Position numbers and translations under genes: made by a program. Below, piece after piece: positions 1-60,776 of a stretch of DNA of 60,776 nucleotides. The stretch lies in the IMG/VR virus record IMGVR_UViG_3300046007_009360, one strand, 5' to 3'. This DNA comes from an uncultured virus (IMG/VR IMGVR_UViG_3300046007_009360). Lineage: Duplodnaviria; Heunggongvirae; Uroviricota; Caudoviricetes. The notes below the pieces were generated by a model. It saw only the letters and a program-made list of their open reading frames with translations. It searched no databases and was not told where the DNA came from. Position 1 is the first letter of the stretch, and every line of letters starts with the position of its first letter.

Positions 1-5
1 TTGGT

Positions 6-3000
6 ATGTCTAAACCATTCACAAGTGCAGGAAGAGCGGGAGGTAAATCTGTAGGCTTTGATGTAGTACCATTTCCAGGAAATATAAAAGGTCAAAGTAA
101 TAATATAATTGGTCCAAATCTCTATAAAAATTCATTAAAAGCTCTTGTAGATAATGCTTCTGATTTCTTAGTTAATCTCGCTGGAGTTGATCCAGATGTC
201 ATAAATGATCAAAAATTTAAAAATTATTTATATAGTAATATAAGCCAAGATCAAATTGGCACTTTAGTTGGTAATGCTTTTGAAGGTGGAATACTTGCCT
301 CTCTAAATATTGTACCAGATGATAGATCAAGAATTTTAGACTTAAATCAATCAGAAATCAAAAAACTTGGAGAGACATTTAAGATTCCTTCTTTAACTTC
401 TGGTAAATACCTAGGTGGAGATTTTAAAAATGCGCTAAGTCCATACAATTTAGATAGTATGGCAGGAAAAATATTAAATAGTAGATTAAATAAGAGTTTT
501 GGATTTGTTCCTAATTTTTCTCCAATTAGTAAAGCTTTTCAAACTGAAAAAGGTCTTGGTGGATCACCAGTATTAGATTATCAATCTGGAGTAGGATTAT
601 ATGTTCGAGATCGTAAAACTCAACCAAATTTTGCTGCAGTAAAAAGAGATCATCCAGAAGGCTTATCTAAAGCTATGAGTAATTCATATGCTATGCAAAA
701 AAGTATGGCGGCTTTTGGGTTTGTTCCAAATTTTGCGACATTAACCGCACAGGAAATGGCAACAAGCGCTACGCTTGCAAAAGGTATAACTGGAGATACA
801 CCACTTAGAAAATTATATCAAGAAGTAGAACAAACTGCAGTAGTACAAAATAAAACTAAGTTTGATCTGGAAAAATATAGAGAAAAATTAATATTTGCAT
901 CTTTCGGTCTATCTATCGCTGGCTCTTTCTTTTCTGAATTAGCCGGAGACAATGAAATAATGGCTAAAAATATTAATGGATTTTCGCAGGGTTTATCAAC
1001 AGCATTGACTGCTACACAATTAATTCCTGGTCCAATAGGTTTAGTTGTTGGAGGATTAGGAGCGTTATATGCAGGGGTAAATTTTCTGGCAAAAACCTTT
1101 AGAGATAATGGTGAGCAAATCGGCAGGAATTTAGAAAAAATCAAAGAAGAAACAACAACGTTTACTAATTCTACTTCTAACTATTCACAAGCTTTACAAA
1201 AATTAACTGACGCTTATAAAAATACAAAAACACCAGCAGAAACAATAGTTAAATTAAATCAAGATTTAGCTAAAGCCGCAATGGAATTACCAGAAAAGTA
1301 TCGATTACAATTACTAGCTATAACAGATAATACAAGACTTCAAGAAGAAGTAAATAAAATACAAGCTGGCCTAGCTCAAGAACAAAGAAGTTTAGAATTT
1401 GCTACAAAAGTTAACGCAAGACTTGCAGAAGGTGGAATATTTGGTGCCCCAACTGTATTTGGAACTTCTGGTGCGACAAGAGGGGCTGCAAGGGAAATTT
1501 TTGGTGGACTATCTAAAGAAGGACAAGTTAAATTTTTACAAGACTTAAATCAACAACTATTTAAATTAAATCAACCAGAATTGATATCTTATCTAGAGAA
1601 ATATTATGGATTAAATTCAGATATTTCCAATGTTCTATCTAGATTAGGAGAAGAAGAATTTAAAAATTTATCAACAGGATTATTTTTATTTGCTGAAGGT
1701 GTTAAAAATGCTCAAAAAGAATTTGAAGAAACTGACGCAGTAAGAAGAGAACAGATTAAAACTCAAACAGAGCTTAAAAAAGAAACAGATCGAGCTAAAA
1801 TATCATTAGATAATTTAAATCAATCATTAATTGATCTAATTAATATTAGCATAAGATCTCAAACTTTTAGACAGACATTTGGTGGGATTAGTGCTGCAAA
1901 TACTAGGGGCGTTGGTTTAGCTAGAGCAGGAGACCTATTAAATTATCAACAATTATTTAGATCAGAAGATTCTACAAATGCAATTAAATCAAGAATTGAC
2001 GCTCTAACAAGAACGGAGGAGTTCAGTTCTCAAGCGAGACAAATTTCTTCTTCTGCTAGACAATCAATCTTAGAAGTTGGAGCTTCATTACTACAAAATC
2101 TAAGAAGACCAGATCAAGAGGAACCTCAATCAAGAGCCGCAATTGATGCTTTTGAAAGTCAATTACTTTCTATTAGTCAAAATACATTATCTTCTGCCGA
2201 TACAGCAAAACTTCTCTCCGAGTCTATAGTGTCTATATTTGGAGCAGGATTTGATAAGAATTCAGAAGTACAATCAAAGATTAGAGATATTGCAAGAGAG
2301 CAGAACGAAAAATTAGCTTTACTAGGAGAAGAACAAAAGAAAGCGAATGCTATAGCTCAATCTAACTTACAGATTCAACAAAGAATTCTTCAAGCGCGTA
2401 GAGATATTGAAACTTTCGGTGGAATTAGAGGTTTTATTGATCCAGAGTCTCTTAAATCAACTTTTGAAAACTTCTCAAGAAGTTTAAATCTATATAGAAG
2501 TGGTAGAGGAGTAATTCAAAGAGGTCGTGGTGCCGCCGGTTTAATTTCTGAAACATTAGGACTAGCTGGCGGAGGTTTGAGTCCAGGTCTTGGCGCAGGA
2601 TTTAGAGGATTAAGAACAGCAGCAATCTCTGGAAGAGCAGAAGATTTAAGAAGACAAGCAAGACAATTGAGCGTAGGTGCACCTTCTGGAGTAAGAGCAG
2701 TTTTATCTGATATTTCAAAAAGATCTACAGAAATAGCCACGAGACAAATTGATAATCTTTTAAAAGACGAAAGAATTGGTCAGAATGTTGATGAAATAAC
2801 TCAATTATTAAGACAGATAGAAACTGCTCAGAAATCTACAGTAATACCAGAATTAAATAATTCAATACAAAGTGCTATAACGGCAGTACAATCAGATTTA
2901 ACTCCAGCTATACAAGAACTAAAAGAATCTTTATCTAGAGCCGCAGATGTATTTGCTACAAGAGAAACATATCAAAGTATTGGAGAAGAAATTGGAGTAG

Positions 3001-3677
3001 CGACTTTAAGACAAGCTGGAGGACAGAGACAATTAGCTACCGCACAAGAACAGATCGCTAATTTAAATCCACAGCTTAGATCTTTAATTCAAACAGTTTT
3101 ACCTACTGGTGGAGGACAATATTCATCCGCAGAATTACAAAATCAAGGTAGAATTAATGCATTCTTCGAAGCGCTAGATCAAGGCAAGAAAATTACATTA
3201 ACAGAACTTGGCTTACAAAGTAAATCAAATACTCAATTTGGTCAACTTTTAGATCAATATAATAATCAAATTAGTATTTTAGAATCTTCTCGCGCCGCAG
3301 TTCAAAACTCAACTCAAGCTCTAGATCAATTAAATTCAAGGGCTGTTGATGCTGCTGCCGCTTTACTTTCCCTTGGACAAAATGTAACTCCAATTGGTGG
3401 ATTAGCAGCGCCACAAACAATCCAAGGTGCAGTTGATTTAAATATACCAAATAATTTATTAGAACTTAATGTTGGTGGTAGAGTATCTTTTGATGGAGGA
3501 AATATACAGGTAACTATTTCTCCAGACTCTGATTTAACAACATTGGTTACGCCAATAGTTAATAGTCTTACTGAGCAACTTAAATTAGATATACAAAATC
3601 AATTTAATAATCAGATATTTCAGCTTAGAGAAGACGCAGGATTAAGGAGGCAACCAGCACCAATTGGAGGTAGATAA
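6..3677 (+). CDS. Tail tape measure-like protein (probably 5'-truncated by the window edge)
   Basis: Long helical Ala/Gln/Leu-rich ORF with two hydrophobic Gly-rich segments (LIFASFGLSIAGSFF; GPIGLVVGGLGALYAGV) and a twice-repeated FGFVPNF motif; leads the tail gene cluster; frame is open to the window start. Confidence 0.7.
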   Translation: MSKPFTSAGRAGGKSVGFDVVPFPGNIKGQSNNIIGPNLYKNSLKALVDNASDFLVNLAGVDPDVINDQKFKNYLYSNISQDQIGTLVGNAFEGGILASLNIVPDDRSRILDLNQSEIKKLGETFKIPSLTSGKYLGGDFKNALSPYNLDSMAGKILNSRLNKSFGFVPNFSPISKAFQTEKGLGGSPVLDYQSGVGLYVRDRKTQPNFAAVKRDHPEGLSKAMSNSYAMQKSMAAFGFVPNFATLTAQEMATSATLAKGITGDTPLRKLYQEVEQTAVVQNKTKFDLEKYREKLIFASFGLSIAGSFFSELAGDNEIMAKNINGFSQGLSTALTATQLIPGPIGLVVGGLGALYAGVNFLAKTFRDNGEQIGRNLEKIKEETTTFTNSTSNYSQALQKLTDAYKNTKTPAETIVKLNQDLAKAAMELPEKYRLQLLAITDNTRLQEEVNKIQAGLAQEQRSLEFATKVNARLAEGGIFGAPTVFGTSGATRGAAREIFGGLSKEGQVKFLQDLNQQLFKLNQPELISYLEKYYGLNSDISNVLSRLGEEEFKNLSTGLFLFAEGVKNAQKEFEETDAVRREQIKTQTELKKETDRAKISLDNLNQSLIDLINISIRSQTFRQTFGGISAANTRGVGLARAGDLLNYQQLFRSEDSTNAIKSRIDALTRTEEFSSQARQISSSARQSILEVGASLLQNLRRPDQEEPQSRAAIDAFESQLLSISQNTLSSADTAKLLSESIVSIFGAGFDKNSEVQSKIRDIAREQNEKLALLGEEQKKANAIAQSNLQIQQRILQARRDIETFGGIRGFIDPESLKSTFENFSRSLNLYRSGRGVIQRGRGAAGLISETLGLAGGGLSPGLGAGFRGLRTAAISGRAEDLRRQARQLSVGAPSGVRAVLSDISKRSTEIATRQIDNLLKDERIGQNVDEITQLLRQIETAQKSTVIPELNNSIQSAITAVQSDLTPAIQELKESLSRAADVFATRETYQSIGEEIGVATLRQAGGQRQLATAQEQIANLNPQLRSLIQTVLPTGGGQYSSAELQNQGRINAFFEALDQGKKITLTELGLQSKSNTQFGQLLDQYNNQISILESSRAAVQNSTQALDQLNSRAVDAAAALLSLGQNVTPIGGLAAPQTIQGAVDLNIPNNLLELNVGGRVSFDGGNIQVTISPDSDLTTLVTPIVNSLTEQLKLDIQNQFNNQIFQLREDAGLRRQPAPIGGR

Positions 3678-3682
3678 TTTAA

Positions 3683-3702
3683 AAGGAAAAAGGATTTAAA
3701 GG
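3683..3702 (+). promoter_or_regulatory. Triple AAGG leader element before tail gene
   Basis: AAGG at 3683, 3690 and 3699; the last ends 3 nt before ATG 3706; same pattern at 11290-11307. Confidence 0.5.
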
Positions 3703-3705
3703 ATT

Positions 3706-5598
3706 ATGGCTTATACATTTACAGATGCAACAATACTAGGATATCAAGTAAATAGAAATTACTTAGGAGAAGGATTATTTTCTATTAATACGACTAAGAA
3801 TGTTTCAATCGAGGGAATCTTTTTAAATCCAACAGCAACAGAAGGGGTCAGAGAAAGCATACAAAAAATATCAGGTTTTCTAACTGGAATTACAAATGTT
3901 TATGATTCAATAGTAATAAATGACTACAACTTAGGAAGTGGAAAGATCACTAGTATTTCTTTTCCAGAAGATAATCCAATTAGATTAGGAAGATATATCT
4001 ATGATATTGAGATTTTAGAAAGTGGGGATTTTAGTTTCGCGCCAAATGACACAATCTATGGTTCATTTTTATCAACTGGCACAAATGATAAAATTTTAAA
4101 TTTAGAAGAAAATTTAAATTTCGAAAATGAAGATAATGGAGATTACTCGTATAATCATGATATTAATATACAATATTATGAAGATGGATCTGATATAATA
4201 TCAAAAGCAAAAGATTTCGCTTATCAAGTTTTTAATGATGCTTTAGAAGTAGGATTAATTGGACAATTCTCTGGTTTCTATAACGTCTTAAAAAATAAAA
4301 AGAACTACTTTTCCGAAAACTATGATATTGTTAATAAAAGATGTAATTTTTCTAAAAGAATATTAATTAATAAAAATTTTAATACAAATTATACAACTAG
4401 TTTATCACATAATTTAACTTTTGATGGAAATGGAAAGATAACAGTTACTGAAAACGGAACGATTAAAGCGTTAGACAATTCTCTACAATATACTGCAGAT
4501 AATTATTTTAATATAGAATTATCTAATTCATATTTAAGATGTCAAGATATATTTAATACTTATACGGAAAAGTATGGTTTAGGCCAAAAAGATTCCTTAT
4601 TCAATCAACCTTTTACGCTAGGGAAAACCTCAGATGTTTTTAATAATTTATTAGAATATAATGTTAGTTATGTTAATGATCCAGCTTTTGAAGGAAATAT
4701 AATCAATACTTATAATATAAGTATAAGTAAAGATATACAAGATATTACAAATTACTCTGAAGAAGGTCAGCTTATTCAAGTTGGACAAATTGGTAGTATA
4801 AGTGGGCTAAGTTTAATAAAAAGCAAATATTTAACCGCAAAGTCTAGAAACAATACAAGATATCCAAATTTAAAATTAAAAAATAGTACTTTTAGTGATT
4901 CAAATTTAATAGGAAAAACAAACGTATATGTAACATATGTACAAATAGCAAGTTCTTTTCAAGGATTATATCTTGTGCAACCAGATCTGTATAATGGAAA
5001 GAATTATTATGTATTAATTTCAAATCCATCCTATACAATATATTTTTCTGCATCAGAGAATAGATGGAAAATAGCAGCATCACTAGGTGGTTTTGGTCCA
5101 GTAGATGGAGCAGTTGGTGATTACAAATACCCTTGGTTTGCTTTTGATCCAGTCTATGGAGTTTATCCTGTGTTAGAAAATACATATAATAATAACTTCT
5201 CTTATTCAATAGAAAAAACTAGTGATAATTCTATAATTGAAGGCAATCCTTATTACAAAAGTCTCTCTTTTGAAATAAATGATACTGCCCCATATGACTT
5301 ATATAAAGAGTATATTATTGCTAATAAAAATCCTAAAAATGTATTGTTTTTATTTGGAAATCAAGTCGAGATCGGTAATAGATCTGTTACAATAAATGGC
5401 ACATTAGTAAGACCAACCAATAACCCTTGGTCTACCCCAATAACTTTACCATTAAATGATTTAAAATCAAAAAGTGTTTCTGGTGCTTTAGATTTGGTGT
5501 CAGATGAAGCCTATATTGATAATATAGCCTATAATTATGATTCAGATTATAATTTTTCTTTTTCTTTAGATCTAAAATATTTAAGAACAGTAGAATAA
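3706..5598 (+). CDS. Putative tail structural protein (beta-rich; probable paralogue of 5603..8380)
   Basis: Directly follows the tape measure; beta-strand-like pattern; segments KITSISF..RYIYDIEI and NFENE..YSYNHDINI resemble IIRSINF..DYSIEL and QFSENE..TLSHNISA in the next gene. Confidence 0.55.
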   Translation: MAYTFTDATILGYQVNRNYLGEGLFSINTTKNVSIEGIFLNPTATEGVRESIQKISGFLTGITNVYDSIVINDYNLGSGKITSISFPEDNPIRLGRYIYDIEILESGDFSFAPNDTIYGSFLSTGTNDKILNLEENLNFENEDNGDYSYNHDINIQYYEDGSDIISKAKDFAYQVFNDALEVGLIGQFSGFYNVLKNKKNYFSENYDIVNKRCNFSKRILINKNFNTNYTTSLSHNLTFDGNGKITVTENGTIKALDNSLQYTADNYFNIELSNSYLRCQDIFNTYTEKYGLGQKDSLFNQPFTLGKTSDVFNNLLEYNVSYVNDPAFEGNIINTYNISISKDIQDITNYSEEGQLIQVGQIGSISGLSLIKSKYLTAKSRNNTRYPNLKLKNSTFSDSNLIGKTNVYVTYVQIASSFQGLYLVQPDLYNGKNYYVLISNPSYTIYFSASENRWKIAASLGGFGPVDGAVGDYKYPWFAFDPVYGVYPVLENTYNNNFSYSIEKTSDNSIIEGNPYYKSLSFEINDTAPYDLYKEYIIANKNPKNVLFLFGNQVEIGNRSVTINGTLVRPTNNPWSTPITLPLNDLKSKSVSGALDLVSDEAYIDNIAYNYDSDYNFSFSLDLKYLRTVE

Positions 5599-5602
5599 AT
5601 AT

Positions 5603-8380
5603 ATGTCTAATACTTATATATTTTATAATGGCAAAGTAATACCAGAACCTACACCTTTTGTCCTTTTGGAAAGGGAAAATTTATATTATAACCAATATTG
5701 GGGAAATTCCGATAAGATTACATTAAATGGTCAAATTACTGGATATGGATGTTCGCCATTTAACGAGATTACAAGTGGTCAACAAAAAATATTAAATATA
5801 TTCAGTAAAAATTTTAATAATTTACAAATTTTCGAACCAGCTTTAATTCAACCAGAAACTTTTACAATTCAGTCTGGAATATACAAAGTAACTCAATTAA
5901 CAGGATCAAATACAGATCAAATATTCGGTTCTTCTGTAGATCTCGATCTTAGTGGTAATTTATTATTAATAGGTTCTCCATCTGCAAATGTATCAACTGG
6001 AGCTTTATATGTATCATATAAAGAAAATGATATATTTACCAACATAATAAGGATAACAGGAAATACTGGGGTAGGAAGATTTGGATCTTCTGTAAGTACT
6101 AATTCGCAAGGAAATATATTAGCAATTGGCGCGCCAGTAGAATCAACAGATTATAGTCAAGCTGGAAAAGTATATATCTTTTCTGGAGAGAAAACTAATT
6201 GGGGATTAGCTTCTATTTTAACTGGAGATATTAATTCAAAATTTTTTGGCCAATCTTTATCATTTAACTCGACTGGAAATGTATTAGCTATTGGAGCGGG
6301 ATTAGATCAACAGGTTTCACAAAATGCTGGAGCGGTTTTTATATTTACTGGCTATTCAACAAATTGGACATTAAAAAATAAAATTGTTAGCGATACAATA
6401 TCTGGAAATTTTGGTAATTCTATATCTTTAAATTCTGATGGAAACGTTGGGGTCGTTGGCGAATTTAAAAGAAATTTAGAAACAGGAGCGGTATGGATTA
6501 TAACAGGAAATGGAATAAATTGGGATAAAGCAATAATTTTGACAGGCGATAATATTGATCAAAGCAGATTTGGTAATGCTGTATCTATAAATTCTCAAGG
6601 TAATATAGTTTTAATTGGAAATAATTTACACAATCAAAACACTGGAATGGCTTATATCTTTACTGGAACAGGTAATATATGGAGCAAAGCATCTAAACTA
6701 AGCGGAAGAGCTACTCAAGGAAATTTTGGATATAGTGTAGCTTTAAATAGTTCTGGTAATATAGCATTTATTGGAGCGCAAACAGATCAAATTGAATTTT
6801 CAAATGGAGCAGTTTATGCATTTACTGGAAAAAATAATAATTGGGTAAATTCACAATTACTTCGTATAAGTGATAGTCTTGACTTATTTGGAGATCTTTT
6901 CGGTAGTAGTATAGCCTGTAATAATATTGGTAACAAAGTTTTAATTGGAGATGAAGGTCACAATGTCTATCGAGGGGCAGCATATTTTTATGAACAAGAT
7001 GAATTTTATGAAAAGATTTATGAGAATAGTGGGATTATAATAAGATCAATAAATTTTGATAATTCTAACTACGCAGGAGTAGTAGATTATTCTATAGAAT
7101 TAAACTCAATTAGAATTAGTGGAAATGTATTAGATCCTGTAAATGAATTTCAATTCTCAGAGAATGAAAATAAAACTGTAACTCTATCTCATAATATATC
7201 TGCAAAAGGAATAAATACCAATCTTAGTTCTGCGAAATCAAACGCATTAAATAATGCCATTTCTTTTGTTAGATTAAATACTGGTTTAGCTAACGTACCA
7301 TCTACAAAGTTTATTTCCGGAAATATTAATAAATTCTATTTACAAAATTTTTCAGAATCAATAGACCGATTAAATGGCTCTTATTCCGTTCAAGAAACTT
7401 ATATTAATAATTATTTAGATAATAGTTTATCTGGTAATTTAACCTATACAATAGATGTAAATTCTGGTAGTGAATCTAATTTTCTTCAAATTAACGTGCG
7501 AGGACAATATAAAGGCCCAAGAAATGGAAACATATCAGATCTAAGAGGAAGTTTAAATGTTACAGGATTAATAACGGGCACATATTCTGGATATTTTAAT
7601 CCTATTCCAATTGAATATAATATAACAGAAAACACAGGCGAAAATTCAATAAATTTTGATTATTCTTTTGATAATATTAATTTACCTAATCCTTATTATA
7701 GATATGAATCAAATATATCTAAGGATGAAATACAACAAATTTACAATGTACAAGTTAGAGGAGAAATAGTCGCTAGAGGAAACAGAAATTATAGATATTC
7801 TCTATCCACAGGCAATATAATAAATCTAACTGGTCAATTTATTTCTGTAGCAAGCGGAATTTTAACTGGTTTTAAGGATTTTAATGGAGATACATATCAA
7901 TCAAATTTGAGGCTATTAAATATAACAATAGATGAAAATCCTAATGAGGGGACAGTTTCAGCAAACGCATCATATGATGATAAGTTTATGCCTTCTGGTA
8001 ATGCTACAGATGGATCATATAATATATCCGTAGAAGCTCCAAGATGGTATATGAATAATCAACCAACCTGTAATATTAAAGGATTTCATATTATAAATGA
8101 TTTTGATATCACTACTTTACCAAAAATGTCAATTAATACTTCTTTAAAATATAAGAATCTTACTGGAATAAATAACGAAAATATATTAAGATCAGAGATA
8201 AAGAATATAACTAATAATATTATTCCAAGCAATTATAGTTTTAATACAAAGTTACAAGATTCTGAGTCTTATACTAAAAAATATAATAATTTTAATTCTA
8301 TTACTGATATATCATATAAACTAGATAAAGTAGACTTATCTAATCAAAATGGACTATTACCTAAATTTAATACAATATGA
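5603..8380 (+). CDS. Tail protein with inserted FG-GAP (integrin-alpha-like) beta-propeller
   Basis: About 7 repeats of FGxS(V/I)...(I/V)GAP...GxVYIFTG..W at ~5880-7000. Confidence 0.7.
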   Translation: MSNTYIFYNGKVIPEPTPFVLLERENLYYNQYWGNSDKITLNGQITGYGCSPFNEITSGQQKILNIFSKNFNNLQIFEPALIQPETFTIQSGIYKVTQLTGSNTDQIFGSSVDLDLSGNLLLIGSPSANVSTGALYVSYKENDIFTNIIRITGNTGVGRFGSSVSTNSQGNILAIGAPVESTDYSQAGKVYIFSGEKTNWGLASILTGDINSKFFGQSLSFNSTGNVLAIGAGLDQQVSQNAGAVFIFTGYSTNWTLKNKIVSDTISGNFGNSISLNSDGNVGVVGEFKRNLETGAVWIITGNGINWDKAIILTGDNIDQSRFGNAVSINSQGNIVLIGNNLHNQNTGMAYIFTGTGNIWSKASKLSGRATQGNFGYSVALNSSGNIAFIGAQTDQIEFSNGAVYAFTGKNNNWVNSQLLRISDSLDLFGDLFGSSIACNNIGNKVLIGDEGHNVYRGAAYFYEQDEFYEKIYENSGIIIRSINFDNSNYAGVVDYSIELNSIRISGNVLDPVNEFQFSENENKTVTLSHNISAKGINTNLSSAKSNALNNAISFVRLNTGLANVPSTKFISGNINKFYLQNFSESIDRLNGSYSVQETYINNYLDNSLSGNLTYTIDVNSGSESNFLQINVRGQYKGPRNGNISDLRGSLNVTGLITGTYSGYFNPIPIEYNITENTGENSINFDYSFDNINLPNPYYRYESNISKDEIQQIYNVQVRGEIVARGNRNYRYSLSTGNIINLTGQFISVASGILTGFKDFNGDTYQSNLRLLNITIDENPNEGTVSANASYDDKFMPSGNATDGSYNISVEAPRWYMNNQPTCNIKGFHIINDFDITTLPKMSINTSLKYKNLTGINNENILRSEIKNITNNIIPSNYSFNTKLQDSESYTKKYNNFNSITDISYKLDKVDLSNQNGLLPKFNTI

Positions 8381-11274
8381 ATATAAAATTTATTACAGGA
8401 TATTTATCAGAAAATCAAAGAAATACAGGATCTCTTGAAATATTTTATGATTTTAGTGGTATATCGGGCTTTTTTGTGCCTAATAGGTTCTACCAAAACG
8501 AAGTGCAGTTTTCTAAAATCGGAGGAGGTTTTCAAGTAAATAAAGAATACTACCCAGGCATATTTATTTCTTGTTATCAAGAAACGGGGTTTACTGGGTC
8601 TGGAATCTTTGAAGGGATAAATACATTAAAAGTATTTAATAATCTTAGTGGAGATAATATTAGTTTATTTTATAATTTCGGCAGATTAAATTGTAATAAA
8701 GATTTTTCTATTAATTCTAAGAATATAATTACTCCAACAGGTAAAATTCAAATTTTAAGTTATATAGAATCTAAAGATCAATCTAATCCATTCGAGATAA
8801 TATTAGGTTTAAATGATGCATATAAACTTACCCTAGAATTTTCTGGTAAAATTAATGGAAATCAAGAAGAGAAGTATAGGTCTACAAATTATGCAGAATT
8901 AGCTTTTGAGAACGCCGGAGCAATAAGAATTAATAATAAAAATTTAGAATTTAGTTATTTTGATATCATAGAAAATGAAATTAGCAACAACATAATCAAT
9001 TTAACAGGATCATATTTTAGCCAAGAAAAAAATATCTATATTGGAAATATGCCTACAGGTAAATATAGAGATGGTTATACTGGATTTTTGGGAGTCGTTG
9101 ATGATTTTATTGGATTTAATGAATATTTTGATTTGAATATTTCAGCCGGAATCTCTAAACTTTTTATAAAAACTGGAGAAGAGACTATAGTTACAGATAT
9201 AACTGGAGTTTCATATAATGTTATTCAAAGTGGATTTTTAAATCCTACAGGAATATTAGGAACAGGAATTACTGGCTATCAAATTGTTCCATCAGAAGAG
9301 GTAATAAATGCCAGCTGTGGAGAATCTTGTGTTGTATATGTAAAATCTGGAGTAACTGGTATAATTACAGGGGAAAAAATAGAATACGTTGTTGTTGGAC
9401 AAGAAAGTTATGCAGTAACTCAACAAGAAACAAAGAACAATCTTTATGATCAAGATTACGCGTCTAAATTTACTAAAAATTACATAGTTTTTACTCCAGC
9501 ATTAGATTCACAAGATATTTTTAATATTAATTTCTATAAAGACGTAAATGCAATTGTAGATTATCCGAACTATTCATATTTAGATAAAACCTATATTGCT
9601 GATAACGATTTAGGCGAAAAGAATGTTTTAATATTTTTTAATGGAGTAAATATAGCTTCAAATGAATATCAAATTAGCGCAAGTGAAGATAGGTTCAAGA
9701 TATCAAAATATGATAGAGATCAAAATGATCTAATATTATATACTCTATCAAGTCAAAGAAATTTTAAAGACCAAGTTTCAATCGGAAATAATTCAATTTT
9801 TCTTACAGGTATAAATTTAGATAAATATAATTTATTTCTAAATGGCCAAAAACTAATAAATAATTACAATTATTCTGGAGAGAACGTTTATGTTTTAAAC
9901 ACTGAATTAAGCGGTTCTCAAGAGTTAAATACAACTGGATATTTTGGAAATTCTACGGCAATGAGTGCTGACGGAAATATTGCTATCATTGGCGAGTATC
10001 GATTCAATCATAATAATGCTCAAACTCCAACAGGAGCCGCATGGGTAGCTAAATATGATGGAGAAAAATGGTCAAAATTTAAAAGATTATCTGGTATTTA
10101 TCGTACTGTTGGGAGTAATTATTTTGGTTTGAGTTCTTCAACTAATTATAACGGAACCATCGCTGCGATATCTGATCCATACGTAAATGGGGGAACAGCA
10201 TATATATTCACAGGTATAAATGGAAATTTATTTTTAAATACAGGTTTAAGCGGCAATAATTCTTCGCTACTTTATGGAAATTTTTTAAAACTTAATTACT
10301 CTGGAGATATTCTTTTCGTAAATGATCCATTTCAACCAGTTGGCATTAATCGTGGAGCCGTATGGATCTATACTGGAAATAATGGTTCAAATTGGGCTCT
10401 TACACAAAGAATTGATGGTCCAATTGCAGGAGGACTAAATTATTTTGGAAATAGCATAGATATAGATCTAACAAATAAAACAGGAATTATAGGAGCACGC
10501 GCTTCAAATGATAATAGCGGCGTTGCTTACATTATAACCGGAAATAATTACAAATGGGATATTGCAGCAAGTTTAACGGGTCTAATAAGTGGCTTTAGTT
10601 ATTTTGGTTCAAGCGTTGCTATAAATAAAGAAGGAAATATTGCTGCAGTTGGTGCGCCATGGTCAAATAATTTGTCTGGCATCGTTTATTTATACACTGG
10701 TAATAATAATAACTGGAATATTATAAAAACATTTAGTGGCACATATAATAGTCAAAGATTTGGTAGTAGAATTAAAATGAGTAAAGAAGAGAATATTCTT
10801 GGAGTCTTAGATGAATATCCATTTTCTTATAGATTGAGACTATATTCTGGCAATAAAAATAATTGGGAATTTTATAAAGAAATATTTAAATTTTCAGTTT
10901 TAGATAATTTCGATTTTAGTGAAGATGTAAACAGTATAGTTTTTGGATCTCCAGCTTCTGATGCTTTAAGCGGAACAGCTTATTTTTATAACGAAAAACA
11001 GCAAGTTACATTTTTAAATCCAAATATTGATGGTAATGATCAGATATATATTAAAGAGGATGATTATGTTAACTCTTTAACTGGAACAAATATAAAAACA
11101 TATAATGCAAATTTAAATTATAATAATGAAAAAATCTGGCTAAATGGTATATATCAAAATAAAAATGAAAATTATATACTAACATCATGTATTAATGAGA
11201 TGATGAGGCCTACCGGAGATATAGAATCTAAAAATGAAACTATATTTAATAATGAATATTATAGATTTAATTAA
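8377..11274 (+). CDS. Tail protein with laminin-G-like N-terminal region, (F/L)NG repeats and inserted FG-GAP propeller
   Basis: IYIG...FLGVVDDF resembles the end of a LamG/concanavalin domain; IFFNGV, LFLNGQ and IWLNGIYQ repeats; FG-GAP repeats at ~9890-11000; ATGA overlap with previous gene. Confidence 0.6.
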   Translation: MNIKFITGYLSENQRNTGSLEIFYDFSGISGFFVPNRFYQNEVQFSKIGGGFQVNKEYYPGIFISCYQETGFTGSGIFEGINTLKVFNNLSGDNISLFYNFGRLNCNKDFSINSKNIITPTGKIQILSYIESKDQSNPFEIILGLNDAYKLTLEFSGKINGNQEEKYRSTNYAELAFENAGAIRINNKNLEFSYFDIIENEISNNIINLTGSYFSQEKNIYIGNMPTGKYRDGYTGFLGVVDDFIGFNEYFDLNISAGISKLFIKTGEETIVTDITGVSYNVIQSGFLNPTGILGTGITGYQIVPSEEVINASCGESCVVYVKSGVTGIITGEKIEYVVVGQESYAVTQQETKNNLYDQDYASKFTKNYIVFTPALDSQDIFNINFYKDVNAIVDYPNYSYLDKTYIADNDLGEKNVLIFFNGVNIASNEYQISASEDRFKISKYDRDQNDLILYTLSSQRNFKDQVSIGNNSIFLTGINLDKYNLFLNGQKLINNYNYSGENVYVLNTELSGSQELNTTGYFGNSTAMSADGNIAIIGEYRFNHNNAQTPTGAAWVAKYDGEKWSKFKRLSGIYRTVGSNYFGLSSSTNYNGTIAAISDPYVNGGTAYIFTGINGNLFLNTGLSGNNSSLLYGNFLKLNYSGDILFVNDPFQPVGINRGAVWIYTGNNGSNWALTQRIDGPIAGGLNYFGNSIDIDLTNKTGIIGARASNDNSGVAYIITGNNYKWDIAASLTGLISGFSYFGSSVAINKEGNIAAVGAPWSNNLSGIVYLYTGNNNNWNIIKTFSGTYNSQRFGSRIKMSKEENILGVLDEYPFSYRLRLYSGNKNNWEFYKEIFKFSVLDNFDFSEDVNSIVFGSPASDALSGTAYFYNEKQQVTFLNPNIDGNDQIYIKEDDYVNSLTGTNIKTYNANLNYNNEKIWLNGIYQNKNENYILTSCINEMMRPTGDIESKNETIFNNEYYRFN

Positions 11275-11276
11275 TA

Positions 11277-11307
11277 GTGTAAATATAATAAGGTTCAAGG
11301 AATAAGG
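11277..11307 (+). promoter_or_regulatory. GTGTAA putative late-promoter motif followed by triple AAGG leader
   Basis: GTGTAAATATAAT, then AAGG at 11290, 11297 and 11304; ATG at 11310. Confidence 0.5.
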
Positions 11308-11309
11308 TT

Positions 11310-13562
11310 ATGCCAATAAGGTCTATAGAAAAGATTAAGATAGGGAATTATCCATATGGTAGATTTGGAAATGGATATATATATTCTGCTGAAATAAATC
11401 AGGGATATGCAGAAAATTCAAATAGTTTAACAGTGGACATTGTATATGAACAAAATCAATCAATAGTTTTACCAGAGAAAAATTTAACTACTTCTTATAG
11501 AATAGAGTTCGGAAGTTTAGTTTTTCCTGTTAATTATTTTATAAAACATACGAAAAATGTTGCAGTAAATGAAGAAGTTATAACCTGTACATTTATAGAT
11601 AATTCTGTTATTTTAGATAGATATTTCGTAGGTTTATCAAATAGACATTATAGAGTATCAGAATCGAATCAAAATTTTGATATATCTGTAACATGTGCAA
11701 ATTGTGATAATACAATAAGCGTTCAAAATGGAAGTGTATCAAGATCTGTTGTGGCGAATTCTCCTAATTTACTTATCAATAATTTAATTGTTGTTGGAGA
11801 AGAGGAATTTATAGATCAAGCATGCGATATTCCAGATGTTAAATATAGTTTTTCTGATCTATTGGCCGCAATGAGTAAGATACCTAACTTTTCTTTTACA
11901 AATTTTTCAGATATTAATCCAGCTTATAAAACGTCTTATACCGGCACACTAAGAGAAGTTTTATCTAATTGGTGCAGTGATTTTGGATTTACTTTCTACT
12001 GGGATTCACTAAATAATACTTTAGTATGTTTAGATCTTAGAAACCCAATAGATCTAACCCCAATAGAGAATTTTATAACAAGTAATTTTAACAGAAATAA
12101 TCCAAATTCTAATGTTCCATTATCAAGCTTTTCAGAAGAAGAGAGTTTAGAAGGTACGTATCAACAGGATAATATTGACTATGTATTAAAACCAGCGAGA
12201 ACAAAAGAAAAAGGTATTATAGAATTTTTTCCTATTACTTATAGTGCAATTTATCCAAATACTTCATTTTCAGAACTAGATTTAGTTTTATCAAAAACAA
12301 ATAGAGAAGCTTTTACTTTGCATTTATTGACGCAAAATAGATTTTCTGAAATGGGTTTTGTTAAAGTATATGATGGCATTGAAACATATATACTTCAAAC
12401 TGTATTGCAGAATATCCAAGAATTTAGCGCAGATGGCAGAGCAGTTATAAAAATTGGTTATTATTATAGAGATCAAGAAGAAGCCTATGCAGAAAAAGTT
12501 AGTTCTGCAGCAGAAGATTTAGGAAGATATTATGTAAATTTAAATTATGTTGCTTGGAAAAGTTTAACTTGCAATGATAATTCTAAATATAATATATCAA
12601 TAAGTTACGAACCTCAACCTATAATTGGAATAAGTCCATGGAAAGCTTATGGAGGAAATCCAGCATTACCTATAGGAGTTACATGGCTAATTCAAAGAAA
12701 TCCTGTATGGAATATAAATTCCAATAATTTTAATGTTGATGGTTTAGGTCCAATATACGTAGATATAGTTGGTGAAATAGCAGATCAAGTTAGAGATGCA
12801 CTCTTAATCTTAAGTCCTAATCGTGCTGATGCAGATAAATATAGAGGTCTAACATTAATTGCATATAAACCATATTTATCTAGACAAATAAGCTATAATT
12901 ATTGGAATAACGCTGAAGAAGGATATATACAAGCCGCCTTTGAACAAGAAAACCTAAGTGAATGTCAAACGATCTGTGAAAAAGATTCAAATTCAGAAAT
13001 ATGCAGAAAATCTTGTAATAATTTAACTGCCCCAGCGAATGGGTTAGTTAGCAAATCCAGTTCTCTTTATACAATAACAAATACATTAAATGGATCAAGT
13101 ATGACAATAGGTTTACCATCTCAACAGAATTATCTAGGATACATAAAAGCAGAAGGGTCATTTAGTTATGTTGAGCCAGGAGTAAAACAAATGCAAGGTA
13201 ACACAAATTTTCAGGCTAATTCAAATGTTATGAATTATTCTGTTAATCTAAACGATGTTACTACTGACGAACCTACTGTCGGCCAAACAATTAATTTTTC
13301 TACTATTGATCAAAATAGCGATAATCTAGATATTGTGCAAACAAATTTAAAGAAAAATTTAAATTTAAAAATTATTGGAATGGACTATGGAAATCTTGCT
13401 CAATATTTAAACCCAAACTATGGACTTACCAACTTTAGTATATATCTAAATGATAATGGTGTATTTTCAGATTTAGGATTTCAAAATAGACCTGCAAAAA
13501 GACCAGATCCAGAAGTAACTATGAAAAAAGTTGGTCCTAGAAAAACGAGTATATTAAAATAA
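11310..13562 (+). CDS. Putative baseplate hub/tail tip protein
   Basis: Position in tail module; YTGTLREVLSNWCSDFGFTFYWD resembles hub-protein segments; Cys clusters CANC and CQTIC...C...C. Confidence 0.5.
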   Translation: MPIRSIEKIKIGNYPYGRFGNGYIYSAEINQGYAENSNSLTVDIVYEQNQSIVLPEKNLTTSYRIEFGSLVFPVNYFIKHTKNVAVNEEVITCTFIDNSVILDRYFVGLSNRHYRVSESNQNFDISVTCANCDNTISVQNGSVSRSVVANSPNLLINNLIVVGEEEFIDQACDIPDVKYSFSDLLAAMSKIPNFSFTNFSDINPAYKTSYTGTLREVLSNWCSDFGFTFYWDSLNNTLVCLDLRNPIDLTPIENFITSNFNRNNPNSNVPLSSFSEEESLEGTYQQDNIDYVLKPARTKEKGIIEFFPITYSAIYPNTSFSELDLVLSKTNREAFTLHLLTQNRFSEMGFVKVYDGIETYILQTVLQNIQEFSADGRAVIKIGYYYRDQEEAYAEKVSSAAEDLGRYYVNLNYVAWKSLTCNDNSKYNISISYEPQPIIGISPWKAYGGNPALPIGVTWLIQRNPVWNINSNNFNVDGLGPIYVDIVGEIADQVRDALLILSPNRADADKYRGLTLIAYKPYLSRQISYNYWNNAEEGYIQAAFEQENLSECQTICEKDSNSEICRKSCNNLTAPANGLVSKSSSLYTITNTLNGSSMTIGLPSQQNYLGYIKAEGSFSYVEPGVKQMQGNTNFQANSNVMNYSVNLNDVTTDEPTVGQTINFSTIDQNSDNLDIVQTNLKKNLNLKIIGMDYGNLAQYLNPNYGLTNFSIYLNDNGVFSDLGFQNRPAKRPDPEVTMKKVGPRKTSILK

Positions 13563-13563
13563 T

Positions 13564-16500
13564 ATGGAATTCTTAGGCAATAAATATTTATCTTTAAGTT
13601 ATCAAACTGGTCTATCATTTGAACTAGACTTTTCTATTAATAATATAAATAGTATTTGTAATTTAGGATTTAGTGGAGAAAATAAAAACTTAAATTTTAA
13701 ATTTGAATCAGGAAAAATCTTTGATCCAGAGAATCGTTTGGTCTCTTTTTATTCTTCTGGTGAGAATATAAATATTTCCGGAGATATCTCTCCTAGGAAT
13801 TATTCTTATTATATTAATGATAATCTTTTATGCTTAAATGGAAAAAAAGATAATTTTATTATTAGTGGCTATTATATAAATAGCCCAGATTCAATAGTAA
13901 ATTCTGATATCAGAATACAAGGAACAAGACCCCAATATGAATTATATCTAAGTCCTGTATTTTATATTACTGGTACAGAATATTTAACTGGTTCAATTAC
14001 CAACTTAAATAATTTAAATTTTAAAATATATAGTGGATCTATAACAATACCTTCTAATTTCAGTATACAAAGTATATCTGAATTTGTCTATGACACTGGG
14101 TATTTTAATATAAACACTTATAGTGCTACTCAAAACCAATTAGAAGACGAAAGACTCTACGAAGTACAATTAAATCTATTTACAAATTTTGGAACAATAA
14201 CCAAGAATTTTACTACTACAGGATCTTTCTCAGGATACTTAAATGTAAATTTAAATTTAGAAAATATTACGAACTTTTTTGCTCGAACAGGCCTACAAAC
14301 TGGATTAGGAGATTTTAAAGATAATGATTATTCTCTCATCTATTCTATAATAAGTGGTAGTTTAAGATCCCCTCAAGTTAATTTAGATAAATATATAAAT
14401 ATTCAACTTAAATATTATACTGGTTACACAGGAGAAATAACTGGAAATTTACTTGCTACAGGTTATAAAAATTTAATTTTAACTGGATTTATAAATGGTA
14501 GTGGATTCTTAAATGGATTATCTAGTTTGCCAATGACAGGATATCATGCTTTGTCTGGAATTAACATAACAGGACTCTTAACTGGTTACGCAAGCGAATT
14601 TACATTTTTTACTGGTTTTTCTAATTTTAATTTAAATCTACCAACTACAGGATATTATTTATCTAGAGTTATTACTGGAAATAGAAGTTTTGATGTTACG
14701 GCATTTACATCAACTGGAATTATAGACTATAATAATTATATAACAAATAATTTTCCTATTAAAGTAGAAACTTTTCCAACTGGTTTAACTGGATCGTTTG
14801 GACAATTTATAAGTTCTAATGAATCTGGATCTGTAGTTTTTGTTTCTAATTTAGATTTTGTTAATATAAATCATTCTACTGGACGAGTTTATGCATTTAC
14901 TGGTAATCAAATTAATTGGAGAAATGTAAATTTTATTTCTGGTTTAAGAGGCGATAAATATTTCGGTCAGACAATAATAGATAGAAGAGGAGATGAAATC
15001 TTTATTACGTCAAAAAGAGGATCTCTATTAAATAACACAGGAATTTCTGGAAGAGTTTATAGATTTATAGATTATACTCAGAATATTATTGATGCGGAGT
15101 ATTTTGAAAAAAGTGGAAACTTTGGAAATAGTTTAGCGATAAATTCTGGAAATATATTAATAATTGGCGCAAATTATGCAGATGGTGGAACTGGAGCAGC
15201 TTTTGTTTATAAATCTGAAAATATTAGCGGATATTCACGAACTAATATAATATATTCTGATCCTGGAGCAGACGCTCTTGGAACATCAATAAGCGTAAGT
15301 AGAGATGAAAAAGTTATTTTAGCTGGTATTCCAAATAATAGCACTTTCTTTTCGTTAAATGGAGGAGTTTGGATATTGACTGGTGATGGTAATTTTTATG
15401 AAAAAAGTATAAAAATATATGGCGATAGAATAGGCGTTGATAATTTTGGAGCTAGCGTAGCTTTAAATGGGAATGGTTATTTAGGTTTAATCGGTGCTTC
15501 CTCCCATCAAGAAGGGGCTACTAATTTTGCTGGTCAAGTTTTTATCTTAACTGGAAATGGAATTACGTGGGCAACAGGCGCAAGACTAACAGGAGATGGT
15601 GGAACTGATCAATTTGGGACAAGTGTAGCTATAAATGATTATGGTAATATAGGATTAGTTGGAGCTTCTAATGATAATTCTAATGTTGGTGCAGTATGGT
15701 TTATAACTGGTAGTGGTATTATTTGGTCTAAAATAGAGCCAAAAATCACGGGAAATACGATTAATAGCGCTATGGGTCGGTCAGTTGCGTTAAATAGCAG
15801 TGGAAATATAGCTGTTGTAGGCTCTCCTTTAGATAGACAAGTAGGCTCTGATGCTGGAGCGGTATGGATAATAACTGGAGATAATTTTATTTGGAATACT
15901 GGAGCGAAAATTTTACCACCCTCCGCGTTGTCATACTTTGGTACTGCAGTTGATATAAATAAAAAAGGAGATATTATCGCTATTGGAAGTAATAATTTTA
16001 ATAACCCTGGATATGCATATATCTATACAGGAAGTGGAAATAATTGGATTCAAACAGATATCTTTACTGGGGAAAATGTGGCAGATTATTTTGGTATTTC
16101 AGTATCTTTAAATGATAGTGGAAATATTCTTTCCGTTGGAGCGGTTCGAAATTCTGATGATGTTTCACTAGCTGGTGCAGTATATATCTATACTGGTGCA
16201 CCAAATAATTTTAAATTTTTTGATAAAATAAAAGGTAGAAATACTAATGCTCAATTTGGATCTCGCTCGAAGATTTTACAGTCTGGAAATGCACTTGTAG
16301 TTGGTGAACCACGGAATAGTACTATTACTTTAAATGGTGGTGCACTTAATTTTTATAGAAATATTTTACTAACAGGCTTTAATGAAACTCAGAGAATCGT
16401 CGGGCAGATATCAAATAGTAGTCATAATTTTAGTCAATCTATTTCTATAAATAACAATGGAAATAATTTATTAATTGGAGCAATAAACGCGCCATCTAGT

Positions 16501-17424
16501 GGTTATGCTTATATTTTTACAGGAAGTTATAATGCTAACTATGAATTAGTATCAATATTAAATAGAACAAATGGTCAGAATGGAGATTTATTTGGATATT
16601 CTACATCTCTAAATAAACTAGGCAATATTGCCGCAATTGGTGCGCCAGGATATTCTTCTTCAAGAGGAGCAATATACATATTTACAGGAAACTTAAATAA
16701 TCAATGGTTTCAGAATTCATTTATTAGCGGAACAGTAAATGCGCCAACTGAATTTGGGCATGTTTTAAAATTAAATGATTTAGGTGATCTTTTAGCAGTA
16801 GCATCTTACAACACAGATCCAATAACATATCCAAATATAAGTGGGGCAATACATTTATATACAGGCAGCGGAGATAACAAACAGCAATGGGTAAAACTAA
16901 GAACTATTGATGAAGTTATTATAAATGGTAATTCTAATTTAAATTTAAAATCTGGTTTAGAATTTATTAATAATGAATATGCTGATCTTTTATTCTTCTC
17001 GGATTATTTTTCAAATACTGGATATGTGCAGGTAGTATCAAATATAAATCAAACTGGATTTATTGGATACCTTACTGGTTCTGGAGTTATACAACTAAAT
17101 GAGAATAATTATCTATTAACAGGTTTATTAACTGGACAAAGATATAATAAAACATTTACTGATGCATTTAATTTAATTACGGGATATTATTTAAATGGAA
17201 CTCTAACAGGTCTTCAAGACTTTAAATTAAATAATTATATATTAAATAATTCTTATATTAACTCTGGTTTTATCTCTAATGATGTAAGTCAACTATATAT
17301 TCAAGCAAAAACAAGAAATTATTTTAGTAATGATATTATAAGTGGTCTATTAATAGTAAGTGGTTATGAAACTGGAAAATATACAAACAGTGTAATTAAT
17401 ACTATAATAACAGGTATAAGGTAA
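13564..17424 (+). CDS. Large tail/adsorption protein with about 12-14 FG-GAP repeats and TG-rich flanks
   Basis: FG-GAP-like repeats at ~14770-17040, enough for two propellers; dense xTG motifs at ~14415-14720. Confidence 0.65.
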   Translation: MEFLGNKYLSLSYQTGLSFELDFSINNINSICNLGFSGENKNLNFKFESGKIFDPENRLVSFYSSGENINISGDISPRNYSYYINDNLLCLNGKKDNFIISGYYINSPDSIVNSDIRIQGTRPQYELYLSPVFYITGTEYLTGSITNLNNLNFKIYSGSITIPSNFSIQSISEFVYDTGYFNINTYSATQNQLEDERLYEVQLNLFTNFGTITKNFTTTGSFSGYLNVNLNLENITNFFARTGLQTGLGDFKDNDYSLIYSIISGSLRSPQVNLDKYINIQLKYYTGYTGEITGNLLATGYKNLILTGFINGSGFLNGLSSLPMTGYHALSGINITGLLTGYASEFTFFTGFSNFNLNLPTTGYYLSRVITGNRSFDVTAFTSTGIIDYNNYITNNFPIKVETFPTGLTGSFGQFISSNESGSVVFVSNLDFVNINHSTGRVYAFTGNQINWRNVNFISGLRGDKYFGQTIIDRRGDEIFITSKRGSLLNNTGISGRVYRFIDYTQNIIDAEYFEKSGNFGNSLAINSGNILIIGANYADGGTGAAFVYKSENISGYSRTNIIYSDPGADALGTSISVSRDEKVILAGIPNNSTFFSLNGGVWILTGDGNFYEKSIKIYGDRIGVDNFGASVALNGNGYLGLIGASSHQEGATNFAGQVFILTGNGITWATGARLTGDGGTDQFGTSVAINDYGNIGLVGASNDNSNVGAVWFITGSGIIWSKIEPKITGNTINSAMGRSVALNSSGNIAVVGSPLDRQVGSDAGAVWIITGDNFIWNTGAKILPPSALSYFGTAVDINKKGDIIAIGSNNFNNPGYAYIYTGSGNNWIQTDIFTGENVADYFGISVSLNDSGNILSVGAVRNSDDVSLAGAVYIYTGAPNNFKFFDKIKGRNTNAQFGSRSKILQSGNALVVGEPRNSTITLNGGALNFYRNILLTGFNETQRIVGQISNSSHNFSQSISINNNGNNLLIGAINAPSSGYAYIFTGSYNANYELVSILNRTNGQNGDLFGYSTSLNKLGNIAAIGAPGYSSSRGAIYIFTGNLNNQWFQNSFISGTVNAPTEFGHVLKLNDLGDLLAVASYNTDPITYPNISGAIHLYTGSGDNKQQWVKLRTIDEVIINGNSNLNLKSGLEFINNEYADLLFFSDYFSNTGYVQVVSNINQTGFIGYLTGSGVIQLNENNYLLTGLLTGQRYNKTFTDAFNLITGYYLNGTLTGLQDFKLNNYILNNSYINSGFISNDVSQLYIQAKTRNYFSNDIISGLLIVSGYETGKYTNSVINTIITGIR
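17390..17421 (+). promoter_or_regulatory. GTGTAA motif plus CAGG/AAGG leader before fibre gene
   Basis: GTGTAATTAATACT at 17390; CAGG at 17411 and AAGG at 17418; ATG at 17426. Confidence 0.45.
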
Positions 17425-17425
17425 A

Positions 17426-19303
17426 ATGGCAGCTCAAATTAAACCAGATTACGGAAATAAATTACTAGGAGCAGACTGTTTAGATCCAAGAACTAGAGAT
17501 TTAAAATTTGGAACAAATCAATTTTATAATGATTACTGTTCAAACGTATTACAATTAAATTCAATAAGACATACATCAAGTTCATCTCCTTATTTTGAAT
17601 CTTTTTTAAATAATGCCGGTATAACTTTTAGGCCAGCAGAATTTCCAAATTTATATACTCAAATATATACAGATGGAAACTCAATGAATGTATATACAAA
17701 AAGTCAAAATACTTTTTCATTACTTAAAACTAATAATTCAGCTTCTTTGTTAAGTATACAAGATACAGTTAATAATAAAATAATAGAATTAGATTCTGCT
17801 GATATTGTAGCGAATACAAATGTATATTTAAGAAATTGGGGAACAACAAATAATCCAATATATGTGGCTTCAAATGCGAATGGAGATAGTTATTTGCCAA
17901 ATCTTGGTGTTAGATTTGCATTAATTGCATCAAATGCGAGCTCAGCTAATAATGCAGCCCAAGCTTCTTATGCAACTTATTCTTTTTATTCTGAGATTGC
18001 AAGAGATAGCTCTTACTCATTAGTAACTGCAGATGCAACTAGATCATCTTACGCTGCTTATGCTGGAACTGCAAATAATGCTGGTATTGCTATTTTTGCT
18101 AATAATGCTGATACAGCCTCTTATGCTTTAACTGCTGCGGGTGGTACTTCGTATGCGGCCAACGCAGGATACGCCGGTACTGCCACAAATGCACAATTTG
18201 CCACTACCGCAAGCTATGCATTATCTAGTCCAGGAGGTACATACGCTATCTCTGCTGGTTATGCGGGAACAGCTACAAATGCAGCTTTTTCTGACTTCTC
18301 TTCAGCCTCGTCTTATGCAGTAAACGCTGGATACGCAGGAACCGCTACAGACGCAGCTTTCGCGACGAATTCATCTTACGCAACCAACGCTGGATACGCA
18401 GGAACAGCTACTAACTCTCAGTTTGCGGCATTTGCAAATAGTTCAACCAACGCTGGGTATGCTGGAACAGCTACTAACGCAGCCTTTGCCACAAATTCAT
18501 CTTACGCTACAAATGCCGGATATGCTGGAACAGCTACTGACGCAGCATTTGCAACTACATCTTCATATTCTTTAAGTTCTGCCGGAAGTTCATCTTACGC
18601 AACCAACGCTGGATACGCAGGAACCGCTACCAACGCAGCTTTCGCGACGAATTCATCTTACGCAACCAACGCTGGATACGCAGGAACCGCTACCAACGCA
18701 GCATTCGCGACGAATTCATCTTACGCAACCAACGCTGGATACGCAGGGACTGCTACCAACGCAGCCTTTGCGACGAATTCGACATTTGCAACAAATGCGG
18801 GATACGCTGGAACCGCTACAAACGCAGCATTCGCGACGAATTCGACATTTGCAACAAATGCTGGATATGCTGGAACGGCAACAAATGCTCAATTTTCTAC
18901 TACTGCAAGTTACGCTTTAAGTTCCCCTGGTGGACCCTCTTCATATGCACTTGCTGCGGGATACGCTGGAACCGCTACAAACGCAGCTTTCGCGACGAAT
19001 TCATCTTACGCAACCAACGCTGGATACGCAGGAACCGCTACCAACGCAGCATTCGCGACGAATTCATCTTACGCAACCAACGCTGGATACGCAGGGACTG
19101 CTACCAACGCAGCCTTTGCGACAAACGCAACCTCATCAACAAATGCGGGATATGCAGGAACCGCATCGAATTCTGCATTTGCAACAAATTCTTCATATGC
19201 AAGTTATTCAAATCGTTCAGCAGGAGTTGTAGGATTTACTGAACTAGCAATTAGTGTTTGCGTTGGCGGTACTACTACATCAAAAACATTTTTAGTTAAG
19301 TAA
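17426..19303 (+). CDS. Putative tail fibre with Ala-x-x periodic 21-aa repeats
   Basis: Repeats of ATNAGYAGTATNAAFATNSSY; last gene of the + strand tail block; short C-terminal ISVCVGG motif. Confidence 0.6.
   Translation: MAAQIKPDYGNKLLGADCLDPRTRDLKFGTNQFYNDYCSNVLQLNSIRHTSSSSPYFESFLNNAGITFRPAEFPNLYTQIYTDGNSMNVYTKSQNTFSLLKTNNSASLLSIQDTVNNKIIELDSADIVANTNVYLRNWGTTNNPIYVASNANGDSYLPNLGVRFALIASNASSANNAAQASYATYSFYSEIARDSSYSLVTADATRSSYAAYAGTANNAGIAIFANNADTASYALTAAGGTSYAANAGYAGTATNAQFATTASYALSSPGGTYAISAGYAGTATNAAFSDFSSASSYAVNAGYAGTATDAAFATNSSYATNAGYAGTATNSQFAAFANSSTNAGYAGTATNAAFATNSSYATNAGYAGTATDAAFATTSSYSLSSAGSSSYATNAGYAGTATNAAFATNSSYATNAGYAGTATNAAFATNSSYATNAGYAGTATNAAFATNSTFATNAGYAGTATNAAFATNSTFATNAGYAGTATNAQFSTTASYALSSPGGPSSYALAAGYAGTATNAAFATNSSYATNAGYAGTATNAAFATNSSYATNAGYAGTATNAAFATNATSSTNAGYAGTASNSAFATNSSYASYSNRSAGVVGFTELAISVCVGGTTTSKTFLVK
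18150..19200 (+). repeat. Coding tandem repeat, 63-bp unit, about 15 copies
   Basis: Unit ~tcatcttacgcaaccaacgctggatacgcaggaaccgctaccaacgcagc(t/a)ttcgcgacgaat; 18632-18774 reads identical to 18980-19122; local GC much higher than the rest of the window. Confidence 0.9.
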
Positions 19304-20170
19304 TTTATTTATATTTTCAATAATTATATTTGGATGTATTTGTTTTGTACATTCGAACATTTTATCTGTATTTTTATGTCTAGGACAATATATAAAATCT
19401 TTATATGAAAAAATAAAATTCTCATCATTCCAACAACTATTGCACACATTTTTATTGATGATTCTATATGGTGTATAAAATTCTGTTTTAGGATCACTAA
19501 ATCCACTAATTAATATAACTTTTTTATTTAAAGCCCAAGCTAACCAAGAGAGACCAGATGGTAGGCCAATAAAAAATTCACAATTATAAATATCCGTTAT
19601 TCTTTCTTGAATATTTATATTTCCAGTTTTATCTACTGCATTTCTAGGTATATTATTAATATATACTAAATTGCCATAAGATGAATATTTATCTATGCAT
19701 ATTACTTTATAGTCTAATCTATTTAAATAGTCTGTAATAATTTCCCATCCATTTGGATAATTCCAGTATTTAGCTTGATTTGTACTCTGAACTGATATGC
19801 ATACATATTTTTGATTTTCTTGATTTTTTGTATCTCTTATTAATAGATTAGGTTTAATTGATCTATATGGAATTCTTAGTATATCACAAGCTACTTCTTG
19901 TAAATTTAAAGATCTCGGATCTTTTAGATTTAATTCTTTAAATTTTAGATCTTCTATAAAAAATCCTAATTCATAAATTTTATTAAAATTAAAATCTTGT
20001 ATTTGAGTCGAATTTATAAAATTAATATTTGGGTAATTAAATATTTTATAATATTCATTTATACAAAAAATATTAGCGTTACTTAATTTTCTATATTCTT
20101 CAACCATAGGCATCCAAGCTAGAGAGTCTCCTAGACAATTACTTAAAAATTTTATTAAAATGTTATTCAT
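19292..20170 (-). CDS. Aah/TibC-type (autotransporter strand-loop-strand) O-heptosyltransferase homologue, GT9-like
   Basis: LGDSLAW, STNQAKYWN..GW, FIGLPSGLSWLAW, ISGFS and Cys motif CNSCW..CPRH..FEC. Confidence 0.8.
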   Translation of the reverse strand: MNNILIKFLSNCLGDSLAWMPMVEEYRKLSNANIFCINEYYKIFNYPNINFINSTQIQDFNFNKIYELGFFIEDLKFKELNLKDPRSLNLQEVACDILRIPYRSIKPNLLIRDTKNQENQKYVCISVQSTNQAKYWNYPNGWEIITDYLNRLDYKVICIDKYSSYGNLVYINNIPRNAVDKTGNINIQERITDIYNCEFFIGLPSGLSWLAWALNKKVILISGFSDPKTEFYTPYRIINKNVCNSCWNDENFIFSYKDFIYCPRHKNTDKMFECTKQIHPNIIIENINKLLN

Positions 20171-21146
20171 TTGATTTTATTACTTGGTTTATAACTTCGA
20201 TAACCATATTAGAATTTATTTTTTTTGTACACTCGAACATTCTTTTGGTATTTTTATGCCTTGGACACATTAAGAAATCATTAAATGGGTTATCTGTAGA
20301 GAATCCAGTTATTGATTTGTCTTCAAAACAAGAATTACAAACATCCTTATTTAATATTGAATAAGGATTTTTAAAAGCAATCCTTCTTCCTGTTAAACCT
20401 AAAATCTGTATAACCTTCTTATCTAGTGCCCACGCTAACCAAGAAAGACCTGAATCTAAACCTATGAAAAAACTACAATTATATATTATATTAACTAAAT
20501 CTTTTAATGGCAAACCAGTGAAATCTATACAATTATTTGGTATACTATTATAGTATACTAAGTTTCCATAGTTTCTATGCTGATCTACGCATATAACTGA
20601 ATATCCTTTTATATTTAGAAAATCTATTATATTTTTCCATCCAGTAGTATTATTCCAATATTTACCTTGTACCGTTGTCTGTGTAGCTATGCATACGTAT
20701 CCATTTACGCCCATCTTATCCATAAAAATTGGTTGAGGATTAAATGAAATTTTTGGTTTAATCTCCTCTGTGATCTCTAAATCTAAAAAATCCGCCATTT
20801 GTGCTTGAAGTGGAAGTCTTTTATTTTTTAATTCTTTTTTAATAATTTTATTATTTTCTTTCTTGAGATAGGTGGTTGTATAAGCTAGATTATACATTTC
20901 ATTTAATGAATATACGTTATCATCGTAAACTAAGAATAAATCATTATTTTTTGTAAAAAAATCTTGATCATCCTTTAAGAAAAATATATTTTTATATTCT
21001 TTATAAAAAAGGTAGTAAAATTTATTTGAAAAAAAAACTTTTTTATTTTTATTTATATTTGCGTATATTTCTATCAAAGGCATTACCGCTATAGAATCGC
21101 CTAGACCCAAAATAGAACCATTAAAAAAAATATTTTCTTTATTCAT
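20163..21146 (-). CDS. Second Aah/TibC-type O-heptosyltransferase homologue
   Basis: GLGDSIA, QGKYWN..GW, FIGLDSGLSWLAW, CNSCF..CPRH..FEC. Confidence 0.75.
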   Translation of the reverse strand: MNKENIFFNGSILGLGDSIAVMPLIEIYANINKNKKVFFSNKFYYLFYKEYKNIFFLKDDQDFFTKNNDLFLVYDDNVYSLNEMYNLAYTTTYLKKENNKIIKKELKNKRLPLQAQMADFLDLEITEEIKPKISFNPQPIFMDKMGVNGYVCIATQTTVQGKYWNNTTGWKNIIDFLNIKGYSVICVDQHRNYGNLVYYNSIPNNCIDFTGLPLKDLVNIIYNCSFFIGLDSGLSWLAWALDKKVIQILGLTGRRIAFKNPYSILNKDVCNSCFEDKSITGFSTDNPFNDFLMCPRHKNTKRMFECTKKINSNMVIEVINQVIKSNE

Positions 21147-21880
21147 TATTCCATCAATGTATCTAGTCTAAAGATATAGTCGTTCTTTATTTCTTTAGGA
21201 ATTGCGGCAGCGTGAGCTACGTATACATCTTTAGAAAGTATATCTGGTGGAACTAGATTTACAACTCTCGGAGATAGTTTAGAACGAATGCAATTTATAG
21301 CCATTGAGTTATATTGTTTAGGTAATGCGCGATGAGGTATTTTATATTTTCTTAAAAGATAATTAATTTTTGTTTGATCAGAAAAATTAAAAAATATTTT
21401 ATAATTTTCGTCATCAAAGATAACTTTATGCTCTTTTTCCATCATCATAAATCCTGCATTATAATAACCATAAGTCCAATTTATACTGCCTAACATTGCT
21501 TGAGAGCTAATCATTTCATCTACTCTATGAAAGCAATATTCATCTCCAGCTGCTCCGTCTAAAACCGCATAGAAATATCCATCTTCATATATCTCAAAAA
21601 TATTAGGAATTTTTCTGGACACTACCATATCAGCATCTATACATAAAGTTTTATCAAATTTTCCTATTATATTTTTTAGTATTAAGGACTTATTATATTG
21701 ATTTAATTCGTAATTTTCTGGCCAATCTTCATTTTTTAAATTTTTATCTATTCTATTTTCAATAATTAATTCTGCATTCCATTTGTTAGCTAAAAAATTC
21801 AAACGTGGCACAACAACTTTTTCAAAAGCTTCTTTATATGAAGGCTCGAACCAATAATAAGTTACTATTGCCGTTTTCAT
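21146..21880 (-). CDS. GT-A glycosyltransferase (GT8-like)
   Basis: CIDADM (DxD), YNAGFM, DQTKIN, late HAA. Confidence 0.7.
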   Translation of the reverse strand: MKTAIVTYYWFEPSYKEAFEKVVVPRLNFLANKWNAELIIENRIDKNLKNEDWPENYELNQYNKSLILKNIIGKFDKTLCIDADMVVSRKIPNIFEIYEDGYFYAVLDGAAGDEYCFHRVDEMISSQAMLGSINWTYGYYNAGFMMMEKEHKVIFDDENYKIFFNFSDQTKINYLLRKYKIPHRALPKQYNSMAINCIRSKLSPRVVNLVPPDILSKDVYVAHAAAIPKEIKNDYIFRLDTLME

Positions 21881-22725
21881 TTATGAAAGAATGGACATTT
21901 TGATATGGAACTTCTTAATTTATTTAGATCGTTTATTTGATCTTTCCTAGAAGATATATATCTCTTCTTTAATAAAGCCAAAGTCGCCTCTTCTTTAAAA
22001 ATATCGTTATCTGTTACTTTCCTTACATTAAAATTAAAATTATTATTTTTCTTTATAGGAATCATTTTAACTATAGATGTTCCAGCCGGAATTAAGAAGG
22101 AGAACGGAGCTTTTCTATGAATTTGTATATTTATATTAAGATGACTTCCAAATTCTGGATTAAATATTCCTGGAACAGCTGAGAATAAATTAGAAGTATT
22201 AGAATAATATACTGGTAATAACATTAATTGCCAATCTTTATTCATATTCACTCTCCAATTAGACATAATTTTTAATAAATGCGGCCATGTATCTTCTCTA
22301 CTTCTCGCAAATTCTGGAAATTGATTACCATTATGAGATTGAACTTCTGGATTTATAAATTGTCCATTTTTAAGATTTCCAGCTGGAGTAGGAGTTTCTA
22401 TAAGAAATTTACCATCATCATCATTTGATATTAAGGTAACTCTTATATCTTGCCAAGTTTTTAAATGAATTCCCTCGTTCATTATAGATCTAATGCCAGG
22501 ACATTTTTCAACAAAGAAAGTATTACCTTTTGGATTTAAATTCTTGTTATCGTGAAAATCGTCAATATAGATCTTGGTTTTTTCTAATCTATTCTTTAGC
22601 CAAGAAGGATTCTCGTCGTGAAAGGCTTTAATTGGTTGACTTACTTCTTCTAAGCCAGGAATTATAGAATAGAATTCTATCTCTGGATCATCTTTTTTAA
22701 AAAAAGATAAAATTTTATTAATCAT
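21877..22725 (-). CDS. Hypothetical phage protein
   Basis: Intact ORF overlapping its neighbours; KCPGI..W.D, AVPG and IPAGT motifs; ends CPFFHK. Confidence 0.6.
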   Translation of the reverse strand: MINKILSFFKKDDPEIEFYSIIPGLEEVSQPIKAFHDENPSWLKNRLEKTKIYIDDFHDNKNLNPKGNTFFVEKCPGIRSIMNEGIHLKTWQDIRVTLISNDDDGKFLIETPTPAGNLKNGQFINPEVQSHNGNQFPEFARSREDTWPHLLKIMSNWRVNMNKDWQLMLLPVYYSNTSNLFSAVPGIFNPEFGSHLNINIQIHRKAPFSFLIPAGTSIVKMIPIKKNNNFNFNVRKVTDNDIFKEEATLALLKKRYISSRKDQINDLNKLRSSISKCPFFHK

Positions 22726-22876
22726 CTTTCTTTATCTTAAAGATATTCAAGATATTATTAAATTCTGGTACTTCAACTCCTTTTAACTCTGTACGAGATA
22801 GATATTTAAATAGAGCCTCTACTTCTTTTAGAGTTAAAGAGAAAGTGTAACTTGATTCTTGATCTTCTTTATTCAT
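22718..22876 (-). CDS. Small hypothetical protein (52 aa), absent from the ORF track
   Basis: MNKEDQESSYTFSLTLKEVEALFKYLSRTELKGVEVPEFNNILNIFKIKKDD*; ATGA-coupled to the upstream stop and overlapping the downstream start. Confidence 0.7.
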   Translation of the reverse strand: MNKEDQESSYTFSLTLKEVEALFKYLSRTELKGVEVPEFNNILNIFKIKKDD

Positions 22877-23676
22877 ACATTCTTTATCCTTTCAATAAGT
22901 TCAAAGATTTTGCTCTTCGATATATCTGATATATTATTAATATTTTCTGCATTTTCAAATTTTTCTTTAATTAATTTCTTTTTTAATTGGTCAAAAGAAA
23001 TTCCTTTTTCTTTCATGACTTTCTCTAGTAAAACATGAGGAGAAGTTGGATTCTCCTGTACGGAGGGAGATTCATCAAGGAGTTTAGCGTCTCCTAGTTC
23101 CTCTTGAGAAACGATATTAATTTTTAAGAAGTTACGTACACAACGAACAAAAGCTCTGTTCTCAGCTATTGCTGCAAGAAAGAAGCGAGCGAAAGATTTT
23201 GTATTACTAGATGTCGCATCAGCCAGAGCCTCGAAGATAATTTCTCTGCCATCGGTTTCATAGTTTGGCATCCAAGTAATTCTACAGCTTGTGGCAAAAT
23301 AATTCTCAGAAGCGGTAACTACTTTGTATTCAACCTTTGAATAACCTCTAATTTGAGCTAATTCTTTAATACCACCTAATAGAATTAATAGGTCTTTATC
23401 TTCTAATTTTGATACATCTGTTTCTTGTGTCTTTTGACGATTTGGAACAAGATACTCTGTCTTTACCATCTTACGCCAATTAATAGAACCATCTTCATTA
23501 TAGATATAATTTATATTTTTATTCTCTAACAAACCATATTTATTTCTGGTAATTATTTTTGGTGGAATCTGAACCTCTTCTATAGCTTTACTTGGCTCAC
23601 TTAGTATATCAATGTTATTTAACTCTGAACTACCTATCGTAATAGTCTCTTGATTTTCTTTAATTTTTGGGCTCAT
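22873..23676 (-). CDS. Conserved phage protein, possibly Rad52/Red-beta-like ssDNA annealing protein
   Basis: LGGIKELA..GY, ADA..N and AIAENRAFVRCVR recall annealase motifs; start moved to ATG 23676 because the track's TTG is the promoter -35. Confidence 0.4.
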   Translation of the reverse strand: MSPKIKENQETITIGSSELNNIDILSEPSKAIEEVQIPPKIITRNKYGLLENKNINYIYNEDGSINWRKMVKTEYLVPNRQKTQETDVSKLEDKDLLILLGGIKELAQIRGYSKVEYKVVTASENYFATSCRITWMPNYETDGREIIFEALADATSSNTKSFARFFLAAIAENRAFVRCVRNFLKINIVSQEELGDAKLLDESPSVQENPTSPHVLLEKVMKEKGISFDQLKKKLIKEKFENAENINNISDISKSKIFELIERIKNV

Positions 23677-23683
23677 TTTAATA

Positions 23684-23712
23684 ATGATACTGTAATTTTT
23701 ATTACTGGTCAA
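23684..23712 (-). promoter_or_regulatory. Sigma70-like promoter
   Basis: TTGACC-N17-TATCAT, 7 nt before ATG 23676. Confidence 0.7.
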
Positions 23713-24841
23713 GAGAAAAGATATAAAGATTATTTAATTCTTTTTGTAGTTCTTTATTCTCTATATATTTATTTGATAAGTCTTTGGTTAACCATTGATA
23801 TTTAGTATTAAATTGCCCTTCTGAAGATAAAATAATTCTAGAAGATTTGAAATAAATATTATCTGCAAAATTTATATGATCTTTAGGATAATCTCTTCTT
23901 ATAATTAAACCATAATCCATATAGTCTAATTTAAATTGATTTAATTCATCCTCATTAAGATATGACATATAAACTGTATTTATAGTGTTATTCTTTAGAA
24001 TCTTAATAAATTTTGAATCGTTATCATTCTCAACCAAATAAACGAATTGTACTATATTATTCTTATATTGTTTTAAGAGATTCTCATTAATAGGTTTATT
24101 CGTAATAATAATACATTTTCTATTCTGTAAGTAATATTCCAAAACTTGTTCATCAAAATGATAATCCATTCTAATAATAAATGTCTCTATATTAATTGAA
24201 GAAATATTAATTGGTTTATCTGGAATAATTTCAAATGTTTTTGATTTGTAATCATCTCCAATATAGATAGTCTTGGGAGTCTTTTTATATGTTATATTTA
24301 GTAAGTCTAAAACTCCTTTGGCTATTTCTTCTGGTTTAATATTATTTATACTTTTTGGGAATTCATTAGCAGAGTATTGAGGTTTCTTATCTGTATTTGG
24401 TTTTAATAATACTAAGTCCTGTGATTTTGACCAATAAGGTTTTACATTATTAATATTATTATTTGAATAGATGCATACTATCTTCTTATTAAAGCCTGAA
24501 GCAATATGAGCCGCAAAACTATCTGCGCCCAAATGCAAAATTGAGTTATTAACTATATAAGCGGCTTGAGATATCTTTGTTTGTCCAGATAGATTAATTG
24601 TTCCATTAATATGTTTATCGTCTTTTGCGCCAATTTGTATAATTTTTATATTTTGTTCATTTAAATACGGAGAAATCATTGCGATGACTTCATCCCAATA
24701 ATCATAATTTTTTGATTGATATTTACTAAAAGGTTGAAAAGATATGTATTTTTCAACAGGTATAGGGAAAAATGTTTCGTAAATATAGGGCTTTCCTATC
24801 TTTACTCCGCAAGAAGTTGCATATCTTTCAATTAAGTGCAT
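23702..24841 (-). CDS. GT9-like protein (C-terminal Rossmann half plus extra domain)
   Basis: KNYDYWDEV, IIQIG, HLGADSFAAHIA; lacks the N-terminal GD motif. Confidence 0.6.
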   Translation of the reverse strand: MHLIERYATSCGVKIGKPYIYETFFPIPVEKYISFQPFSKYQSKNYDYWDEVIAMISPYLNEQNIKIIQIGAKDDKHINGTINLSGQTKISQAAYIVNNSILHLGADSFAAHIASGFNKKIVCIYSNNNINNVKPYWSKSQDLVLLKPNTDKKPQYSANEFPKSINNIKPEEIAKGVLDLLNITYKKTPKTIYIGDDYKSKTFEIIPDKPINISSINIETFIIRMDYHFDEQVLEYYLQNRKCIIITNKPINENLLKQYKNNIVQFVYLVENDNDSKFIKILKNNTINTVYMSYLNEDELNQFKLDYMDYGLIIRRDYPKDHINFADNIYFKSSRIILSSEGQFNTKYQWLTKDLSNKYIENKELQKELNNLYIFSLDQ

Positions 24842-26769
24842 ATTTCATCCTTTATATTGAATTGTATATTAGTCTTACCATTATGTATATAATCTAAAAA
24901 TAATTGTGTTCCTGCATGAGGAAGAAAGGCGACTTCAAAGTATCCTTTATGTTCTCCAGCTCCTTCTAGCCATAGCAGTTGATTCATCTGAGGTATAAAT
25001 TGTAATAATTTATGTATGTGAGGATTTCCTTCGAGTATTTCAAAATATTCGGGCTTTGTTGCTACATATAGATTATGATTAGGATATTGTTTTTTAATAT
25101 TTTCAAACAAAGAAGTTGAAATATATATATCTCCAATACTCTCGGGCATTACATATATAATCCTTCTTCCTTCGTCATCTTTATCTAAAAGATCTGAAAA
25201 ATCTATTTTTTTATTCTTTTGATTCTCTTGTGCGGCAACATTTCTAAAATAATTTTCTATGTCTTGTCTTTTTGCTCCTTTTGAAATCTCTGTCATCCAA
25301 TATTTATGTCCATCATCATCTCCATTAATATCTTTCATCTTTAAAAGATTATGATACATATAAGTTATCCATTCACTATCATTTTTTATCTCTGGAATTT
25401 GATGAAATGGATCTTTATCTTCTTCCTTGAGAGAGAAGTCGTAAGTTGTGTATTCTGATTGATCTATAAACTTTTCAATCTCTTTTGCTATGTTTTCAAC
25501 TGCATAATTTTGTATAGTCCATTCTCTAGCTTTTATTCCCATTTCTCTTCTTTTTAGAATGGACATATTATAGACTTTATTTATTTGTTTAGCTATAGAA
25601 TTAGGTTTGGTAGAAGCTTTTATAAATTCTGTTCCATGCTCTCTATATTCACTCCATTCTAATTCAAAAGACCCAGCTGATTCTTGACACATTTCCTCTC
25701 CGCAAGAATAATTTGTTACCAATGTAATTAACTCTGTGAGTTTTGCTTCTTGAATTGGTATCTCTTGACCTCCACTTGTAAATGGATGACAATATACATC
25801 CATTAGATTGTAGACCTCATTTAATTGTTCTTCTGTTACTCCTATCCCTACATTAGTAGTTACTTGACTTTTTTCACTCTTACAAAATCTACAGTCTACA
25901 TCTTGTCCATGAAAATTTTTAATTTCATACTCGCCACATTTTTTACAAATATAGGTTGTTAAGATTTCTCTTGGATCAATTCCATATTCTTTTGATAATT
26001 TAGGTATGTTCCATCCCTCACTCCAATGAGTATGTAAAAGTAAAAAAGTATTTTTAATTTGAGGGTTAGATCTTTTCCATAAGGAATATCCTTCTAAAAG
26101 ATTGGGGACACTTTTTCTAAGTTGGTTTCTAAATACAAATCCTATAATAAAAGAATCTAAGGGGATATTATATTTTTTCCTAATCTCTTCTCTTCTGTAA
26201 TTTTCTAATCTGTAAAAATTAGAAACATCAAGAGGTCCATGTAAAGTTTTTACATGTTTATGCCCAAGTTCATGTAATGCTTTTGTAGCGAAATCACTCC
26301 ATATCCAATAATTTTTGATTTTTGGAGCTTTTTCAACCGCAGAAGGAAGAATCGGTAAAGAATCTAAAGTAGTCCATAATACCGAAGAAATCTTATTAAA
26401 CCATTTTTTATCAATAGCAAAATCTATACCCCAAATATCTTGAACAGCTATATAAACATCAGGCTTCTCTTCTTGAATAACTCTATCCAGATAATGCGAG
26501 CCATAACTTGCTAGTCTAGCTATATTTGGATCTTTATTTAATTGTTCTATTTCTTGTGGATTATCTGGCAATGAACCTATGGACTTCCAAGGAGTCTTTT
26601 TAAGTTCTGGATTTGAATATTGCAATCCGCAACAATAATGTACTATATCATACTTTCCAGTTTTATATAAGAAAGTTAAAAGAGCTTTTGCTGCTCTACC
26701 AAAACCAGTTTTGGCAAGAGAGAAATCAGATTGATAGACTATTTTCTTCTTGCGAGACACAATTACCAA
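24832..26769 (-). CDS. GT4-like glycosyltransferase with CxxC..CxxC insert and C-terminal GT9 N-domain
   Basis: TGFGR, RNQLRKS, YNLMDVYCHP..GGQEIPIQEAK; CKKC/CRFC; C-terminal ESIGD...YVAT...EGNPHI. Confidence 0.7.
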   Translation of the reverse strand: MVIVSRKKKIVYQSDFSLAKTGFGRAAKALLTFLYKTGKYDIVHYCCGLQYSNPELKKTPWKSIGSLPDNPQEIEQLNKDPNIARLASYGSHYLDRVIQEEKPDVYIAVQDIWGIDFAIDKKWFNKISSVLWTTLDSLPILPSAVEKAPKIKNYWIWSDFATKALHELGHKHVKTLHGPLDVSNFYRLENYRREEIRKKYNIPLDSFIIGFVFRNQLRKSVPNLLEGYSLWKRSNPQIKNTFLLLHTHWSEGWNIPKLSKEYGIDPREILTTYICKKCGEYEIKNFHGQDVDCRFCKSEKSQVTTNVGIGVTEEQLNEVYNLMDVYCHPFTSGGQEIPIQEAKLTELITLVTNYSCGEEMCQESAGSFELEWSEYREHGTEFIKASTKPNSIAKQINKVYNMSILKRREMGIKAREWTIQNYAVENIAKEIEKFIDQSEYTTYDFSLKEEDKDPFHQIPEIKNDSEWITYMYHNLLKMKDINGDDDGHKYWMTEISKGAKRQDIENYFRNVAAQENQKNKKIDFSDLLDKDDEGRRIIYVMPESIGDIYISTSLFENIKKQYPNHNLYVATKPEYFEILEGNPHIHKLLQFIPQMNQLLWLEGAGEHKGYFEVAFLPHAGTQLFLDYIHNGKTNIQFNIKDEICT

Positions 26770-27305
26770 AGTTCGCCATCTTCTTCGGCGTTAGATTTAT
26801 TTGATTCTTGAGATGATTTTGAGTTTTTAAATTTTTTAATTGCTTCAACTTCTTGAGCTTTAAATATTGAATGTAAAGAATGAACCAAGAACTCTCTTAG
26901 TAGTCTAGCTTCGCTAAAATAGAAGCCAAGCAAAAATGATTGTTTATTCTCTATATTTTCTTTACTTTCCTTATTAACACTATAAGAGAAGCCGACTTGT
27001 TTATTATCTTTAATATAAGGTGAAAATTTAATTTTTGTAATTTGTTTATCAGAAGAATGATAAGCAGAAAATTCTACATTTTTATCAAGAGCTTCAAGTA
27101 AGCCAGCGACCTCTGTTTGAGAGAATTTAACTCTAGCACTTTTTTGAGGATTATCTCTATTATCAGAGAACGAACCAGTTTTCGTGGCTTCATTCCAAGA
27201 ACTCTGTTTAATTAAAGAACTCCAGATTGAGCCTTCTTTTGAATTTACGCTAAAACTACAAGCCGTACCTGTATTTTTACTATTTGGTTTATAAAATGAT
27301 ATCAT
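26763..27305 (-). CDS. Putative ssDNA-binding protein (Whirly/PC4-like)
   Basis: Next to the polymerase; two similar beta-sheet/helix halves (VKFSQTEVAGL; FYFSEARLL); acidic aromatic-ended tail AEEDGELW; start at ATG 27305. Confidence 0.45.
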   Translation of the reverse strand: MISFYKPNSKNTGTACSFSVNSKEGSIWSSLIKQSSWNEATKTGSFSDNRDNPQKSARVKFSQTEVAGLLEALDKNVEFSAYHSSDKQITKIKFSPYIKDNKQVGFSYSVNKESKENIENKQSFLLGFYFSEARLLREFLVHSLHSIFKAQEVEAIKKFKNSKSSQESNKSNAEEDGELW

Positions 27306-27312
27306 AATAAAT

Positions 27313-27341
27313 ATATTACTCTTTATTATTAGTATTGTCAA
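27313..27341 (-). promoter_or_regulatory. Sigma70-like promoter
   Basis: TTGACA-N17-TAATAT, 7 nt before ATG 27305. Confidence 0.7.
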
Positions 27342-29925
27342 CTATTTTCTTTAGATCATTTAATTTCATATATATTTCTTGGTCTTGGATCGCGACAAGA
27401 TCGCCAAATATACAATCATCTTTCTTTAATCCTTTAACTATAACAATATTTCCTTCTTCAAAATTCCTATTATTTAATAATTTATTATTTTCAATATTAT
27501 CGTTAAATATTAACGTATTAATATATCCAGTTTCATCAGAAATCTTAAGTCGAACATATCTAGTTTTCTTTTCATTTTTTGAAACTCCAGAGAATACATC
27601 GTCAATTTGACCAACAAATGCAATTTTTGTATTTAAAGGTATATCAGATATATCGGATATATGTATTAGATTCTCTCTTTTCTCTGAAAATATTTCTTTT
27701 AGATTCTTATTATAAGTATAACCTAATAATCTCTTTTCATAATACCAATTTGCAAAACTTTCACTCTTACTATTTTGATTGTATATCTTTAAATATGGAT
27801 CATATTTATTTTTTATTGTTTTAAGTCTATTATCTTTAACGACTATATGATTTTTTTCATCTGTAAATTTATTTAAATGTTTAATGATTTTAATTAGATC
27901 ATAATCAAATTTCTCTGCAAATGAAATAGCATATTTCTTTTCTTTAGAGGTTAAAATGTTCCATAATTGAGCTTCTAAAACTATTTTAGATCTTGATTGT
28001 TTAAATCCACTTAATGCTCCAGCTTGAATTAAGGCAGATAAAACTCCAATGTTTAGATCTGCTTCTTCTGCCGCTTGAAAAATTTCAAATTTATTAGAAT
28101 ATTTATTCCTAAAACTATTTAGTTTCTCAATTGATTTATCTGATATTCCCTTGATAGAAAGTAAGCCAAATCTAATATCTCTATCTTCAATAGAAAAATC
28201 CATATCAGATTTAATGATGTGGGGTGGTAATAATTCAATTTTAAATTCATGCATTTCTTTTTGAATTTTAGATATTTCACCAATTGGGTCTGGTTCATTT
28301 CTGCTCATCTTTAATAAGGATAAGAAAAATTGTTGTGGATAATTAAATTTAAGATAAATTGTAACCGCGGCCAAAGCTGCATATGCAAGTGAATGAGATT
28401 TATTAAATGAATAATTTGCAGAGTCTTCCATGATCTTCCATAAGATATCTCCGACCTCTTTTGGTAATTTATTTTGTTTTATTTTTGCATCAATTTTCTT
28501 TTGCCATGCTTTAATCTCTTCGATCTTCTTCTTACCCACGATTCTTCTTAAGATTTCTGCTTCATCGAGCGTAAATCCAATCTTGTGGGCCATTTGCATC
28601 AATTGCTCTTGATAAAGTGCAACTCCACCAGTTTGTTTTAGAATCTCATCAAAGAATGGGTGAATGCTCTCATAATCTTCTGTATTTGTATATTTTGCAT
28701 ACTTATCAACAAATTGAAGCGCTCCAGGTCTAGCTAACGCAAGAACCCCACTAAGTTCTTCTAGATTTTTTGGTTTTACTTTTTGGCAAACTTTAAAATT
28801 TGTATCTGCCTCAATTTGGAATAATCCATGTGGACTTCTTAGGTCTTGAAGATTTCTATAAATTGATTCGTCATTTAGATTGATATCTTCAACTTTTATT
28901 CCTATATTTTTGCATACATCATGAACTACAGATACGCTTCTTAAACCTAAAATATCTAGTTTAATATTAAATAAACTTACCCAATTCATATCAAAACTTG
29001 AAACAGGTTCTTTATCAGAAGAAAATTCTGTTGGACATACTTTTTCTAAATCATCGTAAGAAAGCAACACGCCAGATGGATGTACGCCTTTATTTTTAAT
29101 TAAATCTCTTAGTTTTAGTGCTATTTCGTATACTTCTTTATTCTCATCGCACCATTCTTGAAATTTAGATACTTCTTTATAGGCAGTTGTTATGTCTTTA
29201 ACTTGACCGAATACTTTTGGGATCAAAGAAGATATCGTAGTCATTTCCTCTTCAGTTTTCTCGCCTACAATTTTACCACATTCCTTTATGAGTAATTTTC
29301 CGCTAAGGGTATTAAGAGTTAAAATCTTACTTGTTTTGCCTTTAAATTTATTCTCAAGATACTCCAATACTTTATGACGATTATAGTAACAAATGTCAAG
29401 ATCTACGTCGCACATTAAACTACCATCTAAGTACGTTACCCCATCAACAACCTGCTTTTTAGCTCGAATCTTGGATATAAATCTTTCAAAATAAAGGTTA
29501 TATTTAACTGGATCTATTCTTGTCACCCCTATAAGATAAAGAATTAGAGACCCTGCGGCAGAACCTCTACCTAAACCAACAGGAATATTATTAGTTTTAC
29601 AAAAGTTAATAACATCCCAAACTAATAAAATATAATCAATAAATCCAAGTTCTTTTAATGTATCTAATTCGTATTTAGCGCGATCTACATATTTTTTATA
29701 TTCTGGCAGACTTTTATCTATCTTTAGATCTTTAAATCCATTTAAGGCTAATGCTCTAAGAAAATCATAATTTAAAACATCCTCACTAAGATTAAGATGC
29801 CTTTTCGCTGAAGATTCAATATTAAACTCTGGAAGTCTTACTCCATGTAAGCCTAAATCTAGATCTTCAAATTTTGAAGATAGATCTTTATCAGCGCGAA
29901 GGTTATTCAAATTTTCCTTCATCAT
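27316..29925 (-). CDS. dnaE: DNA polymerase III alpha catalytic core, lacking the PHP domain
   Basis: GRGSAAGSL, DVDLD, HPSG, KLDILGL, YSFNKSH; C-terminal OB-fold. Confidence 0.92.
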   Translation of the reverse strand: MMKENLNNLRADKDLSSKFEDLDLGLHGVRLPEFNIESSAKRHLNLSEDVLNYDFLRALALNGFKDLKIDKSLPEYKKYVDRAKYELDTLKELGFIDYILLVWDVINFCKTNNIPVGLGRGSAAGSLILYLIGVTRIDPVKYNLYFERFISKIRAKKQVVDGVTYLDGSLMCDVDLDICYYNRHKVLEYLENKFKGKTSKILTLNTLSGKLLIKECGKIVGEKTEEEMTTISSLIPKVFGQVKDITTAYKEVSKFQEWCDENKEVYEIALKLRDLIKNKGVHPSGVLLSYDDLEKVCPTEFSSDKEPVSSFDMNWVSLFNIKLDILGLRSVSVVHDVCKNIGIKVEDINLNDESIYRNLQDLRSPHGLFQIEADTNFKVCQKVKPKNLEELSGVLALARPGALQFVDKYAKYTNTEDYESIHPFFDEILKQTGGVALYQEQLMQMAHKIGFTLDEAEILRRIVGKKKIEEIKAWQKKIDAKIKQNKLPKEVGDILWKIMEDSANYSFNKSHSLAYAALAAVTIYLKFNYPQQFFLSLLKMSRNEPDPIGEISKIQKEMHEFKIELLPPHIIKSDMDFSIEDRDIRFGLLSIKGISDKSIEKLNSFRNKYSNKFEIFQAAEEADLNIGVLSALIQAGALSGFKQSRSKIVLEAQLWNILTSKEKKYAISFAEKFDYDLIKIIKHLNKFTDEKNHIVVKDNRLKTIKNKYDPYLKIYNQNSKSESFANWYYEKRLLGYTYNKNLKEIFSEKRENLIHISDISDIPLNTKIAFVGQIDDVFSGVSKNEKKTRYVRLKISDETGYINTLIFNDNIENNKLLNNRNFEEGNIVIVKGLKKDDCIFGDLVAIQDQEIYMKLNDLKKIVDNTNNKE

Positions 29926-30118
29926 CTAATCTATCAACCTCTTTTGTAAATTCATTTAATCCTTGAGTTAAAATCTTCATTGAATTTTTATCTTTTAGAG
30001 AATAGAACACATCAGCTTTCCCATTTTTCTTTCCTTTTTGAATAGTAATCAAGAGATATTCTATATTTGAATCATCTAATTTCTGAATCATGTCATAAAT
30101 ATCATCTAATGATGCCAT
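29903..30118 (-). CDS. Small hypothetical protein between exonuclease and polymerase core
   Basis: 71-aa ORF tightly packed with both neighbours. Confidence 0.6.
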   Translation of the reverse strand: MASLDDIYDMIQKLDDSNIEYLLITIQKGKKNGKADVFYSLKDKNSMKILTQGLNEFTKEVDRLDDEGKFE

Positions 30119-30119
30119 A

Positions 30120-30758
30120 TTATACCTCTATTTGCCATTTCAATTTATTCCATACTTTTAAATTTAAGTCAAGATCATTAATTGCATCATGCAATTTATC
30201 GTAATCATGTTCAATTCCATTTTCTTTGCCTAATACTGTCAATGAGCTTTTTACATTTTTCTTCCTTGTATGATATATTTTATATTGATATTCTATTAAG
30301 CTTTCTTTTGGACTATATTGTATTCCATATTTAATTCCACGGGCGACGGCATTTGTATCAATGAATTTATTTACTAAATGATGCCAATTACAACCCATGT
30401 ATTTATAATATTCTTTTATAAGGTAAATGTCAAACCCCAAAGTGTTATGACCAATAATATAGTCTGCATGATCTAACCAATCTTTAATTGTTGGGAATAA
30501 CTCTTTTGGATCTTGCCCTTCCTTCTGTACTTTTTTATGATCGTATCTAGTGATTCTAGCGGCATCTTGACTTATTTTTAAATCTGTTTGCCACTTAATA
30601 TAAAAATTCTTTTCATCAATCTTTTTATCTCCTTGGACTTTAATCATTGCGATTTGCCAAGGTAAATTATGACAAAAATTTAAACAAAGATTAAAAGTTT
30701 CACAGTCTATAAAGACTAATGTTTTATTCTTATTATATCTTAATAAATGTTCGTCCAT
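30120..30758 (-). CDS. DEDDh 3'-5' exonuclease (DnaQ-like)
   Basis: IDCET, GHNTLGFD, HDAINDL. Confidence 0.85.
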   Translation of the reverse strand: MDEHLLRYNKNKTLVFIDCETFNLCLNFCHNLPWQIAMIKVQGDKKIDEKNFYIKWQTDLKISQDAARITRYDHKKVQKEGQDPKELFPTIKDWLDHADYIIGHNTLGFDIYLIKEYYKYMGCNWHHLVNKFIDTNAVARGIKYGIQYSPKESLIEYQYKIYHTRKKNVKSSLTVLGKENGIEHDYDKLHDAINDLDLNLKVWNKLKWQIEV

Positions 30759-31504
30759 TATTTTGCACCTAGATAACTTTCAAAACAAAATTCATTACTA
30801 GACATATGTTCTAATTCTGGTTTATTTAAAATACTTCTATTATTAATGCATCTAAAAGTAAGATATGTTTTAAAATCCTTCCTCTTATTATAGTATACGC
30901 TTTTAACTTTATATAATTCAAGATCATTTTCTTTAGCGTATCTTTCCATCTTATCTTTCACAATTATGTCAAATGGTAAATCATTATTTTCAATAAATAC
31001 TATTGGTTTAGTAAAATTAAATTGAGGAATACAGATTGAATTTCTTAATGTATTATTAAATATAAATGAATCATAAAATGGTATAGCTAATATTAAGTCA
31101 TCGGTCCAATTTTTATTTAAAGTTTCGTAATCAAGCCTTGGTTCGTAATAAAAACCTGTTTTCGCTGCAATACTAAATAATTTTGTTAATAACTCGTGAC
31201 CTTTTTTATTCTTAAAGAATATAATGATTTTAGAAGTTTTCTGTCTAGATTCGTCACTTTTATCATTTATAGACTCAGTAATTGAAACTCTTAGACCATA
31301 ATTTAATTTAATATTATTTAATTTTGTATTTGTATAAGCCTCAAGGAATGAAGACATATTATCCTCAATTAAAAATATCTCTTTCAAATTATTTTGTTTT
31401 GCAATTTGAATAATTGAATCTGGATAGTCGTCTGCTTCATCTTTATTTTCTAAAGTTAATATAGAACGGCCAAGAGAATAATGAGACTTAAATAGTGGTA
31501 TCAT
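30758..31504 (-). CDS. Stand-alone degenerate PHP domain of DNA polymerase III alpha
   Basis: FKSHYSL..SIL, IFFKNKKG..L.KL.S, GFYYEPRLD match the DnaE N-terminus. Confidence 0.8.
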   Translation of the reverse strand: MIPLFKSHYSLGRSILTLENKDEADDYPDSIIQIAKQNNLKEIFLIEDNMSSFLEAYTNTKLNNIKLNYGLRVSITESINDKSDESRQKTSKIIIFFKNKKGHELLTKLFSIAAKTGFYYEPRLDYETLNKNWTDDLILAIPFYDSFIFNNTLRNSICIPQFNFTKPIVFIENNDLPFDIIVKDKMERYAKENDLELYKVKSVYYNKRKDFKTYLTFRCINNRSILNKPELEHMSSNEFCFESYLGAK

Positions 31505-31512
31505 TTTATTTT

Positions 31513-31541
31513 AGTATAACAAAGATATTAATAATAATCAA
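31513..31541 (-). promoter_or_regulatory. Sigma70-like promoter
   Basis: TTGATT-N17-TATACT, 8 nt before ATG 31504. Confidence 0.65.
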
Positions 31542-32482
31542 TCTAAAAATTCGTCATTTGTTTTTTGTAGATTAAATTTAGGGCATCCTGTATATTTTCT
31601 TTTTTCTACCTTAAATCCTGTTATATCTTTAAATTTACCATCAATACTAGTTTCAATAATATCATTATTAGTATTTAATTTAACATAATATTCATAAGGA
31701 TCTCTATATGGACATCTCCAATTACCAATACCACACATCCATTTACTCTTATCGCTATCTATTGCAAAATTTGCTTTAGCAGAATTTTCATCAAATTTAT
31801 TAATATAATCATTAATATGTTCTAAATAATATTCAAATCCCTTTATCTGATCTTCTGTAAATTGAAGTTCTTGAATTGGCTGTTTAGGGAATCTTAAAAA
31901 AAGAAACCTTACTATGGGTTTAAGTTTAGGCCATAATTTTTTACTAGCTAAACTATACATCATTGCTTGAATATTTGCTTCAAGGTCATCTCCTCTAAAT
32001 TTAGCCTTGGAGCTTTTGTAGTCAATTATAACCATTTTATTCTTTGATTTAATAGGCTTATCAATAAAGCCCTTAATATGATATTTTGGGCTATCATTTT
32101 TAATTTCAAAAGCATACTCTGGAGATACAATTTCGCCATCTTTTTCACCAAAGAAGTCATGCTTTAATCCAACCATAATCATTTGATCTAAAATTTCAAA
32201 ATTTGATTCATCTAGGCCAACTTTAGCTTTTAATTTTTTTATTAGTCGCGCAATTGCTTTACTACCTTTAACAGAGTTTTTCTTTATAATTTTATCGTAA
32301 TGTGCCTTATGTTTTGGGTTTAAAAGAAGTTCGAAGATTGTATGACAGATTGTACCCCTTAATGCTCCATCATTTTGAGATTGTGGAACTTTAGTATGGT
32401 AGTTATTCCAATAGACCCAAGAGCAAGTCTCAAGAGTTTTTATTCTAGATGCTGATAATACTTTTAAAGATTTGTTTTCCAT
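31538..32482 (-). CDS. PD-(D/E)XK RecB/Cas4-like exonuclease
   Basis: LSASRI..C, GTICH, E..GFID..IIDYKS, Q..Y, C-terminal C..C. Confidence 0.85.
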   Translation of the reverse strand: MENKSLKVLSASRIKTLETCSWVYWNNYHTKVPQSQNDGALRGTICHTIFELLLNPKHKAHYDKIIKKNSVKGSKAIARLIKKLKAKVGLDESNFEILDQMIMVGLKHDFFGEKDGEIVSPEYAFEIKNDSPKYHIKGFIDKPIKSKNKMVIIDYKSSKAKFRGDDLEANIQAMMYSLASKKLWPKLKPIVRFLFLRFPKQPIQELQFTEDQIKGFEYYLEHINDYINKFDENSAKANFAIDSDKSKWMCGIGNWRCPYRDPYEYYVKLNTNNDIIETSIDGKFKDITGFKVEKRKYTGCPKFNLQKTNDEFLD

Positions 32483-33369
32483 TGTAAAATTTCTTCTTTA
32501 GTCATTTCTCCAAAGTCTTTTTTTGTTGGCAATGATATTTTTAGTTGCTTATCGTCAAAATATCTTTTTAGTCTGGCGTGAGTTTTTTCCGCCGCAATAT
32601 TTCCTGCATTGTTTTTGTTAGAATCATTGTTCAAACTTATATAGATTTTTTTCATATCAATCTTTAAACAATAATTTAAAATTGATAAACTAAGATTTGT
32701 GCCAAATGTAACTAAAACATTTTTAATTCCAGCTTGGTATAAACTTAGCATATCACCAATACTTTCAACAAGGATTATTTCTTTTTGGGCTTCTATTTGA
32801 CTTGAATTTAAAAATAATGGATAGAGAAAATCATTCTTTTCTCCTAGATGTTTCCATTTTATTTTTGATAGGTTTGTTATGTCGCGGCCAGAAAAACCAA
32901 TAATATTATTATTGATATCAAATATCGGAAAAACATATCTATTTTTCATCTTACCAGCTTTAGCAACGCCACCTTTAAATTGACTTAAAGTTTCATCCAT
33001 GATATTTCTTTTATTCCAATATTGATGATTTAGTTCAAGGTTTTGAAGAATCTCTATATCAAATTTTTTTGTAGATTTCAATAAAGGTTTTGTTGGTTCA
33101 AATGATCGAGAGAAAGAAAAATTTTTATCTTTTAACCATTCTTTCGCTTTAGATGGACTTTCTAATTTAAGGGTCATGCTGACTAAAGAATTAAAATCAC
33201 CACTAATATTTTCTTTAAAATCAAACCAATGTCCAGAATCTTTATATATCTTTAAAACAGTATCGTTATCGCTCTCTCTATACAAAGGTTTAGTTCTGTA
33301 CTCTTTACCATAGTCTTTTAATTTATATCCTAGATCAGTTAGGATTTGATATACATTTACTTCGTCCAT
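32464..33369 (-). CDS. DnaG-type DNA primase (Toprim)
   Basis: RYVFPI..IIGFSGR, KW, LVESIGD, KDFGE. Confidence 0.8.
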   Translation of the reverse strand: MDEVNVYQILTDLGYKLKDYGKEYRTKPLYRESDNDTVLKIYKDSGHWFDFKENISGDFNSLVSMTLKLESPSKAKEWLKDKNFSFSRSFEPTKPLLKSTKKFDIEILQNLELNHQYWNKRNIMDETLSQFKGGVAKAGKMKNRYVFPIFDINNNIIGFSGRDITNLSKIKWKHLGEKNDFLYPLFLNSSQIEAQKEIILVESIGDMLSLYQAGIKNVLVTFGTNLSLSILNYCLKIDMKKIYISLNNDSNKNNAGNIAAEKTHARLKRYFDDKQLKISLPTKKDFGEMTKEEILQWKTNL

Positions 33370-34013
33370 TCTAGGGCCTCGCTTATTGTAGGAAATTCCT
33401 TAACAAATATTTTTTTACATCTTTCAGCGATCTGTCTATGTTCTTTCTGAGTATTTTGTTCGGTTCTTAATTCAATATAATGAATCCAACTTCTTAATGA
33501 ACCTTTCATGTACATAGTCGTTTGTGTTGTTAAGGGTAATATCATTCTGGCGACTTCCTTTGCAACGCCATTTTCTATCATAGTTTCATAACAATGTTGA
33601 GATAAAGATAATGATTCTACTAGTAATTCATTGACCTTATCATAAGCGTCCGTCTCTATTGGCATTAATTTTTCACCAACTTGTCTATTTTTATCTCCCT
33701 GTAGACGAAGTTCAATATCTTCGAATTCATTGGCGACGCTATATCTTTGACTAAATTCTTGAAAGCTAAATGATCTATGTCTAAGAATTTGAGCAGCAAT
33801 ACCACGACTAGTCTTAATTTCGACACACATATCAACTAATTCAAATGGACTCCAATGTTTATGTTTTATTAGAAACTTTAAAAGTTTTGGAGCAGTCTCT
33901 GTATTCATCTGATTAGATGGATTACTAACTCTGGCGCAGAACGCAACAAGATCTTCCGCGTTTTTAATTCCTTTAATTTCTGGTTTTGTTATTGATATTA
34001 ATTCTACGTTCAT
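33357..34013 (-). CDS. thyX: Flavin-dependent thymidylate synthase
   Basis: HWSPFE and RHRSFSFQEFSQRY signature. Confidence 0.95.
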   Translation of the reverse strand: MNVELISITKPEIKGIKNAEDLVAFCARVSNPSNQMNTETAPKLLKFLIKHKHWSPFELVDMCVEIKTSRGIAAQILRHRSFSFQEFSQRYSVANEFEDIELRLQGDKNRQVGEKLMPIETDAYDKVNELLVESLSLSQHCYETMIENGVAKEVARMILPLTTQTTMYMKGSLRSWIHYIELRTEQNTQKEHRQIAERCKKIFVKEFPTISEALEWTK

Positions 34014-35494
34014 AATAATTCTCCATCATTTGCATTTTGGTCGGTGAGTTCATATTGTTCTCTTTGTCTCTCTGCTACATCTCTTAAAGAACCTCGTTCT
34101 TCTATATTAAAATTAGTTACTTGATAATTAAGATAATTTTGTGCCCAAATTTCTTTACCAGCAGAATCTAGTCTCCTGACTAAATCTTGATGTCCAGCTG
34201 CGTCTTTACCTTGAAATCTAGTTTTTGTTGGAATTAATTTATGTGTTCCAAATGCTTGACCATCGAGAGTTACCTCGTCAAGAGTTTTTCTCCTAAAGAT
34301 AGCCACGAATGATGCAAACCATTGAAGTCTGTCTGATAGAGAAATTACAGAACTATCATCAACAACGTTATTTGAATTACGATTGAAATTTTCTCCAGTC
34401 CTATTTAATTGCATAGCAGTTATTATTGGGCAATGTATTTCTTCTGATATTCTTTTTAGTTTATCAATCTTTTCGCCAATGGCTTGATGCTCTGCCCAAT
34501 TTTGGCTGACTTTTTCGCCAGTTAATTTAATATAATCATACGCAATCATCGCTTGATTTCCACGCCCAACTTTAGAAAGATACCATCTACGAATAATAGA
34601 ACATACTTGATCAATATTCTTATTGCCTACATGGTAATGAAAATATTCATAGGTTTTTACTTTTGCCCAAGCAGCTCTAACTTTCTTGGTCATCTCTTCA
34701 TTCTTACGCCAATTTCCAGTTTCAAGATACCAAACTGGAACATCTGTTAATGATGCGACCATTCTTAATTGAATATCCACTGTTTGCATTTCTGTATCAA
34801 GAATTAATGTTTTAGTTTTATTTTTAGGGTTAATTGAAGTTTTAAAACAAATGTCATTAAGCCAAGTAGATTTACCTTGACCTGGCCTACTTGCAATAGC
34901 GTAAATATTACCGTTCTTTAAACCGCCATACATTCTATTAAATTCTGAATATGGAGTTATTAATCCAGTATCATCTTTTGGAGTATTACCAATTTCTTCT
35001 ACAAGGTCTTCGACTTCTGCAAAAATATTAATAGGCATATCATTTTCTGAGTATGCTGAAATCTTTTTATTATAAATATGATCTATCTTACCTATAATTT
35101 GATCTACTGAATCTTCGGAATTCTTATTTACATATTCTTTTAATTTGTCTGCGGTTTGAGATATCTCTCTACGAATTCTTAATTTAATCAACTCCTTACA
35201 CGCATTCATTGTGGCTTCTTCGGTTATTTGAGAGAAGCTTAAATTATCAATATAATCAAATATATTTATTTCATCTTTAAATGTAATACCTAAATTTTTA
35301 ATCTTTTCGGCTAATAATACTTTATCTACATTTTCGCCTCTATGTTTTATATTTTTAAAGACAGTATATATTGATGCATGAACATCATTATAAAAATCAT
35401 TCTCGGTTAGAAAAACATCAATATCTGCAAAGAGATCTTGATGCTTTAAAAGTCCGCTTAATACATGTCTTTCTACTTGTAACGAATATATCAT
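34010..35494 (-). CDS. dnaB: Replicative DNA helicase
   Basis: SRPGQGKS Walker A, DTEM, YDYIKL, QLNR. Confidence 0.9.
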   Translation of the reverse strand: MIYSLQVERHVLSGLLKHQDLFADIDVFLTENDFYNDVHASIYTVFKNIKHRGENVDKVLLAEKIKNLGITFKDEINIFDYIDNLSFSQITEEATMNACKELIKLRIRREISQTADKLKEYVNKNSEDSVDQIIGKIDHIYNKKISAYSENDMPINIFAEVEDLVEEIGNTPKDDTGLITPYSEFNRMYGGLKNGNIYAIASRPGQGKSTWLNDICFKTSINPKNKTKTLILDTEMQTVDIQLRMVASLTDVPVWYLETGNWRKNEEMTKKVRAAWAKVKTYEYFHYHVGNKNIDQVCSIIRRWYLSKVGRGNQAMIAYDYIKLTGEKVSQNWAEHQAIGEKIDKLKRISEEIHCPIITAMQLNRTGENFNRNSNNVVDDSSVISLSDRLQWFASFVAIFRRKTLDEVTLDGQAFGTHKLIPTKTRFQGKDAAGHQDLVRRLDSAGKEIWAQNYLNYQVTNFNIEERGSLRDVAERQREQYELTDQNANDGELL

Positions 35495-35504
35495 TCAATT
35501 ATAG

Positions 35505-35533
35505 ATGATACCAAAGTAAAAATTAAAAGTCAA
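35505..35533 (-). promoter_or_regulatory. Sigma70-like promoter
   Basis: TTGACT-N17-TATCAT, 10 nt before ATG 35494. Confidence 0.7.
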
Positions 35534-35538
35534 GTGTT

Positions 35539-35820
35539 TTAATTTTCTTCTTCTGGAGAATCTAAATCATCGTCATCTAAATTTTTTCTTGCTATTAAAT
35601 CTGTTGTTGCTTCTAGGTTTAATTGATCAATACTTTGACTCCAAGTATTAACATAATATAAAAGTGCCATAGCATTTATTTGATTATCAAACTTTGTGAA
35701 AACCTGTGGTTCACCTTTATTTGAAAAATTAAACATTATGTACCCGCCAAAACTGCATTCATCAATTTGCTTTAAAAGAGAATCTGGTACTTTAAATTTT
35801 TTCTTATTAGTCACTACCAT
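35539..35820 (-). CDS. Hypothetical protein with acidic C-terminus (start may be GTG 35814)
   Basis: Intact ORF; GTGTAA motif at 35824-35829. Confidence 0.6.
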   Translation of the reverse strand: MVVTNKKKFKVPDSLLKQIDECSFGGYIMFNFSNKGEPQVFTKFDNQINAMALLYYVNTWSQSIDQLNLEATTDLIARKNLDDDDLDSPEEEN

Positions 35821-35829
35821 TTTTTACAC

Positions 35830-36249
35830 TTAAATAATAAGAATTCCGCATTTTTCTTCTATATATTGTGGTGATAAATTTTTTAAATCATTTTCATACA
35901 ATTCCAAGAATTTAAATCCATTTAATTCAAGCCATTTTTCTTTTTTTACATCTCTTTTTATGCTATTTAAATATTTTAATCTAGAGTTGTTATGGAAAAA
36001 TTTATTAAATGATTCATGTTGATCTCCTTGGATCTCAACGGCAATCTTTTTTGTTGCATTTAATATATCAACCTTAAGCATAGTTCCATAAACTGGAAAT
36101 TCTTCATAAACAATATGATTTTTCCAATAAGGATAAAAGAATTGCTTAAATTTAAACTGCAATTTACTTCTGCATTTTCCATCCCAATCTACAAGATAAT
36201 CTCTTACGTTCTTATTAACGAGTTTGCCGTTAATATTTAATAATCTCAT
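35830..36249 (-). CDS. Vsr/DUF559-like endonuclease
   Basis: EEFPV..VD..IAVEIQGDQH..RD..K..W...NG. Confidence 0.75.
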   Translation of the reverse strand: MRLLNINGKLVNKNVRDYLVDWDGKCRSKLQFKFKQFFYPYWKNHIVYEEFPVYGTMLKVDILNATKKIAVEIQGDQHESFNKFFHNNSRLKYLNSIKRDVKKEKWLELNGFKFLELYENDLKNLSPQYIEEKCGILII

Positions 36250-37388
36250 GACGCAAGAGTTTTAATAAATTTATTATAAAAATAATCTACGATTGGTTTA
36301 TTTTCTTCTAGATAAGATCTTAGATTATCAATGCCTTGGTGTTGCTTCTTTAATTCTAAATTAGCGTTCTTAAGTTCTTCGATAATCTCATCTGAGAAAG
36401 TAACCCATGCGCCTTTTGCAGTTGCGAATTCCCAAGAAAGGATTTGGTCAATGACTTCGTATTCTCTCCAAACAGAAGATCCATCTTTACGGCCATATTT
36501 AATTGGATATTGAACTTTAGAGTTTGTTGATTCATTAGTGGATTTTTTAATTACGATCTTAACATTATGACCAATAATTTTATTTTTAATTGGATCATAT
36601 TTATCATTTGGTTTTTCTAAAATTAAATCTTTATTAAACTTTGGTTCAAATTCGAGAATCCAATTAGCAAAATGCAATAATGCATTTCCGCCAGTAGCAG
36701 TAGTTTGACGAATATCTTTATTTGCGGCATAAGGATCAAGTTTAATATCAGATCGTACTTGACTTATAAAAATAGCCATATGTCCACGCTTAGAAAGTGC
36801 AAGAGAAATCTTTTTCATTAACATTGACGAGATAACTGCTCCTCCAGCAACTTTTGTTGCTTCTGTCATGCTTTTTTGAGCATCACCTTTAGTCATCAAC
36901 CCATCAACTGAATCGAGAATAAACATATACCTTTTATCTTCATCATTAGATTGAATAAGATCTTTCATTAATTCTGAAACTGTTTCAAAGATATTACATT
37001 CAAATACAAAACAAGTTCCATCAACCCATTCTTTAGGATCTGTTACAAACTTAATCCCAGATCGCTCTTTAATTTCTTTACTTAATCTTCCTTCGGCTTT
37101 AAAAAGTAAAGCTCTGGAATTTTCTACTGTTTTGAGAAAGTTCTTTGTTACTTCTAGTGCTTCTGATGTTTTACCACCTTCATTCATTCCAATGAATCTA
37201 TGAAGTCCTGGGCAAAGTCCACCTCCAGTAGCAATATCTAAATTTAGACTACCAGTAGAAACTTTATAATAAACTTCATCTTCAAAATTATAATGATCTT
37301 CTTTATTATCTTTTAGAAATGATAATAGTCTATCTGATGCACTTGGACCAGATGATTCAACGATTTCTTCTTTAGGTTTTCTTCCCAT
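36246..37388 (-). CDS. RecA/UvsX-like recombinase
   Basis: STGSLNLDIATGGG, GMNEGGKTS, ILDSV, ISQVR, TGGNALLH. Confidence 0.88.
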   Translation of the reverse strand: MGRKPKEEIVESSGPSASDRLLSFLKDNKEDHYNFEDEVYYKVSTGSLNLDIATGGGLCPGLHRFIGMNEGGKTSEALEVTKNFLKTVENSRALLFKAEGRLSKEIKERSGIKFVTDPKEWVDGTCFVFECNIFETVSELMKDLIQSNDEDKRYMFILDSVDGLMTKGDAQKSMTEATKVAGGAVISSMLMKKISLALSKRGHMAIFISQVRSDIKLDPYAANKDIRQTTATGGNALLHFANWILEFEPKFNKDLILEKPNDKYDPIKNKIIGHNVKIVIKKSTNESTNSKVQYPIKYGRKDGSSVWREYEVIDQILSWEFATAKGAWVTFSDEIIEELKNANLELKKQHQGIDNLRSYLEENKPIVDYFYNKFIKTLAS

Positions 37389-37716
37389 ATCTTATAAATT
37401 CTAGCAAGGTTTTAGGTTTTTTGCAAATGTTTTTATCATCTTGAGCTTTATTTTCTTGTAATTTAATAATATTTTTATTTAAATTTAAATTAAATGCTTC
37501 GTATTCCTTTAAGAGGAAAGCTTTACCTTCTGATTTTAGAAACCAAGCAAGTGAAGGTGGTGGTGCTTTTAGATCTTGAAGATTGTCCCAAAAATTAAAT
37601 GAATTAAATTTCTTTATTAATTTTTGAGCTATTTTGATTTCTCTTGGCCAATTAATATTTCCTTTAACAAATTTTTTTACTATAAATTGGCAAAGTTTAT
37701 GGTTTGTCTTATTCAA
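37372..37716 (-). CDS. Hypothetical protein
   Basis: Intact ORF with TTG start just after a promoter; overlaps the recA-like start. Confidence 0.6.
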   Translation of the reverse strand: MNKTNHKLCQFIVKKFVKGNINWPREIKIAQKLIKKFNSFNFWDNLQDLKAPPPSLAWFLKSEGKAFLLKEYEAFNLNLNKNIIKLQENKAQDDKNICKKPKTLLEFIRYGKKT

Positions 37717-37725
37717 TATATATAT

Positions 37726-37754
37726 AAATTATATTATTTTTAATAATTTGTCAA
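37726..37754 (-). promoter_or_regulatory. Sigma70-like promoter
   Basis: TTGACA-N17-TAATTT (an overlapping TATAAT is also present), 9 nt before TTG 37716. Confidence 0.6.
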
Positions 37755-37759
37755 GTAAA

Positions 37760-38491
37760 TCATCTAGAATGATATACTTCGACTGAAGAATTTAAGACAA
37801 TATTTGAATAACCATATTTTCTAAAGTTTTCACAAACTACTGCCGTATCACAATCAAATGTATTAAATCTCTCATTGAAATATCCAAACGTCAAAAATCT
37901 TTTAAAAGGTTCCGATTTATAGAAGCAGAAGCAGTTAAATGTTGTCCAAACATTTATTAAACCTAAATTTCTCAGAATAATAGGATTAAAAATATGCCAA
38001 GATCTAGAATCTGGATTCTGTCTTGTCCCCCAATCGTCATAAAGATAATGATGTTTGTCATCATTAATCTCTACGCTTCTAGGGGAAATTATATCGTAGT
38101 CTCCATTATTTATAATATTATCTATTAATGTTTTAGGTTCATATTTTACGTCTGGTTCTACAACTAATATATGAGAACATTTCTCTAGTAATTTATTATT
38201 ATAAATTGTTTGATTTCTTGCTTCCGATAAAAGTTTTACTCTTTCTTCATTAACTACGCTACCAAAAGAAGGAGTATTTAATATTTCTAATTTTATATTA
38301 AAATCTGAAAAGAAAGAAAAATCTAAGTTTTTTAATATATCTTGTGTTCCGTCTGTTGAATCATTTTCGTATACAGAAAGATAATAATTGTTTTGCTTAT
38401 CAAGCGCTACAATACTTTTTATCTGTTCGTACCAATTATGTAAAAAATTTTTTCTATTTCTAATAATTGTAGAAATTAATATATTTTTCAC
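37760..38491 (-). CDS. GT-A glycosyltransferase-like protein
   Basis: YENDSTDGT, LSEARN, VEPD. Confidence 0.65.
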   Translation of the reverse strand: MKNILISTIIRNRKNFLHNWYEQIKSIVALDKQNNYYLSVYENDSTDGTQDILKNLDFSFFSDFNIKLEILNTPSFGSVVNEERVKLLSEARNQTIYNNKLLEKCSHILVVEPDVKYEPKTLIDNIINNGDYDIISPRSVEINDDKHHYLYDDWGTRQNPDSRSWHIFNPIILRNLGLINVWTTFNCFCFYKSEPFKRFLTFGYFNERFNTFDCDTAVVCENFRKYGYSNIVLNSSVEVYHSR

Positions 38492-39540
38492 TTATAGTTC
38501 TGTATATCTGATTTGACCATTCTTTCAACTAGTTCATTAAAAGATACTTTTGGTTTCCAATTTAGTTCATTTCTTGCCTCTGATGAATTACCCAATAAGA
38601 GATCTACTTCAGCAGGACGAAAGAATTTAGGGTTAATTTTTACTAACTGTTTGTAATTTCCTTGATTATCTTTAAAATAAAATGCTTCATCTTCATCTCT
38701 TCCATCTCCATTATAGATCCATGATCCTTTTATATCAATAGCTAAAAAAGCTTTTTCAACAAATTCTCTAATACTATGCGTTTCATCTGAGGAAAGGATA
38801 TATTCTTTTGGTTTATCTTGATTCAACATTAACCATATACCATTAATAAAATCTTCAGCATGACTCCAATCTCTTTTTGCATCTAAGTTACCTAGTTCAA
38901 TTGGAGCAAAATCTATATTATTTTTTAATGCATTATATATTCTAGCAACACCTTTTGTAATTTTTCTGGTGACAAATTCTTCCCCTCGTCTTTCGCTTTC
39001 GTGATTATAAAGAATAGAATGTATTGCAAAAAGATTATAAGAATCTCTGTAAACCTTTGTAATATGTCTTGCGGCTGCTTTAGCTGCACCATATGGGCTA
39101 CGAGGACGAATTGGATGTTTTAAGTCTTGAGGGCTATATAAAACATCGCCCATTTCTTCACTAGAACCCGCTGAATAAAATCTACAATTAGGAGCATATT
39201 TTCTTATAGCTTCTAAACATCTAAGCACACCAAGTGCGGTTGCATCAAAAGTCTGTAAGGGAATTTGCCAGCTACTACCAACGAAAGATTGTGCCGCAAA
39301 ATTAATAAAATAATCTGGCTTTATGTCTTTTACAATTTCATCTATAGAATTACTATCAGATAAATCTCCTATTATAAATTTAAATCTTTCATTATTTAAG
39401 TTATGTTGTATATTCTCTAGATTGGGATTAGAACTTCTTCTTCTAACACCATAAACAAAATAATTTGTGTTATTTAATATATAATCTACCATATAAGATC
39501 CATCTTGACCTGTAACGCCGGTAATAATAACTTTTTTCAT
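38488..39540 (-). CDS. gmd: GDP-mannose 4,6-dehydratase
   Basis: ITGVTGQDGSY, AAQSFV, SPYGAAK, NHES.RRG..FVTRKI, LGNLDAKRDW, RPAEVD. Confidence 0.95.
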   Translation of the reverse strand: MKKVIITGVTGQDGSYMVDYILNNTNYFVYGVRRRSSNPNLENIQHNLNNERFKFIIGDLSDSNSIDEIVKDIKPDYFINFAAQSFVGSSWQIPLQTFDATALGVLRCLEAIRKYAPNCRFYSAGSSEEMGDVLYSPQDLKHPIRPRSPYGAAKAAARHITKVYRDSYNLFAIHSILYNHESERRGEEFVTRKITKGVARIYNALKNNIDFAPIELGNLDAKRDWSHAEDFINGIWLMLNQDKPKEYILSSDETHSIREFVEKAFLAIDIKGSWIYNGDGRDEDEAFYFKDNQGNYKQLVKINPKFFRPAEVDLLLGNSSEARNELNWKPKVSFNELVERMVKSDIQNYK

Positions 39541-39549
39541 TATATAATA

Positions 39550-40521
39550 CTAATATTTATTTTTATAAAATTCTATAGTTTTTTCTAAACCATGTAAAAA
39601 ATCAGTTCTAGGATACCAATTCAATTCTTTATTAATCTTCGTATTATCTATAGCGTATCTAAAATCATGACCTTTCCTATCTTCTACAAATTTAATGTAG
39701 TCTTCTGGATTAACTTGTAATATTTTACAGATGTTAGATATAATTTCTAAATTAGTTTTTTCGCAATCTCCACCAATATTATATGTCTCGCCAATCTTTC
39801 CATTTTTAACAATCTCAAATACAGCTTCGCAATGATCTATTACATAAATCCAGTCTCTAATATTTTTTCCTGTACCATAAACAGGTATTTTTTGATTATT
39901 TAATATTGAATTTATAACTACAGGTATAAATTTTTCATTATGTTGATATGGGCCATAATTATTAGAACAATTAGATATTGTTATAGGAACTTTAAATGTA
40001 TGATAATAAGCTCTAGCGAGCATATCGGCTGAAGCTTTAGAAGCGGAATAAGGAGAATTTGGTGCATAGCAAGAAGTTTCTGAAAATTTTCCTTCGTGTC
40101 CTAAACTGCCGTATACTTCATCTGTAGAAATTAAATGAATTCTTAAGTTTTCTTGTTTACATAATTCTAAAAGATTAAATGTTCCAATTATATTAGATCT
40201 CAAAAAGTCTCTAGGATTTGATATAGAATTGTCAACATGAGTCTCTGCGGCGAAATGTATTATATGTGATATCTTATGATCTTTTAACACTTGAATAAAT
40301 TTCTTAAAGGTCTGAGGATCTTCTAGATGATCTAACCAAAAATCATAAAAATGATATTTTGGATTGTCTTTAAAATCTTTTGCATTATTTATATTTGCAG
40401 CTGCGCTTAATTTACTTGGACAATCTATATTTACTATAGAAGATATGGAATCCTTATTAATTATAGTTCTAATAAAATTAGATCCTATAAATCCTAAACC
40501 TCCTGTAACTAAAATATTCAT
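39550..40521 (-). CDS. rfbB: dTDP-glucose 4,6-dehydratase
   Basis: VTGGLGFIGSN, AAETHVDNSI, STDEVYG, PYSASKA, CSNNYGP, DRKGHDFRY; start at ATG 40521 (ATGA overlap). Confidence 0.93.
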   Translation of the reverse strand: MNILVTGGLGFIGSNFIRTIINKDSISSIVNIDCPSKLSAAANINNAKDFKDNPKYHFYDFWLDHLEDPQTFKKFIQVLKDHKISHIIHFAAETHVDNSISNPRDFLRSNIIGTFNLLELCKQENLRIHLISTDEVYGSLGHEGKFSETSCYAPNSPYSASKASADMLARAYYHTFKVPITISNCSNNYGPYQHNEKFIPVVINSILNNQKIPVYGTGKNIRDWIYVIDHCEAVFEIVKNGKIGETYNIGGDCEKTNLEIISNICKILQVNPEDYIKFVEDRKGHDFRYAIDNTKINKELNWYPRTDFLHGLEKTIEFYKNKY

Positions 40522-41264
40522 GGTAATAAAATTGTTTGTTTGTTTACTTCTTCCCAATCTGCAAATGGTGATAGAAAATGCGTGTGCATATGAGTAGAAA
40601 ATCCAGGCATAAAACTTAAAACTATTCGATTATAAGGTTCTTGGGTTAAAATATGAAATCTTGTGTTATCCGCTTTACCAGAAATATGAATTTCATAATC
40701 TTTGTCGAAGAGTTGTTTGCTTAATATAAAGGAACCGCAAGTGTTAGGTACAGTTCTAAGATATCTATAAGGAGTAAAATAGATTTGTGATTTTAAATCA
40801 TGGTACATGCCCCATTCTGTATTCTTCATATCTGGATTATTTCTTGTATATTTATCGCCGTGATCATATAAGGATATATAAGAATTATTTATATTATAAT
40901 TTGGATTTGTTTGATATAAGAATTCAACTGCGTCAACCCAAGGCAAATGAAGGTAATCTTGTTCCAAGACATAAATTATATCATTATCTGCTAATTTTTG
41001 TTCTTTAATATATTGAAAAGTCATAGTATTTGACTTAAAATCTGTTCCAGCATTAATTAAATGAATATCAAATTTATATTTGTCTTTATATTTTAAAATA
41101 AAACTATTTTTAATAGGCCCATCAAAAACTACTGTTAATTTCGCTTTATTAAAATTTAGCGTATCTAAAAAATTCTTAAAACATTTCTCTAATGAAAAAT
41201 AATTTGGTCTACATTTATTTCCTACCTCTGGATAACTTGTAGCTCGATAGAATATATGTATCAT
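40518..41264 (-). CDS. GT-A glycosyltransferase-like protein
   Basis: IIYVLEQDYLH, SLYDH.DKY; context. Confidence 0.55.
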   Translation of the reverse strand: MIHIFYRATSYPEVGNKCRPNYFSLEKCFKNFLDTLNFNKAKLTVVFDGPIKNSFILKYKDKYKFDIHLINAGTDFKSNTMTFQYIKEQKLADNDIIYVLEQDYLHLPWVDAVEFLYQTNPNYNINNSYISLYDHGDKYTRNNPDMKNTEWGMYHDLKSQIYFTPYRYLRTVPNTCGSFILSKQLFDKDYEIHISGKADNTRFHILTQEPYNRIVLSFMPGFSTHMHTHFLSPFADWEEVNKQTILLP

Positions 41265-41866
41265 AGATTATTATATTTAAACCTAGCTGGATTTCCAAAC
41301 CAAACTTGATTATCGGGTATATCTTCTGTAACAACACTACCAGCGCCAATTAAACAATTATTACCAATTTTTATTTTTGGTAAAATCGTAGTATTTGCTC
41401 CTACAAAAGTATTATTACCAATATTTACATTGCCTAATAAACAACACATAGGACTAATCTCACAATATTCTCCAATTTTTACATCGTGATGAAGTTGTAC
41501 TCCTACATTAATTAGTGAACCAGATCCAATCTTGACCATTGGTTCAATGAAAACATTTTTTAATATAATAATATTATTTCCGAGATCAACATCTTTTGAT
41601 AAGAATGAATCAATATATTGATAATCTCCCAAACCCTTTTCGTATAACTTTTTACTTATATCTTTTCTATTTTTTGGTCCAGATACGGCTAAGATAAAAT
41701 GAGTAAATTTTTCAGAAATTTCATCAGCTATTTTAAAATTTTTAAAAAATTCTTCATATATATTATTATCATTATACAAATAAAAATCTTCTTTTATAAT
41801 AATAGGATTATTTAATATTTGCTTGCACAATCCTCCTGTGCCAAAAATTAAAATTGTATTTTGCAT
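41261..41866 (-). CDS. Hexapeptide-repeat sugar acetyltransferase (PglD/NeuD-like)
   Basis: HHD, left-handed beta-helix repeats, IGAGSVV..GNPA. Confidence 0.88.
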   Translation of the reverse strand: MQNTILIFGTGGLCKQILNNPIIIKEDFYLYNDNNIYEEFFKNFKIADEISEKFTHFILAVSGPKNRKDISKKLYEKGLGDYQYIDSFLSKDVDLGNNIIILKNVFIEPMVKIGSGSLINVGVQLHHDVKIGEYCEISPMCCLLGNVNIGNNTFVGANTTILPKIKIGNNCLIGAGSVVTEDIPDNQVWFGNPARFKYNNL

Positions 41867-41872
41867 TTTAAA

Positions 41873-42502
41873 TTATTTTTTATATATCTCAAATTTTGAT
41901 AGATCTGGATAAGGTAATTCTAAATCTTCATTATGTTTAGGCGTTCCATCTGTATTATAAAATTGATTCATTAGAAGTAATCCTCTAGCCGCTAGTTCTG
42001 GCATCATATAAAAATTCCAACCAAGCATATCAAAATTATCGTCATGATACGAACATTCTCTTCTACCACTATATCTAGCTCTTTTAAACCAAAGATAAGC
42101 TTTATAATCATCAGTTAAAATTGCTCCTCCTTTACTAAGTTTAAAGTGTTTATATGGACCGGTAAAAGAGATGCACATATGGCTATTAGGTAGATACATA
42201 TTTGAAGTAAATCTTAAAGCACTATCCCAAATTTTTGTAGGTTTTAATTGGTATGCACCTTTTATTTTATTACTATTTACTGGTATAAAATTAACTTTTC
42301 CTCCAGCATGTATAATTTCACAAGGAACAGATGGATAAGTTCTAGCTGGGATATCTATTACTTGTCCTTTTACATTTTCATAGACTAAAGATAAAAATAA
42401 AGCATTACTAGCATTATCTACAGTTACGACATAAGGTGCGCCTGTATATTTTGATAAAGCTTGTTCAAATTCTTCTGTTATCTTATAAATTCCATTAGCC
42501 AT
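41873..42502 (-). CDS. Short DegT/DnrJ-family PLP aminotransferase
   Basis: FEQAL..Y, DSA, SF...K...GGAILT, GWNFYM; only 209 aa. Confidence 0.75.
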   Translation of the reverse strand: MANGIYKITEEFEQALSKYTGAPYVVTVDNASNALFLSLVYENVKGQVIDIPARTYPSVPCEIIHAGGKVNFIPVNSNKIKGAYQLKPTKIWDSALRFTSNMYLPNSHMCISFTGPYKHFKLSKGGAILTDDYKAYLWFKRARYSGRRECSYHDDNFDMLGWNFYMMPELAARGLLLMNQFYNTDGTPKHNEDLELPYPDLSKFEIYKK

Positions 42503-42503
42503 T

Positions 42504-43319
42504 TTATTTGCACAATATTTTTAATGTGTCCTCTAGAGAATATTTAGGTTTAAATCCTAAACTATATAATTTATTTATATTCATGTGGAAATCTTTCGCT
42601 TGAACTTGTTGGTGAAAAAGCGGAGGATCTATGAAGTTGATTTTACTTTCAGAATTTAATATTTTTTTACAATAATAAATAATGTCTATTAGTTTTACGC
42701 TTTCTGTATTACCAATATTATAAATTTGATCTTTTTCGCCTTTATCTAAAACTAATTTTATAGCTCGACAAACATCTTCTACAAAAAGAAAGTTTCTATA
42801 ATTATCTCCTTTATATACGTTGACCTCTTCATTCCTTTTCAATCTTTCAATTAGATATTCTGTCGCATTCTTTTGTGAATTAGCGCCAGCATCTTTTCCG
42901 ATAATATTACATAATCTTAATATCCTATAATTTATACCAAAAGTTTTACAGTAAGATTCTAAAAATTGTTCTTGGGCATATTTTGCAATAGAATAAAAAC
43001 CCTTTGGATTACAATAATCATTCTCTGAATTTGTAATAAGATTGTTTTTGCCATATACAAACCAGGAAGATATAAGATTGAAAGTATTATCTTTATTTAA
43101 ATTAGAAAACATTTCTGTTAATAATAATAAATTTGTTTTTATTTCTAATGTTGGATCTTTGAAAACGGAATAATTTGAATTTGTTCCTCTGAAATATAGA
43201 ATGTCTTTATTTTTTGATATAATTGAAGATCTGTCCTCGGCAAAAGATTCTATTGGATATAACTCCATCCATTTTTTACCAATAAAACCTGTAGAGCCAA
43301 AAACGCTAATTTTGTTCAT
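42504..43319 (-). CDS. NAD-dependent epimerase/reductase (SDR)
   Basis: GSTGFIG, SSWFVYG, YSIAK, RNFLFVED. Confidence 0.85.
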   Translation of the reverse strand: MNKISVFGSTGFIGKKWMELYPIESFAEDRSSIISKNKDILYFRGTNSNYSVFKDPTLEIKTNLLLLTEMFSNLNKDNTFNLISSWFVYGKNNLITNSENDYCNPKGFYSIAKYAQEQFLESYCKTFGINYRILRLCNIIGKDAGANSQKNATEYLIERLKRNEEVNVYKGDNYRNFLFVEDVCRAIKLVLDKGEKDQIYNIGNTESVKLIDIIYYCKKILNSESKINFIDPPLFHQQVQAKDFHMNINKLYSLGFKPKYSLEDTLKILCK

Positions 43320-44622
43320 ATTCTTTTATCTTTTGTTCTATGTAAGATATATTTTCTTCGTCAATAGTTGGAGAACAGCCAATAAAGAATACTAGATCTA
43401 GAACTTTATTTGATTCTGGATAATTTTTATAATTATCTAAATATTTATAACCTTTATGCATTAAAAGATTACCTGCAAAATAATTTCTGGTTTGGATTCC
43501 ATTATTTTCTAAATAATTTACAAGTTTCATCTTTTCTTCTTTTGATTTACATATAAGAGGAACGCCAAATGGAACCCAATGAGTTTTATCAAATACATTG
43601 ACACTTCTTAATGAATTTAGATTTTTCTGAAATATAGAGAGTATTTTATCAAGATTCGATTTTCTTTTTTGGCAGATAAAATCAAGCTTTTTAAGTTGCT
43701 CAATTCCTATTGCAGCTTGTAAATCTAAAGGTTTTAAGTTATATCCAATTCTATTGAATACATACTTATGATCTATAATTGTCTCTGGAAAATCTTGGAG
43801 CCAGTTAGAGAATCTTTTATTACAAGATCCTTGGCATAATAGATTTGCAGTACCAATGCACCAGCAATCTCTTCCCCAAGTTGCATAACTTCGAGCTAGT
43901 TTTATTATTTCTTCAATATTAGAGGATACCATTCCACCTTCTAGAGTTGTGATTTCATGAGCGGGATAAAAGGAACAAGACGATACGACTGCGTATTCAT
44001 TTAAATACTTATCATTCCATTTTGAACCCAAAGAATCACAATTATCTAAAAGAAGTTTAATCTTTGGATATTTATTTAATAGATTGATTAATTTATCCAT
44101 GTCTGGTGGATTACCTAATACTGGAGATAAAAAGATTGCTACAGTTTTATCTGTTATTTTTTCTTCTATTTTAGATAGATCAAAATTTAATGTGTCCCAT
44201 TCAATATCAATAAATACTGGCTTTAAATTATTGTGAATAAGTGGAGATGTAGTTGTAGGAAAACCTACCGCAGACACAATCACTTCATCATTATCTTGCC
44301 AATTAAAATATTCCTTACAAGCTGCTACTAATAGTAAATTAGCAGAAGAGCCAGAATTTGTGAAGAAAGAGTATTTTTGATTTATTTTTTTGCTAAATTC
44401 TTTCTCGAATTTCGCACAAACTTCTCCGCTAGAACTCCATTTGCCAAATAAAAGAGTCTCTATTGCTGCAGAGATTTCATTTTCATCAAAATATGCGCCA
44501 GAATAATAAACTTTATTTTTTAAATCTGGATTTAAATTGTGAGCAAACTTTGGTAAGAATCCATACTTCTTTGTGAGTTGTTGGATAAATAATTTTATAT
44601 CTTCTTTATAAGAATTTTCCAT
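43306..44622 (-). CDS. rfbH: NDP-4-keto-6-deoxyglucose 3-dehydratase (DdhC/E1)
   Basis: NSGSSANL, DNCDSLG, SFYPAHEITTLEGG (His at the Lys position), WGRDCWC..C..C Fe-S motif, DHKY, GYNLK. Confidence 0.88.
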   Translation of the reverse strand: MENSYKEDIKLFIQQLTKKYGFLPKFAHNLNPDLKNKVYYSGAYFDENEISAAIETLLFGKWSSSGEVCAKFEKEFSKKINQKYSFFTNSGSSANLLLVAACKEYFNWQDNDEVIVSAVGFPTTTSPLIHNNLKPVFIDIEWDTLNFDLSKIEEKITDKTVAIFLSPVLGNPPDMDKLINLLNKYPKIKLLLDNCDSLGSKWNDKYLNEYAVVSSCSFYPAHEITTLEGGMVSSNIEEIIKLARSYATWGRDCWCIGTANLLCQGSCNKRFSNWLQDFPETIIDHKYVFNRIGYNLKPLDLQAAIGIEQLKKLDFICQKRKSNLDKILSIFQKNLNSLRSVNVFDKTHWVPFGVPLICKSKEEKMKLVNYLENNGIQTRNYFAGNLLMHKGYKYLDNYKNYPESNKVLDLVFFIGCSPTIDEENISYIEQKIKEYEQN

Positions 44623-45295
44623 TTAGAACCTCTTTACATTTTTCAATAAATAAATCTTTACTTTTTGGATTATCTTGTTGACTTGCGTGATACATTAGAT
44701 TTGGGCCATATGTATTGCTTAATCCATATTTAAATCCATTATCAAGATCTACATTTCTTAAAACTGAATGAGAAGGATAGCATCCTGCTACAAAATAGCC
44801 TTTTTCTTTTGCTAGATAAGTTATTTCTTCAGCAGTATCAGATCTTTCTGTTTTGTCATCGCAAGTAGGTCTTCCTAGATTATTATAAAGATCTCTAGAT
44901 AACCACATAAAAGCTTGACTTATATAAGGATGAGGAATCATACCATTTGGCCCCTTTTTATGATTGCTTTGCCAAATCTGACCTGCTAAAGTCATTTTAT
45001 TTTTTACCATATCATACATTATATCTACGCATTCTTTCTTTAGAATTATAGCGTCATTATCACAAAACCAATAATAATCAGGTTTTAAAGAATCTATAGT
45101 TAAATTTATTACTTCATCCATGCATAATCCGTGCGAAACATATGGAAATGGACAAGAGACATAATTAAATGGTATATTAAAATACTCCACCATAACTTGT
45201 CTATGGTAATTTGTTATTTCTGAATCCCGATTATTTCCAAATAAAACTATGGGTAAAATAGTTTCATTATTTATATTATGTAGTTTAAAATTCAT
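44606..45295 (-). CDS. Glycosyltransferase-like protein
   Basis: WFCDNDAI (DxD), DTAEE; context. Confidence 0.5.
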   Translation of the reverse strand: MNFKLHNINNETILPIVLFGNNRDSEITNYHRQVMVEYFNIPFNYVSCPFPYVSHGLCMDEVINLTIDSLKPDYYWFCDNDAIILKKECVDIMYDMVKNKMTLAGQIWQSNHKKGPNGMIPHPYISQAFMWLSRDLYNNLGRPTCDDKTERSDTAEEITYLAKEKGYFVAGCYPSHSVLRNVDLDNGFKYGLSNTYGPNLMYHASQQDNPKSKDLFIEKCKEVLNGKFL

Positions 45296-46124
45296 TTAGA
45301 AAATAATCTCTGTGTCTTTGATATTCGTTAATTTTTTTAGGATAATGGAAACCATAACTTAATTTATTATTATACTCATTTAATGTTATTGGGTCAAGTG
45401 AAAATTTCATACATTGAGATAAAGTACCAACTCCTCCTTCGGTCCCATTAATAAGATGACTATAGAATAAATCTTCTGGAACTCTTGTGCCATCTGTGCC
45501 AGATTCTCTTAAAATACATTTGCTATAAATTGAACTAATATTTTCACAAGCTTTTCTTGATCGGAAGCTAAAACCTCCATTTCCACATTGTATTCTAGGA
45601 AAACCTAAATTATACCATTGATTATTTTCATATATATCAATACTTGGAGCGTGACACCAAGCAGAGCCTATATATTTTAATTTATTGTTTATTACAAACT
45701 GTTCCCATCCTTCTTTTATTAAAAAACCATCTGGATGAAAAAATAGTAGATTTTCAAATTGTTTTGGTAAATACTTCCAGATATCATTAAGCATAAATGA
45801 TGAATACTTATCATGAGAATCTTGTATTGGTATTTTTATATGTTCGATCCTTGCATTTTTATATCTTATATCATTATTTAAAATATTATTTGAATTAGGA
45901 CTAAAAATAAATATAGGATAGTTATATTCAGAAAATATTTTAAAACTATGAATTACCGCAAAATCCTCTAAATAATTTAATTCTCTATCTCTACCTTCGA
46001 AATATATACCGCAAAATTCATCGGATTGTTGTCTTATATCTATATTTTGAATTAAAGTATCATAGCATATTTTACCAAGTAACTCAAAATCTTCTTGAGT
46101 TCTGTTTTTTGATATAAAATTCAT
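45285..46124 (-). CDS. DUF5672-like GT-A protein
   Basis: HPDG, YIGSAW, GNGGFSFRS, PEDLFY, GFH. Confidence 0.7.
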   Translation of the reverse strand: MNFISKNRTQEDFELLGKICYDTLIQNIDIRQQSDEFCGIYFEGRDRELNYLEDFAVIHSFKIFSEYNYPIFIFSPNSNNILNNDIRYKNARIEHIKIPIQDSHDKYSSFMLNDIWKYLPKQFENLLFFHPDGFLIKEGWEQFVINNKLKYIGSAWCHAPSIDIYENNQWYNLGFPRIQCGNGGFSFRSRKACENISSIYSKCILRESGTDGTRVPEDLFYSHLINGTEGGVGTLSQCMKFSLDPITLNEYNNKLSYGFHYPKKINEYQRHRDYFLNEF

Positions 46125-46927
46125 CTAACTAAAGTTTTAAAATTATTTACTTTTTCTTTTGGTATTAGAATTAAATCTTGCGCCCAATAATTCGGAAGTA
46201 TGTCAAATAGCTTTAATGTATAGAAGTCCACGCTATTATAGTTCTTATTTATCAAGAAATTATATAGTTCATTTTCAGTAGATGGAAACCATTCTATATG
46301 AACAAGCGGACGAAATTTATCTATATACTTATCCATAAAATTTAATATTTGGACATCAAATCCTTCTGTATCCAATTTAATTAAACTTAGATTAGATATA
46401 TTTAAATTATTTAAAAAATTATCTATATCTATTGTTCTGACAAATCTCTTTAAAGGATATTCTCCAATATAAGAAGTTTTATGCTGGCTACCACCTACAT
46501 CGTTATTATAATTAAATTTATCAACTCCGTAAACATTAGAAGCGGCATAGTTATAATTCTCTAAATTAAGTTCTTTATTTAAAGCGGAATTAATCTGAAG
46601 TCTTTGCCATGCTGGTCCACATTCAAAATTTATACATCTTCCATTCTTTCCAGCCATTAAAGCTAAAGATAAGGATGTATCGCCATCGTAAGCTCCAACA
46701 TCAATAACTTCTGAATTATTTGGAATAAAATCTTTCATTTTATCAACAAATTCTCCAAATGACTTTGCGTATGGATCATTTTCTATATCTTCGGTTGATC
46801 TATGAGGAACGTTATGTAAATATTTAATTTTATAATTTTCAGAGTTGAATAAGAAATCAAATTCCTCTAGATGGGTTACCTCTTGTACATTTTCAATTTT
46901 TGTAATTTTTGTATTATATTTATTCAT
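46121..46927 (-). CDS. FkbM-family methyltransferase
   Basis: IDVGAYDG, FE, IKLDTEGFD. Confidence 0.85.
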   Translation of the reverse strand: MNKYNTKITKIENVQEVTHLEEFDFLFNSENYKIKYLHNVPHRSTEDIENDPYAKSFGEFVDKMKDFIPNNSEVIDVGAYDGDTSLSLALMAGKNGRCINFECGPAWQRLQINSALNKELNLENYNYAASNVYGVDKFNYNNDVGGSQHKTSYIGEYPLKRFVRTIDIDNFLNNLNISNLSLIKLDTEGFDVQILNFMDKYIDKFRPLVHIEWFPSTENELYNFLINKNYNSVDFYTLKLFDILPNYWAQDLILIPKEKVNNFKTLVR

Positions 46928-48083
46928 ATTTTTTTAATATTTCTATTTGTTTATCTGTTATAGTTGGATATATTCCAAAATAAAAACCATTTGTATGCAA
47001 AAATTCGCTATTTTTAAAATCTTTAAAATTTGCATATTGTTTATAACAAGTCTGTCTAAGAAGATTGCCAGATATTATTGGTCTAATTTCTATTTTATTA
47101 TCTTTACAGAATTGTTTAAACATATCTACTACAGATCTATCTTTAGAAATAATCGGGAAACAAAAAGGTGCGGACATTCTATCTGAATATTCTTGAGGAA
47201 GAATAATATCTTTTAATGATAAAGTATTTTTAATTTTATTGAATATTTCAACTCTTTTGTTTAGATAATTTTCAATCCTATTAAAATCTAATAGACCAAT
47301 AAAAGCATTAATATCTGTGTTTCTAAAATTATTACCTAAAGTGCAAAAATCAAATGATTCATCAACATCTTGATTTGAATATTTCTTATCGTCTAAACCA
47401 TATAATTTCAATCCTCTAGTCATACCATGATTTCTATTCATTATAAAATATTCATATTCTTCTTGAGAATTAGTAAAAATAAACCCACCCTCTACACTTT
47501 GTACTTGATGTCCGAAGTATGTACTTGTACTGCTTGTAAAATATGAGGATATATTTTTATCTTTATATTTACCAAGTGTATTTTCGCAGTTATCTAAAAA
47601 TATTTTAACCTTATATTTTGCTTCTAACTCTTTTAATTTTTTAATATCTGGAACCTGACCAATTAAAGACACACAAACAATTGCTGCGACCTTTTTGTAA
47701 TTTTTCTTAAGATATTTTTCTGTTAGATTCAAATCTAAACAAAAATCTTCTAAAGAAATGTCTATAAATTTTGGCGTAAAACCCTCTCTTATAAAAGGAG
47801 ATATTGAAGTCGTCCAAGTTGTTGAGGGAAATATTACAATATTCTTATTTTTAGTATAAACCTTATCTTTTAAGAACATAGCCATTAAGGTATTTGCAGT
47901 AGATCCACTAGATACAAATACAGAATACTTTGAGCCTACAAAGCGCTTGAATTTATCTTCGAATTGTTTTACATATTTCCCTTGAGTCCAAAAATTAGCC
48001 TTATTTAATATAAATCTTGATATTTTAATTCTATCTAATAGATTAAAACTAGAATTATTTAGGGGCCATTTAAAATTATTCAT
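46920..48083 (-). CDS. ColD-like PLP-dependent NDP-4-keto-6-deoxysugar 3-dehydratase
   Basis: SSGSTAN, DNCE, STYFGHQVQSVEGG (His, not Lys), RNHG, no Fe-S Cys cluster, RPIISGN. Confidence 0.75.
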   Translation of the reverse strand: MNNFKWPLNNSSFNLLDRIKISRFILNKANFWTQGKYVKQFEDKFKRFVGSKYSVFVSSGSTANTLMAMFLKDKVYTKNKNIVIFPSTTWTTSISPFIREGFTPKFIDISLEDFCLDLNLTEKYLKKNYKKVAAIVCVSLIGQVPDIKKLKELEAKYKVKIFLDNCENTLGKYKDKNISSYFTSSTSTYFGHQVQSVEGGFIFTNSQEEYEYFIMNRNHGMTRGLKLYGLDDKKYSNQDVDESFDFCTLGNNFRNTDINAFIGLLDFNRIENYLNKRVEIFNKIKNTLSLKDIILPQEYSDRMSAPFCFPIISKDRSVVDMFKQFCKDNKIEIRPIISGNLLRQTCYKQYANFKDFKNSEFLHTNGFYFGIYPTITDKQIEILKKYE

Positions 48084-48843
48084 AATATATCGTAGGTAAT
48101 TGTTGATTGGTTTTCAAATAAAATTGTTTATTAAATTCTAATTGATTCAACTCATAGTTCCATATATATCCACAATATCCAAAATGTTTCATTTGATATT
48201 CATATTTATCTTTACCATTCAGATGAAGCCAAGTAAGATGCTTTATATGGGCTATATCTTTTGGAACCTCTAGTTTAGGTAGGTCTTTATAATTATAAAT
48301 CTTATTATCTTTCTCATAACCTATATCGTTATCCCAATAGAAAGACTGTATTTTAAAATCATTAAAGTTTTTTCTAAAAATTCTAGATGGACAAAAACCA
48401 TCAATCCACTGCTTGCCATCGAATATATAATTTTTAAAATTTATAGTATACCAACAATATTCTTGATTTGATTCTACGAATGAAATTATGTTCTTAATAT
48501 CTTCTAGTGAATAGAATTCATCTCCATCAACTAACCAAAATAGATCACATTCTTTGAATTTTAAATATTGCAGACAAAGATCTCTTGCTAAATGTTCTTT
48601 TATATATTTAGGGTTAGTAAAGGCGTAATCTATGCTTCCTTCTTTATATAAATTTACAATCTCTTCCGTGGTTCCGTCGTCAGTATTGTTTATATCATAA
48701 TATTCAAGAAATGGTAACGAAACCGCGCAGATCTCATGTATTAATCCATCCTTTTTGGCCTTAAAAAAATTATCTAAACTTTCTTTTAAATAAGTTTTGC
48801 AATTATAAGCGCAATATAAAATGCCTATTTTGGGTTTAATCAT
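48076..48843 (-). CDS. GT2-like glycosyltransferase
   Basis: DDGT, ARD, VDGDE. Confidence 0.7.
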   Translation of the reverse strand: MIKPKIGILYCAYNCKTYLKESLDNFFKAKKDGLIHEICAVSLPFLEYYDINNTDDGTTEEIVNLYKEGSIDYAFTNPKYIKEHLARDLCLQYLKFKECDLFWLVDGDEFYSLEDIKNIISFVESNQEYCWYTINFKNYIFDGKQWIDGFCPSRIFRKNFNDFKIQSFYWDNDIGYEKDNKIYNYKDLPKLEVPKDIAHIKHLTWLHLNGKDKYEYQMKHFGYCGYIWNYELNQLEFNKQFYLKTNQQLPTIYYE

Positions 48844-49771
48844 CTTGTATATTGAATTGTCTATTATATTTTAATATAGTCCCAAGGTATTCTTCTGGAT
48901 ATCCAGATCCACCATTTAAATAATCTTTAAAAGAAAACTTATATCTCCTTGGAACAACATCATTTATAAAATCTTGGTTTAAAACTTCTATCTGAAATAA
49001 CTCACTTAGTCTAAACTCTAATTCAACCATCTCAATAAAATAATTCTCTGGAGAGATTTCTTTATTTTTAATTTTTTTCATATAATTAATCATGTCATCT
49101 AATGTATTAATATTTAATTTAAGTTTTTCCATACAATACATTTGGAATTGTCTTCTTAGATTTTCATGATGATTTACTATATTTTGTCCATATTTTCCAT
49201 ATACTAGTTGAGTATCATTACCAAGAAAGTAACATACATAATATTTTGTTCCATTAATTGATCCAAAAAATTTTGGTGTATCTTTTCTTCTATTTATAAT
49301 ATATTTTTCTTTTTCTGGTAAAGTTATAATTTTACCATATATATTACTTAAACCCCAATGAACTGCCCCAAAGAATTCCATATATGGATTATATTTAAAT
49401 ATATATGGTCTTTGATCCCAAAATAATGCGCCAACATTATTTTTTTCAAAATCTTCTAAAAGACTTGGTAATTGTTCTACAAAATAATCTGTTAATGATT
49501 CTGGAGAATCTAAATATAAACAATATTCTCCATTTTTTATATTTCCATAATATAAAAGATGATTCATTAAAAATGCATGGTTCTGAGTCCAATTTTGAGT
49601 AATAACTCTACCCTCGCCTTTGTTTTGTTCTAGTAGTTCGATTGTCCCATCATTTGATGGTAAATTAACTAAAGATATGACTCCTTTAAATGTAGGATAT
49701 ATATTTCTCAACATTAAAGATATATGCTCTCGACGCTCTTGCGTCATTGTAAGAAGCCAGGGCTTAACCAT
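48836..49771 (-). CDS. GT2-like protein
   Basis: SNDGT, LDSPE, G.VHW; start at ATG 49771. Confidence 0.55.
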   Translation of the reverse strand: MVKPWLLTMTQERREHISLMLRNIYPTFKGVISLVNLPSNDGTIELLEQNKGEGRVITQNWTQNHAFLMNHLLYYGNIKNGEYCLYLDSPESLTDYFVEQLPSLLEDFEKNNVGALFWDQRPYIFKYNPYMEFFGAVHWGLSNIYGKIITLPEKEKYIINRRKDTPKFFGSINGTKYYVCYFLGNDTQLVYGKYGQNIVNHHENLRRQFQMYCMEKLKLNINTLDDMINYMKKIKNKEISPENYFIEMVELEFRLSELFQIEVLNQDFINDVVPRRYKFSFKDYLNGGSGYPEEYLGTILKYNRQFNIQDD

Positions 49772-49776
49772 AGTCA

Positions 49777-49805
49777 ATTTTACTATATATTTAAAATCAA
49801 ATCAA
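49777..49805 (-). promoter_or_regulatory. Sigma70-like promoter
   Basis: TTGATT-N17-TAAAAT, 5 nt before ATG 49771. Confidence 0.6.
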
Positions 49806-49809
49806 GAGA

Positions 49810-50682
49810 TTATTTAATACTGTTGAAAGCATTAATAATGTTTTGAGCTATAGTATTTTTATTAAAAAAGTTCTTATATTTTGGTGAATATAAATTAATT
49901 AAATTTAAATATAATTTATAATTATTCTCTATATCAATAAGCTTACCTGCGATAGAATAAGGATTTGGATCACAGATTAATTTTTGGTCTAAGAATTCAT
50001 AACTTGTTTCATTATCGCTACAAAGTATTGGTATTGAATTACATATAATACCTTCTATAGGTGGTAATCCAATTCCTTCTATATAACTAGGAAATATAAT
50101 ATATTTAGATCTATTATAATATGAATTTAGATCTATATCATTAACTACCCCTTTATAATTGCCAAAATTAGGATTATCTGGACCAATAATAGTTATTTTC
50201 TCTTCAGATAAATTTAATAGCTTAAATGTCTGTCGAATTAAATTAAATCTTTTATTTGGATCATTTGCTCTACCTATATAAAGAAATGGAATATCTTTAT
50301 CTAAATTAATATTTTCAACGTCTTTAATTGCATCATAAACAACAAAGCTATCTAGCCCTAAATATTTCTTAATATTATTTTTAACTGTTTGGCTATTACT
50401 TAATATAATATCTGCTCTAAGTAATTTTTCTTTAGTTTTATTAAGATCAAAAAATTGAGTGTTAAATAAATGTATCGGTAGATCTAATACTTTTTGTAAA
50501 TATTTTGCATTTGGATATTTTAATTTATATTCATAAGCTTTATCTATCTCAGTAAAATCGTGGGAATATATTATCTCTGGATCATTTTCTACAATTTCTT
50601 GCCCTAAGAATCTTAGACCTTCTTCAATTCTTGAGATTTGATCTAAGTTTATATTTCTCCAACCAAAAATTTTAACTTTCAT
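49810..50682 (-). CDS. GT4 glycosyltransferase
   Basis: YIGR...K, PSYIEGIGLPPIEG. Confidence 0.85.
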   Translation of the reverse strand: MKVKIFGWRNINLDQISRIEEGLRFLGQEIVENDPEIIYSHDFTEIDKAYEYKLKYPNAKYLQKVLDLPIHLFNTQFFDLNKTKEKLLRADIILSNSQTVKNNIKKYLGLDSFVVYDAIKDVENINLDKDIPFLYIGRANDPNKRFNLIRQTFKLLNLSEEKITIIGPDNPNFGNYKGVVNDIDLNSYYNRSKYIIFPSYIEGIGLPPIEGIICNSIPILCSDNETSYEFLDQKLICDPNPYSIAGKLIDIENNYKLYLNLINLYSPKYKNFFNKNTIAQNIINAFNSIK

Positions 50683-51028
50683 TATTATATCCTAGTTTAA
50701 TTTCTGTGATATTTTCGTTAAAGAATTTTTTTTGTAAATTAGTTTTAACTATGTATCTCTCATAATTTGCAGAGTCTACTTGTTTAGCTAATCCATTATC
50801 TTTTTGAGCTTGATCAACTAAATCAAATACCTTTTGATTTGTGTCTATTAATTTTATATATTCGTTACTATTTATAACTTCATCCATCTTTTCTCGTCCA
50901 ATTTGCTCTTCGATATCTTTATAAAGTCTATAATAATTTTCGCCTTTTTTACCAACAATTTTATTTTTTACTTCTACAATAGCTAGAACATCAAATGCAT
51001 ATCCATAATCTACAGAAATTTTAATCAT
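50672..51028 (-). CDS. Small helical protein of the type found beside phage GT clusters (DUF6165-like)
   Basis: D.L.I.E.K...L...N...FD...N.ER...K pattern. Confidence 0.45.
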   Translation of the reverse strand: MIKISVDYGYAFDVLAIVEVKNKIVGKKGENYYRLYKDIEEQIGREKMDEVINSNEYIKLIDTNQKVFDLVDQAQKDNGLAKQVDSANYERYIVKTNLQKKFFNENITEIKLGYNNES

Positions 51029-51029
51029 A

Positions 51030-51890
51030 TTAATTAACTCCAGTAATTTTTCTTAAATAAGGTAAGAAATCTTCATTAAAAAAATCCCAAGAAAGCTTAT
51101 ATTTTAAATCTCCACCACAATGATGAAGACATTTAACTACTCTATCTCCACAACCTATTCCTAAATCTGGCATTATACATTTTTGTTCATCAAAATAAAT
51201 ATATTTCCAACTCGTCCAATTATTTGGATGCCATTGTAAACACGCTGGTCTTTTATCTTCTCCACCGGTCCAATTACCAGAAGCATTATATATAACTCCA
51301 GAAGTATCTTTATCTAAAATTAAACTATTATAACCTCGATTTCTAAAGATGACATTTAATGACATTTGGCAATCTCCATTGTAAGTTTTACCAAAAGAAT
51401 TGATCGCCATTTTTCTTCCAAAAGCATAGTCTAAAGTTAAATTAACATATTCATCTAAAAAATTTTTATTCCTTATAGCTATAAGATCTGCGTTTACCCA
51501 TTCGTTATTTGGTATTTCTTTTATTTCATCTGGTCTATTAATTCTTTCGTCTTTATTATTTATTAAATTTGTATCATTTCTTCCAGCGGCAACATCATAT
51601 TTATTATTTAATATCTCATCAAATCTACCTAAAGTCAAAGTATCATTACCTATTTTAATTAATAGATCTGGATTTTCCTTTTCCCATACTTCTTTTAATA
51701 TTAATGGGCCAACAAATCTAAGATTTATTTCAACTTTTTCTAAGTTATATTTCTCAATTATATTTTTTATTTCTTCATTTGAATAATGAATTAAATTAAT
51801 ATCTGGATGGAAAAATTTAAAAGAATTTATAGCCTTCATTCTCCAAGCTGATGTATTATCGTCTGCAATTATAACGGCAATAGTTTTCAT
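51030..51890 (-). CDS. GT-A (GT8-like) protein
   Basis: SFKFFHPDI, VNADL, Q.SLN, late HH.GG. Confidence 0.55.
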   Translation of the reverse strand: MKTIAVIIADDNTSAWRMKAINSFKFFHPDINLIHYSNEEIKNIIEKYNLEKVEINLRFVGPLILKEVWEKENPDLLIKIGNDTLTLGRFDEILNNKYDVAAGRNDTNLINNKDERINRPDEIKEIPNNEWVNADLIAIRNKNFLDEYVNLTLDYAFGRKMAINSFGKTYNGDCQMSLNVIFRNRGYNSLILDKDTSGVIYNASGNWTGGEDKRPACLQWHPNNWTSWKYIYFDEQKCIMPDLGIGCGDRVVKCLHHCGGDLKYKLSWDFFNEDFLPYLRKITGVN

Positions 51891-51893
51891 TTT

Positions 51894-52586
51894 TTATTCT
51901 CTAAAGAAAGGGTCTTTTTCATCTCGTCCATAATGATGCCTTCCATCTGATGTACCAAGATGTAATAATTCTATATTTGTTTTTACCAATCTAGGATGAT
52001 TCTCTGGATCAATTCTTGGACACCATAATTTAAGGAAATTAATATCTACTTCTATTGAAGAATAGCTGTCTTTATATAAATTAGCTAGTCCATAATATCT
52101 AGCTACATCACTATTTAAGTTTATGCATTGAAAGAATCCACAACCACTTCCTTCTATAGCTTCAAAATCATCTTTTGTCTTTAATCCATTTCTATATAAT
52201 AGATAATCTTTGTATGTTGGAATAAATCTTCTGTATGAGCCATAAAATTTATTAATATCTATGTTATCAATATCTATAATTCTTCTGAAATTTTGATCTT
52301 CGATAATTATGTCTGAATCAAGAAAGATGACCCAATCACAATATTTTAAATTCTGTATTCCAAAATTTCTTGCTCCACCGAAATTAAACTTTGCATTCAT
52401 CTTATTGAATCCATCGTAAATGACAAAATTAACATTTTCTTTTTTACATAACTCTTGAGTTTCAATATCTTCCTGATCAGTAATAACGATGACATTATCA
52501 AAATATTTTTTATTGATCGGTAAAGTAATCTTCAGAAAATCAGAATATTTTTTACATACTGTAATTAGTTCTATCTTTCTATTCAT
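51894..52586 (-). CDS. GT2-like glycosyltransferase
   Basis: RNFGI..WVIFLDSDI, GFFQ, HLG. Confidence 0.7.
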   Translation of the reverse strand: MNRKIELITVCKKYSDFLKITLPINKKYFDNVIVITDQEDIETQELCKKENVNFVIYDGFNKMNAKFNFGGARNFGIQNLKYCDWVIFLDSDIIIEDQNFRRIIDIDNIDINKFYGSYRRFIPTYKDYLLYRNGLKTKDDFEAIEGSGCGFFQCINLNSDVARYYGLANLYKDSYSSIEVDINFLKLWCPRIDPENHPRLVKTNIELLHLGTSDGRHHYGRDEKDPFFRE

Positions 52587-53452
52587 TTTAATAAATTGAT
52601 AGCATTTATTACTTGATCGTCTTTTATATTATCACATCCACCCTTCTCAAATATAGATATATTATTTTTATTCATTGGTGCTAGTGCTTCAAAATTTGAG
52701 ATGTGATTAGTCATCCAATCTGTCAACAACGTAATCTGTGGGAATTCATACGCGCCCATTACTAAACTACTTCCAGCATCTGTTCCAATCATAAAAGAAC
52801 ATCCCAAAGTTGTTCTAATTTGATCAAGAAAATCTAAATGTTTAGCAATAAAGAATCTTCCTTTTGCCTCTTCGGTTGTATTTAAAATATTAAAATCGTT
52901 TGGGTGACCAAATTGTATTATTTTAAAATCAGTTTCTTGAAGTATTCTTAATACAAGTTTTTTATACCATTCTTTTGTTGGACTTCTTTTTATATCTAAT
53001 CCATTACCAGCCATCGGCCAAACAGCTATTGTCTTAGGATTATATTCTATATCAAACCATTTGATTAATTTTGGTGTTCTTAATTCTGGATCTAAATCAT
53101 TCCAATTTAATCCCATCATTATAAAATTTTCTTCTACCATATGATATTTATTATACCAAAATGGATCTGGATGTTGAAGATCTGGAGGAATAATAATGTC
53201 ATGTGATTTAAAAAAAGCTATATCTGCTTCATTCGGATTTTCTAAGATCTCATTAATATGAATCCTGTCAATTAATGGTTGATTGTATAACAATTGAGCA
53301 AATACAGCGTTTTTCTTTGCTACCGATACAGTTTTATATGAATTTGGATATTTCTTTTCTAAAAGATTCAAAATAGGTAGAGATGTAATTAAGTCGCCGC
53401 CTTTGCTAGGTCTTAAACCTATTATTTTTAAATTTTTTCCTTCTTTTAGCAT
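52583..53452 (-). CDS. GT9-family glycosyltransferase
   Basis: GGDLI, IIQFG, IGTDAG. Confidence 0.75.
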   Translation of the reverse strand: MLKEGKNLKIIGLRPSKGGDLITSLPILNLLEKKYPNSYKTVSVAKKNAVFAQLLYNQPLIDRIHINEILENPNEADIAFFKSHDIIIPPDLQHPDPFWYNKYHMVEENFIMMGLNWNDLDPELRTPKLIKWFDIEYNPKTIAVWPMAGNGLDIKRSPTKEWYKKLVLRILQETDFKIIQFGHPNDFNILNTTEEAKGRFFIAKHLDFLDQIRTTLGCSFMIGTDAGSSLVMGAYEFPQITLLTDWMTNHISNFEALAPMNKNNISIFEKGGCDNIKDDQVINAINLLK

Positions 53453-53458
53453 ATTAAA

Positions 53459-54241
53459 TTATAACGTAGATAATAATAGTTGTCTATAAGTATTTTGTAT
53501 GCCTTTTTCCAAACCTATTGTAGTTATTGGCAGATTGCTTTGTCCACAATAGAATTGCAAATCTTTATTATTTTGTAGATTGACTTTTACTTTATGTTCT
53601 CCTAGATTATTAATGAATTCGCTTATGTCTTCTAATGTATGTTTTTGTTTATAAGAACAATTAATTTCTTTATCTAGTTTATCATTTAAAATATAATAAT
53701 CAACAAGATTAATCAAATCTTGCATATAGAAAAAATCCATAACTTTATTAGTAAATATATCAATCGGCTCTTTGTTTATGTATTTAAATAAATTACATTT
53801 AATAAATCTTGTGTTTAATTCATTCTTGTCAAAAACTGCAAAAATTCTTATATTATAAAAATTATCAATTTCTTTGATTGATTCTGCTATTATTTTTTTA
53901 CTTAAACCGTATGGTGTTTCTGGTTGGAATATCTCTGCGCCTGAACCGAAGGATATGAGTTTATTAAAATGATCTTTATTTTCAAGTAAATTGTAATACA
54001 TTTTAAGGTTTACATCCATGACATTTGCAGTATCTTTAACTAGTCTCATACCGCCTTTAATTGCTGTATGAATAACTATATCATAGTATTCATTTTCTTC
54101 AAACCATCTTTTTGTTTGATGTGGATTTGAAAGATCGAAATCTAAAATCGAAATAGATTTACAATTATATTTTCTATTAAATACAGAATATAAAGATCTT
54201 CCTATATATCCATTTCCTCCTGTGATTAATATCTTTAACAT
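53459..54241 (-). CDS. NAD-dependent epimerase/reductase (possible YerF-like role)
   Basis: ITGGNGYIG, FGSGAE, YGLSK; co-directional with the ThDP enzyme genes. Confidence 0.8.
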   Translation of the reverse strand: MLKILITGGNGYIGRSLYSVFNRKYNCKSISILDFDLSNPHQTKRWFEENEYYDIVIHTAIKGGMRLVKDTANVMDVNLKMYYNLLENKDHFNKLISFGSGAEIFQPETPYGLSKKIIAESIKEIDNFYNIRIFAVFDKNELNTRFIKCNLFKYINKEPIDIFTNKVMDFFYMQDLINLVDYYILNDKLDKEINCSYKQKHTLEDISEFINNLGEHKVKVNLQNNKDLQFYCGQSNLPITTIGLEKGIQNTYRQLLLSTL

Positions 54242-54242
54242 T

Positions 54243-55172
54243 TTAAGATTTCCAACTTTTAGAATTCATCACATTCTGTAGCTCTTCTTCTTTAATTGGG
54301 TAGATATAATCTTTGCATGGATATTTATTTTGTTTTACTTCTTCTATATATTTTCTAATTGCTAGTGTTGTTATATTTAATATTCCATCTTGTCTTGTAT
54401 CAATTCCGTATTTTTTAATATTCTCTTGAGATTTAATAGTATCTGAATAATTATCTACAATTTCTGAAATATAACATTTTGCAAACCAAGGTCTAAAATT
54501 TGGATGTAAGCCCAAAAGATCATGGGCAATTATCAATTGTCCATCTACTAAATCTCCTGCTCCAATTCCCATAATTGGAATTTTTAATTGTATAGATATC
54601 TGTTCCGCAACTTTCGCGGGTACTGCTTCTAATAGGATCATAGAACATCCCGCGTATTCTATTGCTTTTGCATCGTCAAGCATTTCTTCAAAACTTTCCT
54701 GAGTTTTCCCTTGCACTCTATATCCTCCAAAACTAACAGCACTTTGAGGAGTTAATCCGAGATGTCCAACGACTAAAATACCAGCATTAACAATTGCTTT
54801 GATTTTATCTTCGACTCTTTTACCGCCTTCCAACTTAATAGCATCACATCCTGCTTCTTTAACAAATCTAAGAGCATTTTTTACAGCTTCTTCCTCGGAT
54901 ACTTCATATGATCCTTGAGGCATATCACCAACTATAAATGTATTTGGTGCTCCTCTTCTTGCGGCTTTAGCAAAACTTATCATTTCATCCATCGTCACGG
55001 GATTTGTAGTTTCATATCCTAATTCAACCATTCCTCCAGAGTCTCCAACTAAAATCATATCAATTCCAGCTTTTTCTGCTGCAAATGCGATTGGATAATT
55101 ATAAGCAGTTATCCAAGTGATTTTTTCATTTAGATCTTTCATTTTATTGAAAGTAACAATATTTTTTTTCAT
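54243..55172 (-). CDS. panB: Ketopantoate hydroxymethyltransferase homologue
   Basis: TAY, ILVGDS, DMP.GSY, KLEGG, GHLGLTPQ, GIGAG..DGQ. Confidence 0.9.
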   Translation of the reverse strand: MKKNIVTFNKMKDLNEKITWITAYNYPIAFAAEKAGIDMILVGDSGGMVELGYETTNPVTMDEMISFAKAARRGAPNTFIVGDMPQGSYEVSEEEAVKNALRFVKEAGCDAIKLEGGKRVEDKIKAIVNAGILVVGHLGLTPQSAVSFGGYRVQGKTQESFEEMLDDAKAIEYAGCSMILLEAVPAKVAEQISIQLKIPIMGIGAGDLVDGQLIIAHDLLGLHPNFRPWFAKCYISEIVDNYSDTIKSQENIKKYGIDTRQDGILNITTLAIRKYIEEVKQNKYPCKDYIYPIKEEELQNVMNSKSWKS

Positions 55173-55921
55173 TTTATCATCTCCCTTTCTCTTTCTTGGT
55201 CGTCTAAGAATGGATACATATCATCTAGTCCACATTGAATATTTTTACCTGTACTTTGATCTTTTTTAAAAGAAACAGTTGGAATAACCTCTTGATCTTC
55301 TTTACAAGAGACTTCGCATAAAATTGGTTTCTTTTGATTGATAATTTCTTTAATATTATCTTCTAATCCTTGGTTACTAGATATTTTAATATAATCTAAT
55401 TCATATGTTTCTGCTACTTTTTTTAGGTCTGGAAACCACAATCCTTTTCCTGCGCTAGTTCCGTAGACTCTTTTTTCATAGAATTTATTTTGTGTATTTT
55501 TAATACTTAAATAGCCTTTATTGTTCCATATAAAAATCTTGATTGGTATATTAAAATTTTTTATTGTTGCTAATTCTTGTAGATTAGAATTAAAGCTTCC
55601 ATCCCCTGTAATTACCAAGATATTCTTGGTTGAATCTCCAAAATAGGCTCCTATACCAGCTGGTAAAGCAAAGCCCATATCTGCTTGCGCGCCAGACAAA
55701 ACAAATATTTGGTTTAATTTTAATTTAAGGTTTTGACATGGAACATAGATTGCCGAACCTGCATCGCAAACTATGATCTCTTTTTCTGTCATATTTTTAT
55801 TAAGAATCTCTATAAAAGAATATAGATTAACGCCATTCTCATCATTTTTAAACTCATCTATAAATATTGGCCATTTATTTTTCCAATATTTACATTTTTC
55901 TATCCATTCTTCTTTATTCAT
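55169..55921 (-). CDS. ThDP-dependent enzyme, C-terminal PP domain (YerE/AHAS-like)
   Basis: MGFALP, GDGS...QEL...NNKGY ThDP motif. Confidence 0.85.
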   Translation of the reverse strand: MNKEEWIEKCKYWKNKWPIFIDEFKNDENGVNLYSFIEILNKNMTEKEIIVCDAGSAIYVPCQNLKLKLNQIFVLSGAQADMGFALPAGIGAYFGDSTKNILVITGDGSFNSNLQELATIKNFNIPIKIFIWNNKGYLSIKNTQNKFYEKRVYGTSAGKGLWFPDLKKVAETYELDYIKISSNQGLEDNIKEIINQKKPILCEVSCKEDQEVIPTVSFKKDQSTGKNIQCGLDDMYPFLDDQEREREMIK

Positions 55922-56921
55922 TAAAAAAATCCTTCAAGTCCATTTGAATAAATTTATCTATTTTATTATCGTTAAATTTATTATATTCATTCTTATCTAT
56001 ATCTACCATAATTTTATAAGATTTAGGTGAAAATAAGTTTTCATCATATCCTGTATGAGAACAATTTAAAGAACAGCCTAATATCAGTAATAGATCACAA
56101 TTTTGAATAGCAAAATTTCCAGATCTACTTCCCTTGATGCCAATTGTTCCTATGTTAAGAGGATGCTCGTATCCTAAGATTTCTATGCCTAAATATGTTG
56201 TGACAAATGGCAAATTATTTTGTTCTATAAAATTTTTAAAATCTTTATTTGTTTTACTTAAAACTACTCCATAACCACCTAAAACTAAAGGACGATTGTA
56301 CTGTTTGATTATATTTAAAACATTCGAGAGTTCATTATTTTTTATATTAATATTTTTAGATTCAAATTCTTTATAATTCTCTGGCATTTGAGCATGTTGA
56401 ATATCACTTGGTATATCAAGCCAAACTGGTCCCATTCTGCCAGATAAAGCTTCATTAATAGCACAATCTAATTCATAAGCAACTTCATCTACTGACTCTA
56501 TAATTTTTGCATATTTTGTCATAGATTTAACTGTAGAGATTATGTCATGTTCTTGAACACCATATTTTCTTATAGATATATTTTTATTCTTATTGATAAA
56601 AAAACTAGTTTGATTTAATTTAACATTTCCAGATATAAATAATATAGGAATACTATCTTGCCATGCATCTAGAAGAGAGGTCAAACAATTTGTTCCTCCG
56701 CATCCAGTAGTTGGGTTAACTACAGATAATTTTTTTGTTACTTTACTTTCTCCTATGGCTGCATGACCCGCGCCTTGCTCATGATGAAAACAAATATATT
56801 GTATATCATTATTTTTTATAAAACCATCATTAAGACCACCTGCTCCACCGCCCATTATTCCATAAACATACTTTACTCCTAATTCAACTAATCTTTTGGC
56901 AATATAATCTGAAACTCTCAT
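55914..56921 (-). CDS. ThDP-dependent enzyme, N-terminal PYR and middle domains (YerE-like)
   Basis: MRVSDYI, HHEQGA, TTGCGGTN, GVQE, GRMGPVWLDIP.D.Q. Confidence 0.85.
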   Translation of the reverse strand: MRVSDYIAKRLVELGVKYVYGIMGGGAGGLNDGFIKNNDIQYICFHHEQGAGHAAIGESKVTKKLSVVNPTTGCGGTNCLTSLLDAWQDSIPILFISGNVKLNQTSFFINKNKNISIRKYGVQEHDIISTVKSMTKYAKIIESVDEVAYELDCAINEALSGRMGPVWLDIPSDIQHAQMPENYKEFESKNINIKNNELSNVLNIIKQYNRPLVLGGYGVVLSKTNKDFKNFIEQNNLPFVTTYLGIEILGYEHPLNIGTIGIKGSRSGNFAIQNCDLLLILGCSLNCSHTGYDENLFSPKSYKIMVDIDKNEYNKFNDNKIDKFIQMDLKDFFNE

Positions 56922-56922
56922 T

Positions 56923-57831
56923 TTAATATTTAAAGAAAAATATATCTTTCCAAGTAGTTTGATTATTTTGAATTAGATTAAGTAAATATTTTCTATCTAT
57001 CAAAGTCGTTTGTGGGTATTTTATATTTGCATCTACTAATTTGACTACATCACTATAGTTTGTATTAATTGGAACGCACTCTTCGTAGTCTTCTTTCCAT
57101 CTACTCATCCAAGGTATTCTATTAAATTGAGGATCAAGAATTAATCTTGGAATTCCTAATTGATAAGCAATATGGCTTGGACCATTACATGTGAATATAC
57201 CATATTCACTTTTAACTAACCAATCTAATGATTCTTCAAAAGTTGGATCATCGTGAATAAAAACATTTTTAGGAAAAGATATATTAAAATTATCATAATT
57301 AATTTCTTTGTCCCATCTTTTAACTTTTGGAAAGTATATAGTATAATCGGGCAAATGTTCGGCTAAAGATCTGAGAAGAATTGGGATATTCTCATAAGTA
57401 TATCCTTTTGTCGTGGTTGTTAATCCGCAATATATAATCTTTTCTTTTTTAGCAAAATGTCCATTAAGTATTCTTGTTTTTTTAATTAATTGAGGATTTA
57501 AACCATATTGTTTATAGTCCAGAGCCAAGGGGCTTCTAAAAAGAAGATCTGGTACATTATATGTAATATTTAAAGCGTTATATTTAGACTTTAATTCGCT
57601 TTGAAGACTTTTATCTGTAATAATTCTGTTTTCGTGGGCAATATTTTCGTTAATCTGTTCAACATCTAAAACATTTCCAAATATATACCATAAAGGTTTA
57701 TAGACTTCATTTCTTGTTGAAATTAAAGTCTTATGTTTAATGTGTTGCTGATTTAAAAGATAAGATATTTGTAAAGATAAAATACAGTCACCTAAACCAT
57801 GTCCACCAATATTTAAAAGATTATAATCCAC
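56923..57831 (-). CDS. GT9-like glycosyltransferase
   Basis: GLGDCI, NGPSHIAY.LGIP. Confidence 0.65.
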   Translation of the reverse strand: MDYNLLNIGGHGLGDCILSLQISYLLNQQHIKHKTLISTRNEVYKPLWYIFGNVLDVEQINENIAHENRIITDKSLQSELKSKYNALNITYNVPDLLFRSPLALDYKQYGLNPQLIKKTRILNGHFAKKEKIIYCGLTTTTKGYTYENIPILLRSLAEHLPDYTIYFPKVKRWDKEINYDNFNISFPKNVFIHDDPTFEESLDWLVKSEYGIFTCNGPSHIAYQLGIPRLILDPQFNRIPWMSRWKEDYEECVPINTNYSDVVKLVDANIKYPQTTLIDRKYLLNLIQNNQTTWKDIFFFKY

Positions 57832-57837
57832 ATGTAT

Positions 57838-57866
57838 ATGTTAATGGATTATTATAATAATGTCAA
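57838..57866 (-). promoter_or_regulatory. Sigma70-like promoter heading the sugar island
   Basis: TTGACA-N17-TAACAT, 6 nt before GTG 57831. Confidence 0.65.
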
Positions 57867-58160
57867 TTAAGAAAGATTATATTTTTCTACTGTGCTTTTT
57901 GGAATCCCAGCTTGCAAACCTTTAGATTTAGCTTTATTCCAAAGTTTTTTAATAAATGTTTCATAACTCATGGCTTTTTTCATACGGCCAAAGTTATTGA
58001 TTGCGTCTCTTACGTCTTGAGTCGTGGTTATAGGAAAAGATCTATCTTCTGGAAAAAGGAAATCGCTATCTTTTAATTCGCTTCTTTTTTTGCCCTTATA
58101 TATTTTTTGATAAGCGTCTGTTTCTGTAATATCTAATTCCAGAACTAATTTTTTTCTCAT
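57867..58160 (-). CDS. Small basic protein (DUF6582-like)
   Basis: LKDSDFLFP..R.FPI....DVRDAI..FGR. Confidence 0.5.
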   Translation of the reverse strand: MRKKLVLELDITETDAYQKIYKGKKRSELKDSDFLFPEDRSFPITTTQDVRDAINNFGRMKKAMSYETFIKKLWNKAKSKGLQAGIPKSTVEKYNLS

Positions 58161-58164
58161 AATT

Positions 58165-58869
58165 TTAAACCAATGTTAAAAGATATTTTAATTTATTTAA
58201 ACTACCAAGGATTTCATCTCTAATATTTAAAAGATCCGAATCCTTGGAACTGTCTAATTGACTGCTTAAACCAATAAGAAATTCAATATAACTATCTGTT
58301 ACTTTTACAAAATCTGTGCTTGCATAATTTGAAAGTGAAAGATTAAATGTATTTGCGGAAATTACTCTGCCATACTTACCCATATAGGTTTCAATAAATT
58401 CATCAATTTTATCTGATAAAGAATCATAAACTCCACCAAATGAATTATGTTGTGAATATGACATTGTTTGCCAATGGAAAATTTTATATTGGTTTTGCAT
58501 TTGAAGCATTGTTGTTTGAATCATTTCACCCTTACCATTTACTTCTGCATTAGTTTCTGTTTTTACGATTTCTTCTGCTTTGACTTCTGTTGCTGGGGCG
58601 GTTACTGCTGTATTTCTTGGTTCCTCAACTTTAGCTTCAATTTTTGGAGCTTCTTCTGTTTTAATTTCTTCTTTTTTATTCATATTTTTAATATCTTGTG
58701 AAAAATCTATCTCTATTTCTGCTTTAGCTTTTTTTTGAGGCCCATTATAAGTATTTAAACAAATTGCAACCTTTTGTTTTTGTGGGTATTTTTCATCTTT
58801 CATAAACTCCATACAACGACCCATGTAATCGTTTTGTTTCTCATCCTTCTTAGGGTTTGGGATAGGCAT
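58165..58869 (-). CDS. Ferritin/Dps-like protein (DUF5856-like) with an N-terminal PIPxP..RCM domain
   Basis: HWQT.SY..H...YD...D.F.E.YMG...IRDE; start at ATG 58869 after a GTGTAT motif. Confidence 0.7.
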   Translation of the reverse strand: MPIPNPKKDEKQNDYMGRCMEFMKDEKYPQKQKVAICLNTYNGPQKKAKAEIEIDFSQDIKNMNKKEEIKTEEAPKIEAKVEEPRNTAVTAPATEVKAEEIVKTETNAEVNGKGEMIQTTMLQMQNQYKIFHWQTMSYSQHNSFGGVYDSLSDKIDEFIETYMGKYGRVISANTFNLSLSNYASTDFVKVTDSYIEFLIGLSSQLDSSKDSDLLNIRDEILGSLNKLKYLLTLV

Positions 58870-58986
58870 ATATAATAATATACACATAAAATATTTATAA
58901 GTAGAAGTGAGCCATCTTGTCAATGCTATAAATGATAATATTATGTCATTTTGTCTCTATTTAATATTTTTATCTCTGTAGAAAGT

Positions 58987-59002
58987 TGGCATAGATCTTG
59001 CA
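58987..59002 (+). promoter_or_regulatory. Sigma54 (-24/-12) promoter
   Basis: TGGCATAGATCTTGCA = GG-N10-GC; AGGAGG Shine-Dalgarno follows before hsp20. Confidence 0.75.
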
Positions 59003-59031
59003 TATAAATAGTACAAAGGAGGCATAAAACT

Positions 59032-59388
59032 ATGCTATTAACACTAAGAAATGGACATAGACCATTAGATATATTTGAAAATATATTCAATGATTCTATA
59101 TTTAATTATGATAAAGAATATTCTGACTTTGCTTTAGAAAATGATCAGTATTCTCTTGAAGTTCCTCTTGCAGGATTTAAGAAAGAAAATATTGATGTTA
59201 CTACAAATCAAGAATATCTAACAGTTAGGGCTACAAGAAAAGAGGGCAAAGTAAAATATGAAAAGTCTTTTTACTTGCCAAGAAAAGTAGATCTTTCCGA
59301 AGTAAAGGCAAAACATGAAGATGGTTTGCTCTCAATTACCTTTGGCAAAGAAAATAAAAAACTACAAAATAAAATCAAAATAGACTAA
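59032..59388 (+). CDS. Small heat shock protein (Hsp20)
   Basis: LAGFKKENIDV, F.LP..VD, A..EDGLLSI. Confidence 0.9.
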   Translation: MLLTLRNGHRPLDIFENIFNDSIFNYDKEYSDFALENDQYSLEVPLAGFKKENIDVTTNQEYLTVRATRKEGKVKYEKSFYLPRKVDLSEVKAKHEDGLLSITFGKENKKLQNKIKID

Positions 59389-59395
59389 TAATAAT

Positions 59396-59426
59396 CTTAG
59401 CGTCAAGTTCAATCCTTGGCGCTAAG
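59396..59426 (+). terminator. Stem-loop after hsp20 (possible terminator)
   Basis: CTTAGCGTCAAG-N7-CTTGGCGCTAAG, 12-bp stem with one G-U pair; no immediate U tract. Confidence 0.55.
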
Positions 59427-59440
59427 TGTAATACTTTTAT

Positions 59441-59515
59441 ATGAGTATTGCTTCTTGGTTAATCTGTGGTGCGGTTTTAATTTATATTCTTTATTTAAAA
59501 GAGAGAATTAAATAG
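59441..59515 (+). CDS. Putative 24-aa single-pass membrane peptide, absent from the ORF track
   Basis: MSIASWLICGAVLIYILYLKERIK*; 9 nt after GTGTAA, the same spacing as at other genes. Confidence 0.45.
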   Translation: MSIASWLICGAVLIYILYLKERIK

Positions 59516-59518
59516 AAA

Positions 59519-59980
59519 TTATTTTAAGGTAATATTTTTTCTATCGCCAAGTTTTAATTGTTTTCTTAGATTAATAATCCTGCGTTGCTGTGGAGATATA
59601 CTAGGAGTTGGTGATCCTCCAGATGATACAGTTGGCGCAGGTAAATAAGTAGAACCACCCCAAGGGCCATTTACCGTAGAGAAAATTAATCCAATAGGGC
59701 AATCTGGTAGTGAACTTGTAGCTGTAATATCTGTTTGATATATTTGTTGTATACCAAAAAAAGGTATGTTATCTACTATTACCCAAGCCGCAGCAATACC
59801 CGGAGGATTATAGTTGTTTGCCACGCCTATATAGGGCTGGGAATTCATATTTCCATCTTTGGTAAATCTTGTAAATAGCACGCCATTTACTGTTTCAGTA
59901 CCAGCAGACACATATGTACCATTCGCACTGGCGAGTCCTGCTCCAGCTACTATAACAGTAGTTTGATTACATGTTGCCAT
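59519..59980 (-). CDS. Hypothetical beta-rich protein with basic C-terminal tail
   Basis: VAGAG...NGTY...NG...W pattern; GTGTAA 9 nt upstream. Confidence 0.55.
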   Translation of the reverse strand: MATCNQTTVIVAGAGLASANGTYVSAGTETVNGVLFTRFTKDGNMNSQPYIGVANNYNPPGIAAAWVIVDNIPFFGIQQIYQTDITATSSLPDCPIGLIFSTVNGPWGGSTYLPAPTVSSGGSPTPSISPQQRRIINLRKQLKLGDRKNITLK

Positions 59981-59996
59981 ATAGAATATTTACACC

Positions 59997-60272
59997 TTAT
60001 TTATCAAGATAATCTTTAATGTCTTTTATTAATTGTCTTCTTTTTCTGCGCTCTAAAGCGGTAACATAAAGAGCTAAAGAGATCGGAAAAAAGATCCTAA
60101 GAAAAAATCCCAAATGGTGCTCTTTAGTAAGAAGATCAAAATGATTAAGGTAAAGATCGCTGAGTCCGTAAATTGTAAACAAAATAGCTGGAATAAAAAC
60201 AATAAAAAAGAACTTCTCGTAATGCTCAAGATCTTTCCACCAATCCTTTAATTTTTTGATAGTATCCAACAT
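59997..60272 (-). CDS. Small two-TM membrane protein
   Basis: Two hydrophobic segments and a basic C-terminus. Confidence 0.6.
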   Translation of the reverse strand: MLDTIKKLKDWWKDLEHYEKFFFIVFIPAILFTIYGLSDLYLNHFDLLTKEHHLGFFLRIFFPISLALYVTALERRKRRQLIKDIKDYLDK

Positions 60273-60433
60273 ACAAAGAAGATTACAGCAAGAACCGAAA
60301 ACCAGAAGATATTTCTTTTCTTATTTTGTCTTTTATGGTACTTCCAAAATTCAGCTATAAATTGTTCAGTATTATTACAAGATGGCGCTATTAATTTGAC
60401 ATCTCTTATTAATTTATTTACTCTCTTATCCAT
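60248..60433 (-). CDS. Small protein with C-terminal TM segment
   Basis: IFWFSVLAVIFFVCWIL. Confidence 0.55.
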   Translation of the reverse strand: MDKRVNKLIRDVKLIAPSCNNTEQFIAEFWKYHKRQNKKRNIFWFSVLAVIFFVCWILSKN

Positions 60434-60776
60434 GCTTTAGTTCTTTCTGCATCATCATCTATTAATATGCTATTGAAAACTATAGCTTTATATTTTTCTT
60501 CTATCCATTTGGTGATTCTTATTTGATACTCTGCTCTATTACCAGCAAGACCAACTGGCATTGTGCCATAATTACTATCATAAACCCAAAGCATACCTTT
60601 ATGTTCAAAAACGCAAATTGCATGTCCTCTATGCTGAGGTATAGATACTTTATACTCTATTAAAGTCTTATCAAAAATAACTGAAACATTATTTAATTCA
60701 TCTGTATAATGAAATTGAAAAGCAAAAATCTGCGCCCATGTATTTTCTTGAGATAATAGATAGTTAGCGTTAGAAG
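60418..60776 (-). CDS. Partial ORF (5' end outside the window), possibly papain/transglutaminase-like
   Basis: Open frame ...GHAICVFEHKGMLWVYDSNYG...KAWIRE*. Confidence 0.5.
   Translation of the reverse strand, partial: SNANYLLSQENTWAQIFAFQFHYTDELNNVSVIFDKTLIEYKVSIPQHRGHAICVFEHKGMLWVYDSNYGTMPVGLAGNRAEYQIRITKWIEEKYKAIVFNSILIDDDAERTKAWIRE

Follow-up and report, generated by a model that had tools for sequence, protein, structure and literature searches.

Two barrel-less TibC-type glycosyltransferases and a linked repeat fibre gene in a tailed phage

The best described relatives of the enzymes discussed here are the BAHT proteins of E. coli, namely TibC with its partner TibA and Aah with AIDA-I (4RAP, 4RB4; PMC4358343). 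The substrate of TibC, TibA, has a beta-helix fold, and TibC modified Ser only. For Aah it was found that a strand-loop-strand structure is recognised rather than a sequence (PMC3835316). Among tailed phages few cases of virion glycosylation have been reported, and in the accessible parts of the reports these concern the capsid and tail-tube subunits of mycobacteriophages (Che8 and its relatives), for whose own glycosyltransferases the modification of virion proteins has been either suggested or demonstrated; the same parts mention no TibC-type enzyme (PMC12619734, PMC11256854). We found no paper on a phage that glycosylates its own fibre by a TibC-type route.

Here we analyse a stretch of 60,776 nucleotides from an uncultured tailed virus, referred to as the window. 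A first-pass annotation had pointed to two tandem Aah/TibC-type paralogues, here called A and B, beside a Ser/Thr-rich fibre gene, and proposed that enzyme and adhesin are paired as in the bacterial systems. The features of this locus are the following.

17426..19303, plus strand: Ala/Thr/Ser repeat protein of 625 aa, encoded by the gene that closes the tail block; a candidate acceptor
18323..19202, plus strand: 63-bp (21-residue) tandem repeat region (TRF period 63; 15 AGYAGTA units)
19292..19303, no strand: tail-to-tail overlap of the stops of A and the fibre gene, 12 nt, at the junction where the plus-strand tail block meets the minus-strand replication/sugar block
19292..20170, minus strand: paralogue A, barrel-less TibC/Aah-type GT-B glycosyltransferase with iron-finger Cys, 292 aa, TIGR04414
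20163..21146, minus strand: paralogue B, barrel-less TibC/Aah-type glycosyltransferase, 327 aa, TIGR04414
21146..21880, minus strand: GT8-family glycosyltransferase within the cassette, candidate chain-extending enzyme (PF01501, 30.9 bits, cut-off 24.3)
21877..22725, minus strand: phrog_7084 protein with a loose tie to the cassette, also present in the sister phage L188
22873..23712, minus strand: core gene of the phage family and boundary of the cassette, found in 80 relatives at 72-82% identity

The overlap of 12 nt at the stop of A is as first annotated. The partner is an opposite-strand gene of the tail block and not a co-transcribed autotransporter as in TibC-TibA; scans with Pfam and NCBIfam found no autotransporter family in the window.

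TibC-type enzymes without the barrel

A and B are 42% identical and both score above the curated cut-off of TIGR04414 (200 bits), with 300.7 bits for A and 210.4 bits for B. TibC is the sole PDB sequence match at E<=0.001 (2e-61 for A, 3e-47 for B), and the LPS heptosyltransferase HMMs reach at best 31.7 bits against an equivalog cut-off of 185.3. The motifs noted at first sight recur in both proteins: QAKYWN in A and QGKYWN in B, SGLSWLAW, and four Cys (C243, C246, C262 and C274 in A; C270, C273, C294 and C306 in B), which would form an iron-binding finger. An AF2 model of A (pLDDT 90.4) superimposes on TibC 4RAP with a Foldseek TM of 0.90 (E 3e-29, rmsd 2.1-2.2 Å), but only with 0.54-0.60 on WaaC and 0.54-0.61 on the LPS heptosyltransferases WaaC, WaaF and WaaQ overall. 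The GT-B/TibC topology is read from this model for A and solely from the sequence match for B, which also carries an insertion in its N-lobe. The earlier assignment to the Aah/TibC type rather than to WaaC/WaaF therefore holds: the GT-B/GT9 fold is common to all, whereas the iron finger is found here and not in the Waa enzymes, and a Trp stands where those have their signature His.

One major part of TibC is missing, a point absent from the first-pass annotation. PF21129, its N-terminal beta-barrel, was detected by the Pfam scan in an E. coli homologue, but in neither A nor B at E<=1, nor in the lineage records G001 and G036, and the alignments begin at TibC residue 99. Deletion of the barrel abolished the activity of TibC on TibA (PMC4358343). 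Since both proteins lack this essential element, they fall outside canonical BAHT membership, although their sequences predict that they act as Aah and TibC do. The thumb hairpin is retained, its tip being common to A and B (Val/Ile-Tyr): Val-Tyr replaces Phe265-Val266 and Phe368 is kept, while in the dodecamer ring of TibC one of the back-to-back interfaces uses the barrel that is absent here. The pair thereby bears on whether the barrel serves catalysis or only autotransporter recognition.

Diverging donor pockets

Do A and B use the same sugar? Equivalents of the catalytic Asp110 and the donor-binding Thr226, Lys230 and Trp305 of TibC occur in both. A retains every donor-pocket residue (D15, T130, K134, R190, P204, W209) and with them all those reported for catalysis and donor binding in TibC (PMC4358343), so that its pocket is predicted to fit ADP-D,D-heptose. 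B keeps the catalytic D17 along with T158, K162 and W236, but Arg286, the adenine contact in TibC, is replaced by L217, and Pro300, the determinant of D,D-heptose selectivity (PMC4358343), by D231. In an alignment to WaaC 242-282 this D231 pairs with WaaC D261, a residue that contacts heptose and whose mutation lowers activity about 2000-fold (PMC3559599, PMC5713226). The D(T/S)(G/A)xxH signature of LPS heptosyltransferases (PMC3559599) is incomplete in B, where the Asp is present but Trp takes the place of the His; in A both are lacking.

These differences hold beyond the window. In the tree the A clade (20 tips, support 0.93) and the B clade (23 tips, 0.99) group together at 0.96, plus one extra long branch, and are resolved as sister clades. 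All four Cys are present in 19/19 A-clade and 22/22 B-clade database proteins. Arg286 is conserved in 18 of the 19 A-clade proteins and absent from 21 of the 22 of the B clade, the exception being the mosaic P0020; the Pro300 position is Asp in 21/22 B-clade proteins, and the catalytic Asp is kept in 21/22, the remaining protein being truncated. The fixed loss of Arg and the change of Pro to Asp point to another donor or another step for B. The term heptosyltransferase, applied to both in the first-pass annotation, which did not mention the two changed pocket residues of B, suits the pocket of A and is doubtful for B. The two also recur as a pair, with five exact matches of longest-contig size between 19 A-side and 20 B-side proteins.

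As for the supply of the donor, gmhA and hldE are, as first noted, absent from the 56 ORFs of the window (Pfam, NCBIfam) and from the end-cut ORF (Pfam only); gmhA was found in 0/17 phage records. Host prediction gave no usable result, its 14 GTDB contigs belonging to taxa unrelated to each other, and a supply of ADP-heptose by the host is presumed.

A cassette that travels with a fibre gene

The GT8, B and A genes together with the fibre gene form an accessory cassette. The sister phage L188 carries the same cassette at 50-72% identity with a tail-to-tail overlap of 8 nt, and its GT8 homologue (61%) has no counterpart in the 80 control loci, which were taken from relatives anchored on the core gene. 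By comparison, phrog_7084 also occurs in 1/80 control loci without the enzymes. Enzymes and fibre family were both absent from 38/38 unselected, incomplete relative records. Two divergent fibre homologues (2/5, with 195 pairs compared) match B-clade proteins in exact longest-contig size (31,348 and 27,607), which indirectly suggests the same linkage in two more lineages, and the fibre family tracks the enzymes down to about 32% fibre identity. Direct synteny of the cassette is confined to two phages, the window and L188; the nearest record, G001 (36,985 bp; same as G037), shows nothing beyond the cassette of the window. A synteny of L002 and L004-L015 with the window, proposed from ORF sizes, was discarded after BLASTP gave no shared neighbours. 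Gene content at the junction varies across the 80 relatives, and because it is such a hot spot the linkage could also result from co-transfer. Promoter and terminator scans stayed at chance levels (38 vs 38.7 and 2 vs 2.6).

Lying last in the tail block, in a slot for fibre-like genes, 17426..19303 is probably a phage fibre or spike. Relatives have collagen-like fibres there, with a VCxxG motif at the C-terminus common to both. Residues 301-600 contain 31% Ala, 18% Thr and 13% Ser, and in the fibre Thr outnumbers Ser. Profile scans gave no named family, apart from a match to the Pfam entry Plasmodium_HRP that was dismissed as low-complexity noise, and all leads in the ESM Atlas were sub-threshold (best 0.82; TM<=0.38). 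In an AF2 monomer model of the fibre the repeat is a single-chain beta-helix, with a mean pLDDT of 58 (39-52 for other models), but the models do not agree with one another. VIA-align places tailspikes at Z 24-25 from this weak model and TibA at Z 16.3 (rmsd 5.0, 272 aligned), while Foldseek returned nothing at E<=0.001.

The proposed pairing of enzyme and adhesin thus stands within this lineage, by the cassette in L188, the two further lineages, the joint absence from the 38 records and the beta-helix model. Among phage homologues at large it did not hold: the locus contains an ORF with Ser/Thr repeats in 5/29 homologue clusters and 4/27 controls (p=1.0), and such an ORF lies within 3 kb in 3/29 and 1/27 clusters (p=0.61). 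The neighbouring 13564..17424, which the first-pass annotation had listed as a further substrate, was not borne out as a specific one, its Thr-Gly excess being present in relatives without the enzymes as well; the Thr-Gly/Ser-Gly excess at 5603, 8377 and 13564 was rejected as a mark of the enzymes on the same grounds.

Candidate acceptors

What, then, is modified? Our preferred reading, to which we assign a probability of roughly 0.55, is that the phage O-glycosylates its own fibre by means of A and B. Both enzymes would be expressed from the minus-strand block, in the cytoplasm of the infected cell. Before or during tail assembly, A would take heptose from host ADP-heptose, most likely the D,D form, and attach it to hydroxyls of Ser in the beta-helical repeat, with D15 acting as the base. 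B, a copy whose donor pocket has been rebuilt, might add a second or different sugar at another site or extend that of A, and the GT8 enzyme may lengthen the chain. As with the sugars on TibA and AIDA-I, the coat would most likely stabilise the fibre or tune its binding. The likeness to the bacterial systems covers the fold, the Asp, Thr, Lys and Trp residues, the four-Cys finger, the thumb hairpin and a neighbouring repeat protein, here modelled as a beta-helix; the differences are that the enzymes are phage-encoded, barrel-less and split into two specialised paralogues with an added GT8, with a changed donor pocket in B. Against the fibre as acceptor speak the Thr/Ser-rich Gly-Ala-Thr collagens that occupy the same slot in relatives in which no enzyme was found, the missing barrel, the lack of a general adjacency to Ser/Thr repeats, the weak monomer model, and an excess of Thr over Ser where TibC modified Ser only.

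If true, this TibC-type route would extend virion glycosylation from the subunits known in mycobacteriophages to tail fibres, in aquatic phages that are abundant (IMG/VR has at least 594 stretches that match the TibC family), with possible effects on fibre folding, host range and decay. The cassette is also a compact test case: it has a single linked candidate substrate and two enzymes, each standing alone with some 300 residues, which form a natural pair with differences at the two positions known to determine the donor. A more elaborate version, which we regard as tentative and rather doubtful, has the lineage losing the barrel and duplicating the enzyme to give a two-donor, possibly hetero-oligomeric line, in which A would prime Ser with host ADP-D,D-heptose, B would add a nucleotide-sugar from the sugar island of the phage, and GT8 would cap. 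The phage would then build a glycan of several sugars on its tail fibre by means of an enzyme family so far described for bacterial adhesins only.

It is somewhat unlikely that the targets are other virion proteins outside the window, such as Gly-Ser-Ser collagens or capsid and tail proteins, with the fibre gene as a co-transferred passenger. The window holds only part of the genome, with about 100 kb lying outside (longest contig 161,901), and the junction is highly variable. Moreover, Gly-Ser/Thr-Ser/Thr collagens are the usual partner of phage TibC homologues: they occur in 15/30 homologue records against 3/38, and those with at least 20 matches in 9/30 against 0/38, though mostly not adjacent to the enzymes. 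However, the window, with its tail block, contains no such collagen, nor do the two records of the lineage (19-24% complete), and enzymes and fibre family track each other.

GT8 enzymes extend LPS cores. This is one point in favour of a modification of the host surface, of outer-membrane proteins or the LPS core, which might for example mask the receptor, and which we consider distinctly improbable. A and B lie at the end of a minus-strand block and share their orientation with some 20 genes for sugar biosynthesis and glycosyltransferases; the Asp of the LPS heptosyltransferase signature is present in B, and loss of the barrel could alter the acceptor. Yet the LPS heptosyltransferase HMMs score far under their cut-off, the structure is far closer to TibC than to WaaC/WaaF, the iron finger and the Trp of TibC are retained, and the cassette, which travels with the fibre gene, is separated from the main sugar island by some 16 kb.

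Very little probability falls to A as the only catalyst, with B standing in structurally for the barrel in an A/B hetero-oligomer that presents the fibre, an arrangement compatible with the fibre as substrate. The recurrence of the pair, the shared thumb tip, the N-lobe insertion and the missing adenine-contacting Arg of B agree with it; across the B clade, however, the catalytic Asp, Thr, Lys and Trp persist, and a conserved Asp has been gained at the position that binds heptose in WaaC. Least credible is that A, B and GT8 glycosylate the bases of phage DNA: the genes lie on the strand of the replication block and the addition of heptose to 5-hydroxymethylcytosine by phage glycosyltransferases has been reported, but in the accessible part of that report the enzyme is T4 beta-glucosyltransferase-like and sits beside a cytosine methylase and a dioxygenase (10.1101/2023.12.21.572611), families absent from the 56 ORFs scanned, and the linkage here is to the fibre.

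Scans of IMG/VR with the fibre N-terminus returned this phage only and miss family members, as the homologue in L188 was not returned. A DNA pattern specific to the clade occurred in 2 viral stretches and 0 in GTDB, and profile scans with close homologues had distant phages among the matches listed. Other phage homologues of TibC are mostly fused to GT4 or GT2 domains, have a diverged barrel in 3 of the 8 proteins scanned and have the collagen as partner, whereas A and B stand alone, are barrel-less and neighbour an Ala-rich repeat fibre. Tandem copies are common among the phage homologues listed, and one homologue is carried by the cultured Microcystis phage Mel-JY01 (PP395634).

The TibC-type pair and its divergence

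The candidate modification cassette comprises four genes:

17426..19303, plus strand, repeat protein (fibre), candidate acceptor
19292..20170, minus strand, TibC/Aah-type paralogue A
20163..21146, minus strand, TibC/Aah-type paralogue B
21146..21880, minus strand, GT8 glycosyltransferase

The first-pass annotation had read A and B as tandem Aah/TibC-type paralogues abutting a repeat gene, which is borne out in full. The two are 42% identical and score 300.7 (A) and 210.4 bits (B) against TIGR04414, the model of bacterial autotransporter heptosyltransferases (BAHTs; cut-off 200), while LPS heptosyltransferase models (WaaC/WaaF type), the competing assignment, stay far under their cut-offs. Their sequence matches in the PDB are to TibC only, and the predicted structure of A (pLDDT 90.4) resembles TibC with a TM-score of 0.90, against 0.54–0.61 for WaaC/WaaF. 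Databases already give many close homologues the TIGR04414 name; 4 of 50,697 GenBank phage records match a TibC-type enzyme. A full-text literature search, weak on subscription journals and judged from listings, found no report of phage TibC homologues, and the accessible portion of a discussion of glycosyltransferases of large aquatic phages leaves heptose unmentioned (PMC12619734).

How much of the TibC machinery is conserved? According to the accessible parts of the TibC study, Asp110 is the base, Thr226, Lys230, Arg286 and Trp305 contact the donor, Arg286 is credited with excluding guanine nucleotides, Pro300 is a determinant for ADP-D,D-heptose, four cysteines ligate iron, and loss of the N-terminal barrel abolishes activity (PMC4358343). 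All these residues are present in A. B retains the Asp, Thr, Lys, Trp and Cys positions, but Arg286 is replaced by Leu and Pro300 by Asp; both proteins may bind iron. The barrel (PF21129) is absent from A and B and from both records of their lineage, with a diverged version retained in three of eight other phage homologues scanned. A and B are predicted to work like BAHT enzymes, yet they are not canonical members.

A FastTree phylogeny unites the two clades at a support of 0.96, along with one additional phage protein on a long branch; the A clade has 20 tips (0.93) and the B clade 23 (0.99). Of the database proteins, A-clade members keep Arg286 in 18/19 and Pro300 in 14/19 cases, whereas 21 of 22 B-clade members carry Asp for Pro300, and Arg286 is left only in P0020. 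This protein is a mosaic, B-like in its N-lobe (65/130 vs 35/116) and A-like in its C-lobe (139/170 vs 99/170), which suggests lobe exchange between the paralogues. The Asp of B aligns, in a weak match (E 0.62, 41 residues ungapped), with WaaC Asp261, described in the accessible text as contacting heptose O3, its mutation cutting activity ~2000-fold (PMC3559599, PMC5713226). We infer that B is active, but with a different donor or acceptor.

The repeat protein and its linkage to the enzymes

The fibre gene contains a 63-bp repeat, residues 301–600 of its product are rich in Ala (31%), Thr (18%) and Ser (13%), and no named family matched it. The label is supported by relatives, in which collagen-like or other fibre-like genes occupy the same slot, and by a C-terminal VCxxG motif that it shares with five control loci. 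Its model is a β-helix repeating every 21 residues (pLDDT 73–92 in most repeat blocks, mean 58; four other models 39–52), although such predictions readily turn repeats into solenoids and the model is a monomer, while phage fibres can form intertwined trimers. It compares with a curli subunit (Z 25.2, rmsd 8.9), tailspikes (Z 24–25) and TibA, the TibC substrate (Z 16.3, rmsd 5.0, 272 aligned); Foldseek gave no match at E≤0.001. Aah, as far as the accessible text goes, targets a strand-loop-strand structure, not a sequence (PMC3835316).

A sister phage locus combines the same GT8-B-A genes and fibre in a tail-to-tail arrangement that overlaps by 8 nt, at identities of 61% (GT8), 55% (B), 72% (A) and 50% (fibre). 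Neither the enzymes nor the fibre family stand at this junction in the best 80 of at least 537 relatives of core gene 22873 (0/80; in 70 of them the downstream DNA extends for 3.7 kb or more). Of 38 unselected whole records (10–87% complete), none matches TIGR04414 and none the fibre profile; both match in both records of the lineage. Indirect signs of linkage come from longest contigs of exactly the same size: two more homologues of the fibre, at 52% and 32% identity, share theirs with B-clade proteins (2/5 homologues, 195 pairs compared), and the members of five A/B pairs match each other in this way. Synteny and control-set absence together mark the cassette as accessory and co-inherited, and the enzyme–fibre link is probably real within the lineage. 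Since gene content at this junction is variable, the genes may also have been transferred together with no functional tie between them.

The expected enzyme-next-to-adhesin logic probably holds within the lineage and is not the rule across phages. We collected 105 viral loci with the enzyme and clustered them at 70% identity. The representative locus includes a Ser/Thr repeat ORF in 5/29 clusters versus 4/27 control clusters, and such an ORF lies within 3 kb in 3/29 versus 1/27.

Proposed acceptors and donors, and alternative readings

We favour, at a probability of about 0.55, a reading in which A would transfer heptose from host ADP-heptose onto Ser of the fibre repeat, B and perhaps GT8 would add further or different sugars, and the resulting coat would stabilise the fibre or tune adsorption. 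The data directly establish the homology, the fold, the conserved residues, the A/B split and co-inheritance; iron binding, donors, substrate, the sequence of steps and the purpose are inference. As had been noted, gmhA and hldE are both missing among the 56 ORFs scanned in the window; gmhA was found in 0/17 phage records.

A less likely alternative is that the enzymes act on other virion proteins encoded outside the window. The longest contig with A measures 161,901 bp, so ~100 kb of genome lies outside. A Gly-Ser/Thr-Ser/Thr collagen pattern occurs in 15/30 other enzyme-bearing records versus 3/38 controls (p ~2e-4), and with at least 20 matches in 9/30 versus 0/38 (p ~3e-4), the controls being one phage family and the rows not independent; the window has none. 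Four relatives' loci (L194, L203, L211, L268) have Gly-Ala-Thr collagens in the fibre slot and no enzyme was found in these relatives. The genes in that slot at L194 12191–13585, L203 12364–13713 and L268 12492–14420 encode Gly-Ala-Thr/Gly-Ser-Thr collagen-like fibres with few prolines. In the cultured Microcystis phage Mel-JY01 (PP395634), the regions 2–3052 and 4750–8430 hold between them a TibC-type domain, within a CDS annotated 'methyltransferase FkbM', and a collagen-like Gly-Thr/Ser-Ser frame of 1016 codons on the plus strand, at a place annotated as two hypothetical genes on the minus strand; this phage is a ready system for virion glycoproteomics.

The tail protein at 13564..17424, also proposed as substrate, belongs to a group with a 4–5-fold excess of Thr-Gly dipeptides:

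5603–8380, plus strand, FG-GAP tail protein
8377–11274, plus strand, FG-GAP tail protein
13564–17424, plus strand, FG-GAP tail protein (49 Thr-Gly dipeptides, 11.3 expected)

It is not singled out, because the excess is found too in relatives without the TibC-type pair. GT4 (24832; 68/80 control loci) and the GT9-like gene 23702 (77/80), both family-core genes, are possible modifiers of these proteins.

That the enzymes modify the host surface is improbable beside a fibre gene co-inherited with them, and B as a structural partner is more doubtful still, given its retained Asp, Thr, Lys and Trp. DNA modification is the least credible: heptosylated 5hmC does occur in phages, but according to the accessible text it is made by another enzyme type (10.1101/2023.12.21.572611).

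Genome setting

The window is a section of a large low-GC phage genome:

6–19303, plus strand, tail-type block of long genes, three with FG-GAP repeats
minus-strand block with DnaE, DnaB, primase, ThyX, a UvsX-like recombinase and ~20 sugar genes
27316–31504, minus strand, DnaE-type polymerase split over three genes: PHP domain (30758), exonuclease (30120), catalytic part (27316)
37760–57831, minus strand, sugar island of ~20 genes, including GT9-like genes
38488, minus strand, Gmd-like
39550, minus strand, dTDP-glucose dehydratase, over cut-off
41261, minus strand, NeuD-type acetyltransferase
41873, 43306 and 46920, minus strand, DegT/RfbH-like
46121, minus strand, FkbM methylase
54243, minus strand, PanB-like, over TIGR00222 cut-off
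55914 and 55169, minus strand, split TPP/acetolactate-synthase-like pair

The three-gene polymerase is kept in ~50/80 relatives. The island presumably resembles branched- or deoxy-sugar synthesis (yersiniose-like).
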